A stretch of 64,000 nt of DNA from a virus (taxonomy: Duplodnaviria > Heunggongvirae > Uroviricota > Caudoviricetes). Below, piece by piece: positions 1 to 64,000 of this stretch. The stretch is taken from positions 296,228 to 360,227 of the IMG/VR virus record IMGVR_UViG_3300009709_000002. One strand, 5' to 3'. Each line of letters begins with the position of its first letter. Position 1 is the stretch's first letter. The translations under genes and the position numbers were made by a program. The notes under the pieces were generated by a model. The model did not search any database and was not told where the DNA came from. It saw only the letters and a list, made by a program, of their open reading frames with translations.

Positions 1-256
1 TCTAAATTGACCATATCAACATTCCACTGATCAGACGTAAATGGACATTTAAATTCTACCGGGGTGCCGCCATGGCCAATTCTTGTAGATGCTACACGAA
101 TGTGACTATCATTCACTCCGTTTGTGATAACACCATCTTTAAATTCAACAGGTGTTTTGTAAGCTACACCAAGACTATGAACGTTATTTTCTTCAACAAA
201 TTTAGCCCATTCTTCTTGTGTGACGTTGGCTTCTTTCAGGTATTGTTTGAATCTCA
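1..256 (-). CDS. Family-A paralog, truncated by window edge (N-term MRFKQYLKEANVTQEEWAKF...)
   Basis: Minus-frame translation from ATG at 254-256 overlaps upstream stop (ATGA); N-terminus resembles other Family-A members. Confidence 0.6.
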
Positions 257-835
257 TAGCTTAGCCCATTCCTCAAATCCAGCGTCGATCAATTCATTTT
301 GGCATTCAAGCGTGTCTCTGTCTTTCAAATGCTTTTGCACAATTTTAAGAGCTTCACGCATTTCTTTTGTTGGTATTGAGATGCCTCGAACTTCTTTCAA
401 TGCTGGCCATTTAAGCAGCCCAAGCAGCCCACATTGGAATGCATTAGGCTCTAGGTGATTGAAAGAAACAAATTCAAGAGCATCGGTGCTTATGTCATTT
501 CTCACACGAAGATTTTTGACAGTGCATCCAGAGGTCACCATCAGGTTTTTACAAGGCGGCACAAAGTTAATGTCAAAATTTCCACTGTGAAAGTGAACAT
601 ACTCAAATTCACGATACTGCCATGCATCAGGAGGGATGTCAAAACCATGAGAGCAGTCGATATTAAGCTCATCAACCCAGGACTTCAATTTGATCTTACC
701 ATCTACAATGTCATCAAGAGCTGATTCACGATAGCGCTTATTATTGAACTTGTCAAGAAATTCAACTTTTCGAAGTTCTTCCCACCACTTGCTATCTTCT
801 GGCCTACGACCGCTAGCAATTTCAGCTATCTTCAT
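254..835 (-). CDS. Family-A paralog (LRR-like; C-term CQNELIDAGFEEWAKL)
   Basis: ORF track; shared motifs CGLLxLLK, LKGIEKL, C-terminal CQxELIDAGFEEWAKL; start overlaps neighbour stop. Confidence 0.8.
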   Translation of the reverse strand: MKIAEIASGRRPEDSKWWEELRKVEFLDKFNNKRYRESALDDIVDGKIKLKSWVDELNIDCSHGFDIPPDAWQYREFEYVHFHSGNFDINFVPPCKNLMVTSGCTVKNLRVRNDISTDALEFVSFNHLEPNAFQCGLLGLLKWPALKEVRGISIPTKEMREALKIVQKHLKDRDTLECQNELIDAGFEEWAKL

Positions 836-1416
836 AACTTTGCGAATTCCTCAAAACCTTCATCTAGCAGCTCACTTTGGCATGCCACAATATCTCTATC
901 ACCACGAAGCGCATCATTTAAAATATGCTGCAATTTCATAGACAGTTTTTCATCTAATCCAAAGCTGCCAGGATGAATTGCTATCATTTCTAAAATTGGC
1001 AGCTTAAATAGTTGAAGCATTGGAATTGGTTCAGTTGTGTTAGTCTGTTCAAATGCGATATATTTGAGCTTTGTCAAGTGACCACCGCCTTTTAGAGACT
1101 TCACTATAGATCTGCTAAAGTGCAAGGTCACTACATTAGGCAGATTTTTGAGGTCATCTACTTCAGCCCAATTGAAAATCACAGATGCAACATCCCATTG
1201 ATTTGGGTCAAATGGAAGCTCTAACTTTTTAGGCTTGTTGCCGATAGTTGAAAATGGTGCTATCTTCAATGATGATACAGCGCTTGCAGGCTTGATTTTT
1301 ATCTTGCCATCAAATTCAACGTCGCCCTTAGTAGCTCGAACGCTATAGGCGGCTCTAAATTCCTCCCAATCTTTTTGCGTTCCCTGACTTTCAGCTAAAT
1401 ATTCTCTAAATTTCAT
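832..1416 (-). CDS. Family-A paralog
   Basis: C-term CQSELLDEGFEEFAKL; ATGA overlap with neighbours. Confidence 0.8.
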   Translation of the reverse strand: MKFREYLAESQGTQKDWEEFRAAYSVRATKGDVEFDGKIKIKPASAVSSLKIAPFSTIGNKPKKLELPFDPNQWDVASVIFNWAEVDDLKNLPNVVTLHFSRSIVKSLKGGGHLTKLKYIAFEQTNTTEPIPMLQLFKLPILEMIAIHPGSFGLDEKLSMKLQHILNDALRGDRDIVACQSELLDEGFEEFAKL

Positions 1417-2024
1417 AACTTTGCGAATTCCTCAAAGCCTTCGTCTATAAGTCTAGATTGTGCTTCAACCATGTCTGATTTTTCTTTAAGCAGCTCATTC
1501 AAAAGCGTGTTAAGCTTTGACCCCCAAGCTTGTTCAACTGAAACATTGCGCAAATCACATTTGAGTAATCGAAGTAGACCTGGCTTCTTGATGTGCTCGC
1601 TTGGTCCGCTAATTCTGAACGTAATCGAATCTAGCATATTCAACTTCTCAATTCCCTTCAGTGACTCAATTTGGCAGGTGTGAAAATCTAGATGATTAAC
1701 ATTTGGCACCGTTGAAAAATCATCAAATGACATTAGTTCCATCTCAACACATCCACCAGCTGGTAAGTTCCAGCTGTCACTTGGAAAATCTACATTCCAT
1801 GGTGAAAAATCAGTATCGCCATGTTTTGGTCCTATACAGATGCCATTCCAATTTTTAGTAAGGCAAATTTTACCAGACTTGAATAGCACACCGCTTTTCT
1901 CATTGAATTCTTGCTTACTGTTGCCACCATTATTAGAGTAGTACGTTACTGTAGAATGTGTGTCTTTGAACTTTTTGAACTGTTCAGCAGTAATGCTTTC
2001 AATCAAGAATTGTTTGAATTTCAT
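1413..2024 (-). CDS. Family-A paralog
   Basis: C-term AQSRLIDEGFEEFAKL; N-term MKFKQFL. Confidence 0.8.
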   Translation of the reverse strand: MKFKQFLIESITAEQFKKFKDTHSTVTYYSNNGGNSKQEFNEKSGVLFKSGKICLTKNWNGICIGPKHGDTDFSPWNVDFPSDSWNLPAGGCVEMELMSFDDFSTVPNVNHLDFHTCQIESLKGIEKLNMLDSITFRISGPSEHIKKPGLLRLLKCDLRNVSVEQAWGSKLNTLLNELLKEKSDMVEAQSRLIDEGFEEFAKL

Positions 2025-2599
2025 TGCTTGGCAAATTCCTCTAGGCCAGCATCAATCAGCGCATTCTGACATTCAATGACATCACGGTTACCATCACGAT
2101 AGCGCATTACGATGTGCAGAGCTTTTTCGAGCTTTTCATCATCAAGCTTATGCGCCCACAGTTCTTTGCCGTGATACTTCAGAAGTTGAAGCACGCCACA
2201 ATCAAACTTCACGGCACCGATGAACTCTAGAAGCTGGATGGAATTTACTTCATTGATGCCTTTGAGCGACTTGACACGTGCACCTTCAAAGTTCAAACGT
2301 TGAACTTTTGGAAAGTGGTCAAATCCGTCTAAGATTACGTCGGGGCGTAGAGTGAGCGTGAACTCACCTAGTGGTTTGGTAGAGTGCAGAGGCCAGTAGA
2401 AATTCTTTGGGCTCTTTGCTTCTAGCTTGAGTGATGCGATCGTGTCTAGCAGCTCGCCATCTTTATCGGCCATCAGGCTCGATTTATCTACATCAACGTC
2501 AGTGTAGTCGTGCTTCATACCAGCAGTCACCGTGAAATCGGAAAGCCACTTCTTGATGTCTTTAGTAATTCCGCCGTCAAACAGTTCATTCAGTCTCAT
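2021..2599 (-). CDS. Family-A paralog
   Basis: C-term CQNALIDAGLEEFAKQ. Confidence 0.8.
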   Translation of the reverse strand: MRLNELFDGGITKDIKKWLSDFTVTAGMKHDYTDVDVDKSSLMADKDGELLDTIASLKLEAKSPKNFYWPLHSTKPLGEFTLTLRPDVILDGFDHFPKVQRLNFEGARVKSLKGINEVNSIQLLEFIGAVKFDCGVLQLLKYHGKELWAHKLDDEKLEKALHIVMRYRDGNRDVIECQNALIDAGLEEFAKQ

Positions 2600-2642
2600 G
2601 GAATACTCCCAGATGATTATGGGAGTATTTATGAGTTAGATT

Positions 2643-3218
2643 TTACAGCTTTGCGTATTCCTCATATCCTTCATCGATCAGCTTAGATTGAAAATCGACA
2701 ACATCTTGCTTGTCTTCCATGGCATTTCGTATGAGCTGTTCTAGCTCATGAAGGCTTGCATTTGTAAAGCGTACCTGCTTAAGCTTCTCACACTTCAACA
2801 GCCTGAGAACTCCGCATCGAAAATCACTACGCGCCATGCTAAATCGTATGTCTTCGAGATCTAGCTTTTCAATGCCTTTCAGTGACGTGACCACAGTGTT
2901 TCGGGTCAAGTGAATTTCCTTGGCATTGATCATCGACTCGAAGGTGCTAACCGTGAGAATGCGAGCAGATGTTCCACCGTTGCCTAGCTCAAGGTTATCT
3001 ATCACGTATGGAATGTGAAACGGCCAGTCAAACGCCTCACTGCTTCTTGGCATAATCCCAAGTTCGTGGTATTCTTTAGATGAAAGAAGACCGTTGATAG
3101 CCTCGACGCTTGATGCTCCGCCGGTTTTCTGATTGAAAGCACTTACGTGATATTTTTCTGCGTACTCTTCTTCAGCAGAAGTTACGATCTCATTTAAGAG
3201 GAAGTCTTTGAATTTCAT
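2643..3218 (-). CDS. Family-A paralog
   Basis: C-term FQSKLIDEGYEEYAKL. Confidence 0.8.
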   Translation of the reverse strand: MKFKDFLLNEIVTSAEEEYAEKYHVSAFNQKTGGASSVEAINGLLSSKEYHELGIMPRSSEAFDWPFHIPYVIDNLELGNGGTSARILTVSTFESMINAKEIHLTRNTVVTSLKGIEKLDLEDIRFSMARSDFRCGVLRLLKCEKLKQVRFTNASLHELEQLIRNAMEDKQDVVDFQSKLIDEGYEEYAKL

Positions 3219-3811
3219 AGCGTAGCGTACTCGTCGAGGTCGGCTTCAATCAGTTCATTCTGGCAATCCAAGGCGTTTGATTCACCAAGGTGGCTTCGTA
3301 CAATTGTCAGAACTTTGTGCAGCTTTGGGTTATCCAACTTGATGATAGGTGCCATCTTAAGGTGGTCTAATGATTGACACTTCAGCAGCCGCAAAACGCC
3401 GCACTTAATGTCAGACGACTTAGCAAAAACGAGTGCATTTAACGTTGAGAGCTTCTCAATTCCCTTGAATGACGTAATAGTGGTGTGAAGAAATCGAATT
3501 TCAATAGCTGTTGGCACTTTCTCAAAACCATCAATGATGTTAGAATTTGCATAGTACGCTGCATTGTGGTCAAAGTTGAAAGTCCTTAATCCCTTACCCC
3601 ACCAGCTAGCATCCATTGGCGGATCGAATGTTTGATTTGTGCGATCACTACCAAGGGTAATTTCTTTGTTGTGAAAGTCAAAAGCACCGATTGTATTGAG
3701 AAATTGAAAATCTTGAGACCTTACACTAGTTCCGCCAGATATTTTGTACTTCTTCATCCAATCTTCAAGCGCATTCTTGTTGACATCTTCTAAAAGATCA
3801 CTCAGCTTCAT
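3215..3811 (-). CDS. Family-A paralog
   Basis: C-term CQNELIEADLDEYATL. Confidence 0.8.
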   Translation of the reverse strand: MKLSDLLEDVNKNALEDWMKKYKISGGTSVRSQDFQFLNTIGAFDFHNKEITLGSDRTNQTFDPPMDASWWGKGLRTFNFDHNAAYYANSNIIDGFEKVPTAIEIRFLHTTITSFKGIEKLSTLNALVFAKSSDIKCGVLRLLKCQSLDHLKMAPIIKLDNPKLHKVLTIVRSHLGESNALDCQNELIEADLDEYATL

Positions 3812-4419
3812 AGCTTAGCCCATTCATCAAATCCAGCATCAATGAGAGCTGATTGGCACTCGATAATGTCTGGTTCAGGTTTGCTTTGTTCTTTTACTAC
3901 GATGCTAAGTGCATCTTGTAGTCTGTCATGATTGCCGCTATCAAATTCAATTTCACCGCGGAACTTAAGAAGGCTAAGCAATCCACATTCTACCTTCAGA
4001 TCATACCCGCCACCGTCCATTAGCTCAAGAATTTTAATCTTATCACGCTTCTCAATTCCCTTGAACGTCTTGATGACGACGCCACCTAGATTGAGCTTTG
4101 GCACATTTGGAATTACTGACCAATCATCAAGAATGAAGCCAGGCTTCGTAATGTCAAGCACGAAGAAATGCTTGAAATTTTGCTTTGCAAACGGCCAGAA
4201 GAATTTGTGCTGAACTGAGATGCTTTCAAGATACAAGATCTTGATGTCTGATCGCAGCGTGCCATCTTCGGCCATCAGCTGTTCTACTCTTTGTGCACTA
4301 ACGGGTGAAATGGTCGTAGCACCAAGCCGTCTAAACTTGACGACATAATCACGCATGAATTTTTCAATTCTAGCTTCCATCTCATCACGGTGGATGATGT
4401 GAATTTCATTTAGCTTCAT
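3808..4419 (-). CDS. Family-A paralog
   Basis: C-term CQSALIDAGFDEWAKL. Confidence 0.8.
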   Translation of the reverse strand: MKLNEIHIIHRDEMEARIEKFMRDYVVKFRRLGATTISPVSAQRVEQLMAEDGTLRSDIKILYLESISVQHKFFWPFAKQNFKHFFVLDITKPGFILDDWSVIPNVPKLNLGGVVIKTFKGIEKRDKIKILELMDGGGYDLKVECGLLSLLKFRGEIEFDSGNHDRLQDALSIVVKEQSKPEPDIIECQSALIDAGFDEWAKL

Positions 4420-5021
4420 AGCTTGGCATACTCCTCAAATCCAGCATCAATTAGGTCATCTTGACACTTGATGAGATCTTTATGTTCAAGATGCTTCATT
4501 ACAATTTTCAGAGCTTTTACCAAATTTTTATCTTGCCCAGAAGATTGTTCATTACCGATTTGGAGTGTCTTAAGGTTTGGTATCTTTAAAAGTCTAAGCA
4601 ATCCACTATCTGTGTGCTTGATATGTACGATCATGCTGGTCATCGAAGTGAGTTTTTCTATTCCTGCAAATGAATCTACAACTCCACCTATCGCATACCT
4701 AGAAGCGCCATTCGGAAAGTCATTGAAATTCTTGAACACAAATTGATCTAACGGTCCCCAGATATCACCAGCCGCAAAAGTTCGAATATCATGCAAGTAG
4801 CCAAATGGCCAATAGAATGTTTGAAATCGCAGCTTTGGCATTATTTGAAAAGTTGCAATATCAGGCATGAACTTCCCATCTGGATCAACGAGCGATGTTC
4901 TGCGAGAAATCGACTTCTTAAGATTGCCACCTAGAGTGCATGATACTTTGAATTTGCCAAAGTAGTCTTTTGACAAAGCTACAGCTTGAGCATCTTCTGT
5001 TAGTAGTTCTTTGAGCTTCAT
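4416..5021 (-). CDS. Family-A paralog
   Basis: C-term CQDDLIDAGFEEYAKL. Confidence 0.8.
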   Translation of the reverse strand: MKLKELLTEDAQAVALSKDYFGKFKVSCTLGGNLKKSISRRTSLVDPDGKFMPDIATFQIMPKLRFQTFYWPFGYLHDIRTFAAGDIWGPLDQFVFKNFNDFPNGASRYAIGGVVDSFAGIEKLTSMTSMIVHIKHTDSGLLRLLKIPNLKTLQIGNEQSSGQDKNLVKALKIVMKHLEHKDLIKCQDDLIDAGFEEYAKL

Positions 5022-5719
5022 AGCTTTGCGTACTCCTCAAATCCAGCATCTATTAACGCAGATTGAAGATCGACGATACTGTGACCAGCTTTGAAGCTGT
5101 CATCGATGACCTGGCACAACTTTTCATACTTTACCGATTCGTCATCGTCAAATGAATCTATACTGACGATGTCTAATTTTGGACATTTAGCGAATCTAAG
5201 AACACCACAACTGAGACTCACTCTATGAGATGCGCCGAGCGAAAATCCGCTTAGCGATTTTAACTTCTCGATTCCAGCTAAAGATTTAACTATCAAGTTG
5301 TTTGCATACTGGATTGTGATCATATTCGCGTCTGGGAATGTTTCTAACCCATCAAGCACGTGATCAGTTTTTAAAGTGATGCCTAGCAGTTTTTGTGGTG
5401 CTGGAAACATAGATGGAAATTCTATTTTCTTTCCAGGTAAGAACGTCACGGCCACATTTTCAGGATGCACGTACATCTGTTTCAGATTGCCGTGTTCATC
5501 TATCAGTGAGTGAATCGTCGGTGTCAGCTCGCCAGTTTCGTTATTCAGCCATCCACTTTCATGGTTTGGCTTAGACAAGAACGTCTCTTTATCTTCCGCG
5601 TGATAGTAGATATTATCGCTTGTTCCAGTGATCTTGAAGATGTAACAGTTGTCTACGATCCAGCTTTCAAGCTCATCAGCTTTACTTGTAGATTCTGTTA
5701 GTAGTTCTTTGAGCTTCAT
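5018..5719 (-). CDS. Family-A paralog
   Basis: C-term LQSALIDAGFEEYAKL. Confidence 0.8.
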   Translation of the reverse strand: MKLKELLTESTSKADELESWIVDNCYIFKITGTSDNIYYHAEDKETFLSKPNHESGWLNNETGELTPTIHSLIDEHGNLKQMYVHPENVAVTFLPGKKIEFPSMFPAPQKLLGITLKTDHVLDGLETFPDANMITIQYANNLIVKSLAGIEKLKSLSGFSLGASHRVSLSCGVLRFAKCPKLDIVSIDSFDDDESVKYEKLCQVIDDSFKAGHSIVDLQSALIDAGFEEYAKL

Positions 5720-6372
5720 AGGTGTGCAAAAGGCTCCATCCAGTCATACGAATCAAGCATTTCATTTTGGCAGGCGAGTACGTCTCTATCACCCTTGAGA
5801 TGCTTGTTGATGATCTTTGCTACTTCGTTATTCCACGGTAGAGTGACTTGCTTCAAGCGTGGACATTTCAGCAGACGAAGAACACCCATGCCTTTACGAG
5901 CCTTACCGTCTGGGCCAGGTCCTGCGTAGTACATGTAGAGCGTCTCAAGCTTATTGAGCTTTTCAATGCCTTTAAATGAATCGAACATGTAGTGATCTAG
6001 GCGAAGATCTTTGACGTTTGGTAGCTTCCCAAAATCATCGATCATATAGCCGCTTAGCACGACGTGCTCAACCTTTGATGAATAGCCTTTGACAGGGCAG
6101 TCATCAAATTTGGCTTTACTTCTGGTGCTCATGCTTAGGGAGTCATAACCCTTCTTTACTAGCAGCACACCGTCATAAACGTAGTAGCCATTTGGGTCAC
6201 TATGAACTTTACCGGTGTGGTTATCTTTCGGGTTCATAAGGCTTTGAGACACTGTTTTCGGTTTAGGCACCTGATGACCGTGCAAGAACGCAACCGTTCT
6301 ATTTTCTTTAAGCCATGCTTCAACAGCTTTATCTTCACTTGCTTCTTCTTTGAGTAACTCAATAACTTTCAT
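5716..6372 (-). CDS. Family-A paralog (start moved to internal Met MKVIELL; ATGA overlap at 6369-6372)
   Basis: ORF 5716..6420 overlaps upstream gene; the internal ATG restores the coupled-start pattern seen across the array. Confidence 0.7.
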   Translation of the reverse strand: MKVIELLKEEASEDKAVEAWLKENRTVAFLHGHQVPKPKTVSQSLMNPKDNHTGKVHSDPNGYYVYDGVLLVKKGYDSLSMSTRSKAKFDDCPVKGYSSKVEHVVLSGYMIDDFGKLPNVKDLRLDHYMFDSFKGIEKLNKLETLYMYYAGPGPDGKARKGMGVLRLLKCPRLKQVTLPWNNEVAKIINKHLKGDRDVLACQNEMLDSYDWMEPFAHL

Positions 6373-6962
6373 AGCTTCGCCCATTCTTCTAAGCCAGCAT
6401 CGATCAAATCTGTTTGACAATCGATGATGTCATGTTTTTCACAAAATTCATTCAGCGCACTAGTTAACTTCTGCCCTACGTCCATGTCATCGACAATGTC
6501 TGTTAGATCGATGTCTTCAATCTTCGACTTTACAAATGGAAGAACTCCAATCGGCTCTTGGTTTACTTTGAAGTCTTTGTTAATGACACAGAATGATGTA
6601 GATGATAAGTTCTCAGCGCCCTTAAAGCTCTTGAACGTGCACCCAAAGAATATTAGAGCGTGCTTCACGTTTGGGACTTGCTTCAAGCTTTCAAATTGCA
6701 AGTTGCTAAAGTCGATGCGATCAAATCCTTCTATCTCGCATGGAAAGCCATCAAAATCTTTCTTGTTATCTACGTTGTATGAGCCGACATCCATTCGCAC
6801 AATATTCGATGCGGCGGGTTTTAGCTTTCCACCTTCATAGATAATGTTTGCTCTGTCTGGAGATGAAGTAGCAGAGCTTATCCCAGTCACATTATACTTC
6901 TCAAGGAAGTCCGAAACGCTTTTCGGCATCTCGTCTTCCTTGAGAATTTCTTTTAGCTTCAT
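6369..6962 (-). CDS. Family-A paralog
   Basis: C-term CQTDLIDAGLEEWAKL. Confidence 0.8.
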   Translation of the reverse strand: MKLKEILKEDEMPKSVSDFLEKYNVTGISSATSSPDRANIIYEGGKLKPAASNIVRMDVGSYNVDNKKDFDGFPCEIEGFDRIDFSNLQFESLKQVPNVKHALIFFGCTFKSFKGAENLSSTSFCVINKDFKVNQEPIGVLPFVKSKIEDIDLTDIVDDMDVGQKLTSALNEFCEKHDIIDCQTDLIDAGLEEWAKL

Positions 6963-6999
6963 TTAGAAACTCCAATGTTTAGATGGAGTATTTATGAGC

Positions 7000-7653
7000 T
7001 TACAACTTCGCGTATTCGTCAAAACCTTTTTCAATCAGCTCATCCTGGCACTCAAGCATATTGTTTTCTTTGCCAATGTACTTCTTCACGATCTTGAAAG
7101 CTTCAATCCCCTTCATGTGCGCGTCGGTACCACGGCTACCGCCAGGTCCAAACTGCATCTCGAATTCACCTAGCTTGAGCAATGATAGCAGACCACAATC
7201 AAACGTGGTGCTATTTGAGAAATAGACGTACTCAGGTTTTATCGCAACTAGCTGCTTCAGAGATTTTACCGTGTACGGATGAAAGTATATGTCTTCATAG
7301 TGCAGCTTAGGAAGAACACTTTCATCCGTGAAGACTCCGCCATTCACGTTAATCGCGATAGGATCTTTCAGTTGAGGAAAATAGAATCGAAATTCATCAG
7401 CAGAGATAGGGCAGGCTGACAACGTAGATGAACCATTCTTTACTACGAAGTCAATACCAAAATATTGATAGTTAAGCTTGATCGGCTTACCAATCTGGAA
7501 TGATTTTTCAAGAACTCGCTTTGGATTAGGCAGATTTTTACCATTGCCAATGCGAATTCGAACGTGATCAAACCACCAGGCAATTTGTTCTTCAGAAAGA
7601 GCCATGGTGGAATCATCTTCCTCAGCTTCAAACAGAATTTCTTGTAACTTCAT
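7000..7653 (-). CDS. Family-A paralog
   Basis: C-term CQDELIEKGFDEYAKL. Confidence 0.8.
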   Translation of the reverse strand: MKLQEILFEAEEDDSTMALSEEQIAWWFDHVRIRIGNGKNLPNPKRVLEKSFQIGKPIKLNYQYFGIDFVVKNGSSTLSACPISADEFRFYFPQLKDPIAINVNGGVFTDESVLPKLHYEDIYFHPYTVKSLKQLVAIKPEYVYFSNSTTFDCGLLSLLKLGEFEMQFGPGGSRGTDAHMKGIEAFKIVKKYIGKENNMLECQDELIEKGFDEYAKL

Positions 7654-7693
7654 TAACTAACTCCAATTAAGATGGAGTATTTATGAGCTTACA

Positions 7694-8416
7694 TTACAAC
7701 TTCGCGAAATCCTCAAATCCAGCGTCGATCAGCTCGGTCTGCAGGTCAACCTTACTACGTTCTAGCACAGGCAGCTTCAAGTGCTTGTTGATGATATCAG
7801 CCATCTCATTATGCCGACCAATTCCATCTTCTTTCGAAAAGCTACTGAAAAACATCACCTCTTCCAGAATTGGTGACTTCAACAATTGAAGCACGCCCGG
7901 CTTATGCTCATTCTGATTGCAGTTATACAATCTCAACCTACGAACGTACGTCTTCTCGATCCCTTCAAAGGAGCGCACGTTGCAGTCCACCAGCGTTATG
8001 CCTTGGATGCGCTGGTTGAGCTGATCTAGAGTGGAGAACTTGTACTGGCACAGCGTCATCCACGGTGCTCCCCAGTTAATGTTTCTTGGAACTTCAAATT
8101 CCGTTCCTAAGTTCTTGGCGGTGATCTTGATCTCACTGCTCATGTGGTCGAACTGACGATTCGCCTGCATTCGCCACCAATCGACGAACTCTTTGGCCGG
8201 ATCGCTTTGGTGATTCCGAACTTCTACAGTATTCTTCATGGCGAACTCTCGCCATTGACGTTGGAACTCTAGCTCTTTTTCTTTCTCGTCCAGGAGCATC
8301 ATATCGTTCTTTCCTATGCTACCGCGAAGCGGCGGAAATTTTTCTAAGCACCTAAGAATGATTCTATCACCTTTCATGGTAGAAGTAAAGGATGCTTCAA
8401 CCTTTTCTCGCTTCAA
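7694..8416 (-). CDS. Family-A paralog
   Basis: C-term LQTELIDAGFEDFAKL. Confidence 0.8.
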   Translation of the reverse strand: MKREKVEASFTSTMKGDRIILRCLEKFPPLRGSIGKNDMMLLDEKEKELEFQRQWREFAMKNTVEVRNHQSDPAKEFVDWWRMQANRQFDHMSSEIKITAKNLGTEFEVPRNINWGAPWMTLCQYKFSTLDQLNQRIQGITLVDCNVRSFEGIEKTYVRRLRLYNCNQNEHKPGVLQLLKSPILEEVMFFSSFSKEDGIGRHNEMADIINKHLKLPVLERSKVDLQTELIDAGFEDFAKL

Positions 8417-8979
8417 AGTTCAGCATACTCATCGAGACCAGCATCGAGCATGGCAGATTGGCACGCGACGATGTCACGATCTTTCAAGTGCTTCCTAACG
8501 ATGCCTAACGCAAGCTCCAACCGCGTAGCATGAACGTTGGCGAAGATGATAGCTTCTAGGCGTGGCAGCTTCAGCAATCTCAGCAGGCCGCAATTGAAAT
8601 GGGCTCCATAGTTCAACCCAACAATATACAGCAGCTCTAGATTCTTTAAGCGATCAACGCCTTTTAGCGTTTCCACCTGCAGCCCATGAAGGCTGAGACT
8701 CTTCACCAAGGTAGGAAAGCCTTCCCAATCATTTAAGACAAGAAGCTTCGCCGGTCTGGCCATGATGTCGAGATGGCGTAGGTAAGCCTCACCGAAGGGC
8801 CAGTAGAAGGGATCTTCATTGTTCAGCTTAGGAGACACGATCAAATTATTGATGTGCATGCGAACGTTGTTCTTACTATCAAAGATCGCATCATACCGCT
8901 CGGGTGTTACCGTCGCTTTACCAGGCTCTTGGAGCTCATATTTGTCCAGCCAGTCTAATCCTTCGAGAGCTGTGGTCAT
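8413..8979 (-). CDS. Family-A paralog (GC-richer)
   Basis: C-term CQSAMLDAGLDEYAEL. Confidence 0.8.
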   Translation of the reverse strand: MTTALEGLDWLDKYELQEPGKATVTPERYDAIFDSKNNVRMHINNLIVSPKLNNEDPFYWPFGEAYLRHLDIMARPAKLLVLNDWEGFPTLVKSLSLHGLQVETLKGVDRLKNLELLYIVGLNYGAHFNCGLLRLLKLPRLEAIIFANVHATRLELALGIVRKHLKDRDIVACQSAMLDAGLDEYAEL

Positions 8980-9590
8980 AGCTTGGCATACTCCTCATAA
9001 CCCTTCTCGATGAGCTCCGACTGGCAGGCGATGATATCCCGCTCAGCACCATCTTCAGTCAGGTACGTTTCCACGATCCACAAGACGTCTTTTAGCCGAC
9101 GCTCTACGTTGACGGATCCACAGTTGATCCGGGTCAATTTCGGACACTTCAAGAGCCGAAGCAGCCCGCACGTTATGATTGTTCCATGCTGGTGCCCTTC
9201 AACGTAGAGCGAATGCATGTTTTCTAGCCTCTCCACGTTCTTGAACGTTTCGACGTGTAGCCCAGACAGATGGACGTAACGTACCGACGTTGGCAGCTCA
9301 TCCCAGCTCTTCAGCGCCAAACGCTGGTTAGTATTCTGCATGATGTTGAGAGACACTATATCCGCTTCACCGAACGGCCAGTAGAATCCACGAGGATTTC
9401 CGTAGAACTTGTTCGCCGTAATGTTCAGTTCACAGAAACCGTCGCGCAGCGTCTTCGTCGCATTGTCGAAGAGCTGATCAGCTCTAACCACAGTAATACC
9501 GGTGTCGATGTTGGTCGCCGCAACACCAAAATCAGACATGTACCGAACGATCGACATGTCAGTATCATTGTAGACTCCCGCCGCGCTCAT
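8976..9590 (-). CDS. Family-A paralog
   Basis: C-term CQSELIEKGYEEYAKL. Confidence 0.8.
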   Translation of the reverse strand: MSAAGVYNDTDMSIVRYMSDFGVAATNIDTGITVVRADQLFDNATKTLRDGFCELNITANKFYGNPRGFYWPFGEADIVSLNIMQNTNQRLALKSWDELPTSVRYVHLSGLHVETFKNVERLENMHSLYVEGHQHGTIITCGLLRLLKCPKLTRINCGSVNVERRLKDVLWIVETYLTEDGAERDIIACQSELIEKGYEEYAKL

Positions 9591-9599
9591 AGTAGCTCC

Positions 9600-10229
9600 T
9601 CACAGTTTCGCATATTCTTCTAAGCCTGAGTCGATCAGCTCCGACTGGCAGGCGACGATGTCCTTCAGCTCTAAATGCTTCTTCACGATAGATAAAGCAT
9701 CATGCTGTCTCTTATGCTCACCATCATAAGAAACTCCGATCATCCTCAGCTTAGGTAGCTTCAGCAACCGCAGCACTCCAAGCTCTTCCAACTGGAAAGG
9801 CCGACGCACCGCTCCGTTCAGAATCAGCTCCTCCAAGTTCTGCAACCGTTCAATTCCTTTGAGAGACGACACGATAGTTCCATGAAAGACCAGGCGGTGC
9901 AGGCTCTCAGGAAAATCACTCCACCCCTCCACACGAAACTGCCTAGGAATCATGCCGGTCTTAATGATAAACGAGATCAAGCCAACCGACATCACCTCCA
10001 GCTTCGCGCCGCCGAACGGCCACTCGAACCTTATAGGTTCATCTCCGTCTAGCTTCTGACAAATGTTCACCTTCACGACGTCATCCAACAGCCGAGCGCT
10101 CTTCACGTCAAAGATGTTCAGCAATGACTTCATCAGCTCGCCATTCTTCAGCACCGCGTTGACTTCATAGTCTCTTAGGTAGTCGGCCAGTACGAAAGGA
10201 TGGTTCATAAGCTCTCTTGTCACTTCCAT
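9600..10229 (-). CDS. Family-A paralog (first gene of the array)
   Basis: C-term CQSELIDSGLEEYAKL; followed upstream by a 700-bp noncoding region. Confidence 0.8.
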   Translation of the reverse strand: MEVTRELMNHPFVLADYLRDYEVNAVLKNGELMKSLLNIFDVKSARLLDDVVKVNICQKLDGDEPIRFEWPFGGAKLEVMSVGLISFIIKTGMIPRQFRVEGWSDFPESLHRLVFHGTIVSSLKGIERLQNLEELILNGAVRRPFQLEELGVLRLLKLPKLRMIGVSYDGEHKRQHDALSIVKKHLELKDIVACQSELIDSGLEEYAKL

Positions 10230-10910
10230 GCCGAGGTAACTCTGGAGTACTCTTATACAAACTCTTTCAAGAATCTTTTACGACACTTTGATCCTGGAAA
10301 TCTAGAGACTCCGGAAAAATTTTTCGGGGTGGCCTCTCCGCACCGTGTAGAATTAGAGAGTTATAAGATTTGCACCGTCAATTTGGTGCCATCCCTTATC
10401 ACCGTATAGAACTATTATAAACTATTTTGCAACACTTTGTCACACTTTTCTTCTGGGCCACAATTTTTCGTTGGTGCTCGCGAGGGCCTGAGAGGGGTAG
10501 GCCACTTGTACACAGGATGGTGCCATCATTCTAGATGGCCATTTCCTGCCACCAAATTCTACCACCAGATTTCTACTCTCAGACTACTCTACAAAACTCT
10601 CTCGCAACAACTCTGGCCTACTCTCAGACCACTCTACTCAAACTCTCTTTCTCTACTTTCTATGCTCACTCTACTCTAGGAAGTGCTTACGATACCCCTC
10701 AGGGGAGGCCCAGATATAGGCCAAGGATGGTGCCTCTCTGGAGGCTCTCGTGCACCATCTTTTCTTGCCAGTTTTCAACGAGGATTTTTCCAGCCAGATT
10801 TTCTACGAAAATCTTTCAAAAATATTTTCGCGAAAAAGTAAACAAGTTTTCAAAAAGATTTTCGAAAACTTTTGCGGTGGAAGATGCGAATGATCTTCCG
10901 GCCCGCGGAA
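10230..10910. promoter_or_regulatory. 700-bp AT-rich noncoding region upstream of the Family-A array with 31-bp direct repeats and GATTTTC/GAAAATC palindromes
   Basis: Repeats at 10566-10596 and 10618-10648; no credible ORF. Confidence 0.45.
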
Positions 10911-10913
10911 CTC

Positions 10914-11231
10914 TTACTTACTCTTCAACCGTACGTCGATGTCTTGCCCGTAGTACCGGTCGCTCTGCCGAGCCAACCCTTCTAGTACACGAACAGCATC
11001 CTTAGCATCCTTAGCCCAGAAGCTGGTCAGTACATCCGTCCGGGTCTGAGACACACGACGGATGACTTCATACTCATGCTTGTCACGACGTTCCATCGCC
11101 TCGCCGAAGCGCTTCATCGTCTCGTTCGTGAGAAAGATCTCCGTGCCGTTGTCAGTCACCACGCAGATTCCGGTGGGTGTAACCTCGGCCTTCATCAGCC
11201 CAGCTTCACGCAGTTGTTCTTTGGTTAGCAT
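10914..11231 (-). CDS. hypothetical protein
   Basis: ORF track; early promoter upstream. Confidence 0.55.
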   Translation of the reverse strand: MLTKEQLREAGLMKAEVTPTGICVVTDNGTEIFLTNETMKRFGEAMERRDKHEYEVIRRVSQTRTDVLTSFWAKDAKDAVRVLEGLARQSDRYYGQDIDVRLKSK

Positions 11232-11234
11232 GAT

Positions 11235-11426
11235 TTAGCTCCCTGCCTGAACTTTACGAGCGGCCTTCAGCATCTCTTCCAGCACTTCGACCGTGAGCGA
11301 CACCGTTTGGTTGTGCACCGAAGTAACAGCAACCTTAACGCCGTTGTAGTTAATCACCTCCACGTTCTTCAGCTCCGAGCCGATCATCTGTTGCTCAGTA
11401 AGCTTCAGCCGTTTAGCGTGCTTCAT
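11235..11426 (-). CDS. hypothetical small protein
   Basis: AAGGAG RBS and early promoter immediately upstream. Confidence 0.6.
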   Translation of the reverse strand: MKHAKRLKLTEQQMIGSELKNVEVINYNGVKVAVTSVHNQTVSLTVEVLEEMLKAARKVQAGS

Positions 11427-11454
11427 GATTTACTCCTTGGTTGACGTTAAGACT

Positions 11455-11484
11455 ATTATAACATCAACGGAGGAAGATGTAAAC
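11455..11484 (-). promoter_or_regulatory. T4-early-type sigma70 promoter (GTTTAC, 17 nt, TGnTATAAT)
   Basis: Minus strand reads GTTTACatcttcctccgttgaTGtTATAATagtc, followed by AAGGAGT RBS. Confidence 0.6.
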
Positions 11485-11486
11485 AC

Positions 11487-11801
11487 TTATGTGTAGGTAG
11501 TGCCAAAGACTTCTCGTCTGATAGCTCCCCACCTCACACCGTACTCCACGGCTGCTTCCCCAGTCATCTTAGGGTGCATCCAGAAGTTAGACAGCCCAGC
11601 GTCACGCCACACGCTTACGACCATGCCGGTGCTGATGTTGAAGTGCTCGGCCGTTTGGTTGATCGTAGCATCGTGATAGAGCCGCCAACGAATGATCTCA
11701 TTACGAAGGGCGAGCTTATCGAACTCTCTTCTCACTCTATCATACGCTTTGAGAGCCGATTGCTTTGAAGTTCTAAGCTGGGTTGGGGTACGAGGTTTCA
11801 T
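11487..11801 (-). CDS. putative HTH DNA-binding protein
   Basis: Helix-turn-helix-like segment ATINQTAEHFNISTGMV. Confidence 0.45.
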   Translation of the reverse strand: MKPRTPTQLRTSKQSALKAYDRVRREFDKLALRNEIIRWRLYHDATINQTAEHFNISTGMVVSVWRDAGLSNFWMHPKMTGEAAVEYGVRWGAIRREVFGTTYT

Positions 11802-11986
11802 TAGTACTCTTTAAAGAGCTCCATCAGCTTTGCGAACTCATCGTGACGAGCTTCATCGCCGTAAGCGATACCCTTCTCGGTGAGCCGGTCCTTGATCAGC
11901 TGCTCGAGGTGCGCTGTCTTCGCGCTCTCGTTAGCCAGCTTCGATTGCCCGTACAGCGTGAGGAGCTGCAGCAGTTTCCAGTCCAT
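11801..11986 (-). CDS. hypothetical small protein
   Basis: ORF, start overlaps downstream stop. Confidence 0.45.
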   Translation of the reverse strand: MDWKLLQLLTLYGQSKLANESAKTAHLEQLIKDRLTEKGIAYGDEARHDEFAKLMELFKEY

Positions 11987-11989
11987 GTC

Positions 11990-12346
11990 TTACCTCTTTG
12001 AGAACTCTTCCCACGTGATGCGGTGGGCGTCAGGGTCAGCGGCGATCGTAGCGAGCACGTAGTCGAAGTACGCCGGCCACTCCTTCATGTCTTTCGCAGG
12101 CTTCAAGTAGACCCTGAAGATCTCCAGGTGATCCTTGAAGTAAGGCAGGTGCTTGTTGCTGTTGTCGTAGGACGTCGCCTTACCGCAGGTGCACTGGTGG
12201 TAGATGATGCTGTTGGACGGGAAGAAGATCTTGAATGCGCCCGGGTGCTGTTTGCAGCGGACCGCGTAGTTGTATTGAGCTGGGAGCCCCATGTCACTTC
12301 TCCTTCTTCTTGAAGAGCCGTTCATACTCGACGGCGAGCTCTTCAT
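11990..12346 (-). CDS. hypothetical protein (Cys-containing)
   Basis: ORF track. Confidence 0.5.
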   Translation of the reverse strand: MKSSPSSMNGSSRRRRSDMGLPAQYNYAVRCKQHPGAFKIFFPSNSIIYHQCTCGKATSYDNSNKHLPYFKDHLEIFRVYLKPAKDMKEWPAYFDYVLATIAADPDAHRITWEEFSKR

Positions 12347-12453
12347 ACGTAGATTCTTGTACCTTAGCGACGCGCTGGTACATCTGAGTTTCCTCGATCC
12401 ACCGGCGCTTCTGTCGTTCTCTCGACGAGAGCTTCTTAGGTTTGTCTTCCACG

Positions 12454-12846
12454 TTAGAACCCTACGAGGTTGTTCGCCTGCTCCAGCGTGACGCTCGGAT
12501 CGAAGGTCACGAACTGGATGTTAGCGAGCCAGAACAAGTTGTAGAGGAGCGGGTGCTTCTTCGACTCTTCCGACTGGAGCACCGCGAGGATAGTTTCAGG
12601 CACGATCCGGTTAGTGATGATCTCGTACGAGCCGTCCTGGTTCTCCTTGCGGTAGACCTTCGGCAGCTCCACGCCCATCAGCACCATGTCCACGATGTCG
12701 TAGTCGAGGCTAGGGTTGAGCGCCATCCGCGAGACCATCCAACCCTTATCACGCACCAGGTCTTGGCCGAGGTAGGATGAGCTACGAGTCGGTACGGACT
12801 TCATCCCGGCTTCAGCAAGTTCAGCAGCGCGAGCGACGAGGTTCAT
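12454..12846 (-). CDS. hypothetical protein
   Basis: ORF; early promoter at 12879-12908. Confidence 0.55.
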   Translation of the reverse strand: MNLVARAAELAEAGMKSVPTRSSSYLGQDLVRDKGWMVSRMALNPSLDYDIVDMVLMGVELPKVYRKENQDGSYEIITNRIVPETILAVLQSEESKKHPLLYNLFWLANIQFVTFDPSVTLEQANNLVGF

Positions 12847-12878
12847 GTTCTACTCCGTTGTGTTGATCCAGTAAGAAT

Positions 12879-12908
12879 ATTGTAATACCAACGGAAGAAG
12901 AAGTAAAC
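12879..12908 (-). promoter_or_regulatory. T4-early-type promoter
   Basis: GTTTAC...TACAAT. Confidence 0.5.
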
Positions 12909-12914
12909 AGGTTC

Positions 12915-13052
12915 TTACCAGAACTTCTTGATGAAGTGAATGATGACGTAGTACTCGGCCGAGACTACTCCGATCACTATAGCGATGAAGGCGAGAGCGA
13001 TGAAAGCGCCGATAACTTCAGGAAGAGTAAAGCCTTTTTGCTTCTTAAGCAT
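12915..13052 (-). CDS. small membrane protein (46 aa)
   Basis: Hand translation MLKKQKGFTLPEVIGAFIALAFIAIVIGVV...; AAGGAG RBS; promoter upstream. Confidence 0.5.
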   Translation of the reverse strand: MLKKQKGFTLPEVIGAFIALAFIAIVIGVVSAEYYVIIHFIKKFW

Positions 13053-13077
13053 GGTAGCTCCTTGGTTGAGATAGAGC

Positions 13078-13108
13078 TATTCTAATACACTTACAGGAAG
13101 TTGTAAAA
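13078..13108 (-). promoter_or_regulatory. early-type promoter (TTTTAC...TAGAAT)
   Basis: Motif match. Confidence 0.4.
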
Positions 13109-13331
13109 CTCTTCTCAACTCTATCATAAGAATTCATGAGAGGTCTTTAGAGGTCCTGCTTAAGATTGATTGTATGGTTATCCAAACTATAACACGAGGA
13201 TCACTCAAGGTTCATGCGTCATAGCCTGCCTATTTACTTTGCCGCAATGATATGTTAGAATATAATTGGAGGATAAGTGAGTAACTCTTGCTTACTCTCA
13301 CAACAAAGGAGACCTTTCGATCTCCCTTTGA

Positions 13332-13763
13332 TTACGCGATTTGAATCGCGGTCTGTGCATCCCACTTCGGGTGAGCAGCTTCCGCGTACGTACGAGCCTG
13401 CGACGGAGTGCGAGCGGTCGTCTCGTGGAACTTGATCTCGTCCTTGTACTCACCACGACCGGTCAGCTTCACCCGGTACTTCGGCAGCTTCGAGCGGACG
13501 GTGACCGGAAGTTCTTTCGGGAGCTGCCAACGATCACAGCCCGGACCAGCGGTCTCGCGAGTCGCGATCCTCGGTTCATCCGGCTTGTCAGCCTTCTTCG
13601 TCCGCGTCTTGGGTTCATCAGCTACTGCAGGCGCCGGAGCTTCGAAGAGCTCGTCCAGCTTATTAGCCTGCTTCGGCGGGGTGTTGAAGATAGGGTCACG
13701 GCTGTCGATCATTGTAGAAGTTCTCGTGAAGGGAGGTAAAAAAGAGGGAGAGGCCAGCTTCAC
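13332..13763 (-). CDS. hypothetical protein
   Basis: ORF in GC-rich block. Confidence 0.5.
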   Translation of the reverse strand: MKLASPSFLPPFTRTSTMIDSRDPIFNTPPKQANKLDELFEAPAPAVADEPKTRTKKADKPDEPRIATRETAGPGCDRWQLPKELPVTVRSKLPKYRVKLTGRGEYKDEIKFHETTARTPSQARTYAEAAHPKWDAQTAIQIA

Positions 13764-13961
13764 CTCTCCCTAAGAGCGTTGTGTTACCCGATGCAGCGCG
13801 GCGTTCCGCTTACCATCCACCCAGGGTTCTGAGTGCGAGCGGAGGACGCGGCTCCTGCTTCGGTGTTCGCCTCAACCGAGACGACGCGAATTTGGCTGGA
13901 CGAAGTACTACGAAGTGAGACGCTGTAGATCTTCATGGTACTTCTCCAGGTTAGGTACTGC

Positions 13962-14501
13962 TTAAGCGGCGCGGACGAAGCGGGGCAGGAAGCGGCCGGC
14001 GTTCGGTTGACCCTTGGGGATGCGAACCAGCTCGCCTTCACCCTTCGGCGGGGAGAACTTCAGCGGATCGTAGCCGAGATCGGTTGCAGCTTCCGTCTTA
14101 GCGGCCGGAACTTCTTCAGCCTTCGGGCCGGCGAGCAGCAGCGGAGCAGCGGGTTCGACGGCGGTTTCGGTCTTCACCGGCACGATGTTCTCGGTAGCAA
14201 TCTTCAGCGGAGCACGAGTGACGTACTTCGCGAGATCGGCGGCCGTGATCTCCTTGCCTTGCAGGTCAGCCGCGACGACGAAGGCACCGGCGCGAACTCC
14301 CTTTTCCTTCTGGCGAACCACAGCACCGGCGCGCTTGAGAGCGTACAGCATGGTGCGCGCGGTGGCCGGCGAGCGGCCCATGTCCTTGACAGCATCCGCG
14401 AGAGCCGAGACGATGTCTTCTTGCTTCTTGCCCGGGTTAGCCGCGACGAAATCGAAAACGTTCTTGGCGACGAGGAATTGTTGGTTTGCAGCGTTTGCCA
14501 T
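13962..14501 (-). CDS. hypothetical protein (start at MANAANQQF)
   Basis: AAGGAGAAACAAC RBS before ATG at 14499-14501; promoter at 14555-14584. Confidence 0.6.
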   Translation of the reverse strand: MANAANQQFLVAKNVFDFVAANPGKKQEDIVSALADAVKDMGRSPATARTMLYALKRAGAVVRQKEKGVRAGAFVVAADLQGKEITAADLAKYVTRAPLKIATENIVPVKTETAVEPAAPLLLAGPKAEEVPAAKTEAATDLGYDPLKFSPPKGEGELVRIPKGQPNAGRFLPRFVRAA

Positions 14502-14554
14502 GTTGTTTCTCCTTGCTTCGGTTTGGTTGGATCGGTTTAGGTTACCGTAAGATA

Positions 14555-14584
14555 ATTCTAACATCATAGTTGAACGTTGTAAAC
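14555..14584 (-). promoter_or_regulatory. T4-early-type promoter
   Basis: GTTTACaacgttcaactatgaTGtTAGAAT. Confidence 0.55.
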
Positions 14585-14590
14585 ACCTTT

Positions 14591-14800
14591 TCAACTACTT
14601 TGTGCAACTTTTTCAACCGTGATGAGGAACACCTCGCCGTTGAGCGCCGTGTACTCGATGTCGATAAAGTGGTAGCCGGCGCAGGTTTTCGCATCGGCCA
14701 TCGCAGCATCCAACGTCGGCCACGGTTCGGAGACGACCTTAACATCACGCTCCTGATTGTGGTCGTACTTACCAGCGATTACTTGGAAGGTTCCGTTCAT
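14591..14800 (-). CDS. hypothetical small protein
   Basis: ORF with upstream promoter-like motif. Confidence 0.5.
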   Translation of the reverse strand: MNGTFQVIAGKYDHNQERDVKVVSEPWPTLDAAMADAKTCAGYHFIDIEYTALNGEVFLITVEKVAQSS

Positions 14801-14828
14801 GACGATCTCCGTCAGTTGATGTTAAGAC

Positions 14829-14860
14829 TATTCTATCCTACCTATAGGAGGAAGTAAAGG
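14829..14860 (-). promoter_or_regulatory. early-type promoter (CTTTAC...TAGAAT)
   Basis: Motif match. Confidence 0.4.
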
Positions 14861-14872
14861 ACTCTTCAACTC

Positions 14873-15130
14873 TCAGACCGACTCGTTCAGCAGGTGAAAC
14901 CAGTGCTTATCTAGCGCGTCTTTGTACCGCGTACCGCACGCCTTCTCGATGCTCGTCTGGTTGAAGTCGGTTGCGAACCGGTTCATGATCGCCGTCTGCA
15001 GCTCATTCAACCACACGCCGAACGTGCTAAACGACTTGAAGTCGCCTAGGTTCGTCTCGTCCAGCCGCTTGCCCATCACCACCATATCACCGTTCAACAT
15101 AGCTGCTCCTACGCGCCGTTTCAAACTCAC
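14873..15130 (-). CDS. hypothetical protein
   Basis: ORF track. Confidence 0.45.
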   Translation of the reverse strand: MSLKRRVGAAMLNGDMVVMGKRLDETNLGDFKSFSTFGVWLNELQTAIMNRFATDFNQTSIEKACGTRYKDALDKHWFHLLNESV

Positions 15131-15278
15131 TGGATAGCCAAGCTATCACCGTCACCAATATAGCGGCTGGAGCTTCCCACCCAAAGAACTTCGTGAGGAT
15201 GGTGCCTAATATTATAGCCACCGTCCAAGGCAGCACTACCACCAGAAATACTCCAACTATCACGTCCAAAGTCTTCAT
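15087..15278 (-). CDS. small membrane protein
   Basis: Hydrophobic helices. Confidence 0.45.
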   Translation of the reverse strand: MKTLDVIVGVFLVVVLPWTVAIILGTILTKFFGWEAPAAILVTVIAWLSSEFETARRSSYVER

Positions 15279-15391
15279 GTGCTCTCCAAGATGATCCTTT
15301 CTATTCTATCACAGCTATAGGAGAATGTAAACAGGAAAATATACTTAAGCTCTATAGCTAGATACAATAGGCTTATAACCCGAGGATCACC

Positions 15392-15577
15392 ATGTTTTTC
15401 TTTCGCACTCGCTATAGGATCGTCCTAGACACTTACTCCGGCTTTGAGGCACAGTACCGGCCCTGGTGGTCACCATTCTACCTGCAGATCGGTGGAACTA
15501 ACACCAGCTCATCCTTAGCCGAAGCTCGTAAGATAGTTGACAATCATAAGCACCACGTGGTCTGGCAAGGCTACTAA
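15392..15577 (+). CDS. hypothetical small protein (plus-strand mini-operon)
   Basis: ORF preceded by a CTATAGG-type motif. Confidence 0.4.
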   Translation: MFFFRTRYRIVLDTYSGFEAQYRPWWSPFYLQIGGTNTSSSLAEARKIVDNHKHHVVWQGY

Positions 15578-15642
15578 CTCTTGTTTACTCTCTCCTATAG
15601 CTATGATAGAATGAATCCATCGTAGCTATAGGGACAAAGTGA

Positions 15643-15831
15643 ATGGTAAACTTGGAACAAGGCAGGATCGAGCTGCTCTCGCTAATTACCGAGACCTCCA
15701 ACGACATCGTCTTCTTGGAGCGCGGCTTCGCTTACCTGCACACGCCGAACGCCATCCACCTGGCCCGCGAGCACATCAAGGAGAAGCAATCGCTCCTGAA
15801 GAAGCTCCAATCTGTTTACAACCAGCTATAG
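15643..15831 (+). CDS. hypothetical small protein
   Basis: AGCTATAGGGAcaaagtgaATG context. Confidence 0.45.
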   Translation: MVNLEQGRIELLSLITETSNDIVFLERGFAYLHTPNAIHLAREHIKEKQSLLKKLQSVYNQL

Positions 15832-15837
15832 GGATAG

Positions 15838-15948
15838 TATGGAACCGGACCGCTACTGCGAATCCTGCAAGAAGATGTGCTCTCAGTGGGGCGGAGGCTG
15901 GCTCTACGGTCGTTGGTGCTGCGCCTGGTGCCTTAAGTGAAAGCTCCG
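15838..15948 (+). CDS. Cys-rich mini-protein (MEPDRYCESCKKMCSQWGGGWLYGRWCCAWCLK)
   Basis: Hand translation; CTATAGGGA motif upstream. Confidence 0.35.
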
Positions 15949-16114
15949 GTCTTCGAGTTCACCGTCACCTACTCCTATAGGTTCAACCCTATGTATGAGA
16001 ACACGATCAAGGTGAGGGTAACTCAGGCCGACTTTGAGCGCTATGAGCGACCCTACTACCAGAAGTACTTCATCCTGAAGAAAGTTGTTCAACGCAAGCT
16101 ATAGGGAGTATTGA

Positions 16115-16324
16115 ATGTTCCTCGAAGTTACCCTCGCCGAAACAGGCACTCGCGGTCGTAAGAAGACGCTCAACCTCATGCAGATCGCCAGCATCGAGCA
16201 AGACACGCACTCGACCAAGATCGTGATGCACCACGGTGGCGGCCAGATCTACTACGTGAACGAGACCTACGACTCGCTCATCAACCTGATCGCCGAAGAA
16301 GGGCTGCTCATCCGATTGGCTTAA
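16115..16324 (+). CDS. hypothetical small protein
   Basis: CTATAGGGAgtattgaATG context. Confidence 0.45.
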   Translation: MFLEVTLAETGTRGRKKTLNLMQIASIEQDTHSTKIVMHHGGGQIYYVNETYDSLINLIAEEGLLIRLA

Positions 16325-16394
16325 GCACCCTATAGGGATAGACACAACAAATAGCCGAGGATCACTCACTCGGCTAGACCTCCCTACGACCGAC

Positions 16395-16622
16395 TTATCT
16401 TGCCGATCTATCGCCCATGCTCTGCGCGCATAACTTCATGTAGTTATTCGCCGACCTCTGCTTGCTCAGCTTCAGCTCACGCTGCCCATCGGTCAACCCG
16501 CCAAACGGCTTACCCTCCGCAGACAACCTAGCCTGCAGCTCAACGATCTCCATCTCGGTCCAAGGTGCCGAGTGATCTACCGCCATCAGCTCTGCCATGC
16601 TTTTCCCTCCAAAGATGTTCAT
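16395..16622 (-). CDS. hypothetical small protein
   Basis: ORF track. Confidence 0.4.
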   Translation of the reverse strand: MNIFGGKSMAELMAVDHSAPWTEMEIVELQARLSAEGKPFGGLTDGQRELKLSKQRSANNYMKLCAQSMGDRSAR

Positions 16623-16710
16623 AAGACTTCGCCCGCTTCCCGGTCCACACAGCTAGAACTCAATCCAGCTATAGGATGTATTTCAACCTTGACTATTGTT
16701 CAACCATCAA

Positions 16711-16926
16711 CTAACGACCGATGATCGCCTTGCAGAGGTCTAGGTAGCTCTGCTGACTCCTCATCTCCTTCAGCACTCGATTCTTCTCTCGAGTCGTCAT
16801 GCTGTCCCACAGCTTCCCGCTCGTTTCACTCAGCTCAGCCAGCATCTTGTTCTTCGCGGCCTCGATCTCTTCATCCGTATAGGGAACAAAGACATCCTTA
16901 GGCACGGTCTTCGGCTCAGCGTCCAT
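16711..16926 (-). CDS. hypothetical small protein
   Basis: Promoter and TATAGGGGAAGAG RBS upstream. Confidence 0.5.
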   Translation of the reverse strand: MDAEPKTVPKDVFVPYTDEEIEAAKNKMLAELSETSGKLWDSMTTREKNRVLKEMRSQQSYLDLCKAIIGR

Positions 16927-16960
16927 TCAACTCTTCCCCTATAGCTTATACACTAAGAAT

Positions 16961-16990
16961 ATTGTAACATATAGCTTAGAAGAAGTAAAC
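16961..16990 (-). promoter_or_regulatory. T4-early-type promoter
   Basis: GTTTACttcttctaagctataTGtTACAAT. Confidence 0.55.
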
Positions 16991-16999
16991 ACGTTCGCC

Positions 17000-17760
17000 G
17001 TGACACTTTGACCCAGGCTTGAGTGAGCGCTAGAGTTCGTTTGATGCCTTAGATCTGCGAGAGAGTTCTTCCGTGACGGTGAAAGTTCTTCCGAAAATAA
17101 AGTGTAACAGCGGTTTACTTTCTTTGAATAGTGTTATATGCTTTGCTTTGACCTCGGCCAACGTTGACTCGCTCTTGAGACACCGCTAGAGTTCGTTTGA
17201 TGCCTTAGTAGAATGAATATAGACGAGAGCTCTCTCATGTGCTATAGATGTATGAGAGGCTTATAGGTAGTAGAATGAGAATGTGAACCTGCTCTCTCGT
17301 GTATGATAGATGTATGAGAGGCTAATAGGTAGTAGAATGAGAATGGAGGAGAGCTCTCTCATGTGCTATAGATGTATGGGAGGCTATAAGGCGAGAATGC
17401 TTGTGTGCTATAGAAGCAGAGACCTATAGTGAGGTAGCATACCATGTAGGAGTAGTATGTAAGTGAGATTTTTCTCGCTCTCAGTCTATAGGGAGATGAG
17501 TAGCTGAGTGTATAGCTCTATCTGTATTAGATGAATGTATAAGTGAGTGAGCTATAGGGAGATAGTGATAAAATTTTCTTGAGGATACTATAGGAGTATG
17601 ACTTATAGCTGATTAGGATATTTCGGGTATTAAATGTCTCGCTTTTTGATGGTTTTGGGTGAGATTGTTTACTAGAATGGGAGGTGAGGGGTTTAGAATG
17701 TTGAATATGTCGTTCAACTAAGGCACTTTTGGGGTCTTTTGAGATGGGTGCTTGAGATAG
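17000..17760. repeat. noncoding repeat region: three tandem ~60-bp repeats plus a duplicated 23-bp GCTAGAGTTCGTTTGATGCCTTAG element
   Basis: Direct repeats at 17226-17285, 17290-17345 and 17350-17400; duplicates at 17031 and 17186. Confidence 0.6.
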
Positions 17761-17761
17761 G

Positions 17762-18325
17762 TCAGGAGGCCTTCTGCTTAGTAGCCTCTATCGTGGAGGT
17801 GTGAGCGGGTATAGAAACGTCAAGAATGTTGGTTGTAGAGTCATCTTGCTCTATAGGTCTAGTCTTCCTATAGCTAGATGGGAGTACTTCTTGCGCGGGG
17901 AGTGAGTCATAGAGCTCGTTCAGCTCGGCCTTTAGCTTCTTCGCTCTATTGTCATGTCGCTCGGCGTACATCAGCGCCGTTTGAGCGGTGAGCTTACGGC
18001 CGTCTAGCGGAGCGATGAGCAGCCCGTCTACAGGTGGGGAGAAGTAAACTTGGAGCCAGTAGTCACGGTGGCTCAGGGAGATCTTCAGGCGGGATTGTAG
18101 CTCGGCGAGCTTCTCTTGTCTCATAAGGTCGTTTAGCCTCTCGGTGAATCGGATCGCCTGCTGCTCATAGGTCTCGATGTAGTGGGTGTATCTCTCGATC
18201 GCATGCGGATCGGTAGAGTCTTTAAGCCGCTTCGTAAAGATCCTAACACAAGCTTGAGCGCGGGAGATCACTCTCTCGAGTTTCTCTTTTTTGGTGGGTG
18301 GATCGATGAAAGGTCTGGGGCTCAT
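17762..18325 (-). CDS. Family-B protein (C-term LPSSYRKTRPIEQ)
   Basis: Conserved C-terminal motif; variable N-terminal body. Confidence 0.7.
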   Translation of the reverse strand: MSPRPFIDPPTKKEKLERVISRAQACVRIFTKRLKDSTDPHAIERYTHYIETYEQQAIRFTERLNDLMRQEKLAELQSRLKISLSHRDYWLQVYFSPPVDGLLIAPLDGRKLTAQTALMYAERHDNRAKKLKAELNELYDSLPAQEVLPSSYRKTRPIEQDDSTTNILDVSIPAHTSTIEATKQKAS

Positions 18326-18608
18326 CTTGCTCTATAGGTCTGGTCTTGTTGAAGCTGGTAGGGAGTACTTCAGCTGGGTCTTGGTCGGCTTGAAATTTGG
18401 CGAGCAGCCAGCGCAGCTGACGTTGAAAGTACTCGAGATCTTGCCTGTACTGAGCGATAGTTCTATTATCTGACTCGATAACGTGAGGTCGATCTTCACT
18501 ATCACGCAGCTCCGTCATTCTCCGAATGAGCATTTCGGTAGTTCGAATGCGGCGCTCGAGGCGCTCTTGCTCTGACTTCTGTGTGTGCAGGTAGCTCATC
18601 TGAGGCAT
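18243..18608 (-). CDS. Family-B protein (EVLPTSFNKTRPIEQ)
   Basis: Motif; tail overlaps next gene. Confidence 0.7.
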   Translation of the reverse strand: MPQMSYLHTQKSEQERLERRIRTTEMLIRRMTELRDSEDRPHVIESDNRTIAQYRQDLEYFQRQLRWLLAKFQADQDPAEVLPTSFNKTRPIEQDEPQTFHRSTHQKRETRESDLPRSSLC

Positions 18609-18855
18609 CTTCTATAGGTCTAGCTCGGAAGCTGGTGGGTAGTACTTCAATCTCTTCCTTCTGCAGGTACTCTTTGACCTTGACTAGACGGTCGCGCACC
18701 GCGGTGTAGCCGTCGACTCCACCCTGCCAATAGTCTCTAGTTACTTGGTGAACAGCTCTATCACGGGCTCGAGCGCAGTAATCGATGCTGAAGTCCTGGT
18801 GGCCGATGCACTCGTCAATGTTCTCTAAGCTTAGGGTGATTGTTCGGTTTGACAT
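18502..18855 (-). CDS. Family-B protein (EVLPTSFRARPIED)
   Basis: Motif. Confidence 0.7.
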   Translation of the reverse strand: MSNRTITLSLENIDECIGHQDFSIDYCARARDRAVHQVTRDYWQGGVDGYTAVRDRLVKVKEYLQKEEIEVLPTSFRARPIEDASDELPAHTEVRARAPRAPHSNYRNAHSENDGAA

Positions 18856-19174
18856 GAATGATCTTCTGCTGGTAAAGAGCTTCCTGCTCTTCGGTAGGTC
18901 TGGGGCGGCCGAAGCTGGTCGGGAAGAGCTCTTTGAAGGGCTTGTTGACCTCGAGGTAGCGCGCTTTTTCCTTTCGCCAGTAGGTAATCTTAGCCTGATA
19001 TATCTCTACATACTTGAGCACGTTCTCGACGGTGTGCTTGCGGCCAGCGGTGTCGTAAAGGAGACCGTCTTCCGGCTTAGTGTCGGAGAAGTAGACGTCA
19101 TACCAGTAGCGTAAGCTAACGGATTCATACTCGATTATAGAGTCATAGCGTTCGATTACTTTCGGATCGATCAT
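18815..19174 (-). CDS. Family-B protein (ELFPTSFGRPRPTEEQ)
   Basis: Motif. Confidence 0.7.
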   Translation of the reverse strand: MIDPKVIERYDSIIEYESVSLRYWYDVYFSDTKPEDGLLYDTAGRKHTVENVLKYVEIYQAKITYWRKEKARYLEVNKPFKELFPTSFGRPRPTEEQEALYQQKIIHVKPNNHPKLREH

Positions 19175-19487
19175 GCGGAGCTCGCGGTAAGGTTAGTTGG
19201 ATAGTAGCTTCTTCCTGCTCGATCGGTCGTGAGCGCTTAAAGCTGGTCGGGAGTACTTCAGCCACGTGCTGTCGTTCAGCTTCAAGCAGGAGCTCTAAGG
19301 TGTCTTTGCGCTCGGCGATAACTCCCTCGAGGTAGGATTCCATCGACTTGAAGTTCATGACCAGCCAACCTACCGACTCAAGCTCCTTCTCTTCATAACT
19401 CAGCCGAGTCTCGATAGTGCCGTTTAGCATCTTCTCGTACTCTTTGATCGACGTTTCGAGGTAAGCTATTTCTTCCGGGTAGTTCAT
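19143..19487 (-). CDS. Family-B protein (EVLPTSFKRSRPIEQ)
   Basis: Motif. Confidence 0.7.
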   Translation of the reverse strand: MNYPEEIAYLETSIKEYEKMLNGTIETRLSYEEKELESVGWLVMNFKSMESYLEGVIAERKDTLELLLEAERQHVAEVLPTSFKRSRPIEQEEATIQLTLPRAPHDRSESNRTL

Positions 19488-19830
19488 GGGCTTGGTCCTC
19501 TAAGAGACTGGTAGCTTCTAGCGGTCTGGTCTTCTGGAAGCTTGTTGGTAGCACTTCAATCGGTTCTGCTTTGAGAGCTTCTATCTTTCTCTGGTGATTT
19601 TCATTCAGCTCGTCGATGTAGCGGCTGTAGTACTCAATACACGAGATCGCATGGTTGAGGTAACCGTCATCAAAGTCATTCATCTCTCGCTGCAGCTCCA
19701 GCTGAAGGTCTCTTGTTTTTATCCAAGCTCTACGGCACCGGTTCAGCTCATCATATCGTTTGCTGTAATCCAGGTGCGCCCGCTCGTTGATGGTTTCCCA
19801 CATCGCTTGCATCAGATTGTTCATGGTCAT
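19393..19830 (-). CDS. Family-B protein (EVLPTSFQKTRPLE)
   Basis: Motif. Confidence 0.7.
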   Translation of the reverse strand: MTMNNLMQAMWETINERAHLDYSKRYDELNRCRRAWIKTRDLQLELQREMNDFDDGYLNHAISCIEYYSRYIDELNENHQRKIEALKAEPIEVLPTSFQKTRPLEATSLLEDQAHELPGRNSLPRNVDQRVREDAKRHYRDSAEL

Positions 19831-20278
19831 AGGCGTTAAGCTGTCTGCTTTTATTTAGCGAGTTGGGTAACACTTCAACGGTCGCTTCACCTCGTTTTTC
19901 TGCGCAGTTTTTGATGTAGATCTCTGCATCATGCAGAACAGCGAGGTAATGCTTGATCTTCGCCTGGCACAGGTCGATGTGCGCCTGGTCATTAGACATC
20001 TCAGCTTCACCAAGGTGAGCATACCAGCTGGCCAACCAATACGTAGCGGCATTGACCTTCGCTTTATACATACGTTGTTCACGTCGAGCGACTTGGCCGT
20101 GTTCACACTCGACTAGAGCATCAAGAAAGGCTTTCCGTTCCGGTGACTCGCCGAACTCCAGCGCTTCGGCAGTCGGCTTCCGTCCACGTATACTCTGAAG
20201 AATCTCTTCCGATCTGTTCAGCATGATTCGCCTTGTGAGTAAATTTGTTGGGTAGCAGCTCGACATGCCCTCGTTCAC
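19751..20278 (-). CDS. Family-B protein (EVLPNSLNKSRQLN)
   Basis: Motif, divergent. Confidence 0.65.
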   Translation of the reverse strand: MNEGMSSCYPTNLLTRRIMLNRSEEILQSIRGRKPTAEALEFGESPERKAFLDALVECEHGQVARREQRMYKAKVNAATYWLASWYAHLGEAEMSNDQAHIDLCQAKIKHYLAVLHDAEIYIKNCAEKRGEATVEVLPNSLNKSRQLNAYDHEQSDASDVGNHQRAGAPGLQQTI

Positions 20279-20498
20279 ACATCTCTATCATCGAAACGAA
20301 CTTAGCCATGCGCTGCTCGTACTCTATTACAGACGCTAAGATGTTACTCTGTTGCTCAAACGTCAGTTTGACGTTGTGATCCCAGTGATCATCAAGCTGG
20401 CAGAGTAGCCTTTCTCTCGCTCGGCATAAAGATTCGTGGCATCGACGCAAGAAGGTTAGCGTGTCTTCCTGGCTGCTCTGTTCTATCGTCAGCATCAA
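20121..20498 (-). CDS. Family-B protein (ELLPNKFTHKANHAEQ)
   Basis: Motif, divergent. Confidence 0.6.
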   Translation of the reverse strand: MMLTIEQSSQEDTLTFLRRCHESLCRARERLLCQLDDHWDHNVKLTFEQQSNILASVIEYEQRMAKFVSMIEMCERGHVELLPNKFTHKANHAEQIGRDSSEYTWTEADCRSAGVRRVTGTESLS

Positions 20499-20850
20499 TC
20501 ACCCGCTTAGGTTTGTTGGGTAACACTTCTACTACTTGATTCTCGATCGCTGCAAGCTCTTCTATTCTCGCTTTTAGCCAATCGACATTATGCTGCATCA
20601 TCTTCTTAACGATCTTTATTCGTCTAACCAACACAGCTTCCTTAGCAGCATTGTACTCAGGATTATCGCCGGTGCGAGCGAGTCGAATTTGCTCATCGAT
20701 CATTTTATCAAGCTTGCGCCAATCTTGAAACAAAGCGTCGCTCGTCACCACGTACACTTCATAGTGCTCAGCTTTAACTCGTCCGCATGCAGTGATCACG
20801 ATCGACTGATCGTATGGGTCGTAGTTGGTGTACGTGCGTAGTGTTTTCAT
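20392..20850 (-). CDS. Family-B protein (EVLPNKPKRVIDAD)
   Basis: Motif. Confidence 0.65.
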   Translation of the reverse strand: MKTLRTYTNYDPYDQSIVITACGRVKAEHYEVYVVTSDALFQDWRKLDKMIDEQIRLARTGDNPEYNAAKEAVLVRRIKIVKKMMQHNVDWLKARIEELAAIENQVVEVLPNKPKRVIDADDRTEQPGRHANLLASMPRIFMPSERKATLPA

Positions 20851-21190
20851 CTAATTGCCTCTGCTTCTTGAATGAGGTAGGAAGCACTTCAACTGGTGGG
20901 GTAGTGAATGCAGCGATCTGCTCTTTCAATACATCAAGAGCTCTTTCCATCGCAGCATCATGCTCGGTGATTTTCTCTATCGCCTCAGTGTGAAGCTCTT
21001 CATTGTACTTGTCACGCTCTTCATACCACAATCGAACCTGCTCTTCTTCAATTCTTTCCCACTTACGACGTGCCGACCAGAGCTCACCGTGACTTCTTAT
21101 GTACACCATGTATGACGGAACATCCACCTGGCCCCAGACCGTGTTGCACCATGCGACCGGCGTGTTGGTATGAAGGTTCGGTTGATTCAT
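20774..21190 (-). CDS. Family-B protein (EVLPTSFKKQRQLDE)
   Basis: Motif. Confidence 0.7.
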   Translation of the reverse strand: MNQPNLHTNTPVAWCNTVWGQVDVPSYMVYIRSHGELWSARRKWERIEEEQVRLWYEERDKYNEELHTEAIEKITEHDAAMERALDVLKEQIAAFTTPPVEVLPTSFKKQRQLDENTTHVHQLRPIRSVDRDHCMRTS

Positions 21191-21470
21191 GGCTATCCTC
21201 GTGTGGTCTTAGTTTAAATGAAGTAGGAAGCACTTCCGCTACATCTTCGGCATCTTGAAGTTTACTCATGAGCTCGCGCTCTACTTCTCTATTCTTCTCT
21301 ATGAGCTCACTGTAATACTCGATGCCGATCTCGTGCGTCTCGTAAGACAGTTCTTGCTCCAACGCGTTGATGATAGCTCTCGTTATCGTCAATTGATTCT
21401 TCAATTCCGGCGCTGTCATCTTTGTTCTTCTTAAAGCTCGTTGGAAGCACTTCAGGGTGTTGATGTTCAT
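21084..21470 (-). CDS. Family-B protein (EVLPTSFKLRPHED)
   Basis: Motif. Confidence 0.7.
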   Translation of the reverse strand: MNINTLKCFQRALRRTKMTAPELKNQLTITRAIINALEQELSYETHEIGIEYYSELIEKNREVERELMSKLQDAEDVAEVLPTSFKLRPHEDSHESTEPSYQHAGRMVQHGLGPGGCSVIHGVHKKSR

Positions 21471-21774
21471 GGAGTTCTATGACCTTCTTAGCAGCTTGAA
21501 TCGACATCGCTTGGTCTGTCAAAAACTCTGGCTTATAGTGCACAAACAGCCGAATGTAGTCCTTGGCATCTTCGATCGACACCATCAGGTGAGCGTCATC
21601 ATCTCGACCATAAAGTGACAGCATCGTGTACATCAGGTCTCTGAAGTGAACGAACTCGTCCGTCGTCTCATCAGCTGGATTGTTCATGAAAATCCTTGTT
21701 TGCTGCTGACAAGTTGCCAAGATAAACTTCTCGTGCGGTGTTAGTGAGTGAGCACTGCATGAAGATGTCTTCAT
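21307..21774 (-). CDS. Family-B protein (EVLPTSFKKNKDD)
   Basis: Motif. Confidence 0.7.
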   Translation of the reverse strand: MKTSSCSAHSLTPHEKFILATCQQQTRIFMNNPADETTDEFVHFRDLMYTMLSLYGRDDDAHLMVSIEDAKDYIRLFVHYKPEFLTDQAMSIQAAKKVIELHEHQHPEVLPTSFKKNKDDSAGIEESIDDNESYHQRVGARTVLRDARDRHRVLQ

Positions 21775-22111
21775 TCGTTCTTTTCAACTCTCTTTGTTTC
21801 TTCACGAAAGAGCTTGGTAGCATCTCCGTGAATTCTTCATCTCGCTTAGCAAGCTCTATTCTACGTTTCGCTACTTGAAACGTAGTTGAGTTAACGCTTG
21901 CCTCTAACGCTTCGTGCCGATTCTTGAAGAACAAATCGATGTAGAGCTCCGCCTGCTCAGGAGTTATCTCCATGAAGTGCTCATACGTCATGTAACCTTG
22001 CATCATCACGTGGAACAGCTGTTGATAGCGAGGATCTTTTTCTCCAAACGTTTTCGTCTGGAGAATGTCTTTGTCACTCGATAGATGCAGCTGCGGCCAT
22101 GATTGTGTCAT
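21671..22111 (-). CDS. Family-B protein (EMLPSSFVKKQRELK)
   Basis: Motif. Confidence 0.7.
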   Translation of the reverse strand: MTQSWPQLHLSSDKDILQTKTFGEKDPRYQQLFHVMMQGYMTYEHFMEITPEQAELYIDLFFKNRHEALEASVNSTTFQVAKRRIELAKRDEEFTEMLPSSFVKKQRELKRTNEDIFMQCSLTNTAREVYLGNLSAANKDFHEQSS

Positions 22112-22571
22112 GATAAGTCACGATTTCCTGATAAAGATCACCAATATTGCTGTGGATCTTCAAGTTAGGGTCCACCAGGTGAGCTTGAACTTGCACGTCT
22201 AACAGTCGCTCATAACCTGGGTCACATCCAACAAAAATCTTCTTTCCCGAGAGCTGCGATTGAGCGAGCCAATAACCAAACTCAAACAATGTGATCGGAC
22301 AAAGCGTCTCTTTCGGAAACCAGAACGAAATGCAGGTAGCTGCTTTCAGGTACTGGTGCTCCCAGATGATCTGCTGAATCGAGATTTCATGCCGCGAAGT
22401 ATCAAAGTCATTCCGACGTGGATTGATGACCAGGAAGTTCGTCGCCTTCATCAGCAGTTCAGCAAATATCTTTTGCCAGTCGGGGCAGTTTGAGATGCCA
22501 CCGGCTAAAAAGATCGAGAGTAGGTTATGTTCTGGCGTGCGCTCATTAGGCGCTTCGAGATAGTTGTTCAT
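22074..22571 (-). CDS. nucleoside 2-deoxyribosyltransferase-like protein
   Basis: SIFLAGGISNCPDWQ and FLVINP segments resemble the Rossmann-like deoxyribosyltransferase fold; embedded in the Family-B array. Confidence 0.45.
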   Translation of the reverse strand: MNNYLEAPNERTPEHNLLSIFLAGGISNCPDWQKIFAELLMKATNFLVINPRRNDFDTSRHEISIQQIIWEHQYLKAATCISFWFPKETLCPITLFEFGYWLAQSQLSGKKIFVGCDPGYERLLDVQVQAHLVDPNLKIHSNIGDLYQEIVTYHDTIMAAAASIE

Positions 22572-23079
22572 TAGTTAGAAGGGTTGGAGAATTATGCTTA
22601 TGTTGTGCTGTTACATCGACTGCATCATCAATCATCCGCTTCTTATTTAGGAAGGACGAAGGAAGGCATTCTTGCTCTGGAGGCGGCGGCTCAGACATCT
22701 CAACTCCGAGGATCATGTCAGCCATCAGCTTAGGCATCATGCGCTTGATAATCGGTAGCACAACTGGCCCACCAGGAAGCGTTCCCACTAAAGAGCCCTT
22801 GCCACGCGGATTCGGGAAGATGAAATTTTCTGTAGACGACGTTGGATCATACGGAATGAACGCTTCAACTTCATCCTCTGAAAAGCCACCAACATTCGTC
22901 TGATAGACTCGTCCATTTTTGTTCGGCTGACCATCATTTCGCAAGATCATGACATAGCCATCGCGGTTTTCAATCCGGCTTGAGTAGCCTTCATCGCTCA
23001 TTCGTTGCTCCATTGTCTTGTCGATTGAAGATCGTAAATCTACCAGCATTTTCCTGAAGCGTTCCAGAAACTTCTCCAT
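22546..23079 (-). CDS. Family-B protein (ECLPSSFLNKKRMIDD)
   Basis: Motif; start may be an internal Met because of the overlap. Confidence 0.65.
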   Translation of the reverse strand: MEKFLERFRKMLVDLRSSIDKTMEQRMSDEGYSSRIENRDGYVMILRNDGQPNKNGRVYQTNVGGFSEDEVEAFIPYDPTSSTENFIFPNPRGKGSLVGTLPGGPVVLPIIKRMMPKLMADMILGVEMSEPPPPEQECLPSSFLNKKRMIDDAVDVTAQHKHNSPTLLTNEQLSRSA

Positions 23080-23890
23080 CTTCTATCACTCGTTTCTTGC
23101 TAAAAGTTGTTGGAAGCACTTCAACAGGTTCTTCTATCTCAATACCAAAATCTTCACGAAGTTCTTCTAGCTCTTCGACAAGATTAAACGGCGTGTTCAA
23201 AATCTCATTCAGCTCAGCTTCAAGGTTGATGCCGTATTGCAGCTGTAGCTGAATTTGATCTTCATCTGAAATTTCTTTCATACGCCAGAAGTCCATGCCT
23301 GGATTGATGATGCGATTCGGAACTGGCAGTGGTTTGACGGTGATGTCGACATTCAGCTTGCCGTTGTCAATATCTTCCTGCGAGTTGTTCGATTCGTCAC
23401 AAGTGACTTTGTAATCTGTTAGCATAAGCGGAATGTAAGGTGCGTAATAGCAACCAATGTCGGCGGTCGTTGTGCCTCTCAGTTTCACTGGTGGAATTTC
23501 ATCGGCTGGTTTATCCAATGACGAGTGAACGATCATCTCACCAGGTTTGAAACCACCAGTCTTTCCGTATTCAGAGTTCAGATCAATCTTGCGAGTTAGA
23601 ATTTCTCGCTTAATGTCTTCAATATACTTCGCAGTTTCTTCTGTAGTAAAATTGCGCTCGACATCTACGTAGAACACTCGTCTATCAGGTTCGCGAGCTG
23701 TCTTATAGGTGATGACGTTCGATTCAGCGTGCATCGTCTTTGGATAGGGTTTGTTGTGAGTGACTTTTATGGATTGAGTGTCGCCGTCGAAGTCCATAAT
23801 CGGACTTAGATTCCGCCAGTACATCGAATTGATGTCATAGTCAGGGACAAACGCTTTTCTACTTTCGTCACTCACAACTGCACCCCGCAA
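22991..23890 (-). CDS. Family-B protein, long member (EVLPTTFSKKRVIEDGE); first gene of the array
   Basis: Motif; 299 aa. Confidence 0.7.
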   Translation of the reverse strand: MRGAVVSDESRKAFVPDYDINSMYWRNLSPIMDFDGDTQSIKVTHNKPYPKTMHAESNVITYKTAREPDRRVFYVDVERNFTTEETAKYIEDIKREILTRKIDLNSEYGKTGGFKPGEMIVHSSLDKPADEIPPVKLRGTTTADIGCYYAPYIPLMLTDYKVTCDESNNSQEDIDNGKLNVDITVKPLPVPNRIINPGMDFWRMKEISDEDQIQLQLQYGINLEAELNEILNTPFNLVEELEELREDFGIEIEEPVEVLPTTFSKKRVIEDGEVSGTLQENAGRFTIFNRQDNGATNER

Positions 23891-23902
23891 ATAATGTTGG
23901 AC

Positions 23903-24628
23903 TTACTCTTTTACGTAAGCGGTGCCGAACACCGTGTCTTTCAGCTCGACGTTGGTGAGCATGTCGACCGCCGGAATCACACAGAAATCAGGCTGCTCTA
24001 CCACCGGAAACGCCGTTGGAATGATGATCGTAGGACGCTCTCGGATAACCGACTGATTGCAAAACAGCATAGCCAGCTGTTGGTGCGCATAAGAGTACGA
24101 GTACACGATGCGGTGGTGATAGATACCACCGTCGAGTAACTGCGCCTCGAGCGTCTCACCAACACCGCCAAACTGTTGCGCTAACTTTTCAATCGCAGCG
24201 CCATGTGTCTTCCTGACTTCAAACTCATACAGGTAGACATAACGAGTTTCCCACGTGACCATGTCATGCGTGGCACCATAAAAGACGGCACGACCAGGAA
24301 CGATGTTCTTCCGCCAGTGAGTCAAGCTGCTCTTCAGCAGCTCAGCTACACCAGCTAACCAGCTTTCTTCAATTTCGGTGTATGGCGCACGTTCTCGTTC
24401 TTCCAGAGGCAATGCGTAATATGTCTTTACTGCATCGAAATTGTTGTCTGCGTGAGCAGTTGCAAGCTGATACTCAATCAGGTCAGTCGTCAAGTATTTG
24501 AAGTTTCCGCTTGTCGACTGAATTCGTTCCAATAGATAGGCCAGTGCTTCTGTGAAGGTTGTAGGTTTGTCCATCTTCTTCCTTAATAGATTCGTATGCT
24601 CGAACTGGTTTTCCAGGAATGACTTCAC
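23903..24628 (-). CDS. hypothetical protein (downstream part; possible frameshift partner)
   Basis: Long ORF with no separate plausible start clear of the overlap. Confidence 0.5.
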   Translation of the reverse strand: MKSFLENQFEHTNLLRKKMDKPTTFTEALAYLLERIQSTSGNFKYLTTDLIEYQLATAHADNNFDAVKTYYALPLEERERAPYTEIEESWLAGVAELLKSSLTHWRKNIVPGRAVFYGATHDMVTWETRYVYLYEFEVRKTHGAAIEKLAQQFGGVGETLEAQLLDGGIYHHRIVYSYSYAHQQLAMLFCNQSVIRERPTIIIPTAFPVVEQPDFCVIPAVDMLTNVELKDTVFGTAYVKE

Positions 24629-25064
24629 ATTTCTCGGGTCCGGAAACCAGACTATCTACTATAGGTGCAGCCCCTTCTAGCGCTGGAATTGAGCCAATGA
24701 TGGACTCAAGTTCAGCCACAATGTTTGCTTTTTGCCGTTCACTTTCATGCAGCACTAAATGCATGAGATCAGGCGTCATGGTCAGCAACTCAGCCATATT
24801 GTCAGCTTGGCCGGCGATCGCCATCATCTTTTGATAATTTGGTCCACTTTTAAACGAATGAGCCAAATCATTTCGATCAATTTCGACGCCTTGCGCCCAC
24901 AGCACAGATTGAACAGACTCAACACACATGGAGAGCGTATTGATGTAGAATGGAGTCATCTTGGAATTCGGCATGAAAAAGTAGTCGCTGAAAACATCGA
25001 GTACAATATCGCTTCCGTTGGCCATCAGTTGATCTCTCGCCATAAATGCACTGGGCCAACGCAT
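24483..25064 (-). CDS. hypothetical protein (upstream part of a possibly frameshifted gene)
   Basis: Overlaps the next ORF by 146 nt in a different frame. Confidence 0.5.
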   Translation of the reverse strand: MRWPSAFMARDQLMANGSDIVLDVFSDYFFMPNSKMTPFYINTLSMCVESVQSVLWAQGVEIDRNDLAHSFKSGPNYQKMMAIAGQADNMAELLTMTPDLMHLVLHESERQKANIVAELESIIGSIPALEGAAPIVDSLVSGPEKCEVIPGKPVRAYESIKEEDGQTYNLHRSTGLSIGTNSVDKRKLQILDD

Positions 25065-25330
25065 CTCGTACTCAAGATGGTTAGCCCATATTCGTGGAGT
25101 TAAAGGGCAGTCTGTTACAAATTGACACTATAAAACCGTTAAGATCATTATAATACAAGACTGTTACGATGTAAATCAATTTGTATTACTTATCATCGTT
25201 GGTCTGATCTTTATTTTTCTCATCGAAGATTTTGATCATCACGTAAGACATACGCCAAATCTTATCAATTGCTCGCTGCTCTAACGCTGCCTTGCCTGCA
25301 AACTTACCAGGCAGATATTCGCGAAACTCT

Positions 25331-25525
25331 TCAGGTTCTTTTTGCTTCTCTGTCATGGCTGTATCCTTTCATCGCGCTGATCACAGCGTCTCGAAATGAC
25401 TTGCCTTTGAAGGTGAGGTCCATTGAGTGATTGACGTGTACAAAGTGCTCACCACGGCTGTTGATACCATGAAAGCAGTTGTGCACCTCATAAAAATCAA
25501 GAAGATCAGTGTCACTGTATTTCAC
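25331..25525 (-). CDS. hypothetical small protein
   Basis: ORF track. Confidence 0.4.
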   Translation of the reverse strand: MKYSDTDLLDFYEVHNCFHGINSRGEHFVHVNHSMDLTFKGKSFRDAVISAMKGYSHDREAKRT

Positions 25526-25531
25526 AATGCA

Positions 25532-26116
25532 TCACCTAATCAAAGTGTGCCTCATTGCGATGAGGCGTCTAAGTTGTACTGTGTCCTCGTCATCATAGTA
25601 CTTCTTCATGACGATCCGCTTATTGTCTTCCTCGGACGTCTGTGGCACAAAGTCAGCCGTCAGAATGTCATGTGGATAGTTGCCGTGCGTGTAGTCAATG
25701 AACTCATCCCATGGCACAGGCTTGACGTACACTGATGGACGGTCAGGTCGTGTGAACGTCCACCAAAAGTAGAGCTGCAGTTGCTGTTCAGCGATGTCAG
25801 CTTCTGCCGTGGGATACGCATCATCGTCAAGTCGAGTTTGTCGTGACGCTAAAGTCAACGCTACAGTTCCTGCGTTCGCATCCCTGAAGGGAGCATACCA
25901 CTTGTGAACTGGCCTTTTGAACGTGTCGGCATTCATGTATTCGGTCATGCGGTGTTCATAAGCAACTTCAACTTCCACATGGTCTACTAGCATGTTAAAC
26001 ATCGCATGAAGCATCACCTCTGAACTATCGAAGTGATTGCTCTTTGGCAGCTTGCTATCAACCACATGAGTCCGTTGAAGGAACTTTCGATAGGCATTAG
26101 CAAGGAGTTGTTTCAT
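25532..26116 (-). CDS. hypothetical protein; tandem paralog of 26118..26798
   Basis: Shared WW..RPDRP and C-terminal L(R/K)xLIxxRxxL motifs. Confidence 0.6.
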   Translation of the reverse strand: MKQLLANAYRKFLQRTHVVDSKLPKSNHFDSSEVMLHAMFNMLVDHVEVEVAYEHRMTEYMNADTFKRPVHKWYAPFRDANAGTVALTLASRQTRLDDDAYPTAEADIAEQQLQLYFWWTFTRPDRPSVYVKPVPWDEFIDYTHGNYPHDILTADFVPQTSEEDNKRIVMKKYYDDEDTVQLRRLIAMRHTLIR

Positions 26117-26117
26117 G

Positions 26118-26798
26118 TCACGTCCAAAGGTGAGTTCGAATGTCGATAAGCTCTTTCAGCTTCTCAGAGTCTTCTCGCGTGTAATATGCATCGATGACCA
26201 AGATGGTCAACCGCTTAGGGCTTCCTCTTCCACTCACTGTGTACTCCTTCACGAGATCTTCAGGTATTGGTGTGTCACCAAGATACTCAAGGAACAGCTC
26301 CCACGCTTTTGCATCACCTTCAGCATGATATGAGTCTGGCCTGCTTGGACGTTTGTCACGCCACCAGTGGTAGAGCTCACGCTGTTTTCGCGCAGAGATA
26401 GCTTGCAACGTGAGCTGCCCGACACATGGATCATCTGGCGCAAAGCCTTCATCAACCGACCAACGCAGATTGCACTCCCAGTCAAAGCGCTTCTCAGCGT
26501 ACTCTCTGCTTCTAAATCTTTTGAACCACGGGCTCTTGAAGTTGTCATCACCCCAAGTTCCCATCCAAGCGCACTGCACCTCTACGTAGTCGCAAAATGC
26601 AGCAAACGCACCGTAGAGGATTTGATCTTCAGTCTCATGCCACTGACCAGGCTTAAGCTCAGTTCGAATGATGTGAGACCGCGTGATCAGCCTATTTCGC
26701 ACGTATGATCTTACATCTCGTGCGGCACGAATGGATTTGTAACTAATCCACTCAGCTTTGTCTTTAAGAGTCTTTTGATCTTTAAAGTGATATGGCAT
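26118..26798 (-). CDS. hypothetical protein; tandem paralog of 25532..26116
   Basis: Same motifs. Confidence 0.6.
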   Translation of the reverse strand: MPYHFKDQKTLKDKAEWISYKSIRAARDVRSYVRNRLITRSHIIRTELKPGQWHETEDQILYGAFAAFCDYVEVQCAWMGTWGDDNFKSPWFKRFRSREYAEKRFDWECNLRWSVDEGFAPDDPCVGQLTLQAISARKQRELYHWWRDKRPSRPDSYHAEGDAKAWELFLEYLGDTPIPEDLVKEYTVSGRGSPKRLTILVIDAYYTREDSEKLKELIDIRTHLWT

Positions 26799-27103
26799 TA
26801 CACTCTGTCAAGTTCCAACTGCTCGGCCAATTTTGATACTAGACCTCGCGCTCGTTCCAGCTGGCGCAGAATGTCCTTCGATGAGTCATACTCGGCATAC
26901 AAACAATCACGCAGCTCTTCCACGTTGCCTGAAAAACGCTTGATGTGGTTGTTCATTTCTTCTAAACCTTTACGAGCATCTTTTAGAGCGGCCGCAGTCT
27001 TGCATGTTGTTTCTGCTGGTTTACACGTGGTGTAATACTCTTTGAGAGCTTCAGCAGATTCTGGGGTTTGTGGATTATGGGACATCGTCTTCCTCAATGA
27101 CAA
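26798..27103 (-). CDS. hypothetical protein (coiled-coil-like)
   Basis: ORF track. Confidence 0.45.
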   Translation of the reverse strand: MSLRKTMSHNPQTPESAEALKEYYTTCKPAETTCKTAAALKDARKGLEEMNNHIKRFSGNVEELRDCLYAEYDSSKDILRQLERARGLVSKLAEQLELDRV

Positions 27104-27278
27104 TGACTCCCGCCGCAGCTTCGATGGAGTCAGAGTCAGAAATTGATTTCAACAGCAATGCTATGGCTGCAATCCCGAACAGAAATGCGGCTGCCAGTAG
27201 CACGTAAAAGACGGTAGTGAAAGCTTCAATACCATCGAAAACCGTCATTGACATGTGATTCTGTGATGATGTAAAACG

Positions 27279-27500
27279 TTAGGCTTTTTGCTGATGTTCA
27301 AGCAGATCTGCGAGGGCTCGAAGCTCCGAAGGGCTAAATCTGAACATCATCGTCGGAGTGATGAACGTCCACGGTGAGATGATACCAAAGAGGTTTGGTT
27401 TCATGATCTCTGGCGTCATCGTTACCATTCGAAATCTAGTTTCCTCGCCATCACTATCTATTCCAACAAATTCCGATTGCTTCTTAATCTTTGCGATCAT
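27279..27500 (-). CDS. hypothetical small protein
   Basis: ORF track. Confidence 0.4.
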   Translation of the reverse strand: MIAKIKKQSEFVGIDSDGEETRFRMVTMTPEIMKPNLFGIISPWTFITPTMMFRFSPSELRALADLLEHQQKA

Positions 27501-27600
27501 TCTACCACCACTACAACTTACTTGTTATTTGCACTGCTTATGGTTCATTATATAACCAGCATCACCAGATGTACATTCTTAGATGATGCTGGTTACACTT

Positions 27601-28419
27601 TTAGAACTCCATGGCGTTAATGGCGCCGACATATTTGTTCATGTCGCATGCATAAAAACCAGACGAGTTGATCGCGTTGATTTCGATCACCTTCGGTCCT
27701 TCGTCTGTGTCGGCAATGTCTAACACAAAAGCACGATTCGGCTGCCACTTGTCGACCATCTTCTGAGCAAACTCTTTGATGAAAGGCATGACATCTGACG
27801 TGTAGTAGACATTGTGGCCAGCTTTGTACTGCGAGCCTGTCACTACTTCGCCATCAACCACGTAGAAACGAGTCTCGGTGTAAAGCTTGCTCAACGGAGC
27901 CACGATGATCTTATCCTCAGGCATCAACGTCGAAAATGAATTCGGCTGGTCGCATAGCGCTACTACTTTCGTACGCCATGCGTCAAAATCTTCCCAATCC
28001 ATCACTTGGCCTGAGAAAGACTTCAAATCGAGCGTCGGCCTAGTGAAGAACTTTGCGTCAGGATCGACAAGCATGTCTCTTGTGACTTCACGAAGAGTCG
28101 TGACCTTGCCACGCCAATTCAAACAGTCTTCACCGTAGTGCTTCATGGTGAGCTCATAATCCAGGTTGTCATCGAAGTAACCTGGCACCCAGCCCTTCTG
28201 ACGAGCGATCTTCCCGATCGCCGTTGAACCACAGACGTAGACGTGACCTTCTGGGTTGAGATCAGGTTCCATGTCATGTGCAAAATGGCGCACGCTGACG
28301 ATCTCGTGCGGAGTTTCTTGTCGTTCGAGTGCCGTCACTAAACCTTCAAAGGCAGCCTCTGCAAACAGATTCTTTTGTAGCACCCAAAACATCACATTCT
28401 CCTTATGTAGAGCACACAC
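27601..28419 (-). CDS. ATP-grasp-like enzyme
   Basis: C-terminal VLDIADTDEGPKVIEINA resembles the ATP-grasp Mg/ATP-binding segment. Confidence 0.45.
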   Translation of the reverse strand: MCALHKENVMFWVLQKNLFAEAAFEGLVTALERQETPHEIVSVRHFAHDMEPDLNPEGHVYVCGSTAIGKIARQKGWVPGYFDDNLDYELTMKHYGEDCLNWRGKVTTLREVTRDMLVDPDAKFFTRPTLDLKSFSGQVMDWEDFDAWRTKVVALCDQPNSFSTLMPEDKIIVAPLSKLYTETRFYVVDGEVVTGSQYKAGHNVYYTSDVMPFIKEFAQKMVDKWQPNRAFVLDIADTDEGPKVIEINAINSSGFYACDMNKYVGAINAMEF

Positions 28420-28469
28420 AAATGCTCCGTAAATGAATATTCTATCACTTAACGGAGCATTTGTAAACT

Positions 28470-28823
28470 TTAAGCTGATTCAGCCCATTCCCACTTGTAC
28501 ATCAAATCATTGAGCTCAACGATTTCAGGCACGCTTTTTGCGTCAGCAGCATTGCGGTGGATGTACTTGTGAAGATACTTCAAACGCTCTTCAGCTTGCT
28601 TGTACTCTTTCTCGTTTGAAACTGTGCTCACCCGCGGTGGTGGAAACGGCTTCCACCCTTTATTGTGCTTCCAGAACTCATCCATCGATTCTTTGTGAAG
28701 CTTCGCTGCGAGCTCAAAATTCCCATCAGCTAAAGCGTAGGCACATTGGGTATTTGGAGCGAGCCTTACGCCGTTGTAGTACTCTGGTACCGGGAGCTTC
28801 TTCTTTTCTTCAGCCATGACCAT
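28470..28823 (-). CDS. hypothetical protein
   Basis: ORF track. Confidence 0.45.
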   Translation of the reverse strand: MVMAEEKKKLPVPEYYNGVRLAPNTQCAYALADGNFELAAKLHKESMDEFWKHNKGWKPFPPPRVSTVSNEKEYKQAEERLKYLHKYIHRNAADAKSVPEIVELNDLMYKWEWAESA

Positions 28824-28826
28824 TCC

Positions 28827-29330
28827 TTAGAGCTCGGTCACAGTCTCCAAATCAACTCCAGCTTTGATCAATCTACGAAGGGCTGTCAAACGTCTACAGA
28901 ATTCTCGTTGCGTCAGCACTGTGTCGGCTTCTGAGTTGCGACCGATTGTATGTATAAGCACGGCATCGCCTGAGGCGATCAGTGCGTTTCTAAACTTTTC
29001 ATTCTGCTTCGTGATCTCGATGTAAATTCGATCGAGGAGCCGCTGGTATTCATCACTCTTACGCGGATATGCTACGCCTTTCCACCAGAGGGTTTGCTTT
29101 TGCTTCCAAGCGGAGTTGCGGTCTTGCCCACGCTTCTTAGCTGCCCGACCAACAAGCTTGCACACCTCAACTTGGATGTGTTCTTTGTCGAACTTTAAAG
29201 CTTGCAAAATACCTTCACGAGAAGCAACTTCGACCTCATCAAAGACGAATCCTTGTGGGCCGAAGTTACTTAGAGCAGCGGAAGGGTATCCCTTCCCTGA
29301 TCCTATGTCCATTGCTGGGTGTATCTCCAT
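28827..29330 (-). CDS. hypothetical protein (Gly-rich DIGSGKGYPS motif; possible nucleotide or SAM binder)
   Basis: Motif only. Confidence 0.35.
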   Translation of the reverse strand: MEIHPAMDIGSGKGYPSAALSNFGPQGFVFDEVEVASREGILQALKFDKEHIQVEVCKLVGRAAKKRGQDRNSAWKQKQTLWWKGVAYPRKSDEYQRLLDRIYIEITKQNEKFRNALIASGDAVLIHTIGRNSEADTVLTQREFCRRLTALRRLIKAGVDLETVTEL

Positions 29331-29336
29331 TGTGTC

Positions 29337-29561
29337 CTAACTTTCTACCATCAACTCCTCGAGGCGAGACTGAATGCGATCGGAGTAAATCCAATCCGAG
29401 GCGCAGCGACCATCGTTATCCGAAGTGCAACCCATCGAGCAGTTGTCAGCTACGTCGATAGCCTTGCTGAAGATCATGTTAGCCAAACAAACTGCAGCTT
29501 CCATGTTGTCGGTCGGAATGCCGATAGCTTCCATTTCCTTCTTCAATTCATCGCGAGTCAT
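29337..29561 (-). CDS. hypothetical small protein
   Basis: ORF track. Confidence 0.4.
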   Translation of the reverse strand: MTRDELKKEMEAIGIPTDNMEAAVCLANMIFSKAIDVADNCSMGCTSDNDGRCASDWIYSDRIQSRLEELMVES

Positions 29562-29591
29562 GATTTCCTCTGTTGCTAGTAGATAAGTCCT

Positions 29592-29909
29592 TTAATTGAG
29601 GGTGATCTCTTTGAACCCAAGCGAGTCGCAGAGGTAATACTTGGTGTCGATCTGCACGATATCGCCGACCGACATCGAACGCCAGTTGCGCGGTTTGTCG
29701 GAATTTTGGTCGTGAAACACTTTCTCACAGATGTCGAGATGATCATGCTCATCACGAGCAGTAGTATCAGCGATTGCGTTATAAAGCTTGGCCGTCCATG
29801 CACGTTGAACTGCGTCGATCTTCGGCATGAACGTGATGTTGAAATGATCAGCATCATTCTGCTTGCGACCTTCTACACAGTTGTAGTGGTGGAGAGTAAC
29901 CTTAGCCAT
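29592..29909 (-). CDS. hypothetical protein
   Basis: ORF track. Confidence 0.45.
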   Translation of the reverse strand: MAKVTLHHYNCVEGRKQNDADHFNITFMPKIDAVQRAWTAKLYNAIADTTARDEHDHLDICEKVFHDQNSDKPRNWRSMSVGDIVQIDTKYYLCDSLGFKEITLN

Positions 29910-29981
29910 TTTGCAACTCCGTGTTGTTTGACGATAGATTCATTATATCCCAAACAACACGGTTTGTAAACCGTTCTTCAA

Positions 29982-30758
29982 CTACGCGTTGCTAGTATCA
30001 GCAACGTTAATGACGAAACCATCTTCAAGCAAGACGCTTTTGTGGTGAGAAAGCAAGATAGAATTGCCGCCAAATGGAGCGCTACAAATTACCGACAAAA
30101 TGCGTGTGTGGTCATAGCCAGCCATTGAAACAATATACTCATACGTAGCTATCCTTGGAATAGTCACTGACCTGCCGTTTAACCAGACTGTCACATGTTT
30201 TACTTCTTCATCCTGTTTCGGCATCATCGACAGCTCTTCATCGCCTGGAATCAGTGACTTCAATGACGCTACTAGCTGTGGCCAATTGCGAACTACTAGC
30301 ATGCCATGTTCTGTGTATGGACCAACATAGCCATTATCAGTCACGGTGTCAAACTTAACTAGCTTGCCAGGAAACTTGTTTGCATTCGCCCACTGTGGAT
30401 GATCGTCAACTAGCACGTCATTCTTGCCACCAACAGCTCCCTTGTCAGGGACGATAAAGACCTTGCCCATCAACTTCGGCAAGTATGCATGAATCCAATA
30501 GAGCTTCTCAGATGCAGCGTTTGGAGCTTTGTCAGGAATCTTCGTGCAAACAAAGATTCGACCACGAGCATAGTTGATCAGCTCATTTACACCCTCAATC
30601 GCACCTGGCATCGGCTTCAAATGCTGATAGACGCCTGGGATCAGCTTAATTACCTTTGCTGGTTGGTCATACTCACGCATCGCTCGATCAAAGTCAGCGA
30701 TCACGCCATCCATGTCAAGATAGATGCGTGGTCCATCTTCAAAGATTTTCACACCCAT
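29982..30758 (-). CDS. HAD-superfamily 5'(3')-deoxyribonucleotidase-like protein with extra C-terminal domain
   Basis: N-terminal YLDMDGVIADF (HAD motif I, DMDGV); deoxyribonucleotidase-like spacing. Confidence 0.6.
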   Translation of the reverse strand: MGVKIFEDGPRIYLDMDGVIADFDRAMREYDQPAKVIKLIPGVYQHLKPMPGAIEGVNELINYARGRIFVCTKIPDKAPNAASEKLYWIHAYLPKLMGKVFIVPDKGAVGGKNDVLVDDHPQWANANKFPGKLVKFDTVTDNGYVGPYTEHGMLVVRNWPQLVASLKSLIPGDEELSMMPKQDEEVKHVTVWLNGRSVTIPRIATYEYIVSMAGYDHTRILSVICSAPFGGNSILLSHHKSVLLEDGFVINVADTSNA

Positions 30759-30760
30759 AA

Positions 30761-31399
30761 TCAGACTCCAGCAAACAAAGTTTCTTTGTCTTCAAAGCTG
30801 ATCGAGAGCACGTGATTCAACGCGTTGTTAGCGCGTGAAAGCTTCAGATTGACAGTCGCCGGCAGAACAACCTTGTCCAAGGTCTTTTGGTCAATCACGT
30901 AGAAATCATCACGCTTGATCGTACCATTGAGGTTCTGTGAATTCGACGGCCCGTAACGCAGCTCACCATAAGTCATAGCTATGAACTTCGCGTGCTTATA
31001 GATTGTACGCTCGAGAATGCCGTCACAACCGTCCAAGATTTCTACGACGATATCAAGCGCATAGTCTTCATTGAGCTTTTGGCGCTTCACTTGCTCTATC
31101 ACAGCTTGGCGCGCCTGCGACTTGAGATCGTCTTGGAATTCAATTCCGATGTAGTTAGCTTCAATGAAATCATCAAAGTTATCTACGCCTTGATCAACAG
31201 CAAGAATTTGATACACAAGTGGGATGAGGTGATCCGCTGCGACACGAGGCTCAGTAATACCGGCGTCAATGTCTACTGCTGTTTGAGGCTCGAGAAACCC
31301 TACTCGAAAGCGGTGTTCAATCTTCGGAGCTAAAATGGAAATCTTGTTTGGATTGAGCGGCTCAGCAGCCGCTTGAATTGTAAGAGGAGAAAGTGACAT
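30761..31399 (-). CDS. hypothetical protein
   Basis: ORF track. Confidence 0.45.
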   Translation of the reverse strand: MSLSPLTIQAAAEPLNPNKISILAPKIEHRFRVGFLEPQTAVDIDAGITEPRVAADHLIPLVYQILAVDQGVDNFDDFIEANYIGIEFQDDLKSQARQAVIEQVKRQKLNEDYALDIVVEILDGCDGILERTIYKHAKFIAMTYGELRYGPSNSQNLNGTIKRDDFYVIDQKTLDKVVLPATVNLKLSRANNALNHVLSISFEDKETLFAGV

Positions 31400-31416
31400 G
31401 CTTCATGATTCTTGTA

Positions 31417-32004
31417 CTACGTGGGTACTTCCTCGTGGAAATTCTCGGCCATCAGCACGAGTTCATCCAACGGTGCATTTTTGAACTTTTTGTAAACTTT
31501 CGCACGCAAACCATCATACGTGTGAGGGTGAGTCAGTGAAAGCAGCAGCTCTTTGATCGGAGCTGCATTACCACGCTTCACGTTGCATTTTTCACACATG
31601 CAACGCAGATTGTCGAGGCTATCTGTTCCACCAAGAGACACTGGGACGATGTGATCTTGAGTGAGCATCCGTATGATGCGATCTCTGTCCAGATTTGACC
31701 GCATCATGTAGGTGTTATCTTGCTCTTTACCCACTAAGTTCATCACCCAACCGAAAAGCTGGTCATTCTTGTGCCGCTCGATGCTGAAATGAGTTGCCTT
31801 CCAACCGCACTGAAAGCAGGTGATCTTACCCTTTTTCTCATACACTGATTTGAAGAGAGCAGCTCCACCAGGCTCTGCGATGTGCTTACCTTGAAAGATT
31901 CGCTGCTTCTTAGGCAGCTCCAACATCTTGAAACCTCTCACCATGTCAACTTCACCGAGTACGATGAAGCCGCCTTTACGACCTTTACGAGTTTGTTCAG
32001 CCAT
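31417..32004 (-). CDS. HNH endonuclease
   Basis: DHIVPVSLGGTDSLDNLRCMCEKCNVKRGN HNH motif. Confidence 0.7.
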   Translation of the reverse strand: MAEQTRKGRKGGFIVLGEVDMVRGFKMLELPKKQRIFQGKHIAEPGGAALFKSVYEKKGKITCFQCGWKATHFSIERHKNDQLFGWVMNLVGKEQDNTYMMRSNLDRDRIIRMLTQDHIVPVSLGGTDSLDNLRCMCEKCNVKRGNAAPIKELLLSLTHPHTYDGLRAKVYKKFKNAPLDELVLMAENFHEEVPT

Positions 32005-32040
32005 GGTGATGAAAGTGTAAGTTTACTTACTTACATTATA

Positions 32041-32688
32041 TCATACATAGTTCGGGTCGTGTAATTTTCTTAGCTGTTGCAACTCGGTGATAGTGCTGAT
32101 GAGAAATCCAGGAGTGATGATGGTGAGAAGCTCTGCATATTCAGCATCATCAAAGACCTGGCAAACGTGATCTTCGACAGAACCACCTTCAGGTTTGATG
32201 CCATATACAGGCAAGCCTGAGAACTCATCATTGAACTCATCAACTTCAAGATGATTGTCTACGAGTGTAATTTTGGCTAGATACAATGCTCGTTCAAGCG
32301 GTCCAGTTTCAGTCGAATGGCTGATTGGTGGATCGCTGAAGAACTTTGTGTTTATGAGATGTTTCTTGATGACGTAACGACACACAGCTTCAGCGCGTGT
32401 ATTGCCATAAGCTTCGGTGCACGTGACGTTGCCGTATTCCATCACCGGAACCATCCAGTCATCAATGCTTCCATGAATGAGAGGAATCTTGTACTTCTCG
32501 ATCATCTCATCGATGAAAGCAAGGTCAGCAGATGGTGCAAACTTCAACTTCTGATCAGCGTCTTCATTGCTGTTCTTCTGATAGCAGCTAACGACACTAT
32601 CGTGGCTGATAAGAATGACATCATAACCAAGTGCTATGCCGACCCAGTAGTCAAGCAGATGACCAGTGAGCTCGTGGAGCTGTTTCAT
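32041..32688 (-). CDS. DUF2591/NinX-like phage protein
   Basis: N-terminal LTGHLLDYWVGIALGY resembles the NinX family. Confidence 0.35.
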   Translation of the reverse strand: MKQLHELTGHLLDYWVGIALGYDVILISHDSVVSCYQKNSNEDADQKLKFAPSADLAFIDEMIEKYKIPLIHGSIDDWMVPVMEYGNVTCTEAYGNTRAEAVCRYVIKKHLINTKFFSDPPISHSTETGPLERALYLAKITLVDNHLEVDEFNDEFSGLPVYGIKPEGGSVEDHVCQVFDDAEYAELLTIITPGFLISTITELQQLRKLHDPNYV

Positions 32689-32702
32689 TTGATTGTATGG
32701 TC

Positions 32703-33146
32703 CTATTTAACCAGGAGCACAGGGTCATGCTGGACCATCTGGTACATTCTGGTGATATTGGCTGACTTACCACTTTCATAGATCATTAGGTCTACGTCCA
32801 GAACTTCAAATCCATACCGCTTGTAGAACTCTACAAGATCATGGTTGGAGAAGCTTGGATTAGTGGAAGAAACTTGATTGAGGATGTTGTACTTGTAGCC
32901 TTCAGCGAAGCGTAGCACTTCACCGAGCAAACGTCGAGCAACACCTTGCTGGCGATACTTTGCAGGAACATTGAGCCGATTGAAGAACAACATTGGCTCT
33001 TTGATACGATCACGTGGATCGAAAGACATCGCTTTCCAGAGATTAAGCGCGCCTTGATCCATTCGTGTGAGATGAGCGGTAGCGAGACCTACAGCTCCGA
33101 GACGGAGATTGATGTTGATTTCTTTACCAACGCTAGATACTTTTAG
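32703..33146 (-). CDS. GNAT-family N-acetyltransferase (start at MLKVSS)
   Basis: QQGVARRLLGEVLRFA acetyl-CoA-binding motif; GAGAGGTG RBS before ATG 33144-33146. Confidence 0.55.
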   Translation of the reverse strand, partial: LKVSSVGKEININLRLGAVGLATAHLTRMDQGALNLWKAMSFDPRDRIKEPMLFFNRLNVPAKYRQQGVARRLLGEVLRFAEGYKYNILNQVSSTNPSFSNHDLVEFYKRYGFEVLDVDLMIYESGKSANITRMYQMVQHDPVLLVK

Positions 33147-33164
33147 CATAATCACCTCTCGTTT

Positions 33165-33255
33165 GTTCTGGCGGGGCAGCGGGATTCGAACCCTGCTTGT
33201 GTGCTTTGGCATCACTGCGAATGAGCCGCTAATAGTTACCCTATCCCGAATGTCC
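33165..33255 (-). ncRNA. tRNA-like remnant (T-arm gggttcgaatccc plus gccccgCCA 3' end, no matching 5' acceptor)
   Basis: Upstream of the GNAT gene; no canonical cloverleaf found. Confidence 0.3.
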
Positions 33256-33431
33256 AGAGTAACGGATGCCCGCGTCGATGTCGGTCCACCTAGCACAACT
33301 TACGCCAGTAGCAGCTCATGGTGCTCATCCACCATTTTCCCAAACCCGGAACGCCGGCCCGAGCTGCTTCATTACTACCGGAATTTCACCGGTTCTATCG
33401 ACCTTTCCCACAGGTCAGCTGCCCCAAAACT

Positions 33432-33716
33432 TTAGTGGCGCGTGTAGTATGCTTCTCGTTCAGCTACTTCGCGATGCTCTTCGGAGGCTGCGCTAAAATC
33501 AACGCCGCCATTAGTCATCACAAACTGGCGAAAATCACCATACGCATCTTCAATTCGCCAAGCTCGCAAGTGAACTTGCTGTATCAGCAAATCATTTCGT
33601 GAGATAACGTTGATGTAGTACTCACCATAGTTATTCACCATCAAAAACGCCATCGGCGCTACTTCTTCATCATAAGACCCGGTGCGATTTATTCTCGCAT
33701 ACATCAAAGCACGCAT
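33432..33716 (-). CDS. hypothetical protein
   Basis: ORF track. Confidence 0.4.
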   Translation of the reverse strand: MRALMYARINRTGSYDEEVAPMAFLMVNNYGEYYINVISRNDLLIQQVHLRAWRIEDAYGDFRQFVMTNGGVDFSAASEEHREVAEREAYYTRH

Positions 33717-33725
33717 AGAGATTCT

Positions 33726-33929
33726 TCAACATTTCTGAGCCGCGTCCTTGTAGATCATCACCATCGTGTAATTCCAACCAATGATGAGCAATCCGATGAA
33801 AGCAACCCACTTGCTGAAACTGCCTCCAAGCAGTACTCCAACAGTAAGTAGAATGAACCCTACCACCAAGAGAAGCAGTGCTTGGGATGTCTTAACTTGT
33901 ATTTGATCGGCTGTCAATTTAGCCATCAC
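33726..33929 (-). CDS. small membrane protein
   Basis: Two hydrophobic helices. Confidence 0.45.
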   Translation of the reverse strand: MMAKLTADQIQVKTSQALLLLVVGFILLTVGVLLGGSFSKWVAFIGLLIIGWNYTMVMIYKDAAQKC

Positions 33930-33981
33930 TGCTATTCAATATGATTATTGTAACATAAGTGAGGCCAAATGTAAATTAGCC

Positions 33982-34203
33982 TTACCAGATCCTGCTTGCC
34001 GATTTAACGAGGTTGAACGGCGCACAGATGATCGACTTCAACACGAAAAATGTGACGGTCCACGCAAAGCTGATGTAGTTACCAAGCAGCAAGAATGGAA
34101 AAGAGATGACGATGATCAGACGACGAAGTAAATCATTTTCGATGGTGCTTAGCGTGAGCTTGATCGAATCATCGTCTTTTTGTTCCTGAGCTACTTCACT
34201 CAT
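33982..34203 (-). CDS. small membrane protein
   Basis: Hydrophobic helices. Confidence 0.45.
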   Translation of the reverse strand: MSEVAQEQKDDDSIKLTLSTIENDLLRRLIIVISFPFLLLGNYISFAWTVTFFVLKSIICAPFNLVKSASRIW

Positions 34204-34205
34204 GG

Positions 34206-34448
34206 TCAGTCCCTCTTAAGTCTGTACACCCTCGGTGAAAGGTATACTAGCTGGGCAAGAATCTCACCGGATTCACCGTCTTGCAATCCTAAGTACTTCG
34301 AGCCTTCGATGAGAACATCGTGGCTAGCTAAAACACTTACGCTAATGCTGGAGTCGAGGTCAGCTAAGATCTCTTGTCCTAACACACTAGCTGCATCAAC
34401 AACCTCACTCGGCTTGTTGAAAAATGAAGCAATCAAGTTAGCCAGCAT
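34206..34448 (-). CDS. hypothetical small protein
   Basis: ORF track. Confidence 0.4.
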   Translation of the reverse strand: MLANLIASFFNKPSEVVDAASVLGQEILADLDSSISVSVLASHDVLIEGSKYLGLQDGESGEILAQLVYLSPRVYRLKRD

Positions 34449-34929
34449 GCTGTGCTTTGATTATCTCTCTGGCCTTCATCAGCGCGATGCCAAGCCAGTT
34501 TGTTCCTTGCCACTGGGATTGATCTAGCGCTCTAGGATCATCTTCAGCTAATCCAATGCCCCAGATCTTGTCGTAAGGACTTGCCTCAACGATCAGATCA
34601 TCTCCAGACGACAGAATTTCTGCCAACAGTGCTTTGCTTTGGGTAAACTTCTCCACTAAAGCTGGCACCATCAGGTCGACTGCTACTTCAGCCCACGCTG
34701 CAGGATCAAAGCCTTTTACTTCCCGACCCAACCGCTTTTGTTCGCGAGGATCGTGTGACTTCATGATCTGCGCGGCCTTGACTTCGTCTCCGAACATCAA
34801 AGCCTTAACGTGCATCATGTACTGCTCGGAGCAATTGTATCGAATTCCGTTGAAAACGAAACTAGCTCCAGTGTACCAATTCGAGTACGGTCCGCCCCAA
34901 AACAGGACCATACCATTTGACTTCACCAT
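34438..34929 (-). CDS. NADAR (YbiA-like, DUF1768) domain protein
   Basis: FWGGPYSNWY...EQYMMHVKA...LVEASPYDKIWGIGL matches the NADAR signature. Confidence 0.65.
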   Translation of the reverse strand: MVKSNGMVLFWGGPYSNWYTGASFVFNGIRYNCSEQYMMHVKALMFGDEVKAAQIMKSHDPREQKRLGREVKGFDPAAWAEVAVDLMVPALVEKFTQSKALLAEILSSGDDLIVEASPYDKIWGIGLAEDDPRALDQSQWQGTNWLGIALMKAREIIKAQHAG

Positions 34930-34999
34930 GCAACCAACTATGTTCTTATTGTTATGCTTACTGCAAGGGAGAAGCCTAAACTTCTCCCCTTCCGACTCT

Positions 35000-35223
35000 T
35001 TACGCCTTCAGTGACTCGCCGTCCTTCAACTTCTGAAGGTACGTCTTGTCGTTGCGCTTCAGCACCGCCATGCGGGCCTTCTTCGTCTCATCGCTGTTCC
35101 AGCGAGTCTTCTTCTTCCCATGCTTCGGGATAGTCGACGCCGGACCCTTGCCGCCGTTCTTGTGGACCTTCGCCATTTCACGTGCTGCTGCCAGGCGTTT
35201 GGCATTCTTGCTTTGACGGGACA
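35000..35223 (-). CDS. highly basic small protein (possible DNA- or RNA-binding)
   Basis: K/R-rich; start chosen at MSRQSKNAKR. Confidence 0.4.
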
Positions 35224-35235
35224 TGCGTTTCCTCT

Positions 35236-35490
35236 TTATGATGCTGTTGAAAATTGCTCGGTCTGAGCGGTTTTGATAACTTCTACATGCTTGCGCATCC
35301 AACGCATTAGGTGTATAGCCTTCTCTTGCGCTTGGAAATTCGCATCACCTACGTCAGATGTTGGGACAGGGAATTCAAAACCGCACTCGGTTTTGTACCA
35401 CAATTCACCTTGACCGTCACGCAGACGAAAGTGAGAAAAATGGGCCAGCTTACCGTCCTTGACGGCATCCTTGATGCTAAACATACTCAA
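35236..35490 (-). CDS. hypothetical small protein
   Basis: ORF track. Confidence 0.4.
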   Translation of the reverse strand: MSMFSIKDAVKDGKLAHFSHFRLRDGQGELWYKTECGFEFPVPTSDVGDANFQAQEKAIHLMRWMRKHVEVIKTAQTEQFSTAS

Positions 35491-35499
35491 CTCTTACTA

Positions 35500-35576
35500 T
35501 GGTACTCGGTACAGGGATCGAACCTGTGCATTCTACCATGTCAAGGTAGCGATTTACCGCTCATCTTCAACCGAGT
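35500..35576 (-). tRNA. tRNA-Val (anticodon GAC), solitary
   Basis: 7-bp acceptor actcggt/accgagt plus CCA; T-arm acagg-ttcgatc-cctgt; anticodon stem ctacc/ggtag, loop ttGACat. Confidence 0.65.
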
Positions 35577-35729
35577 GTTAGGGTACTACTTTACAACTGG
35601 TTATCTTTGTTGCCGAGAAACTCTCGGTGTGTTTCACCGATCTTATTGAATTCCCATGACATGGCTGCTAGAAATGATCCTGCAACAGCGGCACAGAACA
35701 AAATAAGAACGGTGACCTTTGCATAATCT

Positions 35730-35927
35730 TCAATCGTCATAGTCACGTTCGACGATCACTACACCATCATCTTCGTACACCACTTCTTCGGTGACGTACA
35801 CTTCCACAGGCTGGTCATCTTCATAGATAACCTCGGTGCTGGAGAAACCGATCTCATCCCAGAACAACCAGGTGAGAAACGCAATGGCAAGCACTACAAT
35901 TACGAGAACTACTACGGCTGTTGTCAT
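35730..35927 (-). CDS. small membrane protein with acidic tail
   Basis: TM helix plus D/E-rich C-terminus. Confidence 0.4.
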   Translation of the reverse strand: MTTAVVVLVIVVLAIAFLTWLFWDEIGFSSTEVIYEDDQPVEVYVTEEVVYEDDGVVIVERDYDD

Positions 35928-35933
35928 GATGTG

Positions 35934-36191
35934 TTATGAGTTATCAGAGCCAGCCTTCAGCAATGTGCTGATATTCGAGCAAGTGACGTGAGACACGTTC
36001 TTACCGCGATACAGACCATCAGTTGCTTCCAGCTCTCTCAGCTTTTTGATCAACTTAATCGCGCCCTTCTCATCAGTGAAGGACAGCGATGACGCTTTTA
36101 CTTCATCCGTACCAGCATACAGCTTGTGTAGGCTGCGAGCAGTCCAATACACAAAAATTGCATCTGGGTCAAACGACTCATGTCGTGCCAT
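35934..36191 (-). CDS. hypothetical small protein
   Basis: ORF track. Confidence 0.4.
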   Translation of the reverse strand: MARHESFDPDAIFVYWTARSLHKLYAGTDEVKASSLSFTDEKGAIKLIKKLRELEATDGLYRGKNVSHVTCSNISTLLKAGSDNS

Positions 36192-36213
36192 GATGGTCTT
36201 ACAGAGTTAATCT

Positions 36214-36300
36214 TGGAGTCCCCGGCCGGAATCGAACCGTAAGCTTTCGCTGCGTTTTCGGCTTTGCAGGCCGCTGTGTGAACCACTCTACCACGGGGAC
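36214..36300 (-). tRNA. tRNA-Cys-like (anticodon GCA) with unusually long variable region
   Basis: Acceptor gtccccg/cggggac plus CCA; loop ctGCAaa; T-loop ttcgatt. Confidence 0.45.
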
Positions 36301-36650
36301 TTTGGGTTACTACTCGGTTATTTATACCATCAACGGAATCGTATCATGGCTGACGTGATAGTAAATCTCTTCATGCTTCTCACGTTCAGTCAATCGAGCA
36401 TTCAATGAAACCGCTTTGTCATTAAGCGTTGCCTTATGCTCAGACGCAGCTTGCGGAATGTCCTTCGATACGTCGAAATCAACGTAAGTGCGGCGGTACA
36501 GAACGTAAACTTGTTTCATTTGCGAATCCGTTTGTTTAACCGATAGATAGATTATATCTCACTCTTGAGTGTTTGTATAATTGTTTGCTTTGGATGCAAC
36601 AAGGCGGCCTTTCGACCGCCTCATTCACAGCTTAGACGTTAAACGTCTTG

Positions 36651-36974
36651 TCAGGTTTTGTCCTGATTGCGATGCAGCGTATTGTTGTCCGCCGGATGCT
36701 GCAGCTGCGGAAACTGCTTAAGCACAGTTTCCCGAGTCATCTCCGGGCCACCACATTGTGAGTGGTACTCGGGGCTCGTAAAGAAGCGAATGATGTCTTC
36801 CGCATGGCCTTCGATGTCGAACAGGTTGGAACTATTGCCTGCCGTCTTGGCCGTTCGGATGTCGATGCGGTACTTATGATGAAGCATTCCAATCTGCTCT
36901 TCATCCAACGCTGTGTTGAACTTTTGAGCATCAAGAGAGACGATACCACGATTTCTAGACGATTCGCCAGACAT
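36651..36974 (-). CDS. hypothetical protein (start MSGESS)
   Basis: GGAGATTGTG RBS; promoter at 37036-37064. Confidence 0.5.
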   Translation of the reverse strand: MSGESSRNRGIVSLDAQKFNTALDEEQIGMLHHKYRIDIRTAKTAGNSSNLFDIEGHAEDIIRFFTSPEYHSQCGGPEMTRETVLKQFPQLQHPADNNTLHRNQDKT

Positions 36975-37035
36975 ATCACAATCTCCACATAGTTGATGGA
37001 ACTTCAATCTACCGCAAAAATTAACGGTAGATGTT

Positions 37036-37064
37036 CATTATAACATCGTGATCTGGAAAGTAAA
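37036..37064 (-). promoter_or_regulatory. T4-early-type promoter
   Basis: GTTTAC...TGtTATAAT. Confidence 0.55.
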
Positions 37065-37124
37065 CAGGAATTCCTCGCCGGCCAACAAGTAGCATGCGAG
37101 GAATGAGGTGATTTCTGGTGGATT

Positions 37125-37448
37125 TTAGATGAGCTTGTGGATGCGATATTGCACATCGATAAGCCACGCGAGACGAGCTTCTGTCTTTGTCACGCCAACT
37201 GCAACGTTTGGCGCACCCTGGATAATCTTGATGTAGCCACCCTCGATGCTGATCATCGGAATTTCAAGCTCCCAAACCTCAACGGCGATCTGAGCACGCT
37301 TCAGCGCATTTTCCTGCGCGGTGCGCCCTGTGGGATGAAACACAGGCTTCGTGAATTCCTTCCCATCTGTCCAAGCAACGGTGTAGCCGTGACACTTGTA
37401 GACAAAGGGAATCTCCTGATCCGCAAGCCTAACGATAGGTCTAAGCAC
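37125..37448 (-). CDS. hypothetical protein
   Basis: ORF track. Confidence 0.45.
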   Translation of the reverse strand: MLRPIVRLADQEIPFVYKCHGYTVAWTDGKEFTKPVFHPTGRTAQENALKRAQIAVEVWELEIPMISIEGGYIKIIQGAPNVAVGVTKTEARLAWLIDVQYRIHKLI

Positions 37449-37457
37449 GGTAGCTCC

Positions 37458-37853
37458 TTACATGAGATTAAGACGAGCAGCTTCAGCGAACAGACGGGCT
37501 TGGTCACGAGTGCGGCCTTCAGCCATCAGCCTGGTGCAACCTTCAGCCATCAGCTCCTCAATTACGTCTTCGCGAAACTGAGGAGTGTTGAAGTATTCTT
37601 GAGCCTCTTCCTTGGCACTTTCAAACTCTGCTTGCGCTTTTCGCTCGGCGGCCACGGCGCGTTCGGCTTGTTCTGCAACTTCTTCATCATGCTCATGAAG
37701 CAGCTGATTGACGAAGCACTTATCAACGTTTGAGAGCTTGTCAAACATCGGACGATTTCCTGATGCACGCTCACGAAGATACAAGTCTTTGTTAATGATC
37801 AGGTGCATCTGGTGGATGCCGCGTTCAAAAAGAGCCAGATCGAAGTTTTTCAT
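37458..37853 (-). CDS. hypothetical protein
   Basis: Promoter upstream. Confidence 0.5.
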   Translation of the reverse strand: MKNFDLALFERGIHQMHLIINKDLYLRERASGNRPMFDKLSNVDKCFVNQLLHEHDEEVAEQAERAVAAERKAQAEFESAKEEAQEYFNTPQFREDVIEELMAEGCTRLMAEGRTRDQARLFAEAARLNLM

Positions 37854-37874
37854 CTTGAAGAACTGTTTTGTTGA

Positions 37875-37904
37875 CGTTAGAGTAATTATAACATCAACGG
37901 TTGA
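37875..37904 (-). promoter_or_regulatory. early-type promoter (ATTTAC...TATAAT)
   Basis: Motif match. Confidence 0.45.
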
Positions 37905-37921
37905 AGAAGTAAATGGCTTTC

Positions 37922-38218
37922 TTACTTCTTCAACACGACGTCGGTCGGATCCATGCCAGCAGCCATCGCCTTGGCGTACGCGTCGCCGTAGGAAGTTGCT
38001 TGAACTACACCAGCCTTGCGCTCAGAGCCGTCGGTGTCAGTCATGTAAACTTGCCAGTCTTTCTCCACCAGCTCAGTTTTGGCTTCTTCAACCAGGAGAG
38101 CGAGCATTTCATGAGTGAGAAAAACTTCGTTGCCAACAGCCGATTGAAGCAAAATACCAGCGTCGGTGATTTCGGCTTTGCGAAGGCCAGACTGTGCAAG
38201 CTGAAATTTCGTAATCAT
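37922..38218 (-). CDS. hypothetical protein
   Basis: AAGGAGTAAAGC RBS plus early promoter. Confidence 0.6.
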   Translation of the reverse strand: MITKFQLAQSGLRKAEITDAGILLQSAVGNEVFLTHEMLALLVEEAKTELVEKDWQVYMTDTDGSERKAGVVQATSYGDAYAKAMAAGMDPTDVVLKK

Positions 38219-38245
38219 GCTTTACTCCTTGGTTGACGTTAGAGT

Positions 38246-38276
38246 CATTATAACATCAACCGATGAAGAAGTAAAC
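38246..38276 (-). promoter_or_regulatory. T4-early-type promoter
   Basis: GTTTACttcttcatcggttgaTGtTATAATgactc then AAGGAGTAAAGC ATG. Confidence 0.65.
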
Positions 38277-38277
38277 A

Positions 38278-38640
38278 CTATTGAGGAGGCTTCACGATAA
38301 ACCAGCGCTCGAATGGTTTTTCTTCTAGCTCGCATGGTTCATAGTGCGGATCATGCACGATCTCATCTTTGATACAGACAACTGCATGATGAACTGGCGA
38401 ACCTATGAACCTCTTGCCGATCGCGATGTGTGGGAAACAACAGTAGAAAGAGTTGACAGCTTTGTAGGGAACGCAGATGAGAGTGTAACCACGAGCTTCC
38501 AGGAATTCTACAAACTTCTGTTTGTAGTCTTTTCCATATTGATGAGTGAAGCTGGGTACATCTTCAAGAGGTAGATCTAAAATCGTACAAACGCATGCAC
38601 GAAGACAGTCATAGGGATTGGGTTGAGTGACGGGTGTCAT
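38278..38640 (-). CDS. hypothetical protein (Cys/His-rich; possible cysteine-peptidase-like)
   Basis: Conserved C...H spacing only. Confidence 0.3.
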   Translation of the reverse strand: MTPVTQPNPYDCLRACVCTILDLPLEDVPSFTHQYGKDYKQKFVEFLEARGYTLICVPYKAVNSFYCCFPHIAIGKRFIGSPVHHAVVCIKDEIVHDPHYEPCELEEKPFERWFIVKPPQ

Positions 38641-38651
38641 ATCAGATATGA

Positions 38652-38741
38652 TGGCGCTGTGAGGTGGACTCGAACCACCTAACTCCCTCGGAACGCCTGC
38701 CCAGATTCCATTGAGGAGCTTTACCGCCTAAGCTACACAGC
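38652..38741 (-). tRNA. type-II tRNA (Ser or Leu; anticodon unresolved)
   Basis: 90 nt; T-arm ggtgg-ttcgagt-ccacc, CCA, long variable arm. Confidence 0.55.
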
Positions 38742-38746
38742 ATTGA

Positions 38747-38822
38747 TGGTCCCACCGAGAGGAATCGAACCCCTATTCCAGGTTTAGAAGACCCGTGTCT
38801 TAATCCGTTAGACGACGGTGAG
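38747..38822 (-). tRNA. tRNA-Arg (UCU)
   Basis: D-arm gtct-aacggatta-agac; loop ctTCTaa; CCA. Confidence 0.7.
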
Positions 38823-38834
38823 ATGATGTATTTA

Positions 38835-39221
38835 TCAGGATGATTTTTCGTACGCTTTGCACCGATCGATGCGTTCTTGCGTCCATCCTAGCAGCTTAAA
38901 AGCTTCATCGGCTAGCAAGTTGCAGTATTCATCGCTTGGCCAGTAAAAGCCTTGCGTCAGATGATTCTCAACCATGTGGCCGTGATGATGCATCAAGTCA
39001 CAGGTGTTGCAGAGAATATCATAGTCGATCGCGGCGTCTAGCTCATCTGCAATGAATTGTGCTATGGCGTAGAGCCTTGATCTCTTTGGGTTCATAACAA
39101 ATGGTCTTGTATGATTTCCCTTCGATTCATTGTTCTTCAGCCAAGCATACCGCTCGGCGTAGTCAGCTTTTTGCTGATCGGTGGCTTCATACGTGCCAGG
39201 GACTTTGAAATCCAGGATCAT
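38835..39221 (-). CDS. hypothetical protein
   Basis: ORF track. Confidence 0.45.
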   Translation of the reverse strand: MILDFKVPGTYEATDQQKADYAERYAWLKNNESKGNHTRPFVMNPKRSRLYAIAQFIADELDAAIDYDILCNTCDLMHHHGHMVENHLTQGFYWPSDEYCNLLADEAFKLLGWTQERIDRCKAYEKSS

Positions 39222-39481
39222 GATTGTTCAACTGGAAACAAAATAGCCGATTGTACGCTCACCTTCTCCGCAGTAGCGTGGTTCCACTCGATCGGGTCGC
39301 CGTACAAGAAATTACGGCGACGGATGACACGAAGCGTGATCCCCTTTGCTGTTTCTTTGATCGCTTCGCCTACAACAGTAGTTGCAAAGCCGCTCTTTTG
39401 ATTCGAATAGCCGTAGTGCTTATTCAAGAGCACTGGATTACCAAGAGCATCGAATTTTGAAGTAGTTACAAGATCACTCAT
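39218..39481 (-). CDS. hypothetical small protein
   Basis: ORF overlapping neighbour stop. Confidence 0.45.
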   Translation of the reverse strand: MSDLVTTSKFDALGNPVLLNKHYGYSNQKSGFATTVVGEAIKETAKGITLRVIRRRNFLYGDPIEWNHATAEKVSVQSAILFPVEQS

Positions 39482-39538
39482 ATCATTTACTCCAGTAGGC
39501 GATATGAAGATTGTATCCTATCGAGGCCTCAAAGTAAA

Positions 39539-40171
39539 TTAAAGCTTGGCCCAGTCCTCAAACCCAGCTTCTATCAATTCAGTTTGACAATCCACCAAAC
39601 TTCTATCAGCTTTGAGGTGCTTCTGGATTATCATAAGCACCTTTTCAAATGCTCTGTCTACGTCACTGAGCGGTTGTGATTGGTACCTAACTTTCTCTAA
39701 ACGCGGAACTTTTAATAGCTCAAGCACACCGATCGGCTTCTTCATCGATATGCCATCACCACGCATAAAGAAGGATTTCATAGTCTTGAATTCCTTGATA
39801 CCTTTGAGCGTGCTTACGTGGCTAGCTCTACCATCAACAAAGTAGCTTGAGAAGATTGAGGGAATCTTAGACCAGTCAGTGATGTCAAAATTCATGTACA
39901 AGTAGCTAGGATCTTCAACTACATTCTTGCTAGACCACACGTCATTTGAGAACTTAGGCTGTTCTTTCATCTTCATGGCCATCAGCTTCTCACCGCGGCT
40001 ATCATGGAACGTTATCTTATTGTCGCTGAATGAAAACTCAGTGCTAACGTATTCGTCTACGTATCTTGTGCCACCATTATGTGAGTCACCCATAATTTCT
40101 GTCACGTTCGCATCAATCCATTTTTCAAGAGGATTTTCGATTCTTGCTTCAATCAGGTCTTTTAGTTTCAT
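39539..40171 (-). CDS. Family-A paralog (dispersed copy)
   Basis: C-term CQTELIEAGFEDWAKL. Confidence 0.8.
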   Translation of the reverse strand: MKLKDLIEARIENPLEKWIDANVTEIMGDSHNGGTRYVDEYVSTEFSFSDNKITFHDSRGEKLMAMKMKEQPKFSNDVWSSKNVVEDPSYLYMNFDITDWSKIPSIFSSYFVDGRASHVSTLKGIKEFKTMKSFFMRGDGISMKKPIGVLELLKVPRLEKVRYQSQPLSDVDRAFEKVLMIIQKHLKADRSLVDCQTELIEAGFEDWAKL

Positions 40172-40180
40172 GTTTATCCT

Positions 40181-40256
40181 TGGGTCCGTCCATCCAGAAT
40201 CGAACTGGAGTCTAATCGCTCGGAACGACTTGTACTTTCCACTGTACTATGGACGA
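40181..40256 (-). tRNA. tRNA-Arg (CCG)
   Basis: D-arm gtac-agtggaaa-gtac; loop ttCCGag; T-arm tccag-ttcgatt-ctgga. Confidence 0.65.
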
Positions 40257-40618
40257 TTTACTGCTGGTAGTTGACAGAAGTCTGTTGGAATTTGTGCGAC
40301 AGAGCCTTGAACAGCAAGCGTTAGAGCAGTTTGGTAAGCTAACTGTTCTTCCTTTGAAGGATCCATCTTGTACGGATTGAATGCATTGAAGTTAGAGATC
40401 TTCTCAGGCATCTGATCCCACATATCTGCGGCCGCTTTGTAGATAGTAGCGGTGACTCTACGATCAACCTCAGCTGCATAGCGCTCGGCATCCAATTGTG
40501 GATCGTCGAACGGAATGGTTGAGACAACCTCACGTCTTGAAACGCTGCCCGCTGGAAACTTCTTCAGCATATTGGTCAGCTTATTTTGGATGTACGCAGC
40601 AGCGTCGATAGTATTCAT
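40247..40618 (-). CDS. hypothetical protein
   Basis: ORF track. Confidence 0.45.
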   Translation of the reverse strand: MNTIDAAAYIQNKLTNMLKKFPAGSVSRREVVSTIPFDDPQLDAERYAAEVDRRVTATIYKAAADMWDQMPEKISNFNAFNPYKMDPSKEEQLAYQTALTLAVQGSVAQIPTDFCQLPAVNRP

Positions 40619-40687
40619 GTCGGTATTTATTTCATCTCCAAAAACAACAAAAGGAGCCGAAGCTCCTTTTGTTTCATTTCAAACTAC

Positions 40688-41950
40688 TTAAGCTTGTGGA
40701 GCCCAAGTGATCGTGCCGGTGAAGCCTGTACCAGCACCGCTCGTTGCCGTTTGAGCAACTGGGTTAGCTGGAGTAGCGCCTGGAACTGCGTTACCTTGAC
40801 CAGTGATCGACAGACCTGTTACAATGCCGTTCGTACCGATTGTCGTTACCTTAACGATGACGCCATCAGCTAGGGTGATGGTGTTACCAACTGCGTAGCC
40901 TGTACCAGCCGCCGTTACTGCAACTGCTGAAGCGTACAGATTCGATTGCCATGCTAGTTGGAACTGAGCACCAAGACCAGCGTGGTTCGTCGAAACTTGA
41001 GGAACTGGGTTAGCTGGGAGAACTGTTTCCGAACCTGGGGTCGTTACAGTTACTGTAGCTGGGCCATAAGTCCACGACAGAGTGAACGTTGCACCGTGAC
41101 CTACGCCGCTCGATGTAACTTGAGCTTCTGGGTTGGTGAACGAAGTTGCAGAAGTGATGATACCTGGTTCGAACACAGTAACAGCAGCAACGCCGAGTGT
41201 CCATTCGAGGTAAACCGTTGCACCTGTACCAGCACCGCTTGTTGCAGTTGGGGTGATTGGTTCTGGTGGGAAGTTACCAGCAGCAGCGTCAGCCGAATCA
41301 ACAGCGCCTGCAGCAGTAATCGTCAGCGTTTCAATCACGCCGTTCGTACCGATCGTTGCAACCTTAGCTACAACGCCGTCTGGCAGAGTGAGTGTATCGT
41401 TAACTGCATAGCCCGTACCAGCTGCGCCGATCGTAGCACCAGTTGCGTAACCAGTTACGCCAGTGACCTTTAGTACGAGACCATCAAACAAGCTGATGTT
41501 TTCGCCAAGAACGTAACCTGCACCAGGTGCAGCAACGACAGCGTGAACATGACCAGCATTCAGAGTAGCGACAGTAACCACTGCACCACCTGGTAGAGTG
41601 ACTGTATCACCAACAGCATAACCAGAGCCTAGAAGTATAGGAGTAGCTGATTGAAGTGAATACGTTGGTGTACCAACATAACCACCAACACCAACAACCA
41701 GACCTGAACCAGGAATAGCAGCAACTGCTGCTGTAATTGCAGCGGTGATAGCCGTTACATCAGCACCTGGAATCAGAGCCAGGCCAATGCTTACACCGTT
41801 GAGAGCGAATTCATCCAGGATGAATTCGATATTGCTTGTTCCGAGCGGCAGTGTAGGATCTGTAAGACCACGGCCGTTCAATTGAAATGTATATTGTGAA
41901 AAGGTAGCAGACATTGTCTTATCTCCAAAAGGGCTTGCAATGATTGTCAA
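40688..41950 (-). CDS. Gly/Thr/Ala/Val-rich repeat protein (beta-rich ~40-aa repeats; structural or adhesin-like)
   Basis: Internal repeats AGTGYAV(G/N)(D/N)T(L/I)TL(P/A)DGV(V/I)xKV(A/T)TIGTNG(V/I). Confidence 0.55.
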   Translation of the reverse strand: MTIIASPFGDKTMSATFSQYTFQLNGRGLTDPTLPLGTSNIEFILDEFALNGVSIGLALIPGADVTAITAAITAAVAAIPGSGLVVGVGGYVGTPTYSLQSATPILLGSGYAVGDTVTLPGGAVVTVATLNAGHVHAVVAAPGAGYVLGENISLFDGLVLKVTGVTGYATGATIGAAGTGYAVNDTLTLPDGVVAKVATIGTNGVIETLTITAAGAVDSADAAAGNFPPEPITPTATSGAGTGATVYLEWTLGVAAVTVFEPGIITSATSFTNPEAQVTSSGVGHGATFTLSWTYGPATVTVTTPGSETVLPANPVPQVSTNHAGLGAQFQLAWQSNLYASAVAVTAAGTGYAVGNTITLADGVIVKVTTIGTNGIVTGLSITGQGNAVPGATPANPVAQTATSGAGTGFTGTITWAPQA

Positions 41951-42062
41951 AGCTATGCAAGCTGTACACCGCTAAACGAATATTTATTGGTGTTGACTTA
42001 TTGGAGATATTTATTCTACGTAGACTTAAGGCTCACCAGTTTCACCACATATTGCATACAGA

Positions 42063-42401
42063 TTAGGCTACTTTGGCCCGGCGAGCGGCTTTTGCCTCAG
42101 CAACCAACCGCTGAGCGGTAGCACGATCATTTGACTTGATAATTTTGATTACGCTTTCCATATCCGTTTCGGTGAAGCGACCATCATGAAACTCATCAGC
42201 ATCACGAAACCACAGCTTTTGTTCAAAAGGCCAGACATGCATGTAAGCGGTTGTCTCGGTCAGATCCTTCGCGTGCTGCCCTTGACCAAAGAGCACATAG
42301 ATACCACCATCTTGGTGCTTGAAGTACTTTGGTGTTTCTCCTAGTAAATTGACAAGCGGATCAAGATCAACGTCAAACGTCGAGTTTTCATTTGTAGACA
42401 T
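42063..42401 (-). CDS. hypothetical protein
   Basis: ORF track. Confidence 0.45.
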   Translation of the reverse strand: MSTNENSTFDVDLDPLVNLLGETPKYFKHQDGGIYVLFGQGQHAKDLTETTAYMHVWPFEQKLWFRDADEFHDGRFTETDMESVIKIIKSNDRATAQRLVAEAKAARRAKVA

Positions 42402-42774
42402 GTGGAGATTGAAAAGAAATTGGGTAGAATGAATCTACCCAGTTGTGAACTACATGAGGGTGTAACTTACATCAGCGTGTATTCATCTTCATCATCTGGA
42501 ATCAACCAGCCGAAGAGGCAAAGAAGGATGACGGCCCAGATTGTAACCAACCAAGTGATCAATTTTTGCATGTTTACTCGTAGGGTGTCAGTTGTATATG
42601 TTCATCGGAAACCGGTTGAAAGAGTTTCAATCCGGTCAAGCTCAGCAGCCACAATCCAGCGTGAAGGACAGCACCAAAAATCTGCAAGACACCGATCAGG
42701 ATGAAGACAATTGCAGCGAGCACCTTAAGGAAGAGCCATTCAGCAACTTTCATCTTTCACCCCAACTTGGTTGT

Positions 42775-42815
42775 TTTACTATAGAGTCATTATATCACCA
42801 GCGAGTGGCGAAGTA
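42775..42815 (-). promoter_or_regulatory. early-type promoter (ATTTAC...TATAAT)
   Basis: Motif upstream of the small membrane ORFs at 42473-42752. Confidence 0.4.
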
Positions 42816-42824
42816 AATAACTTT

Positions 42825-43054
42825 TCAAACTGCCTCGCGCTTCTTGTTTTCACGGTACATTTGGCGCTTACGAGCAGCATAGGCGCGGCCGCGATTGTTG
42901 ACGACTTCCTCAAACTGCTTCGTATCTTCATTGAAACGAACACAGGGAATGTCGCCGTGATCAAGAACGAAGGCGTTGTACAGACGGCCTCCGATCTTCT
43001 TGACATGTTGGCACTTGTGACGAATCTTAACACGAATGTCTTTCCAAATTACCA
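42825..43054 (-). CDS. hypothetical small basic protein (start MVIWKD)
   Basis: AGAGGAAAAC RBS. Confidence 0.45.
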
Positions 43055-43077
43055 TGTTTTCCTCTATGGGAGATGTT

Positions 43078-43201
43078 TGGTGGCGCTGGAAGGAATCGAA
43101 CCAACCATGTTTCGCGATAGGCCCACCTATCTGCACGGAATCAAACCGTACCTCGCTACTTCCTCTGGCGAGAGGGTGCTTCCCCAGCTAGCAACAGCGC
43201 C
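43078..43201 (-). tRNA. 124-nt tRNA-like gene with perfect 7-bp acceptor stem (ggcgctg/cagcgcc) plus ACCA and two T-arm-like hairpins; possibly intron- or insertion-containing
   Basis: ggttcgattcc and acggtttgattccgt motifs; cloverleaf could not be resolved by eye. Confidence 0.4.
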
Positions 43202-43209
43202 ATTACAAC

Positions 43210-43479
43210 TTAAGACAGACCACCAATTTCGTTGAGCTTCGGATTCGTCAGCTGAGCCCAGGCATAAAACGCAGTAGGAGCTCGGCTACGAACTTCACGA
43301 AGAACAACCTTGTCTTCTTCCGTCAACGTCTCATTCACCGCACGAGTGGCGATCATCAAGCCTGCGCAGGTCATGATTTCATCACCTGCAACCTTTGCAG
43401 CCTCGCGAAGTGCATTCGTCTTCAACGTTTGCTCAGCGCGTTCAAGTTCTTTCAGACGTACGATCGAAATGTTCGGCAT
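43210..43479 (-). CDS. hypothetical small protein
   Basis: ORF track. Confidence 0.4.
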   Translation of the reverse strand: MPNISIVRLKELERAEQTLKTNALREAAKVAGDEIMTCAGLMIATRAVNETLTEEDKVVLREVRSRAPTAFYAWAQLTNPKLNEIGGLS

Positions 43480-43488
43480 TACAGCTCC

Positions 43489-43929
43489 TTACATCGGCTT
43501 CGAGTTAGCGATTGCTTCGAGGAACGAACGAGCACCAACAGAGTAATCATTCATCTTGATGCGCCAGATACGGACCGGTGAGTTAGGTTGACCAAACTCC
43601 TTGAACAAAATCTTTGCAGCACGACGGCCGACAATCACGAAGTCCTTGCCTTGGTAAGTTGCTTTGTGAAGCAGCTTGCCGCGAGTATCAGCGTGCTTGT
43701 TAAGCTCGACGACGACATCAGCCGGAATGTCCTTCATGTACGGCGATTCTTCTTTGATGACGACCGTCAGATCTTTCATCGTGAAGTTCGTGCCGGTCGA
43801 ATCATACATTGCCTTACGCGACGTAGAAATCGTTACACCGAATTCTGCTTCAACCTTAGCGAGAGCCTCGCGAATTGCATCACGAACGATGTCGATGTTT
43901 TGGCCGTTTTCGAAAGAGGAAATTTTCAT
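43489..43929 (-). CDS. hypothetical protein (start MKISSF)
   Basis: GAAAGGTG RBS; early promoter at 43964-43994. Confidence 0.55.
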   Translation of the reverse strand: MKISSFENGQNIDIVRDAIREALAKVEAEFGVTISTSRKAMYDSTGTNFTMKDLTVVIKEESPYMKDIPADVVVELNKHADTRGKLLHKATYQGKDFVIVGRRAAKILFKEFGQPNSPVRIWRIKMNDYSVGARSFLEAIANSKPM

Positions 43930-43963
43930 TTGGTGCACCTTTCGGTTTGGTTGACGTTAGAAT

Positions 43964-43994
43964 AATTATATCAATCTTCTTCAACCTTGTAAAC
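43964..43994 (-). promoter_or_regulatory. T4-early-type promoter
   Basis: GTTTACaaggttgaagaagattgaTATAAT. Confidence 0.55.
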
Positions 43995-44271
43995 ACCTTT
44001 GTGAAAATTTCACACTTTTTCAATCAAATCTGAGCTGATTCGATAGTTGCACGATACTTTGCTCGGTCTTGACGATGAATTTTTCCACCGTTTTGTCTGG
44101 CTGAACTTGGAAGATGGCAACTCCACCTTCAACCTTCTGAATGCGGTGAATTGACTGCGCATCAAAAATGCAGCCTTCAAAGAACAAGAACTGCTTGCGG
44201 GTGTAGCGTGTGGCTTCTGACATATGAGTCTCCTATGGGATATGAACCCATATTTATGGAGGCTCTAAGTC

Positions 44272-44526
44272 TTACATCGTCGCGACGGCACACACCATGG
44301 CGATGAACAGCAGATAGATCAGTGACGAGAGCAGCTTTTCGCTAGCGTTCACCGCTTCAGGATACCCGTAGAGTACGCTTCCGCCGCCCCAAACGAAGAT
44401 GGCGAGGAAAACAAACGTGCAGCTGAACCGTGCGATCCAAGGAACCATTTCAAGATGATGCATGATGTACTCCATTGCTTCACAGTATGGTTCATTATAA
44501 ATCAAACCGCACTCAAAGTACATCAC
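44272..44526 (-). CDS. small membrane protein
   Basis: Hydrophobic. Confidence 0.4.
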   Translation of the reverse strand: MMYFECGLIYNEPYCEAMEYIMHHLEMVPWIARFSCTFVFLAIFVWGGGSVLYGYPEAVNASEKLLSSLIYLLFIAMVCAVATM

Positions 44527-44963
44527 AAATCATCATCCGTGATGATGCGACCTGGTTGGAATTGTTTTGCGTATGAGAAGGGAGCTGCAGGCGGTTTGAA
44601 TTGCGGTGGCGGAGTCATGATGACTTGCACCGGCTTTGGCGCTCGCTTCACCGCTTTTCTTGGTGCGCGAGGTTTTGGTGGAGCGAGAGGTTTTGGTGGA
44701 ACTGGAGTTCCGATCTTGCCCTCTTGAGAAGGATGTCCCTTCTGCCGAACATAAGGTGCTATCTTCGGATTGCTCAACCGCTGCAAGAGCCATTCTTCAA
44801 CTTGACTCTTCCAGAAGACAGGCCCAGACCGAAGGTTTGCGACTGGTTTAGGGAAGTCCACGTGGGTTTTCTTCCAGTTCGACACGCTATTTTTACTAGC
44901 GCCAGCCATGTCGGCAATCTCTGCTACACCAACGAGATCAAGAGTTTCTGGTAGAACGTTCAT
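44523..44963 (-). CDS. HTH DNA-binding protein with Pro/Lys-rich tail
   Basis: N-terminal LVGVAEIADMAGASKNSVSNW helix-turn-helix. Confidence 0.5.
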   Translation of the reverse strand: MNVLPETLDLVGVAEIADMAGASKNSVSNWKKTHVDFPKPVANLRSGPVFWKSQVEEWLLQRLSNPKIAPYVRQKGHPSQEGKIGTPVPPKPLAPPKPRAPRKAVKRAPKPVQVIMTPPPQFKPPAAPFSYAKQFQPGRIITDDDL

Positions 44964-45084
44964 TGCTAGCCTTCAAAGTATTTAGACATTATATACCATG
45001 AAGATGAAAAAGTATTACTTTGTCCAACTCCAGATAGGAATTCCGAACAGAAACCACACGGTTCTAACCGGATATCCCCAAAAT

Positions 45085-45399
45085 TCAGGGTTGCGACCCT
45101 TGTACCACTTCCTCGGATTGTGCTGTACCATCTGCTGCGTTTCGCTCGTCAGAATGTGCATGACATGCCTTTATCAAATCTTCTTTTCGCATTTCGAGGT
45201 ACACTTCAGGTGAGCTTATGAGCGCTATGTCAGGAACACGTGAGCACAGGCCAGTAAACTCGAAGTATAGCCGTTTGAACTTCTGGAGCTGATCAGGATC
45301 TTCGATCATAGCTCCACAATACAGCCTGTCAAGCAGCTGAATGGAAGCGATAGCCTGGTCAATAGCGTCATTGCGCTTATACGTCATTTGATTAGACAC
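45085..45399 (-). CDS. hypothetical protein
   Basis: ORF track. Confidence 0.4.
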   Translation of the reverse strand: MSNQMTYKRNDAIDQAIASIQLLDRLYCGAMIEDPDQLQKFKRLYFEFTGLCSRVPDIALISSPEVYLEMRKEDLIKACHAHSDERNAADGTAQSEEVVQGSQP

Positions 45400-45643
45400 G
45401 TCGTTTCTTCCAGTTGTAGCCAGGTTCTACATCAGCCGCGCCAGGATTTCCAACCGAGTTGGGATTCTCTGAGCAGAAGGTCACGAAGCCGATCGGGCCA
45501 CCTTCGCGTTGTTCTTTTCGAAGTTCTTCAACCAGCTTCAGCGCTTCCATCATCCCGTCACCGTCAAACATCTTCGCCTGCGCGTAGCCTACCGTGCAGT
45601 TATTGTCGGTTTGATATCTTGTCCAGTATACTGCGTAAGTCAT
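45392..45643 (-). CDS. hypothetical small protein
   Basis: ORF track. Confidence 0.4.
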   Translation of the reverse strand: MTYAVYWTRYQTDNNCTVGYAQAKMFDGDGMMEALKLVEELRKEQREGGPIGFVTFCSENPNSVGNPGAADVEPGYNWKKRRV

Positions 45644-45876
45644 ATTCCTCTTTTTCGTGTTCTAGCTCTCTTTGCGTCTTTCGCAAAGAAGTTTACATGG
45701 TTCTTGATCATCCAGATCGGATTGAAGTCATACGGCATCATGTCAGTGCCTATGCTCCTGAGATTTGCGTAAGCTCCCATTCGTCGACGAAACGTACGCC
45801 AGTCTTCGAAGTGCCTACAGCCGGACTTGTAAATCTGGCGGCGATTTCGCCTGTTATTGTGGCTTAGATCATTCAT
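45640..45876 (-). CDS. hypothetical small protein
   Basis: ORF track. Confidence 0.4.
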   Translation of the reverse strand: MNDLSHNNRRNRRQIYKSGCRHFEDWRTFRRRMGAYANLRSIGTDMMPYDFNPIWMIKNHVNFFAKDAKRARTRKRGI

Positions 45877-45961
45877 TGTTCTATTCTATAATAAATCTAA
45901 TGCATTGTATACTACAAAGCCGAGGAGAATTCTCCTCGGCTTTTACTACTGAGCCGACAGC

Positions 45962-46372
45962 TTACACCGGCTTGTTCAGCAGAGCGAGCAGCTCTTCGTC
46001 GGACGCGCTGTCCAGCTTGGCGTCCTTGCGCTTTTCGAGGATCGCCATGATGCGCTGATCGCGTTCGCGAGTTGCTTGAGCTTTCGCTTCGGCATCACGC
46101 TTCTCGATCTTCACCTCGATGATGTGCTTCACGATGTCCAGCTTGACCTGGATGGTGCCGTCAGCCTTCACCGTCGAATCGACGAACGATTTGCGATTGC
46201 CTTCAGCGCTCAGTTGGCGATCGAGAGTCAGCGCGATGTCGTCGAGGTTCGGACCACCAGTCGACTTCAGCGGCAGTTCCCACAGTTGTTCGACGGTCAG
46301 TTCGCCCTTTGCAGTCGGGAAACGAAATTTTTGACGAGCTGCTTGTTCGAAAATGTTCATGTCTTTCTCCAT
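45962..46372 (-). CDS. hypothetical protein
   Basis: ORF track. Confidence 0.5.
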   Translation of the reverse strand: MEKDMNIFEQAARQKFRFPTAKGELTVEQLWELPLKSTGGPNLDDIALTLDRQLSAEGNRKSFVDSTVKADGTIQVKLDIVKHIIEVKIEKRDAEAKAQATRERDQRIMAILEKRKDAKLDSASDEELLALLNKPV

Positions 46373-46398
46373 TTGAGAGTTGATCAGTTGTACTACGT

Positions 46399-48486
46399 TT
46401 AAATCTTGAGCTTCAACACTTGGCCGAAGCTGCCAGTCGTTCGGACGATCACATCATCACGCTTCGTCGACGAGAAGCCTAGTCCGCTGAGCTGGTTGTC
46501 GGAGTCCGCGACCTTCATCTTGCCACCAACGATCTCCAACACCTTGCGGTGCGGCGTAAGCTGATCCTTCAGGAATTCATTGAAGAATCCGCGCGACGTG
46601 CCGTCGTTCTTGCACCCGTCGATCATGAAGAAGTAGTGCAAGTTGCCGATGCCGGTGAGACCATGTCCACCAGGAATGTTTACCACGCCATCCCAGTAGT
46701 TCGGCGACAGCATCACCGCATTGACCTGATGGAAGGACTGCGTCGGCAGGTTCCAGATGGTGCGCGACGATTGCTTGCCCTTCAGCGACTCGACGATCTC
46801 GAATCCATGAGCTTTCGAGTACTTGATCTTCGCGACTTCGACGCTTTCCTTGGGCCGCAGCGCGCGGTCATAGCCGAAGCTGTAAGTCGTGCCACCGAAC
46901 TCGATCTCCACTTCAAAACCTGCGCCGTCGCTACGACGCGTGAAGTTGTGAACCACGAGACGATACACGCCTTCACGCATCTTGTCTCGATTCGGGTAGA
47001 AGATGTTTTCCACCGGATGGTCCATCATTCCGTTGCCGCCGTTTGCGTCTACGTCGAGCTGGCCATTCGCCGAGGAGCGACGTTCGGCAAAGTAGATGTG
47101 ACCGCCGCCAGGTTCATACATGTGGAAGTCCAGATCATCTTTGTACTCCCAGGCGAGACGGCAGCACAGATCGCCAGTTACGCTACCGCCAGCGGCCTTG
47201 ACACGCTCCTTGATCGAGTCGGCAAATTCGCCGGAGTACGACCATGAGAAGCCGTTGTTCCACTTGAACAGCTGGCCAGCAGTTGGATCAACGGGAGCGA
47301 TCAAGCTCGCGAAGTTTCCGGAGTGGCGATTTTCGAGCAGCACTTCGACGGTCTTGGCACGAGGCAGCACGTTAGCGATGAAGTCGGAGATTGCCATCTC
47401 CTTCACGTCGTCCAGCTTCTTGACCTTCGCCGACGTAGCAGCGGCCATCTCATCGAACACATCGCCGGTCAGCACCTGTTTCGTCGATGAGTTGGCGAAC
47501 AGCAGGTTGTTGATGGAAATGTCCGACAGAGTCGCATAGCGACGCTGCAAGGCCGACGTCAGGCCGAGTTCTTCGATCGTCTTCTTGGCCTTCTCGATCA
47601 TGGCCTTCGACACCAGCGCCGACGGACGCTTGAAGCTTGCAGCGCCGACGATGGATGATTCGAACTTCTTGACCGCATCTTCCAGATCCTTGCCTTCGGC
47701 AAGATCGTACAGCAGCACGCCGATGCCGGAGTTGCCGACCCAGGCGATGGCCGCATTTTCGAGAGACTTAGTCCAGGCGAAGAGTTCACGCTCTTCGGCC
47801 GTCTTCAGCTTGACGAATTGACGCTTCAGCGCGAGGAAGCCGTCGACGACGAACTTGTAATCTTGACCGCGATAGAGCGAGTTCTGGCGAATGATGTCCG
47901 AGACAGTTTCAACCGACTCGAGGTCGACTTCCGTGAGCGCGCGGAGCAGCACCTGCTTAGCATCGCGCAGCTTTGCGATCGACGATGCGATGTCCTTGTT
48001 CGCCATGACGAACTTGGAATCGATGTTGACGAAGAAGTGTTCCCAGGCCTTCTGGCCGTTGACCAGTTGCTCGAAGTTCCGGTTCGTCCCGGCCGAACGT
48101 TCATAGTGCAGGAACGTGTTTGCGATCGGGTGCGACTTGGCGAGCGCCGACAGCGCATCAGCCACGACTTGATAGCCAGGTTCCGACGGAACCTTCACAT
48201 CCCAGATCGAGACGAGTTTGCCGTCGATGATCGCAACGCAATCACCGATCGCGCGAATGAACTGCTTGCAGCAGGAACAATCATGCTCGGTGCGTTCGCG
48301 ATAGTGCGGGTTCGTATCTGGCGGGAAACTGCCGAGGTAGGTGTTCCACAGCAGTTCCTTCATCGACAGCTGCTTCGCACGCTCTTCTTCAGTTTCCGCA
48401 GGCACCACATCAACGCGGAATAGCTGATGTTTCTGCATGCGTTCGAACTGCTTAGCGACCGCCGTCTTTAAGACGATGAAATCCAT
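46399..48486 (-). CDS. large hypothetical protein (695 aa)
   Basis: Long ORF; AAGGAGG RBS. Confidence 0.7.
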   Translation of the reverse strand: MDFIVLKTAVAKQFERMQKHQLFRVDVVPAETEEERAKQLSMKELLWNTYLGSFPPDTNPHYRERTEHDCSCCKQFIRAIGDCVAIIDGKLVSIWDVKVPSEPGYQVVADALSALAKSHPIANTFLHYERSAGTNRNFEQLVNGQKAWEHFFVNIDSKFVMANKDIASSIAKLRDAKQVLLRALTEVDLESVETVSDIIRQNSLYRGQDYKFVVDGFLALKRQFVKLKTAEERELFAWTKSLENAAIAWVGNSGIGVLLYDLAEGKDLEDAVKKFESSIVGAASFKRPSALVSKAMIEKAKKTIEELGLTSALQRRYATLSDISINNLLFANSSTKQVLTGDVFDEMAAATSAKVKKLDDVKEMAISDFIANVLPRAKTVEVLLENRHSGNFASLIAPVDPTAGQLFKWNNGFSWSYSGEFADSIKERVKAAGGSVTGDLCCRLAWEYKDDLDFHMYEPGGGHIYFAERRSSANGQLDVDANGGNGMMDHPVENIFYPNRDKMREGVYRLVVHNFTRRSDGAGFEVEIEFGGTTYSFGYDRALRPKESVEVAKIKYSKAHGFEIVESLKGKQSSRTIWNLPTQSFHQVNAVMLSPNYWDGVVNIPGGHGLTGIGNLHYFFMIDGCKNDGTSRGFFNEFLKDQLTPHRKVLEIVGGKMKVADSDNQLSGLGFSSTKRDDVIVRTTGSFGQVLKLKI

Positions 48487-48555
48487 CCGGAACCTCCTTA
48501 TGATCAGTTGTAGATAAGTAATTCTAATACAACTTTCATAAGAAGTATATCGCTT

Positions 48556-49227
48556 TTAGTGAAAAAGATCAAATTTACCGCTTTTGAGGATCAAGTCAGC
48601 AGAGACCTGCATGTCTGACCGATGATCTTTTACCACACCATGCTGTAACGCATAAGTGCGGATCTTTTCACCACGATTGCCGTTGCCGATTTGCGCCGCA
48701 CGAACATCAGCTGCCTTGCCGCTCACTTTCGAGTGCTCTAAAGCTGTGATCCTAGCTTCGAGCTGTTTCCAAGCTTCATCATAGCTATTCTCACGTGACC
48801 GCTGCTGCGAGGTCGCAATGATGCCTGTCGCTTTGTGTGTCAGCCTGCATGAGTTTTGATGCTTGTTGCGGTGCTGTCCACCTGCGCCAGTCCCGGAGTA
48901 CCACTCAACTTTGACATCTGCCTCATTGAGCTTGAACTCTAGCTTTACTTCGGTAGTGATTGCAACTGTGACGAGCGAGGTATGAACTCTGCCCTTCCGT
49001 TCAGTAGGCGGCACTCGTTGGAACTGGTGGCCGCCTGCTTCACTGTCTAGGAAGGTAAGGTCGGTTCCTTTAACTTCAAGGACCGTTTCGCCTACTCGAT
49101 TGACGGTGCTGACGAGGAGTCAGCCCTTGCGGAGGATCAGCTTGGTGTAAGCCTTGGCCAAATCTGCTACGAGTAGCTTGGAATCATCACCACCTTCAGC
49201 GGCGCGAATTTCGATGTAACGTTTCAT
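48556..49227 (-). CDS. prfA-like: class-I peptide chain release factor, RF1-type, lacking domain 1; in-frame TGA at 49120-49122
   Basis: GGQ motif (SGTGAGGQHRNK), RF1-type PxT tripeptide (RVPPTE) and RF C-terminal IRTY..DHR; frame verified continuous across TGA; the TGA aligns with the conserved Trp of RF1 (..EARRWRVEIM). Confidence 0.65.
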
Positions 49228-49424
49228 TCTATCTTCTCCGTGTTAAAAACCTTGTGAAGCTCGATCCGTAGCGGTCGGTGTGACGAGTTCAATTTCTGCC
49301 ACGTGCCGGTGATCTCGCTTAAGTACTCAAAATTACCTGTTCGTGAGTTCTTTCTGTAGTAAGTTCCATTTGTATGTTTGTAAGCATCTTGTGAATTTGC
49401 GTCAAAGAGCTTCTGCACACTCAT
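49224..49424 (-). CDS. hypothetical small protein
   Basis: ORF track. Confidence 0.4.
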   Translation of the reverse strand: MSVQKLFDANSQDAYKHTNGTYYRKNSRTGNFEYLSEITGTWQKLNSSHRPLRIELHKVFNTEKIE

Positions 49425-49443
49425 CGTGAACTACTCCTATATG

Positions 49444-50076
49444 TCAGTGCTTTCTGGTATAGACAAGCAGTACGAACTTCTTCAGCTTGTCCTCTTCAGC
49501 CCAGATCTCATCATCTGGGAGATTCTTGCCATCATAGTAGAACGGCTCATCACCGTCCATCTTCAGGTGGCCATGATCCAAGATCATGACTACCTCGTTA
49601 CTCGCGTGGCTACGAGCAATCTTCTTCCATAGCTCAGCACCGCCCTTGAACTGCTTGGTGTCTGAGATGATGGTGTATCCTTTGCTCACCAGTGAATGGT
49701 AGAGGAACGTTCCAAGACCTGCAAACTTGGTCTGCTTAGCGACCTGCACGAGATCAACTTGAAGAACGTTCGGCGAAAACTCACGACGTTCTTCGGTACC
49801 AAGCTGTAAGCTCAGCTTAAACAGCAGCTGGCCAATAACCTGCACACCATCTTCGCCATCATGGCGCTGACCACGAGTGCCGATAATAGCGGTGTCGTGA
49901 TCATCATCTAGGTAAACTTCAACGTTATCTTGCTTGCCCATCAACCTGTACTTGCGTTCTTCAAGCGCCTTGTTGGTCATGAAGTAGACGCTGAACGGCT
50001 CCGCATCTGGATCATCATCCATCTCACGGTTAGAGAGCATCGGCATTTCTGTAAGTAGTAGTTCATCTAGTCTCAT
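49444..50076 (-). CDS. hypothetical protein
   Basis: ORF track. Confidence 0.5.
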   Translation of the reverse strand: MRLDELLLTEMPMLSNREMDDDPDAEPFSVYFMTNKALEERKYRLMGKQDNVEVYLDDDHDTAIIGTRGQRHDGEDGVQVIGQLLFKLSLQLGTEERREFSPNVLQVDLVQVAKQTKFAGLGTFLYHSLVSKGYTIISDTKQFKGGAELWKKIARSHASNEVVMILDHGHLKMDGDEPFYYDGKNLPDDEIWAEEDKLKKFVLLVYTRKH

Positions 50077-50159
50077 CGGTACCTCCTAATGAGAACTATT
50101 TATTGGTTGGCAAAAGACCATCTTACTGTCATTGTATACCAACTCTACTACGTTGTACA

Positions 50160-50792
50160 TCAAAGAATTGCAAACTCATCAAGGTTTGCGTCAATCAGTT
50201 CATTCTGGCATTCAAGAATATCTCTGTCATCTTCATACACATACTTCTTTACTATTCTAAGCGCAACAAATTGATCTTCTTTTGAACCATTATCACATAC
50301 AATGAATTTCAGTTTTGGCGCTTTTAGTAAACTCAACAATCCACATTCTATCTTTATGTCATTAGAAAAATTTAATTGCTGAATTTTAGAAGATGGCTCC
50401 AATTTTAGTGATTTAATTTTGGCTCTCTTAAATTCTATTTGCAAGAAATCAATATTTAAATTACAAAGTAATTTAGCATCATCTATGATACAATTTTCAT
50501 ATCTAATGCCATTACCATGCTCTTCTAAAATATTAAGCCATACGTCATCTGGTACTGGACATTTTGTGATTGCTTTATCTTTGAAATTGAAAAATATTTT
50601 CCAGTATGAAAATTTATCATTATTTTTAGAATTATATGCTTTTACCAGCAAATCATATACTTCATCACCATCAAACTTTTTAAAGTTCATATGTGACTGA
50701 TCAACTGACAATATAACGTGATCTTTAAACCATTGTTTAGTCGATGGAGAATTCCACGCTATTTTTGATTTTGAAATTTCATGTAGTTTCAT
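50160..50792 (-). CDS. Family-A paralog (AT-rich copy)
   Basis: C-term CQNELIDANLDEFAIL. Confidence 0.75.
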   Translation of the reverse strand: MKLHEISKSKIAWNSPSTKQWFKDHVILSVDQSHMNFKKFDGDEVYDLLVKAYNSKNNDKFSYWKIFFNFKDKAITKCPVPDDVWLNILEEHGNGIRYENCIIDDAKLLCNLNIDFLQIEFKRAKIKSLKLEPSSKIQQLNFSNDIKIECGLLSLLKAPKLKFIVCDNGSKEDQFVALRIVKKYVYEDDRDILECQNELIDANLDEFAIL

Positions 50793-51400
50793 AGCTTTGC
50801 GTACTCATCAAGATTTGCATCAATCAGTTCATTCTGGCATTCAAGAATATCTCGGTCGTCTTTCAACAAGTGCTTGTTGATGATTTGAAGCGCTAATTGC
50901 AAGTCTTTCGGGCATGAAGCTGTGCCACCTACTCGGCCAATCGTTTTGCACTTCAAAATACCAAGCAATCCACACTTAACTTTCGGAAAATCTAGTGTTA
51001 GATTATCAATGCCTCCATCTAGCGAACCAAGCTTAAATGTATGAAACTCGCATCGATCCAAGATAAGCAGCTGAGCTATCGGCATTTTATCCCACGTGTC
51101 AATAACTGCACCGATTATGCGCAAACTTTCAAGCCGATTGTTACCTTGCGGCCAAGCTTTAGAATCAAATGGAATTGAGCTGATAGTTTCTTGGTGCATT
51201 ACCAGACAAGCTTTATTGATGTTCTCAATCTCTACCTTGCCATTTTCATATTTGAAAGTTACTCCACGCTCTTTCTCATACGAGATGTCATTACCATCTA
51301 CTTTCTCAGCGGTGCGTGAATCAAGGCCCCAATGCAAGGCGTGCTTTACCCACTCATCACCTACGTTATCTGATTCTTGCAGATATTGTTTGAATTTCAT
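50789..51400 (-). CDS. Family-A paralog
   Basis: C-term CQNELIDANLDEYAKL. Confidence 0.8.
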   Translation of the reverse strand: MKFKQYLQESDNVGDEWVKHALHWGLDSRTAEKVDGNDISYEKERGVTFKYENGKVEIENINKACLVMHQETISSIPFDSKAWPQGNNRLESLRIIGAVIDTWDKMPIAQLLILDRCEFHTFKLGSLDGGIDNLTLDFPKVKCGLLGILKCKTIGRVGGTASCPKDLQLALQIINKHLLKDDRDILECQNELIDANLDEYAKL

Positions 51401-52023
51401 ACCTTAGCCCACTTTTCAAACCCAGCGTCAATTAAATCTGATTGACATTCAATAATGTCTTTGCCTTCTTTGAGGTGTTTATTGACAATCTCAAATGCTT
51501 TCTCTACGTCATTATCAGCTTCATTAAAGCCATGAACGGTCTTGATGTTTTCTGTCTTCATTAGATTAAGAAGACCACACTTGATCTTTACATCTTCAAA
51601 ATTTAGAGAGTTCGTATTGACTGACGGTGGAAACTTAACAGACTCAACCACAGCACCGTTCAAATAAAGCCTAAGAAGTTTTGCTGGTGTGAAAAGCTTC
51701 TTAGGATCTTTCAAAATCCCATTGAAAACTGTTTGATGCTTGACTTGATCGCCAAACACAGCTGTCCAAAGATCTACTGAGAAATCCGGTGGCATTGAAT
51801 ATTCTTCATCCGTTTCATGATAGAATTCCAGAAAGAGCTTACACGGTCCAGAGTTTTCAGGCACGCCTTTATTTAGCGCAGTGCAAATAGCTTCACCAGT
51901 ATAAAGCGGCGTTGATCCATCATTAAATGAGCCAACGTTCACGATAATTGCATGCTTCATGAACCAATCTTCGGCTTTTGGTGATAATGCCCGTTTTGGT
52001 TTTGTTATCTCTGTTAGTTTCAT
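51397..52023 (-). CDS. Family-A paralog
   Basis: C-term CQSDLIDAGFEKWAKV. Confidence 0.8.
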   Translation of the reverse strand: MKLTEITKPKRALSPKAEDWFMKHAIIVNVGSFNDGSTPLYTGEAICTALNKGVPENSGPCKLFLEFYHETDEEYSMPPDFSVDLWTAVFGDQVKHQTVFNGILKDPKKLFTPAKLLRLYLNGAVVESVKFPPSVNTNSLNFEDVKIKCGLLNLMKTENIKTVHGFNEADNDVEKAFEIVNKHLKEGKDIIECQSDLIDAGFEKWAKV

Positions 52024-52126
52024 GCCGTCTCCTCATAAGCTTGTATTTATGTGTGAGACAAATACAACAACGGAGAGTCATTGACTCTCCTTTCTATTGT
52101 ATACTCAAGATGAAGCTTTGTAAACC

Positions 52127-52468
52127 TCAGGTCCAGAGAATGTGTCGATACTTCCAGAGCGTGTCGATATGCCTCAAAAGAGCTGTGTTTGCGATAGAAT
52201 CATATCCGTCACGCTGCTTTTCGACGATTTGATCAATCGCAAAGATTGCTTTCTTGATCTTCTTGTACGTTCGTATGCACCCTTTAGTGTGCTCATAGTC
52301 TACGGCGTCTTTGTTAGTTCTACTCAGGTAGAACTTGAATTGATCATCACCAGCTCGCTCCATGAACTCCTTCGCCATGAGGTAAACGACGTACTCCATG
52401 GAGTTATCTGCTGAATAGAAGAACGCTGGTTTGAGCTCTAGGTTGAAGTACTCGTTGGATACTTTCAT
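52127..52468 (-). CDS. hypothetical protein
   Basis: ORF track. Confidence 0.45.
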   Translation of the reverse strand: MKVSNEYFNLELKPAFFYSADNSMEYVVYLMAKEFMERAGDDQFKFYLSRTNKDAVDYEHTKGCIRTYKKIKKAIFAIDQIVEKQRDGYDSIANTALLRHIDTLWKYRHILWT

Positions 52469-52479
52469 GAGGTAGAAAT

Positions 52480-52506
52480 GACAAACCCAGCGAATATGCT
52501 GGGTTT
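52480..52506. terminator. bidirectional hairpin (aaacccagc-gaatat-gctgggttt flanked by A/T runs) at the 3' end of the tRNA cluster
   Basis: 9-bp stem with T-tract on both strands. Confidence 0.45.
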
Positions 52507-52583
52507 TGGTACACGGTGTCAGACTCGAACTGACATACTCAATCTTGTAAGGATTGTGGACTAACCTCTCTCACCAACCGTGC
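52507..52583 (-). tRNA. tRNA, anticodon loop ctTACaa (Val-UAC-like), atypical D-arm
   Basis: Acceptor gcacggt/accgtgt plus CCA; T-arm gtcag-ttcgagt-ctgac. Confidence 0.5.
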
Positions 52584-52585
52584 GG

Positions 52586-52658
52586 TACCTGGTGACGGGA
52601 TCGAACCGCCGACAATCGCCTTGTAAGGGCGGTGCTCTACCAGCTGAGCTAACCAGGC
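52586..52658 (-). tRNA. tRNA-Val (UAC); no encoded CCA; 2 nt from previous tRNA
   Basis: Canonical D-arm tagctcagctggtagagc; loop ctTACaa. Confidence 0.7.
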
Positions 52659-52664
52659 ATCATA

Positions 52665-52889
52665 TCATTCAACTTCACTGTCACTCGGAAACTCAGGCGT
52701 CTGAGGAGTCGGTGACGTGTAGATGAACTCGACTAAATTCGTCGAAGTTTCACTATAGAACAAAGTCAAGCTGGGATCGAGTGTTGGTGGTTCTGTCACC
52801 GTCGGATCATACCCAACATAATAAACTTGCACTCCGGTAGCAGTGAGATTATCAAGCTGCTGCTTTTGTGCCAGTGTGAAATTGTTCAT
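52665..52889 (-). CDS. hypothetical small protein inside the tRNA cluster
   Basis: GGAGTAAGTT RBS inside a conserved hairpin. Confidence 0.45.
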   Translation of the reverse strand: MNNFTLAQKQQLDNLTATGVQVYYVGYDPTVTEPPTLDPSLTLFYSETSTNLVEFIYTSPTPQTPEFPSDSEVE

Positions 52890-52921
52890 AACTTACTCCA
52901 TTTGATGGAGTATTTATTACT

Positions 52922-52997
52922 TGGCCCCTTGGAGTGGATTTGAACCACCGACAGGAGATGTTCAGTCTCCTACTCTACCAGGCTGAGTTACCGCGGG
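52922..52997 (-). tRNA. tRNA-Phe (GAA)-like
   Basis: Loop ctGAAca; T-loop ttcaaat; CCA; acceptor has 2 mismatches. Confidence 0.5.
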
Positions 52998-53052
52998 ATT
53001 GTAGCACCTGACATAGATTATAGAGGATATCAGGTGACAACGTCTCCTCTTT

Positions 53053-53128
53053 TGGCTCCCCAGGCTGGGCTCGAACCAACGACCATTGCATTAACAGTGC
53101 AACGCTCTACCAACTGAGCTACTGGGGA
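53053..53128 (-). tRNA. tRNA-Asn (GUU)
   Basis: Perfect acceptor tccccag/ctgggga plus gCCA; loop ctGTTaa. Confidence 0.8.
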
Positions 53129-53255
53129 ATTGACTGGTTTCTACGCATTTAAAAGTATCGTAAGGGCTTATCCAGACAGCCTCAACATTAATAGTGAATT
53201 GCAACCAATAAAGCCTACCCCGCAAGGCAGACTACCGTCATCGTCTTATCATCAC

Positions 53256-53331
53256 TGGTGCCCCTTGTCTGATTCGAACAGACCACCTACGCATTACAAG
53301 TGCGTTGCTCTACCAAATGAGCTAAAGGGGC
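53256..53331 (-). tRNA. tRNA-Thr (UGU)
   Basis: Acceptor gcccctt/aaggggc plus aCCA; loop ctTGTaa. Confidence 0.8.
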
Positions 53332-53405
53332 AATGACGTTAGAGTTAAAAGCAATCTGAGTGATTTTTCTATGCGCGAAGTAACTCAGATCTACGCAACT
53401 AACGA

Positions 53406-53480
53406 TGGAGCCCTGCCACGGAATCGAACCGTGTTCGCTGGATTACAAAACCAGTATAATAACCAATATACGAGAAGGGC
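53406..53480 (-). tRNA. tRNA, Thr(UGU)-like loop ttTGTaa, noncanonical D-arm
   Basis: T-arm acgg-ttcgatt-ccgt; CCA. Confidence 0.5.
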
Positions 53481-53523
53481 ATTAAAGGCAGAGATAAAGT
53501 CGAAAAGTGTTTAAGCCTCTTGC

Positions 53524-53600
53524 GAGGTTCGATGGACTTGAACCATCCTTATCGCCAAGATTATTAGTCCCGCGAATTTACCCGATGTAACACTTCACTA
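53524..53600 (-). tRNA. tRNA-like element (perfect T-arm gatgg-ttcaagt-ccatc, no clear acceptor)
   Basis: Partial structure only. Confidence 0.25.
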
Positions 53601-53610
53601 CGCAACTACC

Positions 53611-53685
53611 TGGTGCCCTAGTACGGAATCGAACCGCATTTTCTTGATTACGAAACAAGTGTAATAGCCAGTATACTACAAGGGC
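53611..53685 (-). tRNA. tRNA, loop ttCGTaa (Thr-CGU-like), noncanonical D-arm
   Basis: Acceptor gcccttg/ctagggc plus aCCA. Confidence 0.5.
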
Positions 53686-53689
53686 AATC

Positions 53690-53896
53690 TTAATCTTCAC
53701 CGGGCTTCTTCAATGTGAAGCCCTTATCAATCGCGATACTTTCCAACAGTGCGCAGATAACTTTCATTGCACCAAGCGGACCAGATCCTTTCGGATAGTA
53801 AGCGAGATAATACTCTTGCAACTGTTCTTCTGTGTCGAACTGGCCTACAAAATCAGGCAGAAAACGAGGAAAAGAACGTTCAATTTTCTTTTTCAT
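53690..53896 (-). CDS. hypothetical small protein inside the tRNA cluster
   Basis: ORF track. Confidence 0.4.
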   Translation of the reverse strand: MKKKIERSFPRFLPDFVGQFDTEEQLQEYYLAYYPKGSGPLGAMKVICALLESIAIDKGFTLKKPGED

Positions 53897-53956
53897 GATT
53901 TACTCCAAGTTGTAGATGGTACTATTCTATCATCATTTCATCTCAAAGTAAATTAG

Positions 53957-54030
53957 TGGTCAAGGATAACGGAATCGAACCGTTGACTCTTCGCTCCAAA
54001 GGAAGTATGTTACCATTACATCAATCCAAG
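53957..54030 (-). tRNA. tRNA-Pro (UGG)-like
   Basis: D-arm atgt-aatggtaa-acat; loop ttTGGag; CCA. Confidence 0.5.
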
Positions 54031-54112
54031 ATAGACACAGAGTTAAAGTCGACGTGAGCTGTTGTAAGCAAATGGAAGATTAGCGATGAAACTCACTTCT
54101 ACGCAACTGTGT

Positions 54113-54186
54113 TGGTCACCGTGGCTGGAATCGGACCAGCGATTCGACCATCCGAGGGTCGTATGTTACCACTACATTACACGGGG
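54113..54186 (-). tRNA. tRNA-Pro (CGG)
   Basis: D-arm atgt-agtggtaa-acat; stem cgacc/ggtcg; loop ctCGGat; CCA. Confidence 0.65.
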
Positions 54187-54579
54187 ATTGCTGAATCTAC
54201 GGATAGGTTCCCTCTGTTCCGGGAGTCGTATTTATCGTAGCCTTCAACTTACAAACTTGAGAATGGTTTGTTCAACCAAGCTTGGTATTCACCAGGCTTC
54301 CATTCTTTGGCTTTACACTCTTCATCAAATTTCTTCAGACGTTCATTCAATCTTTTGAAATCTTCTTCAGTAGGTTCAAACTTCTTTGCTGCTTCAATCA
54401 ATTCACAAACTGTCATAGATCTAAGTCCGAGATTGGATCTTCAGCTTTACCGCTACCCCAACATCTACTACATGCTCTTGGATCGCAGTTAACTAATTCT
54501 TCATAAGTTGGCTCATACTGATCGCCAGGCTCATAACCAGAACCTTCACATCGTTCACACTTATCAACTTTATTCATGA

Positions 54580-54653
54580 TGGCAGGCCACCAGGGAATCG
54601 AACCCCGGTCCGCAGTTTTGGAGACTGTTATGTTACCACTACACTAGTGACCC
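54580..54653 (-). tRNA. tRNA-Trp (CCA)
   Basis: Loop ctCCAaa; T-arm cgggg-ttcgatt-ccctg; gCCA. Confidence 0.75.
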
Positions 54654-54788
54654 GTTGTACTTCAATGATAGCAGCTAGATCCACTTTAACAGTGTTGCCC
54701 GGGACGTGCTGATCTGACCCAACTACTATTATTGAAGTTGCTGGTTACAAGTTCCAGCGATGCCTCTATCTTTGGCCCTGATTTTCTA

Positions 54789-55016
54789 CTACGCGTTAAC
54801 GGCTGGGAAGTCGCCGCCAACGTTATCTGCTTCATCCTGTCCGTCATAGCCGCATGTTGCACATGAAACATCATCGGACGGATTTACATCTGTCGGCATC
54901 GGAGCACCACAGTTAGCACAGATTTCATCACCGTCATTATTGAACGAATCTCTGTTCAACATGCGCCGCTGATCTTTTGCCGACTGAAGAGGAGTCATTA
55001 ACTCTTTAAGCTTCAT
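54789..55016 (-). CDS. small zinc-ribbon protein (CxxC..CxxC), paralog of 55026..55226
   Basis: MKLKELMTPLQSAKD...CANCG...CATCGYDG. Confidence 0.5.
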   Translation of the reverse strand: MKLKELMTPLQSAKDQRRMLNRDSFNNDGDEICANCGAPMPTDVNPSDDVSCATCGYDGQDEADNVGGDFPAVNA

Positions 55017-55025
55017 GATTCATCC

Positions 55026-55226
55026 TCAAGGATTCGGTGCGGCATAATCGCCTGCCACATCTTCCGAACCCGGTTCTCCATCATATCCACACTCAGTACA
55101 TGCACCTTCATCATCCATCGTATCTTGACCACATTGTGGACAAGGTCCGGTTTGTTCATCTCGAGAAAGCATGCGATAACGATCTTTCGTCGATTGAAGC
55201 GGAATATTCAGCTCATGTAACTTCAT
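55026..55226 (-). CDS. small zinc-ribbon protein, paralog of 54789..55016
   Basis: MKLHELNIPLQSTKD...CPQCG...CTECGYDG. Confidence 0.5.
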   Translation of the reverse strand: MKLHELNIPLQSTKDRYRMLSRDEQTGPCPQCGQDTMDDEGACTECGYDGEPGSEDVAGDYAAPNP

Positions 55227-55240
55227 GTTTCATCCTTAGT

Positions 55241-55315
55241 TGGCGGTCCGTAAGGGGATCGAACCCTCATGTCCGGATAGACAGTCCAGCATAATGACCA
55301 TTATATGAACGAACC
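55241..55315 (-). tRNA. tRNA-Asp (GUC)-like
   Basis: Loop ctGTCta; acceptor ggttcgt/acggacc; CCA. Confidence 0.5.
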
Positions 55316-55346
55316 AGCGATGAAACTATTTATACAACTCAAAACT

Positions 55347-55420
55347 TGGTGGGTCTGCCTGGAATTGAACCAGGAATCTCCGGCGGCAATCGCGCAGTGT
55401 GTTGCTTACACTACAGACCC
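55347..55420 (-). tRNA. tRNA, anticodon unresolved (atypical loop cgATTgc)
   Basis: Perfect acceptor gggtctg/cagaccc plus aCCA; T-arm cctgg-ttcaatt-ccagg. Confidence 0.5.
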
Positions 55421-55583
55421 AAGGAATGATTGACGAGTCACTCGGATTTGCACCCAGGTTTCACGCTTTGCTCGCGTGCGTCCTTCTACTAGACGATAAC
55501 CCTCACTACTTTTCGCTGGTTGGCGCCAACTTTGCGTAGTGCAATCATAATTTTACATCCGTGCGCCAACACTTCAGTAAAAT

Positions 55584-55656
55584 TGGTGGAGCTGCCTGGA
55601 ATTGAACCAGGAATCTTCAGCCTAAGCGGCCGATGTGTTGCTTACACCACAACTCC
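55584..55656 (-). tRNA. tRNA, anticodon unresolved (loop cgCTTag); paralog of 55347..55420
   Basis: Same D and T arms as its neighbour; CCA. Confidence 0.5.
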
Positions 55657-55663
55657 AAAATAT

Positions 55664-55882
55664 TTAGTGAACTAACATCACCTGAACGACTGGTGTTTCT
55701 GAACCATCATTCTCTGTCCAGAAACGAATAGCGAAGCAATCTACTGCGTAAGCTTCACCACCGTCGATCGCTTCAACGAGTAGCTCTTTCTTCTGATCAA
55801 ACTGTTGAAGATGTTTGATAGCTTCTTCAACCGTCATTTTCTTCACCTTGTTGCTCACGAAGAATATCCATTGCGAAATCAT
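55664..55882 (-). CDS. hypothetical small protein
   Basis: ORF track. Confidence 0.4.
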   Translation of the reverse strand: MISQWIFFVSNKVKKMTVEEAIKHLQQFDQKKELLVEAIDGGEAYAVDCFAIRFWTENDGSETPVVQVMLVH

Positions 55883-56066
55883 AACCTGACCAGTTATCTA
55901 CACCAGCACATTCAAGCGCAGTGAGCTTTGCTGAATCTTCACAAAGACTGTTATACTCTTTCTTTGTGATAGTTACCATCTCTTCAGTTGGTGCAACCAT
56001 GTTGTTGTCCTCAGTTTGAATCAGTAAGAGGATTCTAAATCATTTCAACAACATCGTAAATTTATT

Positions 56067-56140
56067 TGGTAGTCCGTTACGGAATCGAACCGTCTTCATT
56101 CGCTAATCGGGCGAAGACCTTACCAATAGATGACCGGACC
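56067..56140 (-). tRNA. tRNA-Ile (GAU)-like
   Basis: Stem ttcgc/gcgaa; loop ccGATta; CCA. Confidence 0.5.
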
Positions 56141-56225
56141 ATTGTAGTACTAGAGTTAAAGTCGAAAAGAGAAATTTTACGTGCTCGGCCATTGAGCTAC
56201 AGCGCCATTAAATCAACTACAAGTT

Positions 56226-56300
56226 TGGCGACGCTGGCTGGGATTCGAACCCTGCATCCACGCGATTCGGAGTCGGAGTAACTCTTCTCTACGCAACTAA
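56226..56300 (-). ncRNA. tRNA 3'-half-like fragment (T-arm plus acceptor plus CCA, no 5' half found)
   Basis: cagggttcgaatccc...gtcgCCA with no complementary 5' acceptor. Confidence 0.3.
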
Positions 56301-56303
56301 TAC

Positions 56304-56378
56304 TGGCGCCGCGGAGGGGGAATGATCCCCTACTTCATCCGTGACAGGGATGCATGCAGACCACTACATCACCGCGGC
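56304..56378 (-). tRNA. tRNA-Asp (GUC)
   Basis: Perfect acceptor gccgcgg/ccgcggc plus gCCA; stem catcc/ggatg; loop ctGTCac. Confidence 0.75.
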
Positions 56379-56388
56379 AAAATAATTC

Positions 56389-56465
56389 TGGTCCCTGCGC
56401 TTGGACTCGAACCAAGGACCTATGCGTTATCAACACATTGCTCTAACCAGCTGAGCTACGCAGGG
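56389..56465 (-). tRNA. tRNA-Ile (GAU)
   Basis: Canonical D-arm tagctcagctggttagagc; loop ttGATaa; aCCA. Confidence 0.8.
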
Positions 56466-56744
56466 ATTTTATGAAGCACTCATACAATTCCGTCGTGTCA
56501 TCAGGGTGCGCTTCAAGTTACACCAATATGAATGAGATGATGAGTCCCTAACTGTTAACCAAGTCGACGTTGCATAATACTCATCGGAAATATGCAGGCC
56601 CATAGGCTCTGTTACAGCCCAGCCGAAGCCGGTAAAACTAGTAAGTTTCTGCTCCACGACCTGGGAACGATCCAGGCTAATCGTGATTAACAGTCACGCG
56701 GTTGCCACCAAGGCGCCTCTCGTGGAGCAGAAACTTCTAATCTT

Positions 56745-56819
56745 TGGTACCCGCAGTTGGTATCGAGCCAACCTCTGAGCCTTATCAAGACTCTGCTAAT
56801 CCGTCTCAGCTATACGGGC
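56745..56819 (-). tRNA. tRNA, loop ttGATaa (Ile-GAU-like), atypical D-arm
   Basis: T-arm gttgg-ctcgata-ccaac; aCCA. Confidence 0.5.
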
Positions 56820-56830
56820 ATTGTACTAAT

Positions 56831-56908
56831 TGGCTCCGGTTCAGGGAATCGAACCCCGCTCTATGCGCATTAACAGTGCGCCGCTTACACCTTGCTTGCT
56901 CAACCGGA
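56831..56908 (-). tRNA. tRNA-Asn (GUU)-like, atypical D-arm
   Basis: Perfect acceptor tccggtt/aaccgga plus gCCA; stem gcgca/tgcgc; loop ctGTTaa. Confidence 0.55.
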
Positions 56909-56975
56909 ATCGGTCGCCGAGAATTTTATACTTGATAGCTCGGCAGTCAAGTCGTGGCAGCTTCTACCACTGTTT

Positions 56976-57047
56976 TGGACCCACCGGACAGAGTCGAACT
57001 GTCTACATCTCGTTCGTAGCGAGTTGGCCTAATCCCTAGGCGGTGAG
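56976..57047 (-). tRNA. tRNA-Arg (ACG)
   Basis: Loop ctACGaa; T-arm gacag-ttcgact-ctgtc; tCCA. Confidence 0.6.
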
Positions 57048-57052
57048 ATACT

Positions 57053-57130
57053 TGGTGGGTGCGCTGGGATTCGAACCCAGGTCAGCCGGATTAAGAGTCC
57101 GGTATAATAAAGCCGCTATACGACACACCC
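57053..57130 (-). tRNA. tRNA-Lys (CUU)
   Basis: Stem ccgga/tccgg; loop ctCTTaa; aCCA. Confidence 0.6.
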
Positions 57131-57141
57131 AAAATAAAACT

Positions 57142-57215
57142 TGGTGGGACTGGAGGGTACTGGCCCCTCTTCTACGAGGTAAAAGCTCGTTGCTTCACTT
57201 TAAAGCTTCAATCCC
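57142..57215 (-). tRNA. tRNA-Lys (UUU), unusual T-loop
   Basis: D-arm gctt-taaagtg-aagc; stem acgag/ctcgt; loop ctTTTac; aCCA. Confidence 0.6.
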
Positions 57216-57226
57216 ATTCTACATCT

Positions 57227-57302
57227 TGGCGGGGGTGCTAGGTTTCGAACCTAATCCTAGTGAGTCAGAGTCACTCATGCAAACCAATTACACCTCACCC
57301 CT
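57227..57302 (-). tRNA. tRNA-Gln (CUG)
   Basis: Stem agtga/tcact; loop ctCTGac; gCCA. Confidence 0.55.
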
Positions 57303-57313
57303 ACTGTACTTCT

Positions 57314-57388
57314 TGGTAGTCCTCCAGGGAATCGAACCCTGTCACCTGCGGTCAAAGCGCAGTATCTGCTCCAATCGATTTGAGGACA
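57314..57388 (-). tRNA. tRNA-Gln (UUG)
   Basis: Stem ctgcg/cgcag; loop ctTTGac; T-arm caggg-ttcgatt-ccctg. Confidence 0.6.
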
Positions 57389-57390
57389 GG

Positions 57391-57462
57391 TGCCGCCGAT
57401 TGGTAACGATCCAACCTCTTGGGTGTTTCAAACCCACGCTAATCCATCTCAGCTACCGCGGC
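57391..57462 (-). tRNA. tRNA-Phe (GAA)-like; no encoded CCA; unusual T-loop
   Basis: Acceptor gccgcgg/cggcggc; stem tgggt/accca; loop ttGAAac. Confidence 0.5.
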
Positions 57463-57474
57463 ATCTATAAATCT

Positions 57475-57551
57475 TGGGGTGAATGAGGGGAATCGAACCC
57501 CCACCGAGATGTTCACAGCATCCCATGCAGAACCACTACACTACATCCACC
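57475..57551 (-). tRNA. tRNA-His (GUG) with encoded G-1
   Basis: Loop ctGTGaa; extra 5' G before acceptor gtggatg/cattcac; cCCA. Confidence 0.65.
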
Positions 57552-57586
57552 ATTGAAGTAGAGCCCGAAGACTCTACCTTGAAACT

Positions 57587-57901
57587 TTACACCTTGTCTG
57601 GATACTTTTCATCCAGCCAGTCGATATAAGCTAGAGGGCTCATACCTGGCTCACAGTTGTGAATCTTTGTGAAGCCATTTTCCTTTGTGATCAACGATTC
57701 AGTTCCTGGAACTGCACCGCGATATTTCTGTCCGTACTGGCCTTCAATTTGACCAGTTGCTGGATTTAAATCTCCCCAGAAAGCCTTCTTACCTGCGAGA
57801 GGTTCTACGAAATAAGTCTTACCAGTGCGCTGCGATACAACGATAAAGCGGCCGGTTTCATCTGTATTTGTGAGAAACCTTGCCCGTAGGTCGGGGTCCA
57901 T
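57587..57901 (-). CDS. hypothetical protein
   Basis: ORF track. Confidence 0.45.
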   Translation of the reverse strand: MDPDLRARFLTNTDETGRFIVVSQRTGKTYFVEPLAGKKAFWGDLNPATGQIEGQYGQKYRGAVPGTESLITKENGFTKIHNCEPGMSPLAYIDWLDEKYPDKV

Positions 57902-57929
57902 ATCAAGTCCTATTCAAGTTAAGTACAGC

Positions 57930-58005
57930 TGGTGCAGCCTCCCGGTTTCGATCCGGGCTTTCTACCTTTTCAGAGTAGCACTTTCACCAGATTAGTTTAG
58001 GCTGC
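57930..58005 (-). tRNA. tRNA-Phe (GAA)-like
   Basis: Perfect acceptor gcagcct/aggctgc plus aCCA; T-arm cccgg-atcgaaa-ccggg; loop ctGAAaa. Confidence 0.55.
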
Positions 58006-58024
58006 ATTCATTACATCTACTACT

Positions 58025-58099
58025 TGGCATCGATGAGGGGAGTCGAACCCCCGTTTCCAGATTGAAAGTCTAGCGTCCTAACCATTAGACGACATCGAT
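58025..58099 (-). tRNA. tRNA-Glu (UUC)
   Basis: Perfect acceptor atcgatg/catcgat plus gCCA; loop ctTTCaa. Confidence 0.7.
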
Positions 58100-58113
58100 A
58101 TTGTTAGACAATA

Positions 58114-58189
58114 TGGAGTCTCCAGCCGGGCTCGAACCGTGCATTCCAACCTTGAAAGGGTTGTGTCCTGACCTTTAGACGATGGAGAC
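58114..58189 (-). tRNA. tRNA-Glu (UUC), tandem duplicate
   Basis: Perfect acceptor gtctcca/tggagac; stem caacc/ggttg; loop ctTTCaa. Confidence 0.7.
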
Positions 58190-58221
58190 GTTGTAACTAA
58201 ATCCGGCCCCGGAAATCAATC

Positions 58222-58249
58222 AGGGGAACCATTTTAGTGGTTCCCCTGC
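58222..58249. terminator. 11-bp hairpin caggggaacca-ttttag-tggttcccctg at the upstream edge of the tRNA cluster
   Basis: Perfect inverted repeat. Confidence 0.35.
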
Positions 58250-58273
58250 TTTACGATTCACGAAGATTAGAAC

Positions 58274-58507
58274 TTAGTTCTTAACCTCTCGTTCGCCGAA
58301 AGCAAGGGACATATCATCACGAATCTCAACCTCATTATTCTTTCGAATAAAGGTCTGTGTTGGCTGTTGATGCCATTTCACAGAGGGTTGAGGGAAATTC
58401 GTAAACATGATAGTCAATGTCCTTTCGGTTAATTTGATGAATCTATTTATAAAGCAGGTGGAAAACACCACCAAAATCATGGACGGATCGGTAAGGAATT
58501 GAACCAA
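58274..58507 (-). CDS. hypothetical small protein
   Basis: ORF track. Confidence 0.35.
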   Translation of the reverse strand: MVQFLTDPSMILVVFSTCFINRFIKLTERTLTIMFTNFPQPSVKWHQQPTQTFIRKNNEVEIRDDMSLAFGEREVKN

Positions 58508-58907
58508 ATCTTCCTAAGAGGTTCCGTCAAAACGACTATGTCTTAGGCGTGCACCGTACACTAACAATCCGTTGTAGCAACTGCTATATTGCTTAGCAGT
58601 TACTGTAGGATGATTATAAACTAACTATCCGAGAGTGTAAATTTTATTTTGCAACTTTTTACTTCAGACCTGGCAGCTGGTTGGTCAACACCCAGGCGTG
58701 AATTTTAGAAGAATGAACGTTCACCAACCTTTCATCCAGCGATATGGGTCTATGAGATAGAAGACCAATCACCAATAACTTCTCAACTTTCGCTGAGTAT
58801 CCCATCCCGAAGTACTCGGTTCTTATCGAACCGTTCGGTGTATCCAGAAATGATATAGTAACACCAGTTGCTCAAGATGTAAAATACTTTTTGCAACTTT
58901 TCCAGCA

Positions 58908-59172
58908 TCAATCTGAGACGATTTCGAAGCCTTCAGGCAGCTCTTCTTCATGATCTTCGATCAACTGCCAACCAACGTTCTTTTTACCAAGAACTTTCAG
59001 CTCATGCGTTTTGATCGGTGGCCGACCGAACCTGGTTTGCTCAACTTCTTCAATCGACCTAGCTAGGATGTTGTCACCAAAGTAGAACTTGTAGAGCTGG
59101 CCAAAACGATCAATGCCGTACAAGCCGTCTCCAGCGGAGACCATCTGCACTACTTCTGAGACCATGCTCATT
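58908..59172 (-). CDS. hypothetical protein (start MSMVSEV)
   Basis: CAGGGAGCAAGAA RBS. Confidence 0.45.
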
Positions 59173-59428
59173 TCTTGCTCCCTGGTGGAGTAAGATTGGT
59201 GAACACCGTGATCGAACCATCTTGGTTGATCTGGCACTTTTGTGCCGGTGGTGTCAGCTGGTATTGTGACTCTAATGGTTCAACCCGACCATCATTGTAG
59301 ATTGTGACAGTAGTTAGAGTGCCGAGCTGATTGCAGGTGACTCCGTTGCCGTAGTCATAGCGCCCGTCGCCATTGCGTGAATTACAGGCTGCTAGAAAGA
59401 TCACAGCCAAAATGAGAAACTTCTTCAT
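59168..59428 (-). CDS. putative lipoprotein
   Basis: Signal peptide MKKFLILAVIFLAAC with lipobox. Confidence 0.55.
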   Translation of the reverse strand: MKKFLILAVIFLAACNSRNGDGRYDYGNGVTCNQLGTLTTVTIYNDGRVEPLESQYQLTPPAQKCQINQDGSITVFTNLTPPGSKK

Positions 59429-59919
59429 TCTTATCCTTAGAAGATGGTGTAGTCTGGCGTCGCGTCTTGCAGCTTGTATGAGCTATGACCCGTAGACCTT
59501 GGACCATAGTCACACTCATATGCGATCCACAGCAAGAATGTAGAAAACACGATGAACACTGCGATTAACGCCTTCATCAGAAATCTCTAGGACCAGGAAG
59601 CTGCATCATGGCGTCAGCATTCAATGCACCGATCAAGAACATGATCACCGACGGCAGAATGTATTGTGGTAGGGAAATAGCCGTGAGCAACGCAAAGCTA
59701 TCGCCAAGAGCGAGCATGCAAGCTAGTCGTATCATATCCAGCTGAAGATCCACTTGAGAGTTTTCTTCAAGATGCTCGGCATGTATGGCAGCTCATAGTC
59801 AGTGATGTCTCGCTGAACGTGATATTTCTCTGTCACAGGCAAGAATGTCATGCTAGTAACTTCTCTAGCTGATCTTCCAGTTGCGATAGGCTGTGCAACC
59901 ATCCGAGCATCTTTCATGA

Positions 59920-60294
59920 TTAGCCCTTGTAGCTAGCAGCGATCATTTCGAATTGCTTCTTCCACGGCCAATCATTCTTGAAGAAGGCCTTGAAGCTTTG
60001 GTGATCGAGGTTGATCTTTTCATCGACAGACATCTCGAACATCTCGATCATTTCCGTGAATTCCGTCTCGTGATTTTGCGGCGGATTGATGCCGAGCGAG
60101 GTGATCTGCACGAGCTGTGCGTCAGTCGCAGCATTGACTTCCTTGGTCTTTGCCTTCAGATCACGAAGCACCTTGGCGCGAAAGTCTTGAACAGCCTCGG
60201 CGTACTCAGCTTGGTGAATGGCGAGGTTTTCCTTGAGCGCGGTGATGAGATCAAGGCGAAGGACGTTGACAGAACGTTGATTGTGATTTAGCAT
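59920..60294 (-). CDS. hypothetical protein
   Basis: ORF track. Confidence 0.45.
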   Translation of the reverse strand: MLNHNQRSVNVLRLDLITALKENLAIHQAEYAEAVQDFRAKVLRDLKAKTKEVNAATDAQLVQITSLGINPPQNHETEFTEMIEMFEMSVDEKINLDHQSFKAFFKNDWPWKKQFEMIAASYKG

Positions 60295-61109
60295 TATTTC
60301 GATGCGGAAAGTTGGTTAAAATTGAGGAACGGCATTTGTTCACCGCTGTACTGCGACGGCAGAACACCATTCCACTTCTTGATCGCTTCAAGCGCGATGA
60401 ACTTGTCACCACCTTGATTTTCAACGGCTTGTGCCTGGATCGCGATCGCCTTAGCGTTACCTTCAGCTTCAACGACCTTCTGCTCGGTGGAGATCTTTGC
60501 AGTTTCGAGAGCTTGTTCAGCTGTCAAGCGGTTCTGACCAGCCACGACCTTGCGACGAACTGCGTCAGCAAATTGCGGATCGAAGTGGAAGTTTTGGACG
60601 TTAATGTCCGACACGATGATGTGGTACTTCGACAGCTTTGTCTGCAGCGTTGAAACGATGTCGGCCGAAACTGCTGCACGCTTCGTGACGAGCTCTTCAG
60701 CCGTGTACTTCGCCGTCACACCCTTGAATGATTCATACAGCGCCGGGACGATGAACTTCGTCTCGATATCTGCGTCATCACCGAAGTTGTTGTAGATGTA
60801 CGGAGCTTGAGTAGGATCATACTCATAGTTCACCGAGATATCTTCAAACACTTCTTGAAGGTCAGACGTACCGCCTTCTGCTCGTGGAGCTTGAGCACTT
60901 TGGAAACGGACGTTGAAATCCTTGACGACGGCCAGCGGATTCAGGAAGTGCAGACCTTCAGATAGAGGGACACTTTGTACATCACCGAACAGCTTAACAA
61001 CACCGCGGTGACCTGCAGGAACGACGTGAACAGCGGTGAAAATGCCGAACAAGAGAGCAGCGCTTGCTACTGCACCAGCGATGATATTTTTGTTAAACGG
61101 AGACGCCAT
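60294..61109 (-). CDS. SPFH (band-7/prohibitin/HflKC-like) domain membrane protein
   Basis: N-terminal TM helix then VPAGHRGVVKLFG SPFH signature. Confidence 0.65.
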   Translation of the reverse strand: MASPFNKNIIAGAVASAALLFGIFTAVHVVPAGHRGVVKLFGDVQSVPLSEGLHFLNPLAVVKDFNVRFQSAQAPRAEGGTSDLQEVFEDISVNYEYDPTQAPYIYNNFGDDADIETKFIVPALYESFKGVTAKYTAEELVTKRAAVSADIVSTLQTKLSKYHIIVSDINVQNFHFDPQFADAVRRKVVAGQNRLTAEQALETAKISTEQKVVEAEGNAKAIAIQAQAVENQGGDKFIALEAIKKWNGVLPSQYSGEQMPFLNFNQLSASK

Positions 61110-61262
61110 GTGGATGTACCTATTGGTTGTTTTGGTATGGACATATTATCATGACGTTTTGTTTGAGTATATTTTAATTGTAGGATTACTCATCACACAT
61201 GCAACAAGGCCACTAGCGTCAACTAGTGGCCTTGAGAACTACTTTGAAGCTAGGTGATCGTG

Positions 61263-62444
61263 TTAACCGTCGTCACGAAGCAAGAATGCTTCCATCGCAC
61301 GTTGGCACGCCGAAATTCTTGCAGCTTGCAAGAGAATACCAACATGAGGTCCTTGCTCACCAGGAGCTACTACATCAGCTGTTATCAGAGCCGCGATTTT
61401 TGCCGAATACAACACCAAATCTGATGTCATTTCAGGAACTTCGCCAAGCAATTCATACAGCAAGAGCGGATTCAGGTTAGTGAACCAGACCGGAGTGCGC
61501 CAGACGCCGATGAACTTCAACGTCTTGTGAAGACCGACAGCAGTCATGCCGTTCGCCAGCTCGTCACCGATGCTGATGAGCATGTTCGCATCATTGATCG
61601 CGCTGCTCTGCATCTTGATGTCGGCGAAATCAGCATTGCGATTGAACGCCGAGATCACCGCAAGCATACACGAAACAAACTCGGACTCCGACAGCTCATC
61701 TTCATGATCTTCGATAAGCTGAATCGAGTCGAAGATCATAGCAATCCGCGAGTATTTCATGTCACCAAGCCACTTCTTGAAGAAGCTCACGGTCCGCACG
61801 GCGTCGACCAAGAACAGCGTGTGGAAGAAATTCATCGGGTGCGGTTCAATGAACGCACGGGTGATTTCTTTCCAGTAGCGCTCGTGAGAAACTTCATCGA
61901 GCTCACCAGATTTGATGACTTCCTTGCAAAGCTCGATCGTGTCTGGTGCGATCGTGAAGTCGAATCTGGCAGCGAAACGTGCAAGCCGCAAGACACGCAG
62001 CGGATCTTCCGAGAAAGCTTCCGATGTGTGTCGCAAAATGCCGCTATGGAGATCATCTTCACCACCGAACGGGTCGATCAGTGTGGTCAAACCTTTGTTG
62101 GGAGCTGGGATGATCGTTCCATCTTGCTTCACGACGGAAACTTCATACGCCATCGCGTTGATAGTCAAGTCGCGGCGGCGCAGATCATCTTCAATCGTCA
62201 CGCTCGAGTCAAAAGCCGTCTCGAAGCCGTGATAGCCGACGCCGACCTTGCGTTCAACACGAGCCAACGCCCATTCATCGCCAGTTGTAGGGTGAAGGAA
62301 CACTGGGAAATCTGCACCAACCTGCTTGAAGCCGAAGCTCACCATTTCTTCAGGTGTCGAGCCGACAACGACATAGTCGACGTCTTTCGGCTTGCGGGAC
62401 AACAGCATGTCCCGCACAGCTCCACCAACAACATATACTTTCAT
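61263..62444 (-). CDS. cca: tRNA nucleotidyltransferase (CCA-adding enzyme), class II
   Basis: GGAVRDMLL...DVDYVV head motif and RRRDLTINA motif B. Confidence 0.8.
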   Translation of the reverse strand: MKVYVVGGAVRDMLLSRKPKDVDYVVVGSTPEEMVSFGFKQVGADFPVFLHPTTGDEWALARVERKVGVGYHGFETAFDSSVTIEDDLRRRDLTINAMAYEVSVVKQDGTIIPAPNKGLTTLIDPFGGEDDLHSGILRHTSEAFSEDPLRVLRLARFAARFDFTIAPDTIELCKEVIKSGELDEVSHERYWKEITRAFIEPHPMNFFHTLFLVDAVRTVSFFKKWLGDMKYSRIAMIFDSIQLIEDHEDELSESEFVSCMLAVISAFNRNADFADIKMQSSAINDANMLISIGDELANGMTAVGLHKTLKFIGVWRTPVWFTNLNPLLLYELLGEVPEMTSDLVLYSAKIAALITADVVAPGEQGPHVGILLQAARISACQRAMEAFLLRDDG

Positions 62445-63049
62445 TGCGAAACTCCTTGGATGGGGTCGAGTTCTTTCGGTTCCCAGTCTTTGATGCGGAT
62501 TTCTTGCCAGGTGATGTGATTCTTGATCTTGCGGATTGTTTCTTCAAAGGCTTCGGCCCGCTTGTTGTTCATGTGCTTGATCACCATCTTCTTGCGCAGA
62601 GCATCACGTTCTTCACCCTCAGGTGCAGCGTAAAGCTCCCGGTGTTCTTTTTCATTGAAGTAGTAATCACCACGCTCTTTCTTGCCGAGACCGTTGGTGT
62701 ACTGGATGTGCCAGTTGATCTCGACATCCTCGACTTTATGCGAGCACCAGATGTGGTAGCCGCGACCATGCCGACCTGCAGGCCGCCATTCATTGAGGTA
62801 GATGTGTGTTTCATCACCGCGAACCATGACGCACATAGCCGTGAGCTCTTGAATTTTTTCATGACACCGTTTGATGTCATGGTCGATCAGGTCTTTCGAC
62901 TGCTCGAAGGGCAGGTGGTCTGCACCGTAGCAAACACCATTGAAGAAGCCGTGCTCTACATCATAACCGTGCTTTGAGAGCTTGCCGTTCGGCAGCTTTT
63001 GGCGCGATCCGCAGACCTGGCAGATTCCGTAGTGAGTAGCTTTAGCCAT
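62441..63049 (-). CDS. hypothetical protein (Cys/His-rich)
   Basis: Early promoter at 63083-63112. Confidence 0.5.
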   Translation of the reverse strand: MAKATHYGICQVCGSRQKLPNGKLSKHGYDVEHGFFNGVCYGADHLPFEQSKDLIDHDIKRCHEKIQELTAMCVMVRGDETHIYLNEWRPAGRHGRGYHIWCSHKVEDVEINWHIQYTNGLGKKERGDYYFNEKEHRELYAAPEGEERDALRKKMVIKHMNNKRAEAFEETIRKIKNHITWQEIRIKDWEPKELDPIQGVSQ

Positions 63050-63082
63050 GGTTTTGTTTTACTTGGTGGTTGACGTTAGATT

Positions 63083-63112
63083 ATTATAACATCAACAACC
63101 ACTAAAGTAAAC
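63083..63112 (-). promoter_or_regulatory. T4-early-type promoter
   Basis: GTTTAC...TGtTATAAT. Confidence 0.55.
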
Positions 63113-63164
63113 ACTTTGCGTGGCTAGAGTGGTAAAAGATGGTAGTTTTGAGCTAGAATTGAAG

Positions 63165-63395
63165 CTATCTGAGAAAACGCTTCATCTTTTTGATCTCGCT
63201 TGCAACTTTGAGAGCTCCGGTTCGAGCGACCGGTGCACATTCATCAGCAACTCTCACAGCTAGCTCTTCACACTCATCATAAGCGGTCACCCGCATCAGC
63301 TTGAGGTGAAACTTCATCATGTTTTCTTTCTCCTCATCGGACGCTGCTCTAAATTCATCCGAGAGCACGAGCTTGACCAAGTCATCGTAGTACAT
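63165..63395 (-). CDS. hypothetical small protein
   Basis: Early promoter at 63437-63467. Confidence 0.45.
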   Translation of the reverse strand: MYYDDLVKLVLSDEFRAASDEEKENMMKFHLKLMRVTAYDECEELAVRVADECAPVARTGALKVASEIKKMKRFLR

Positions 63396-63436
63396 GATGG
63401 TAGTCTCTATTAGAAGTATGTTGAGGCCATAGTTCT

Positions 63437-63467
63437 AATTATATCACAAAAGCCACTAAAGGTAAAC
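63437..63467 (-). promoter_or_regulatory. T4-early-type promoter
   Basis: GTTTACC...TATAAT. Confidence 0.5.
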
Positions 63468-63509
63468 CCTTAGTGGCTTTCACTGCCAGACCATGCCGGC
63501 GAGTGGATG

Positions 63510-63905
63510 TTACTTGGTTTGTGCCGTGGCGTACACCAGCTGGCCTTGTGCGTTCTTTTCAGCACCGGCGACCACCGGGCCTTGGGACACTTGAATTTGG
63601 GCATCGGTCTCTCCCTTCTTGCGCGGACGAACTTCGCACTTCATGCCCGCGGCAACCATCGCGGCGTAGACATCCTCATCTACCATGCACTTCACGTTGA
63701 CAGCGGCCTGGACGACCTGAGCGCGTTCGACCGGATCGGTGATGACGGTCGTTTGCTTCATCAGCTCGTTCGACATCGACATCAGCACGCAGGAGTGGAG
63801 TTCCACACCGCCGCCGAGGCCAGCCGAAAAGCCAGGACCAGCGACGTAACCCTGCATCGTGTTGCCGCAGTTGTACGAGCTGAAACCGGAGCCGTAGGCG
63901 CCCAT
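63510..63905 (-). CDS. hypothetical Gly-rich protein (GC-rich block; may extend past window end)
   Basis: ORF track. Confidence 0.35.
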   Translation of the reverse strand: MGAYGSGFSSYNCGNTMQGYVAGPGFSAGLGGGVELHSCVLMSMSNELMKQTTVITDPVERAQVVQAAVNVKCMVDEDVYAAMVAAGMKCEVRPRKKGETDAQIQVSQGPVVAGAEKNAQGQLVYATAQTK

Positions 63906-64000
63906 GCCAGGAGCCGAAACGTTTGCTACGGTTTGGTGCGTGTCCGACGGTGATGCGGCGCTGTTGAACGTGATGTTCTGAGCGTTGCCGGCGTTTTGCG

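Follow-up and report, generated by a model that had tools for sequence, protein, structure and literature searches.

A divergent phage tRNA nucleotidyltransferase predicted to complete and maintain tRNA 3′ ends, and its probably unrelated SPFH neighbour

Why would a phage with a large set of tRNA genes also encode a CCA-adding enzyme, and does the membrane protein encoded next to this enzyme share in its function? The question is raised by a locus in a 64-kb stretch of the genome of a large phage of the Caudoviricetes (64,000 nt, hereafter the window), which a first-pass annotation had read as a tRNA repair or maturation module scaffolded at the membrane by an SPFH protein. The family, motifs and fold of the cca product, its missing HD motif, the 3′-end sequences of the tRNA genes and the pattern of synteny are shown directly; the activity, the substrates, the route of processing and the units of transcription we infer. 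The reading that we consider likely is that cca specifies a phage class II CCA-adding enzyme that completes and maintains tRNA 3′ ends, and that the SPFH gene is unrelated to it. The elements of the locus are as follows.

59920..60294, minus strand: 124-aa ORF, overlapping the stop of the SPFH gene by 1 nt; matches phrog_34511 (E 3.5e-34)
60294..61109, minus strand: SPFH/Band-7 gene (prohibitin family), 271 aa; PF01145 at 91.4 bits against a cut-off of 23.6; phrog_200
61206..61233, minus strand: perfect 11-bp hairpin between cca and the SPFH gene, AAGGCCACTAG-TTGACG-CTAGTGGCCTT, located 30 nt past the stop of cca
61263..62444, minus strand: cca, 393-aa class II tRNA nucleotidyltransferase (predicted CCA-adding enzyme) of an HD-less phage clade
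62441..63049, minus strand: 202-aa ORF upstream of cca, its stop sharing 4 nt (ATGA) with the start of cca
63083..63111, minus strand: sigma-70-like candidate promoter (TTTACT-17-TATAAT, with TG) ahead of the 202-aa ORF/cca pair; 10/12 in a consensus scan, a pattern match only

The cca product among class II nucleotidyltransferases

The 393-aa protein (N-terminus MKVYVVGGAVRD) carries the motifs by which the gene had originally been recognised: GGAVRD (aa 7-12) and DVD (aa 21-23, the two catalytic carboxylates) constitute motif A, and RRRDLTINA (aa 89-97) is motif B. To these can be added motif D (EDxxR...R), read as EDPLRVLRLARF at aa 146-157. Motif B (RRD) and motif D form the protein template that selects CTP and ATP, and residues of both have reportedly been assigned roles in nucleotide selection. 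The two Pfam models proposed in the first-pass annotation as a check both exceed their cut-offs, PF01743 (head domain) with 66.5 bits against 23 (E 3.6e-18) and PF12627 (RNA-binding neck) with 24 bits against 22. The match to phrog_2244, ‘tRNA nucleotidyltransferase’, spans the whole protein (E 2.2e-93, 314.8 bits; aa 1-384 aligned to profile positions 3-388 of 392). In an alignment of 23 homologs, HD-bearing ones included (A1), motifs A-E are invariant, the strictly conserved positions being G7, G8, R11, D12, D21, D23, R90, R91, D92, D124, D147, R150, R153, R156 and F157, while E146 is kept in at least 90% of the sequences.

The AF2 model of the protein (pLDDT 90.6, pTM 0.85) is confident and predicts a head-neck-body-tail architecture. 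Foldseek aligned it over its full length (about 400 columns) with 4wc2, 3h38, 6qxn and 1miv, at E-values of 1e-13 to 1e-15, TM of 0.5-0.67 and a probability of 1.00. Cca is a soluble protein and has no motif for membrane attachment or interaction.

Among NCBIfam models the best is PRK10885, i.e. E. coli-type Cca, with 293 bits over aa 1-219 (head and neck); this lies below the equivalog cut-off of 451 bits, so that the protein cannot be called an equivalog. The two enzymes are alike in that head and neck align from residue 1, in motifs A-E, in the loop that links motifs A and B and in the predicted fold. What distinguishes them is the HD signature (H...HD...D, PF01966), present in E. coli-type Cca and absent here: PF01966 gave no match to the phage protein at E ≤ 0.01, and the columns that hold HPEG...H...HDxGK in three HD-bearing homologs (P0033, P0047 and P0086) contain gaps or other residues. 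E. coli Cca is said to possess 2′,3′-cyclic phosphodiesterase and phosphatase activities; since the HD signature is missing, neither would be expected of the phage enzyme.

Could the gene encode a nucleotidyltransferase of another specificity, either poly(A) polymerase-like or adding A only or CC only? The head-domain motifs are common to class II CCA-adding enzymes, A-adding enzymes and bacterial poly(A) polymerases, and the top Foldseek match, 4wc2, is the A-adding enzyme of Aquifex; however, the Foldseek E-values do not separate CCA-adding from A-adding enzymes. The phage tRNAs that lack an encoded CCA (see below) mostly need A76 only. Moreover, the C-terminal body/tail half is strongly diverged, which is why neither the substrate range nor the choice between CCA and A-only addition can be read from the sequence, and an insertion of about 17 aa separates motifs B and C in this protein and its closest relatives (P0001-P0006), a shorter one being found in P0010. 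Against these points, HD-bearing Cca homologs show 55-60% identity to it over head and neck, and they align without gaps to the loop that joins motifs A and B, HPTTGDEWALARVERKVGVGYHGF, which has the length seen in cellular enzymes. This loop is reportedly required at full length for the addition of A76 and shortened in CC-adding enzymes. As to poly(A) polymerase, the pcnB models score far below the 293 bits of Cca and below their own cut-offs (TIGR01942, 78.8 bits against 305.65; NF008634, 59.6 against 702), the protein begins directly at motif A instead of with the N-terminal extension of PcnB, and a regular-expression search downstream of motif E found no PAP signature, a motif that is said to mark poly(A) polymerases. 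The first-pass annotation had named a poly(A) polymerase paralog as one finding that would overturn it, and the scores point the other way. An altered specificity thus seems quite improbable. On sequence grounds the product belongs to the Cca lineage of class II tRNA nucleotidyltransferases and is no PcnB paralog, and we predict it to be functional.

Phage enzymes of this kind have been described before, and the present gene is an ordinary further member of the family. Homologs occur in 421 GenBank phage records, mostly annotated as tRNA nucleotidyltransferase; the hosts of these phages are for the most part Gram-negative, among them Vibrio, Escherichia and Erwinia. The enzymes of PHROG 2244, e.g. 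those of Vibrio phage QD01, Rheinheimera phage Barba19A, Xanthomonas phage XacN1 and Klebsiella phage RaK2, are of the same length class and likewise HD-less; they belong to large phages with many tRNA genes and are presumed to add or restore CCA. XacN1, for example, has 56 tRNA genes and a CCA tRNA nucleotidyltransferase (PMC5852040), and CCA-adding enzymes of jumbo phages have been described as restorers of 3′ ends (PMC7824862); our literature searches turned up no experimental study of a CCA-adding enzyme from a phage. The window protein differs from GenBank phage proteins in being at most about 55% identical to them over the N-terminal half and 34% identical to the best full-length match, that of QD01, and the insertion between motifs B and C sets it and its closest metagenomic relatives apart from other PHROG 2244 members. 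At the DNA level, the 7 kb around the locus had no near match among GenBank phages. We propose that these proteins form a large clade of enzymes of about 360-390 aa, many of them on phage or phage-like contigs, which would have originated from a proteobacterial Cca and lost the HD motif.

tRNA genes and the ends that they encode

ARAGORN predicts 30 tRNA genes in the window, all on the minus strand; Rfam confirmed 26 of them and added one, so that 31 tRNA-like genes can be counted. As the first-pass annotation stated, cca lies about 3 kb from a large cluster of them. The cluster is downstream of cca, and 3074 nt separate the stop of cca from the end of the nearest tRNA gene (58114..58189). The annotation had also noticed at least two tRNAs without an encoded CCA, which slightly understates the case: the full CCA is encoded in 27 genes and missing from four, three of which are well supported.

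52507..58189, minus strand: main tRNA cluster, 26 ARAGORN genes plus the Rfam-only gene 57145..57215 (Lys-TTT-like)
52584..52658, minus strand: tRNA-Val(TAC), ends A73-C-C and abuts G+1 of the next tRNA-Val; A76 not encoded; Rfam 62.7 bits
57389..57462, minus strand: tRNA-Phe(GAA), ends A73-C-C and abuts U+1 of tRNA-Gln(TTG); A76 not encoded; Rfam 42.1 bits
40183..40256, minus strand: tRNA-Arg(CCG), ends A73-C-C followed by C; A76 not encoded; Rfam 50.9 bits
56651..56726, minus strand: Asn(GTT)-like tRNA gene, G73-C followed by AGA, without CCA; atypical T-loop; found by ARAGORN only, below the Rfam gathering score

The Asn(GTT)-like gene may be a degenerate copy. The three ACC-ending genes are another matter: their tRNAs cannot function unless A76 is added. 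Most likely Cca would supply this nucleotide during infection to phage tRNAs whose genes end N73-C-C, two of which could be released as tRNA-CC-3′OH by nothing more than the RNase P cut at the abutting downstream tRNA. A similar arrangement is found in a collinear relative, L002, where tRNA-Pro(CGG) ends ACC and abuts tRNA-Pro(TGG), and where A76 is likewise missing from the tRNA genes for Asn (16485-16576), Asp (17049-17123) and Trp (19122-19197).

A parallel is offered by the tRNA cluster of T4, which likewise contains genes without CCA, packed head-to-tail; in T4 as here, genes of this form make a nucleotidyltransferase necessary for function. Some T4 tRNAs reportedly need the host enzyme (Deutscher, Foulds and McClain 1974, as cited in PMC6468291). 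The difference is that T4 relies on the CCA-adding enzyme of its host, whereas the present phage brings its own. Only three or four of the 31 genes need Cca, and the host enzyme could serve them, so this need alone cannot account for the retention of the gene. A second probable role is the rebuilding of CCA ends that exonucleases have trimmed, in host tRNAs as well as in the roughly 31 of the phage, and a phage with its own Cca would be less dependent on that of the host for its translation supply. The proposal that the phage matures or repairs its own tRNAs may therefore be kept in part: completion and maintenance of 3′ ends are plausible in view of the three ACC-ending genes, but repair of anticodon damage is not (see below).

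The SPFH gene and the other neighbours of cca

The SPFH protein resembles the prohibitin-family proteins of Burkholderiaceae and phages (PHROG 200, distant kin of HflK/HflC) in having a Band_7 domain, an N-terminal anchor and a C-terminal coiled-coil-like region. The putative anchor, read from the sequence, is the hydrophobic stretch IIAGAVASAALLFGIFTAVHVV (aa 9-30); the lipobox cysteine is missing, despite the PHROG label ‘lipoprotein’. It is no equivalog of HflK or HflC, the respective models scoring far below their cut-offs (TIGR01933, 32 bits against 159.4; NF008181, 23 against 660). Its identity to ‘prohibitin family protein’ entries of Burkholderiaceae and to metagenomic phage copies is high, 72-81%. 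A recent transfer of the gene from a high-GC host was considered and rejected: its GC content is 50.5%, as in the neighbouring genes, as compared to 57-58% in the Paraburkholderia and temperate-phage copies, and the high protein identity is hence better ascribed to constraint.

Is this protein a membrane scaffold for tRNA maturation by Cca, as had been suggested? The two genes do adjoin on the same strand, 153 nt apart, and in our synteny check of 18 loci the adjacency was kept in L006 and also in L002, whose Cca is only 52% identical. But L002 is collinear across the whole region, the order of the tRNA cluster included, and the shared adjacency is for this reason best taken as inherited synteny; it is limited to these two close relatives. 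Eleven loci with eight more distantly related cca homologs of phages (L001, L003-L005 and L009-L013 among them) had no SPFH gene near cca, and conversely no cca was found around the SPFH homologs of L007, L008, L014 and L015. A Paraburkholderia chromosome and a temperate-phage-like contig have SPFH genes whose products are 77-79% identical to the present one, in neither case with cca and in the contig next to RecT/YqaJ. The host ranges diverge as well, since the SPFH homologs, found in 505 phage records, belong mostly to Staphylococcus and Enterococcus phages, as against the mostly Gram-negative hosts of cca phages. Further points against a scaffold are the conserved hairpin between the two genes and the absence from Cca of any motif for membrane attachment or interaction. 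A membrane-scaffolded module of Cca and SPFH is hence very improbable. The comparisons do not support a common mechanism; they suggest that the neighbour is an independently mobile, prohibitin-family membrane protein, and that the adjacency reflects the collinearity of one lineage.

The hairpin, which is identical in L006, recurs at the same place in L002, where one A:T pair has become T:A by compensatory change, a C:G pair has become T:G and the tail is more U-rich. It looks like a terminator or attenuator, judging by its sequence; a simple scan for terminators passed it over on account of its weak T-run. On the other side of cca, the 4-nt ATGA overlap suggests that the 202-aa ORF and cca are co-transcribed and translationally coupled. 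From these pattern matches, the two genes are probably transcribed together and insulated from the next gene by the hairpin. The 202-aa ORF has no Pfam match, only an N-terminal match to phrog_17208, and is not part of the 20-copy paralog family of the window; it is found at the same place in L002 (50% identity) and L006 (99%). It was rejected as a conserved partner of Cca, because members of its family do not adjoin cca elsewhere. The 124-aa ORF beyond the SPFH gene has no Pfam match either, and its homolog in L002 is 48% identical.

Repair, defence and the meaning of the locus

The first-pass annotation had further supposed that the enzyme might counter host nucleases, those attacking anticodons or those attacking CCA ends. 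The former idea is not supported: Cca acts on the 3′ end only and is HD-less, and an anticodon-repair kit in the window was rejected after the 52 ORFs scanned with Pfam had revealed neither an RNA ligase nor a polynucleotide kinase. The latter may hold, and one may go further and ask whether Cca mainly reverses a host attack on tRNA 3′ tails rather than performing routine maturation. Examples of such attacks would be the RNA-triggered cleavage of tails by Cas12a3, or toxins acting on the acceptor end by trimming or extension. tRNA 3′ tails are indeed cleaved by Cas12a3; RuvC-type cleavage is expected to leave a 3′-OH, to which an HD-less enzyme could add nucleotides. In addition, the window contains other candidate genes for anti-defence or translation rescue, encoding a NADAR protein and an RF-1-domain protein, and Iyer et al. 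class phage CCA-adding enzymes with RNA-repair counter-measures. However, the fragment released by Ba1Cas12a3 is 5′-ACCA-3′, so that the discriminator base is lost too, and a CCA-adding enzyme cannot restore it. Neither in the window nor in its relatives does anything tie cca to a sensor or a particular defence, PADLOC matches none of cca, SPFH and the two flanking ORFs, and the idea fits the whole family without being specific to this locus. We therefore regard a dedicated counter-defence role as unlikely, and slightly more so its extension to the HD-less phage clade as a whole, in which these enzymes would rebuild tails cut to a 3′-OH by Cas12a3-like RuvC nucleases or by exonucleolytic trimming. 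Were this true, HD-less Cca would be the ‘yet unknown means of resistance’ called for by the authors of the Cas12a3 study, and the CC-ending phage tRNA genes would be a side effect of carrying the enzyme.

Completion and maintenance of 3′ ends thus remains the preferred reading. The locus, which by itself alters no current view, is a divergent addition to a well-populated family of phage CCA-adding enzymes. Its value may lie in the clean natural substrate set that it provides, namely three CC-ending phage tRNAs, two of them predicted to be released at CC-3′OH by RNase P alone. Such a set would be well suited to a direct test of whether a phage Cca matures tRNAs, repairs them or counters a defence that targets their tails.

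Identity of the nucleotidyltransferase

Between 57 and 64 kb the window consists of a series of minus-strand ORFs, one of which encodes the putative CCA-adding enzyme:

61263..62444, minus strand: cca, 393 amino acids (PF01743, PF12627, PHROG 2244, motifs)

The protein begins with MKVYVVGGAVRD and carries the two motifs claimed in the first-pass annotation, DVD (residues 21-23) and RRRDLTINA (residues 89-97); its matches to the Pfam families PF01743 (66.5 bits) and PF12627 (24 bits) both exceed the gathering thresholds. Its top curated-family match is PRK10885, the proteobacterial Cca equivalog (293 bits), restricted to residues 1-219, i.e. the head and neck domains, while PHROG 2244 ('tRNA nucleotidyltransferase') covers the full length (E 2.2e-93). 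When the protein was aligned with 22 homologs, three of which have an HD phosphohydrolase domain, no class II motif residue varied, and the window protein had a full-length loop joining motifs A and B. A confident AlphaFold model built from this alignment (pLDDT 90.6, pTM 0.85) matched the solved class II CCA-adding and A-adding enzymes 4wc2, 3h38, 6qxn and 1miv over about 400 aligned columns (E 1e-13 to 1e-15, TM 0.5-0.67). The other candidate, a bacterial poly(A) polymerase (PcnB), was rejected: the pcnB models gave 79 and 60 bits for cut-offs of 306 and 702, the protein starts at motif A and lacks the N-terminal extension of these polymerases, and a regular-expression search found no match to their signature. 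From family scores, motifs, predicted fold and the absence of these polymerase features, Cca is a Cca-lineage class II nucleotidyltransferase, which has retained the architecture for polymerisation and tRNA binding and lacks the HD phosphohydrolase site.

The cellular Cca proteins of the alignment have an HPEG...H...HDxGK pattern in their C-terminal half; the corresponding columns are gaps or unrelated residues in the window protein and in the other class members of about 360-390 amino acids. A Pfam scan of the window protein gave no match to the HD family PF01966; of its 120 top relatives in the database, 114 lack this family too. The HD domain of E. coli Cca has reported activities on 2',3'-cyclic and 3'-phosphates and, since this site is missing, the phage enzyme should not be expected to remove such groups. 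The window protein shares an extra insertion of about 17 amino acids between motifs B and C with its closest relatives (P0001-P0006); the homolog P0010 has a shorter version.

tRNA genes lacking A76 and the probable role of the enzyme

ARAGORN predicts 30 tRNA genes in the window, all on the minus strand and 26 of them within 52507..58189; 3074 nt separate the cca stop from the end of the nearest one, so that the proposed distance of about 3 kb stands. Rfam supports 26 of the 30, the calls at 56651, 56831, 57314 and 58114 being under its gathering score, and adds one at 57145..57215 (minus strand), which is Lys-TTT-like and has an atypical T-loop. Reading of the 3' ends showed that CCA is encoded in 27 genes. 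It had been claimed that at least two tRNAs lack it; there are three well-supported genes ending in CC, and a weak one:

52584..52658, minus strand: tRNA-Val(TAC), ends A73-C-C, with base 1 of the next tRNA directly after it
57389..57462, minus strand: tRNA-Phe(GAA), ends A73-C-C, with base 1 of the next tRNA directly after it
40183..40256, minus strand: tRNA-Arg(CCG), ends A73-C-C, then C
56651..56726, minus strand: weak Asn-like gene, ARAGORN only, without CCA

The three well-supported genes give no chargeable tRNA unless A76 is added. For tRNA-Val and tRNA-Phe, an RNase P cut at the 5' end of the abutting downstream tRNA would alone release a tRNA-CC-3'OH, which would be a direct substrate for the phage Cca. 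The same situation recurs in L002, a collinear relative whose Cca is 52% identical: its 23 tRNAs follow a similar order in a cca, SPFH, tRNA cluster layout, tRNA-Pro(CGG) ends in ACC and adjoins Pro-TGG, and A76 is also missing from Asn (16485-16576), Asp (17049-17123) and Trp (19122-19197).

Other tRNAs are unusual in different ways. The genes at 55347..55420 and 55584..55656 (minus strand) are near-duplicates with a very short D arm, one being called Asn with anticodon ATT by ARAGORN, probably owing to a degenerate or mis-assigned anticodon loop; tRNA-Cys (36214..36300, minus strand) is 87 nt long with a long variable arm. Suppressor-like tRNAs are encoded on phage contigs that have related cca genes, with anticodon TTA (reads UAA) in L002 (18041..18113) and locus L012 (11927..12002) and CTA (reads UAG) in locus L011 (11869..11944); the window showed no clear equivalent.

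CCA-adding enzymes act only at the 3' terminus, and the mending of anticodon-loop cuts needs end-healing and ligation. Some phage T4 tRNAs reportedly depend on the host CCA-adding enzyme (Deutscher, Foulds and McClain 1974, listed in PMC6468291). Like T4, the window phage and L002 have tRNA genes whose CCA is not fully encoded and that need a nucleotidyltransferase; unlike T4, which uses the host enzyme, the window phage has its own cca. In E. coli, CCA is encoded by all tRNA genes and cca is needed only to repair ends, trimmed mainly by RNase T (PMC6468291). With about 31 extra tRNAs being expressed, a copy on the phage would plausibly safeguard their maturation as well as their repair. The first-pass proposal is thus plausible as regards maturation and repair, but not as regards the countering of anticodon nucleases, because the enzyme is limited to the 3' terminus; no RNA ligase or polynucleotide kinase was found among the 52 window ORFs scanned. 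It is conceivable that Cca acts against tail-cutting immunity such as Cas12a3, which cuts off tRNA tails and which, its authors state, viruses would have to resist in some unknown way (PMC12851939). But the Ba1Cas12a3 product is ACCA, including the discriminator base that Cca is unable to replace, and the idea is not specific to this locus.

The SPFH neighbour

60294..61109, minus strand: SPFH/Band-7 protein, 271 amino acids (PF01145, 91.4 bits), 153 nt downstream of cca
61206..61233, minus strand: perfect 11-bp hairpin between cca and the SPFH gene

The SPFH protein, whose N-terminal segment is hydrophobic, had been proposed to scaffold a tRNA module at the membrane. The window, L002 and L006 (the 95% relative) all have the two genes side by side; since L002 is collinear with the window across the whole region, the adjacency is inherited gene order. 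No SPFH gene lies near the more distant cca homologs of QD01, Yong MS31, Barba19A, L001 and L009-L013. SPFH homologs were found in 505 phage records, mainly of Staphylococcus and Enterococcus phages, and no cca lies near the closest GenBank copies. L006 has an identical hairpin; in L002 the hairpin is conserved, with a compensatory change at one pair and a tail richer in U. The start codon of cca overlaps the stop codon of an upstream 202-aa ORF (ATGA), a promoter-like site (pattern match) precedes this pair, and the SPFH stop overlaps the start of a downstream 124-aa ORF by 1 nt; these features make it likely that the 202-aa ORF and cca form one unit, and SPFH and the 124-aa ORF another, with the hairpin between them. 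The 202-aa ORF family is also present elsewhere without cca. Nothing supports a membrane-scaffolded Cca-SPFH module.

Burkholderiaceae entries named 'prohibitin family protein' share 72-81% identity with the SPFH protein. A 77% identical copy stands alone amid metabolic genes on a Paraburkholderia chromosome, and a 79% identical one adjoins RecT/YqaJ on a temperate-phage-like contig. Very recent transfer was rejected, since the GC content of the gene (50.5%) fits its phage neighbours and not these copies (57-58%); the high identity therefore reflects constraint. The nearest named relatives of the phage protein are prohibitin-family proteins from Burkholderiaceae chromosomes (72-77%), which hints weakly at the lineage of the host, but GC is 47% in the window and 61.5% at the Paraburkholderia locus.

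Gene content and distribution

Several other genes of the window were recorded:

22074..22571: nucleoside 2-deoxyribosyltransferase-like protein, near the NADAR gene
27601..28419: R2K ATP-grasp protein, near the NADAR gene
28827..29330: T4 Gp30.3-family protein, near the NADAR gene
29982..30758: NT5C nucleotidase, near the NADAR gene
31417..32004: HNH endonuclease, near the NADAR gene
32703..33296: GNAT, near the NADAR gene
34438..34929, minus strand: NADAR-domain protein (PF08719, 156 bits), candidate ADP-ribose-removing anti-defence enzyme
46399..48486, minus strand: 695-aa protein (phrog_1735, E 3.5e-253; no Pfam match)
48556..49014, minus strand: RF-1-domain protein, 152 amino acids (PF00472, 77 bits), resembling ArfB / peptidyl-tRNA hydrolase

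The RF-1-domain gene lies shortly upstream of the tRNA cluster; L011 has a similar RF-1-domain gene (438..836), at a distance of about 7 kb from its cca homolog. The 695-aa protein has homologs in 544 phage records and shares 51-52% identity with proteins from phiCbK-like Caulobacter phages and from Ralstonia phage phiRSL1. A striking expansion is formed by 20 paralogous minus-strand ORFs of about 190-240 amino acids, 16 head-to-tail in 254..10229 and the others at 39539..40171, 50160..50792, 50789..51400 and 51397..52023, which share a leucine-rich C-terminal pattern (...SLKGIEKL...CGLLRLLK...) and gave no Pfam or PHROG match.

In L002 the tRNA cluster is interspersed with T7 endonuclease I-like (14589..15131) and T7 Gp5.9-like (RecBCD inhibitor family; 17513..17959) genes and a PF04447 dATP/dGTP pyrophosphohydrolase-family gene (21057..21149) follows shortly downstream of it, a hint that phages of this lineage have a set of genes for DNA modification or anti-defence. 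The neighbours of the distant phage cca homologs in L011 and L012/L013 comprise NAD kinase, AAA_28 (NadR-like), Thg1, Macro, 2H-phosphoesterase-like, ClpP and R2K ATP-grasp genes, an RNA-repair and NAD-related grouping that recurs there and is absent at the window cca locus.

Cca homologs were found by tblastn in 421 GenBank phage records, mostly annotated as tRNA nucleotidyltransferase, the main hosts being Vibrio, Escherichia, Erwinia, Klebsiella and Aeromonas. The enzyme has been listed among jumbo-phage RNA-repair enzymes (Iyer et al. 2021, PMC7824862), and phage XacN1 combines 56 tRNA genes with a CCA tRNA nucleotidyltransferase (PMC5852040). Since megablast of 7 kb around the locus against GenBank phages returned no match, the window phage is new at the DNA level; the top GenBank matches to Cca reach 34% identity along the whole protein or about 55% within its N-terminal half, and among metagenomic copies one is 95% and several are 50-54% identical. 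The cca gene is real but ordinary, a divergent new member of a known phage CCA-adding enzyme family in a large tRNA-rich phage. Its interest is modest and lies in the loss of the HD motif from an enzyme that in other respects is of the proteobacterial Cca type, in the insertion between motifs B and C that is specific to its lineage, and in the recurring CC-ending, abutting tRNA genes, which provide a concrete substrate for Cca.
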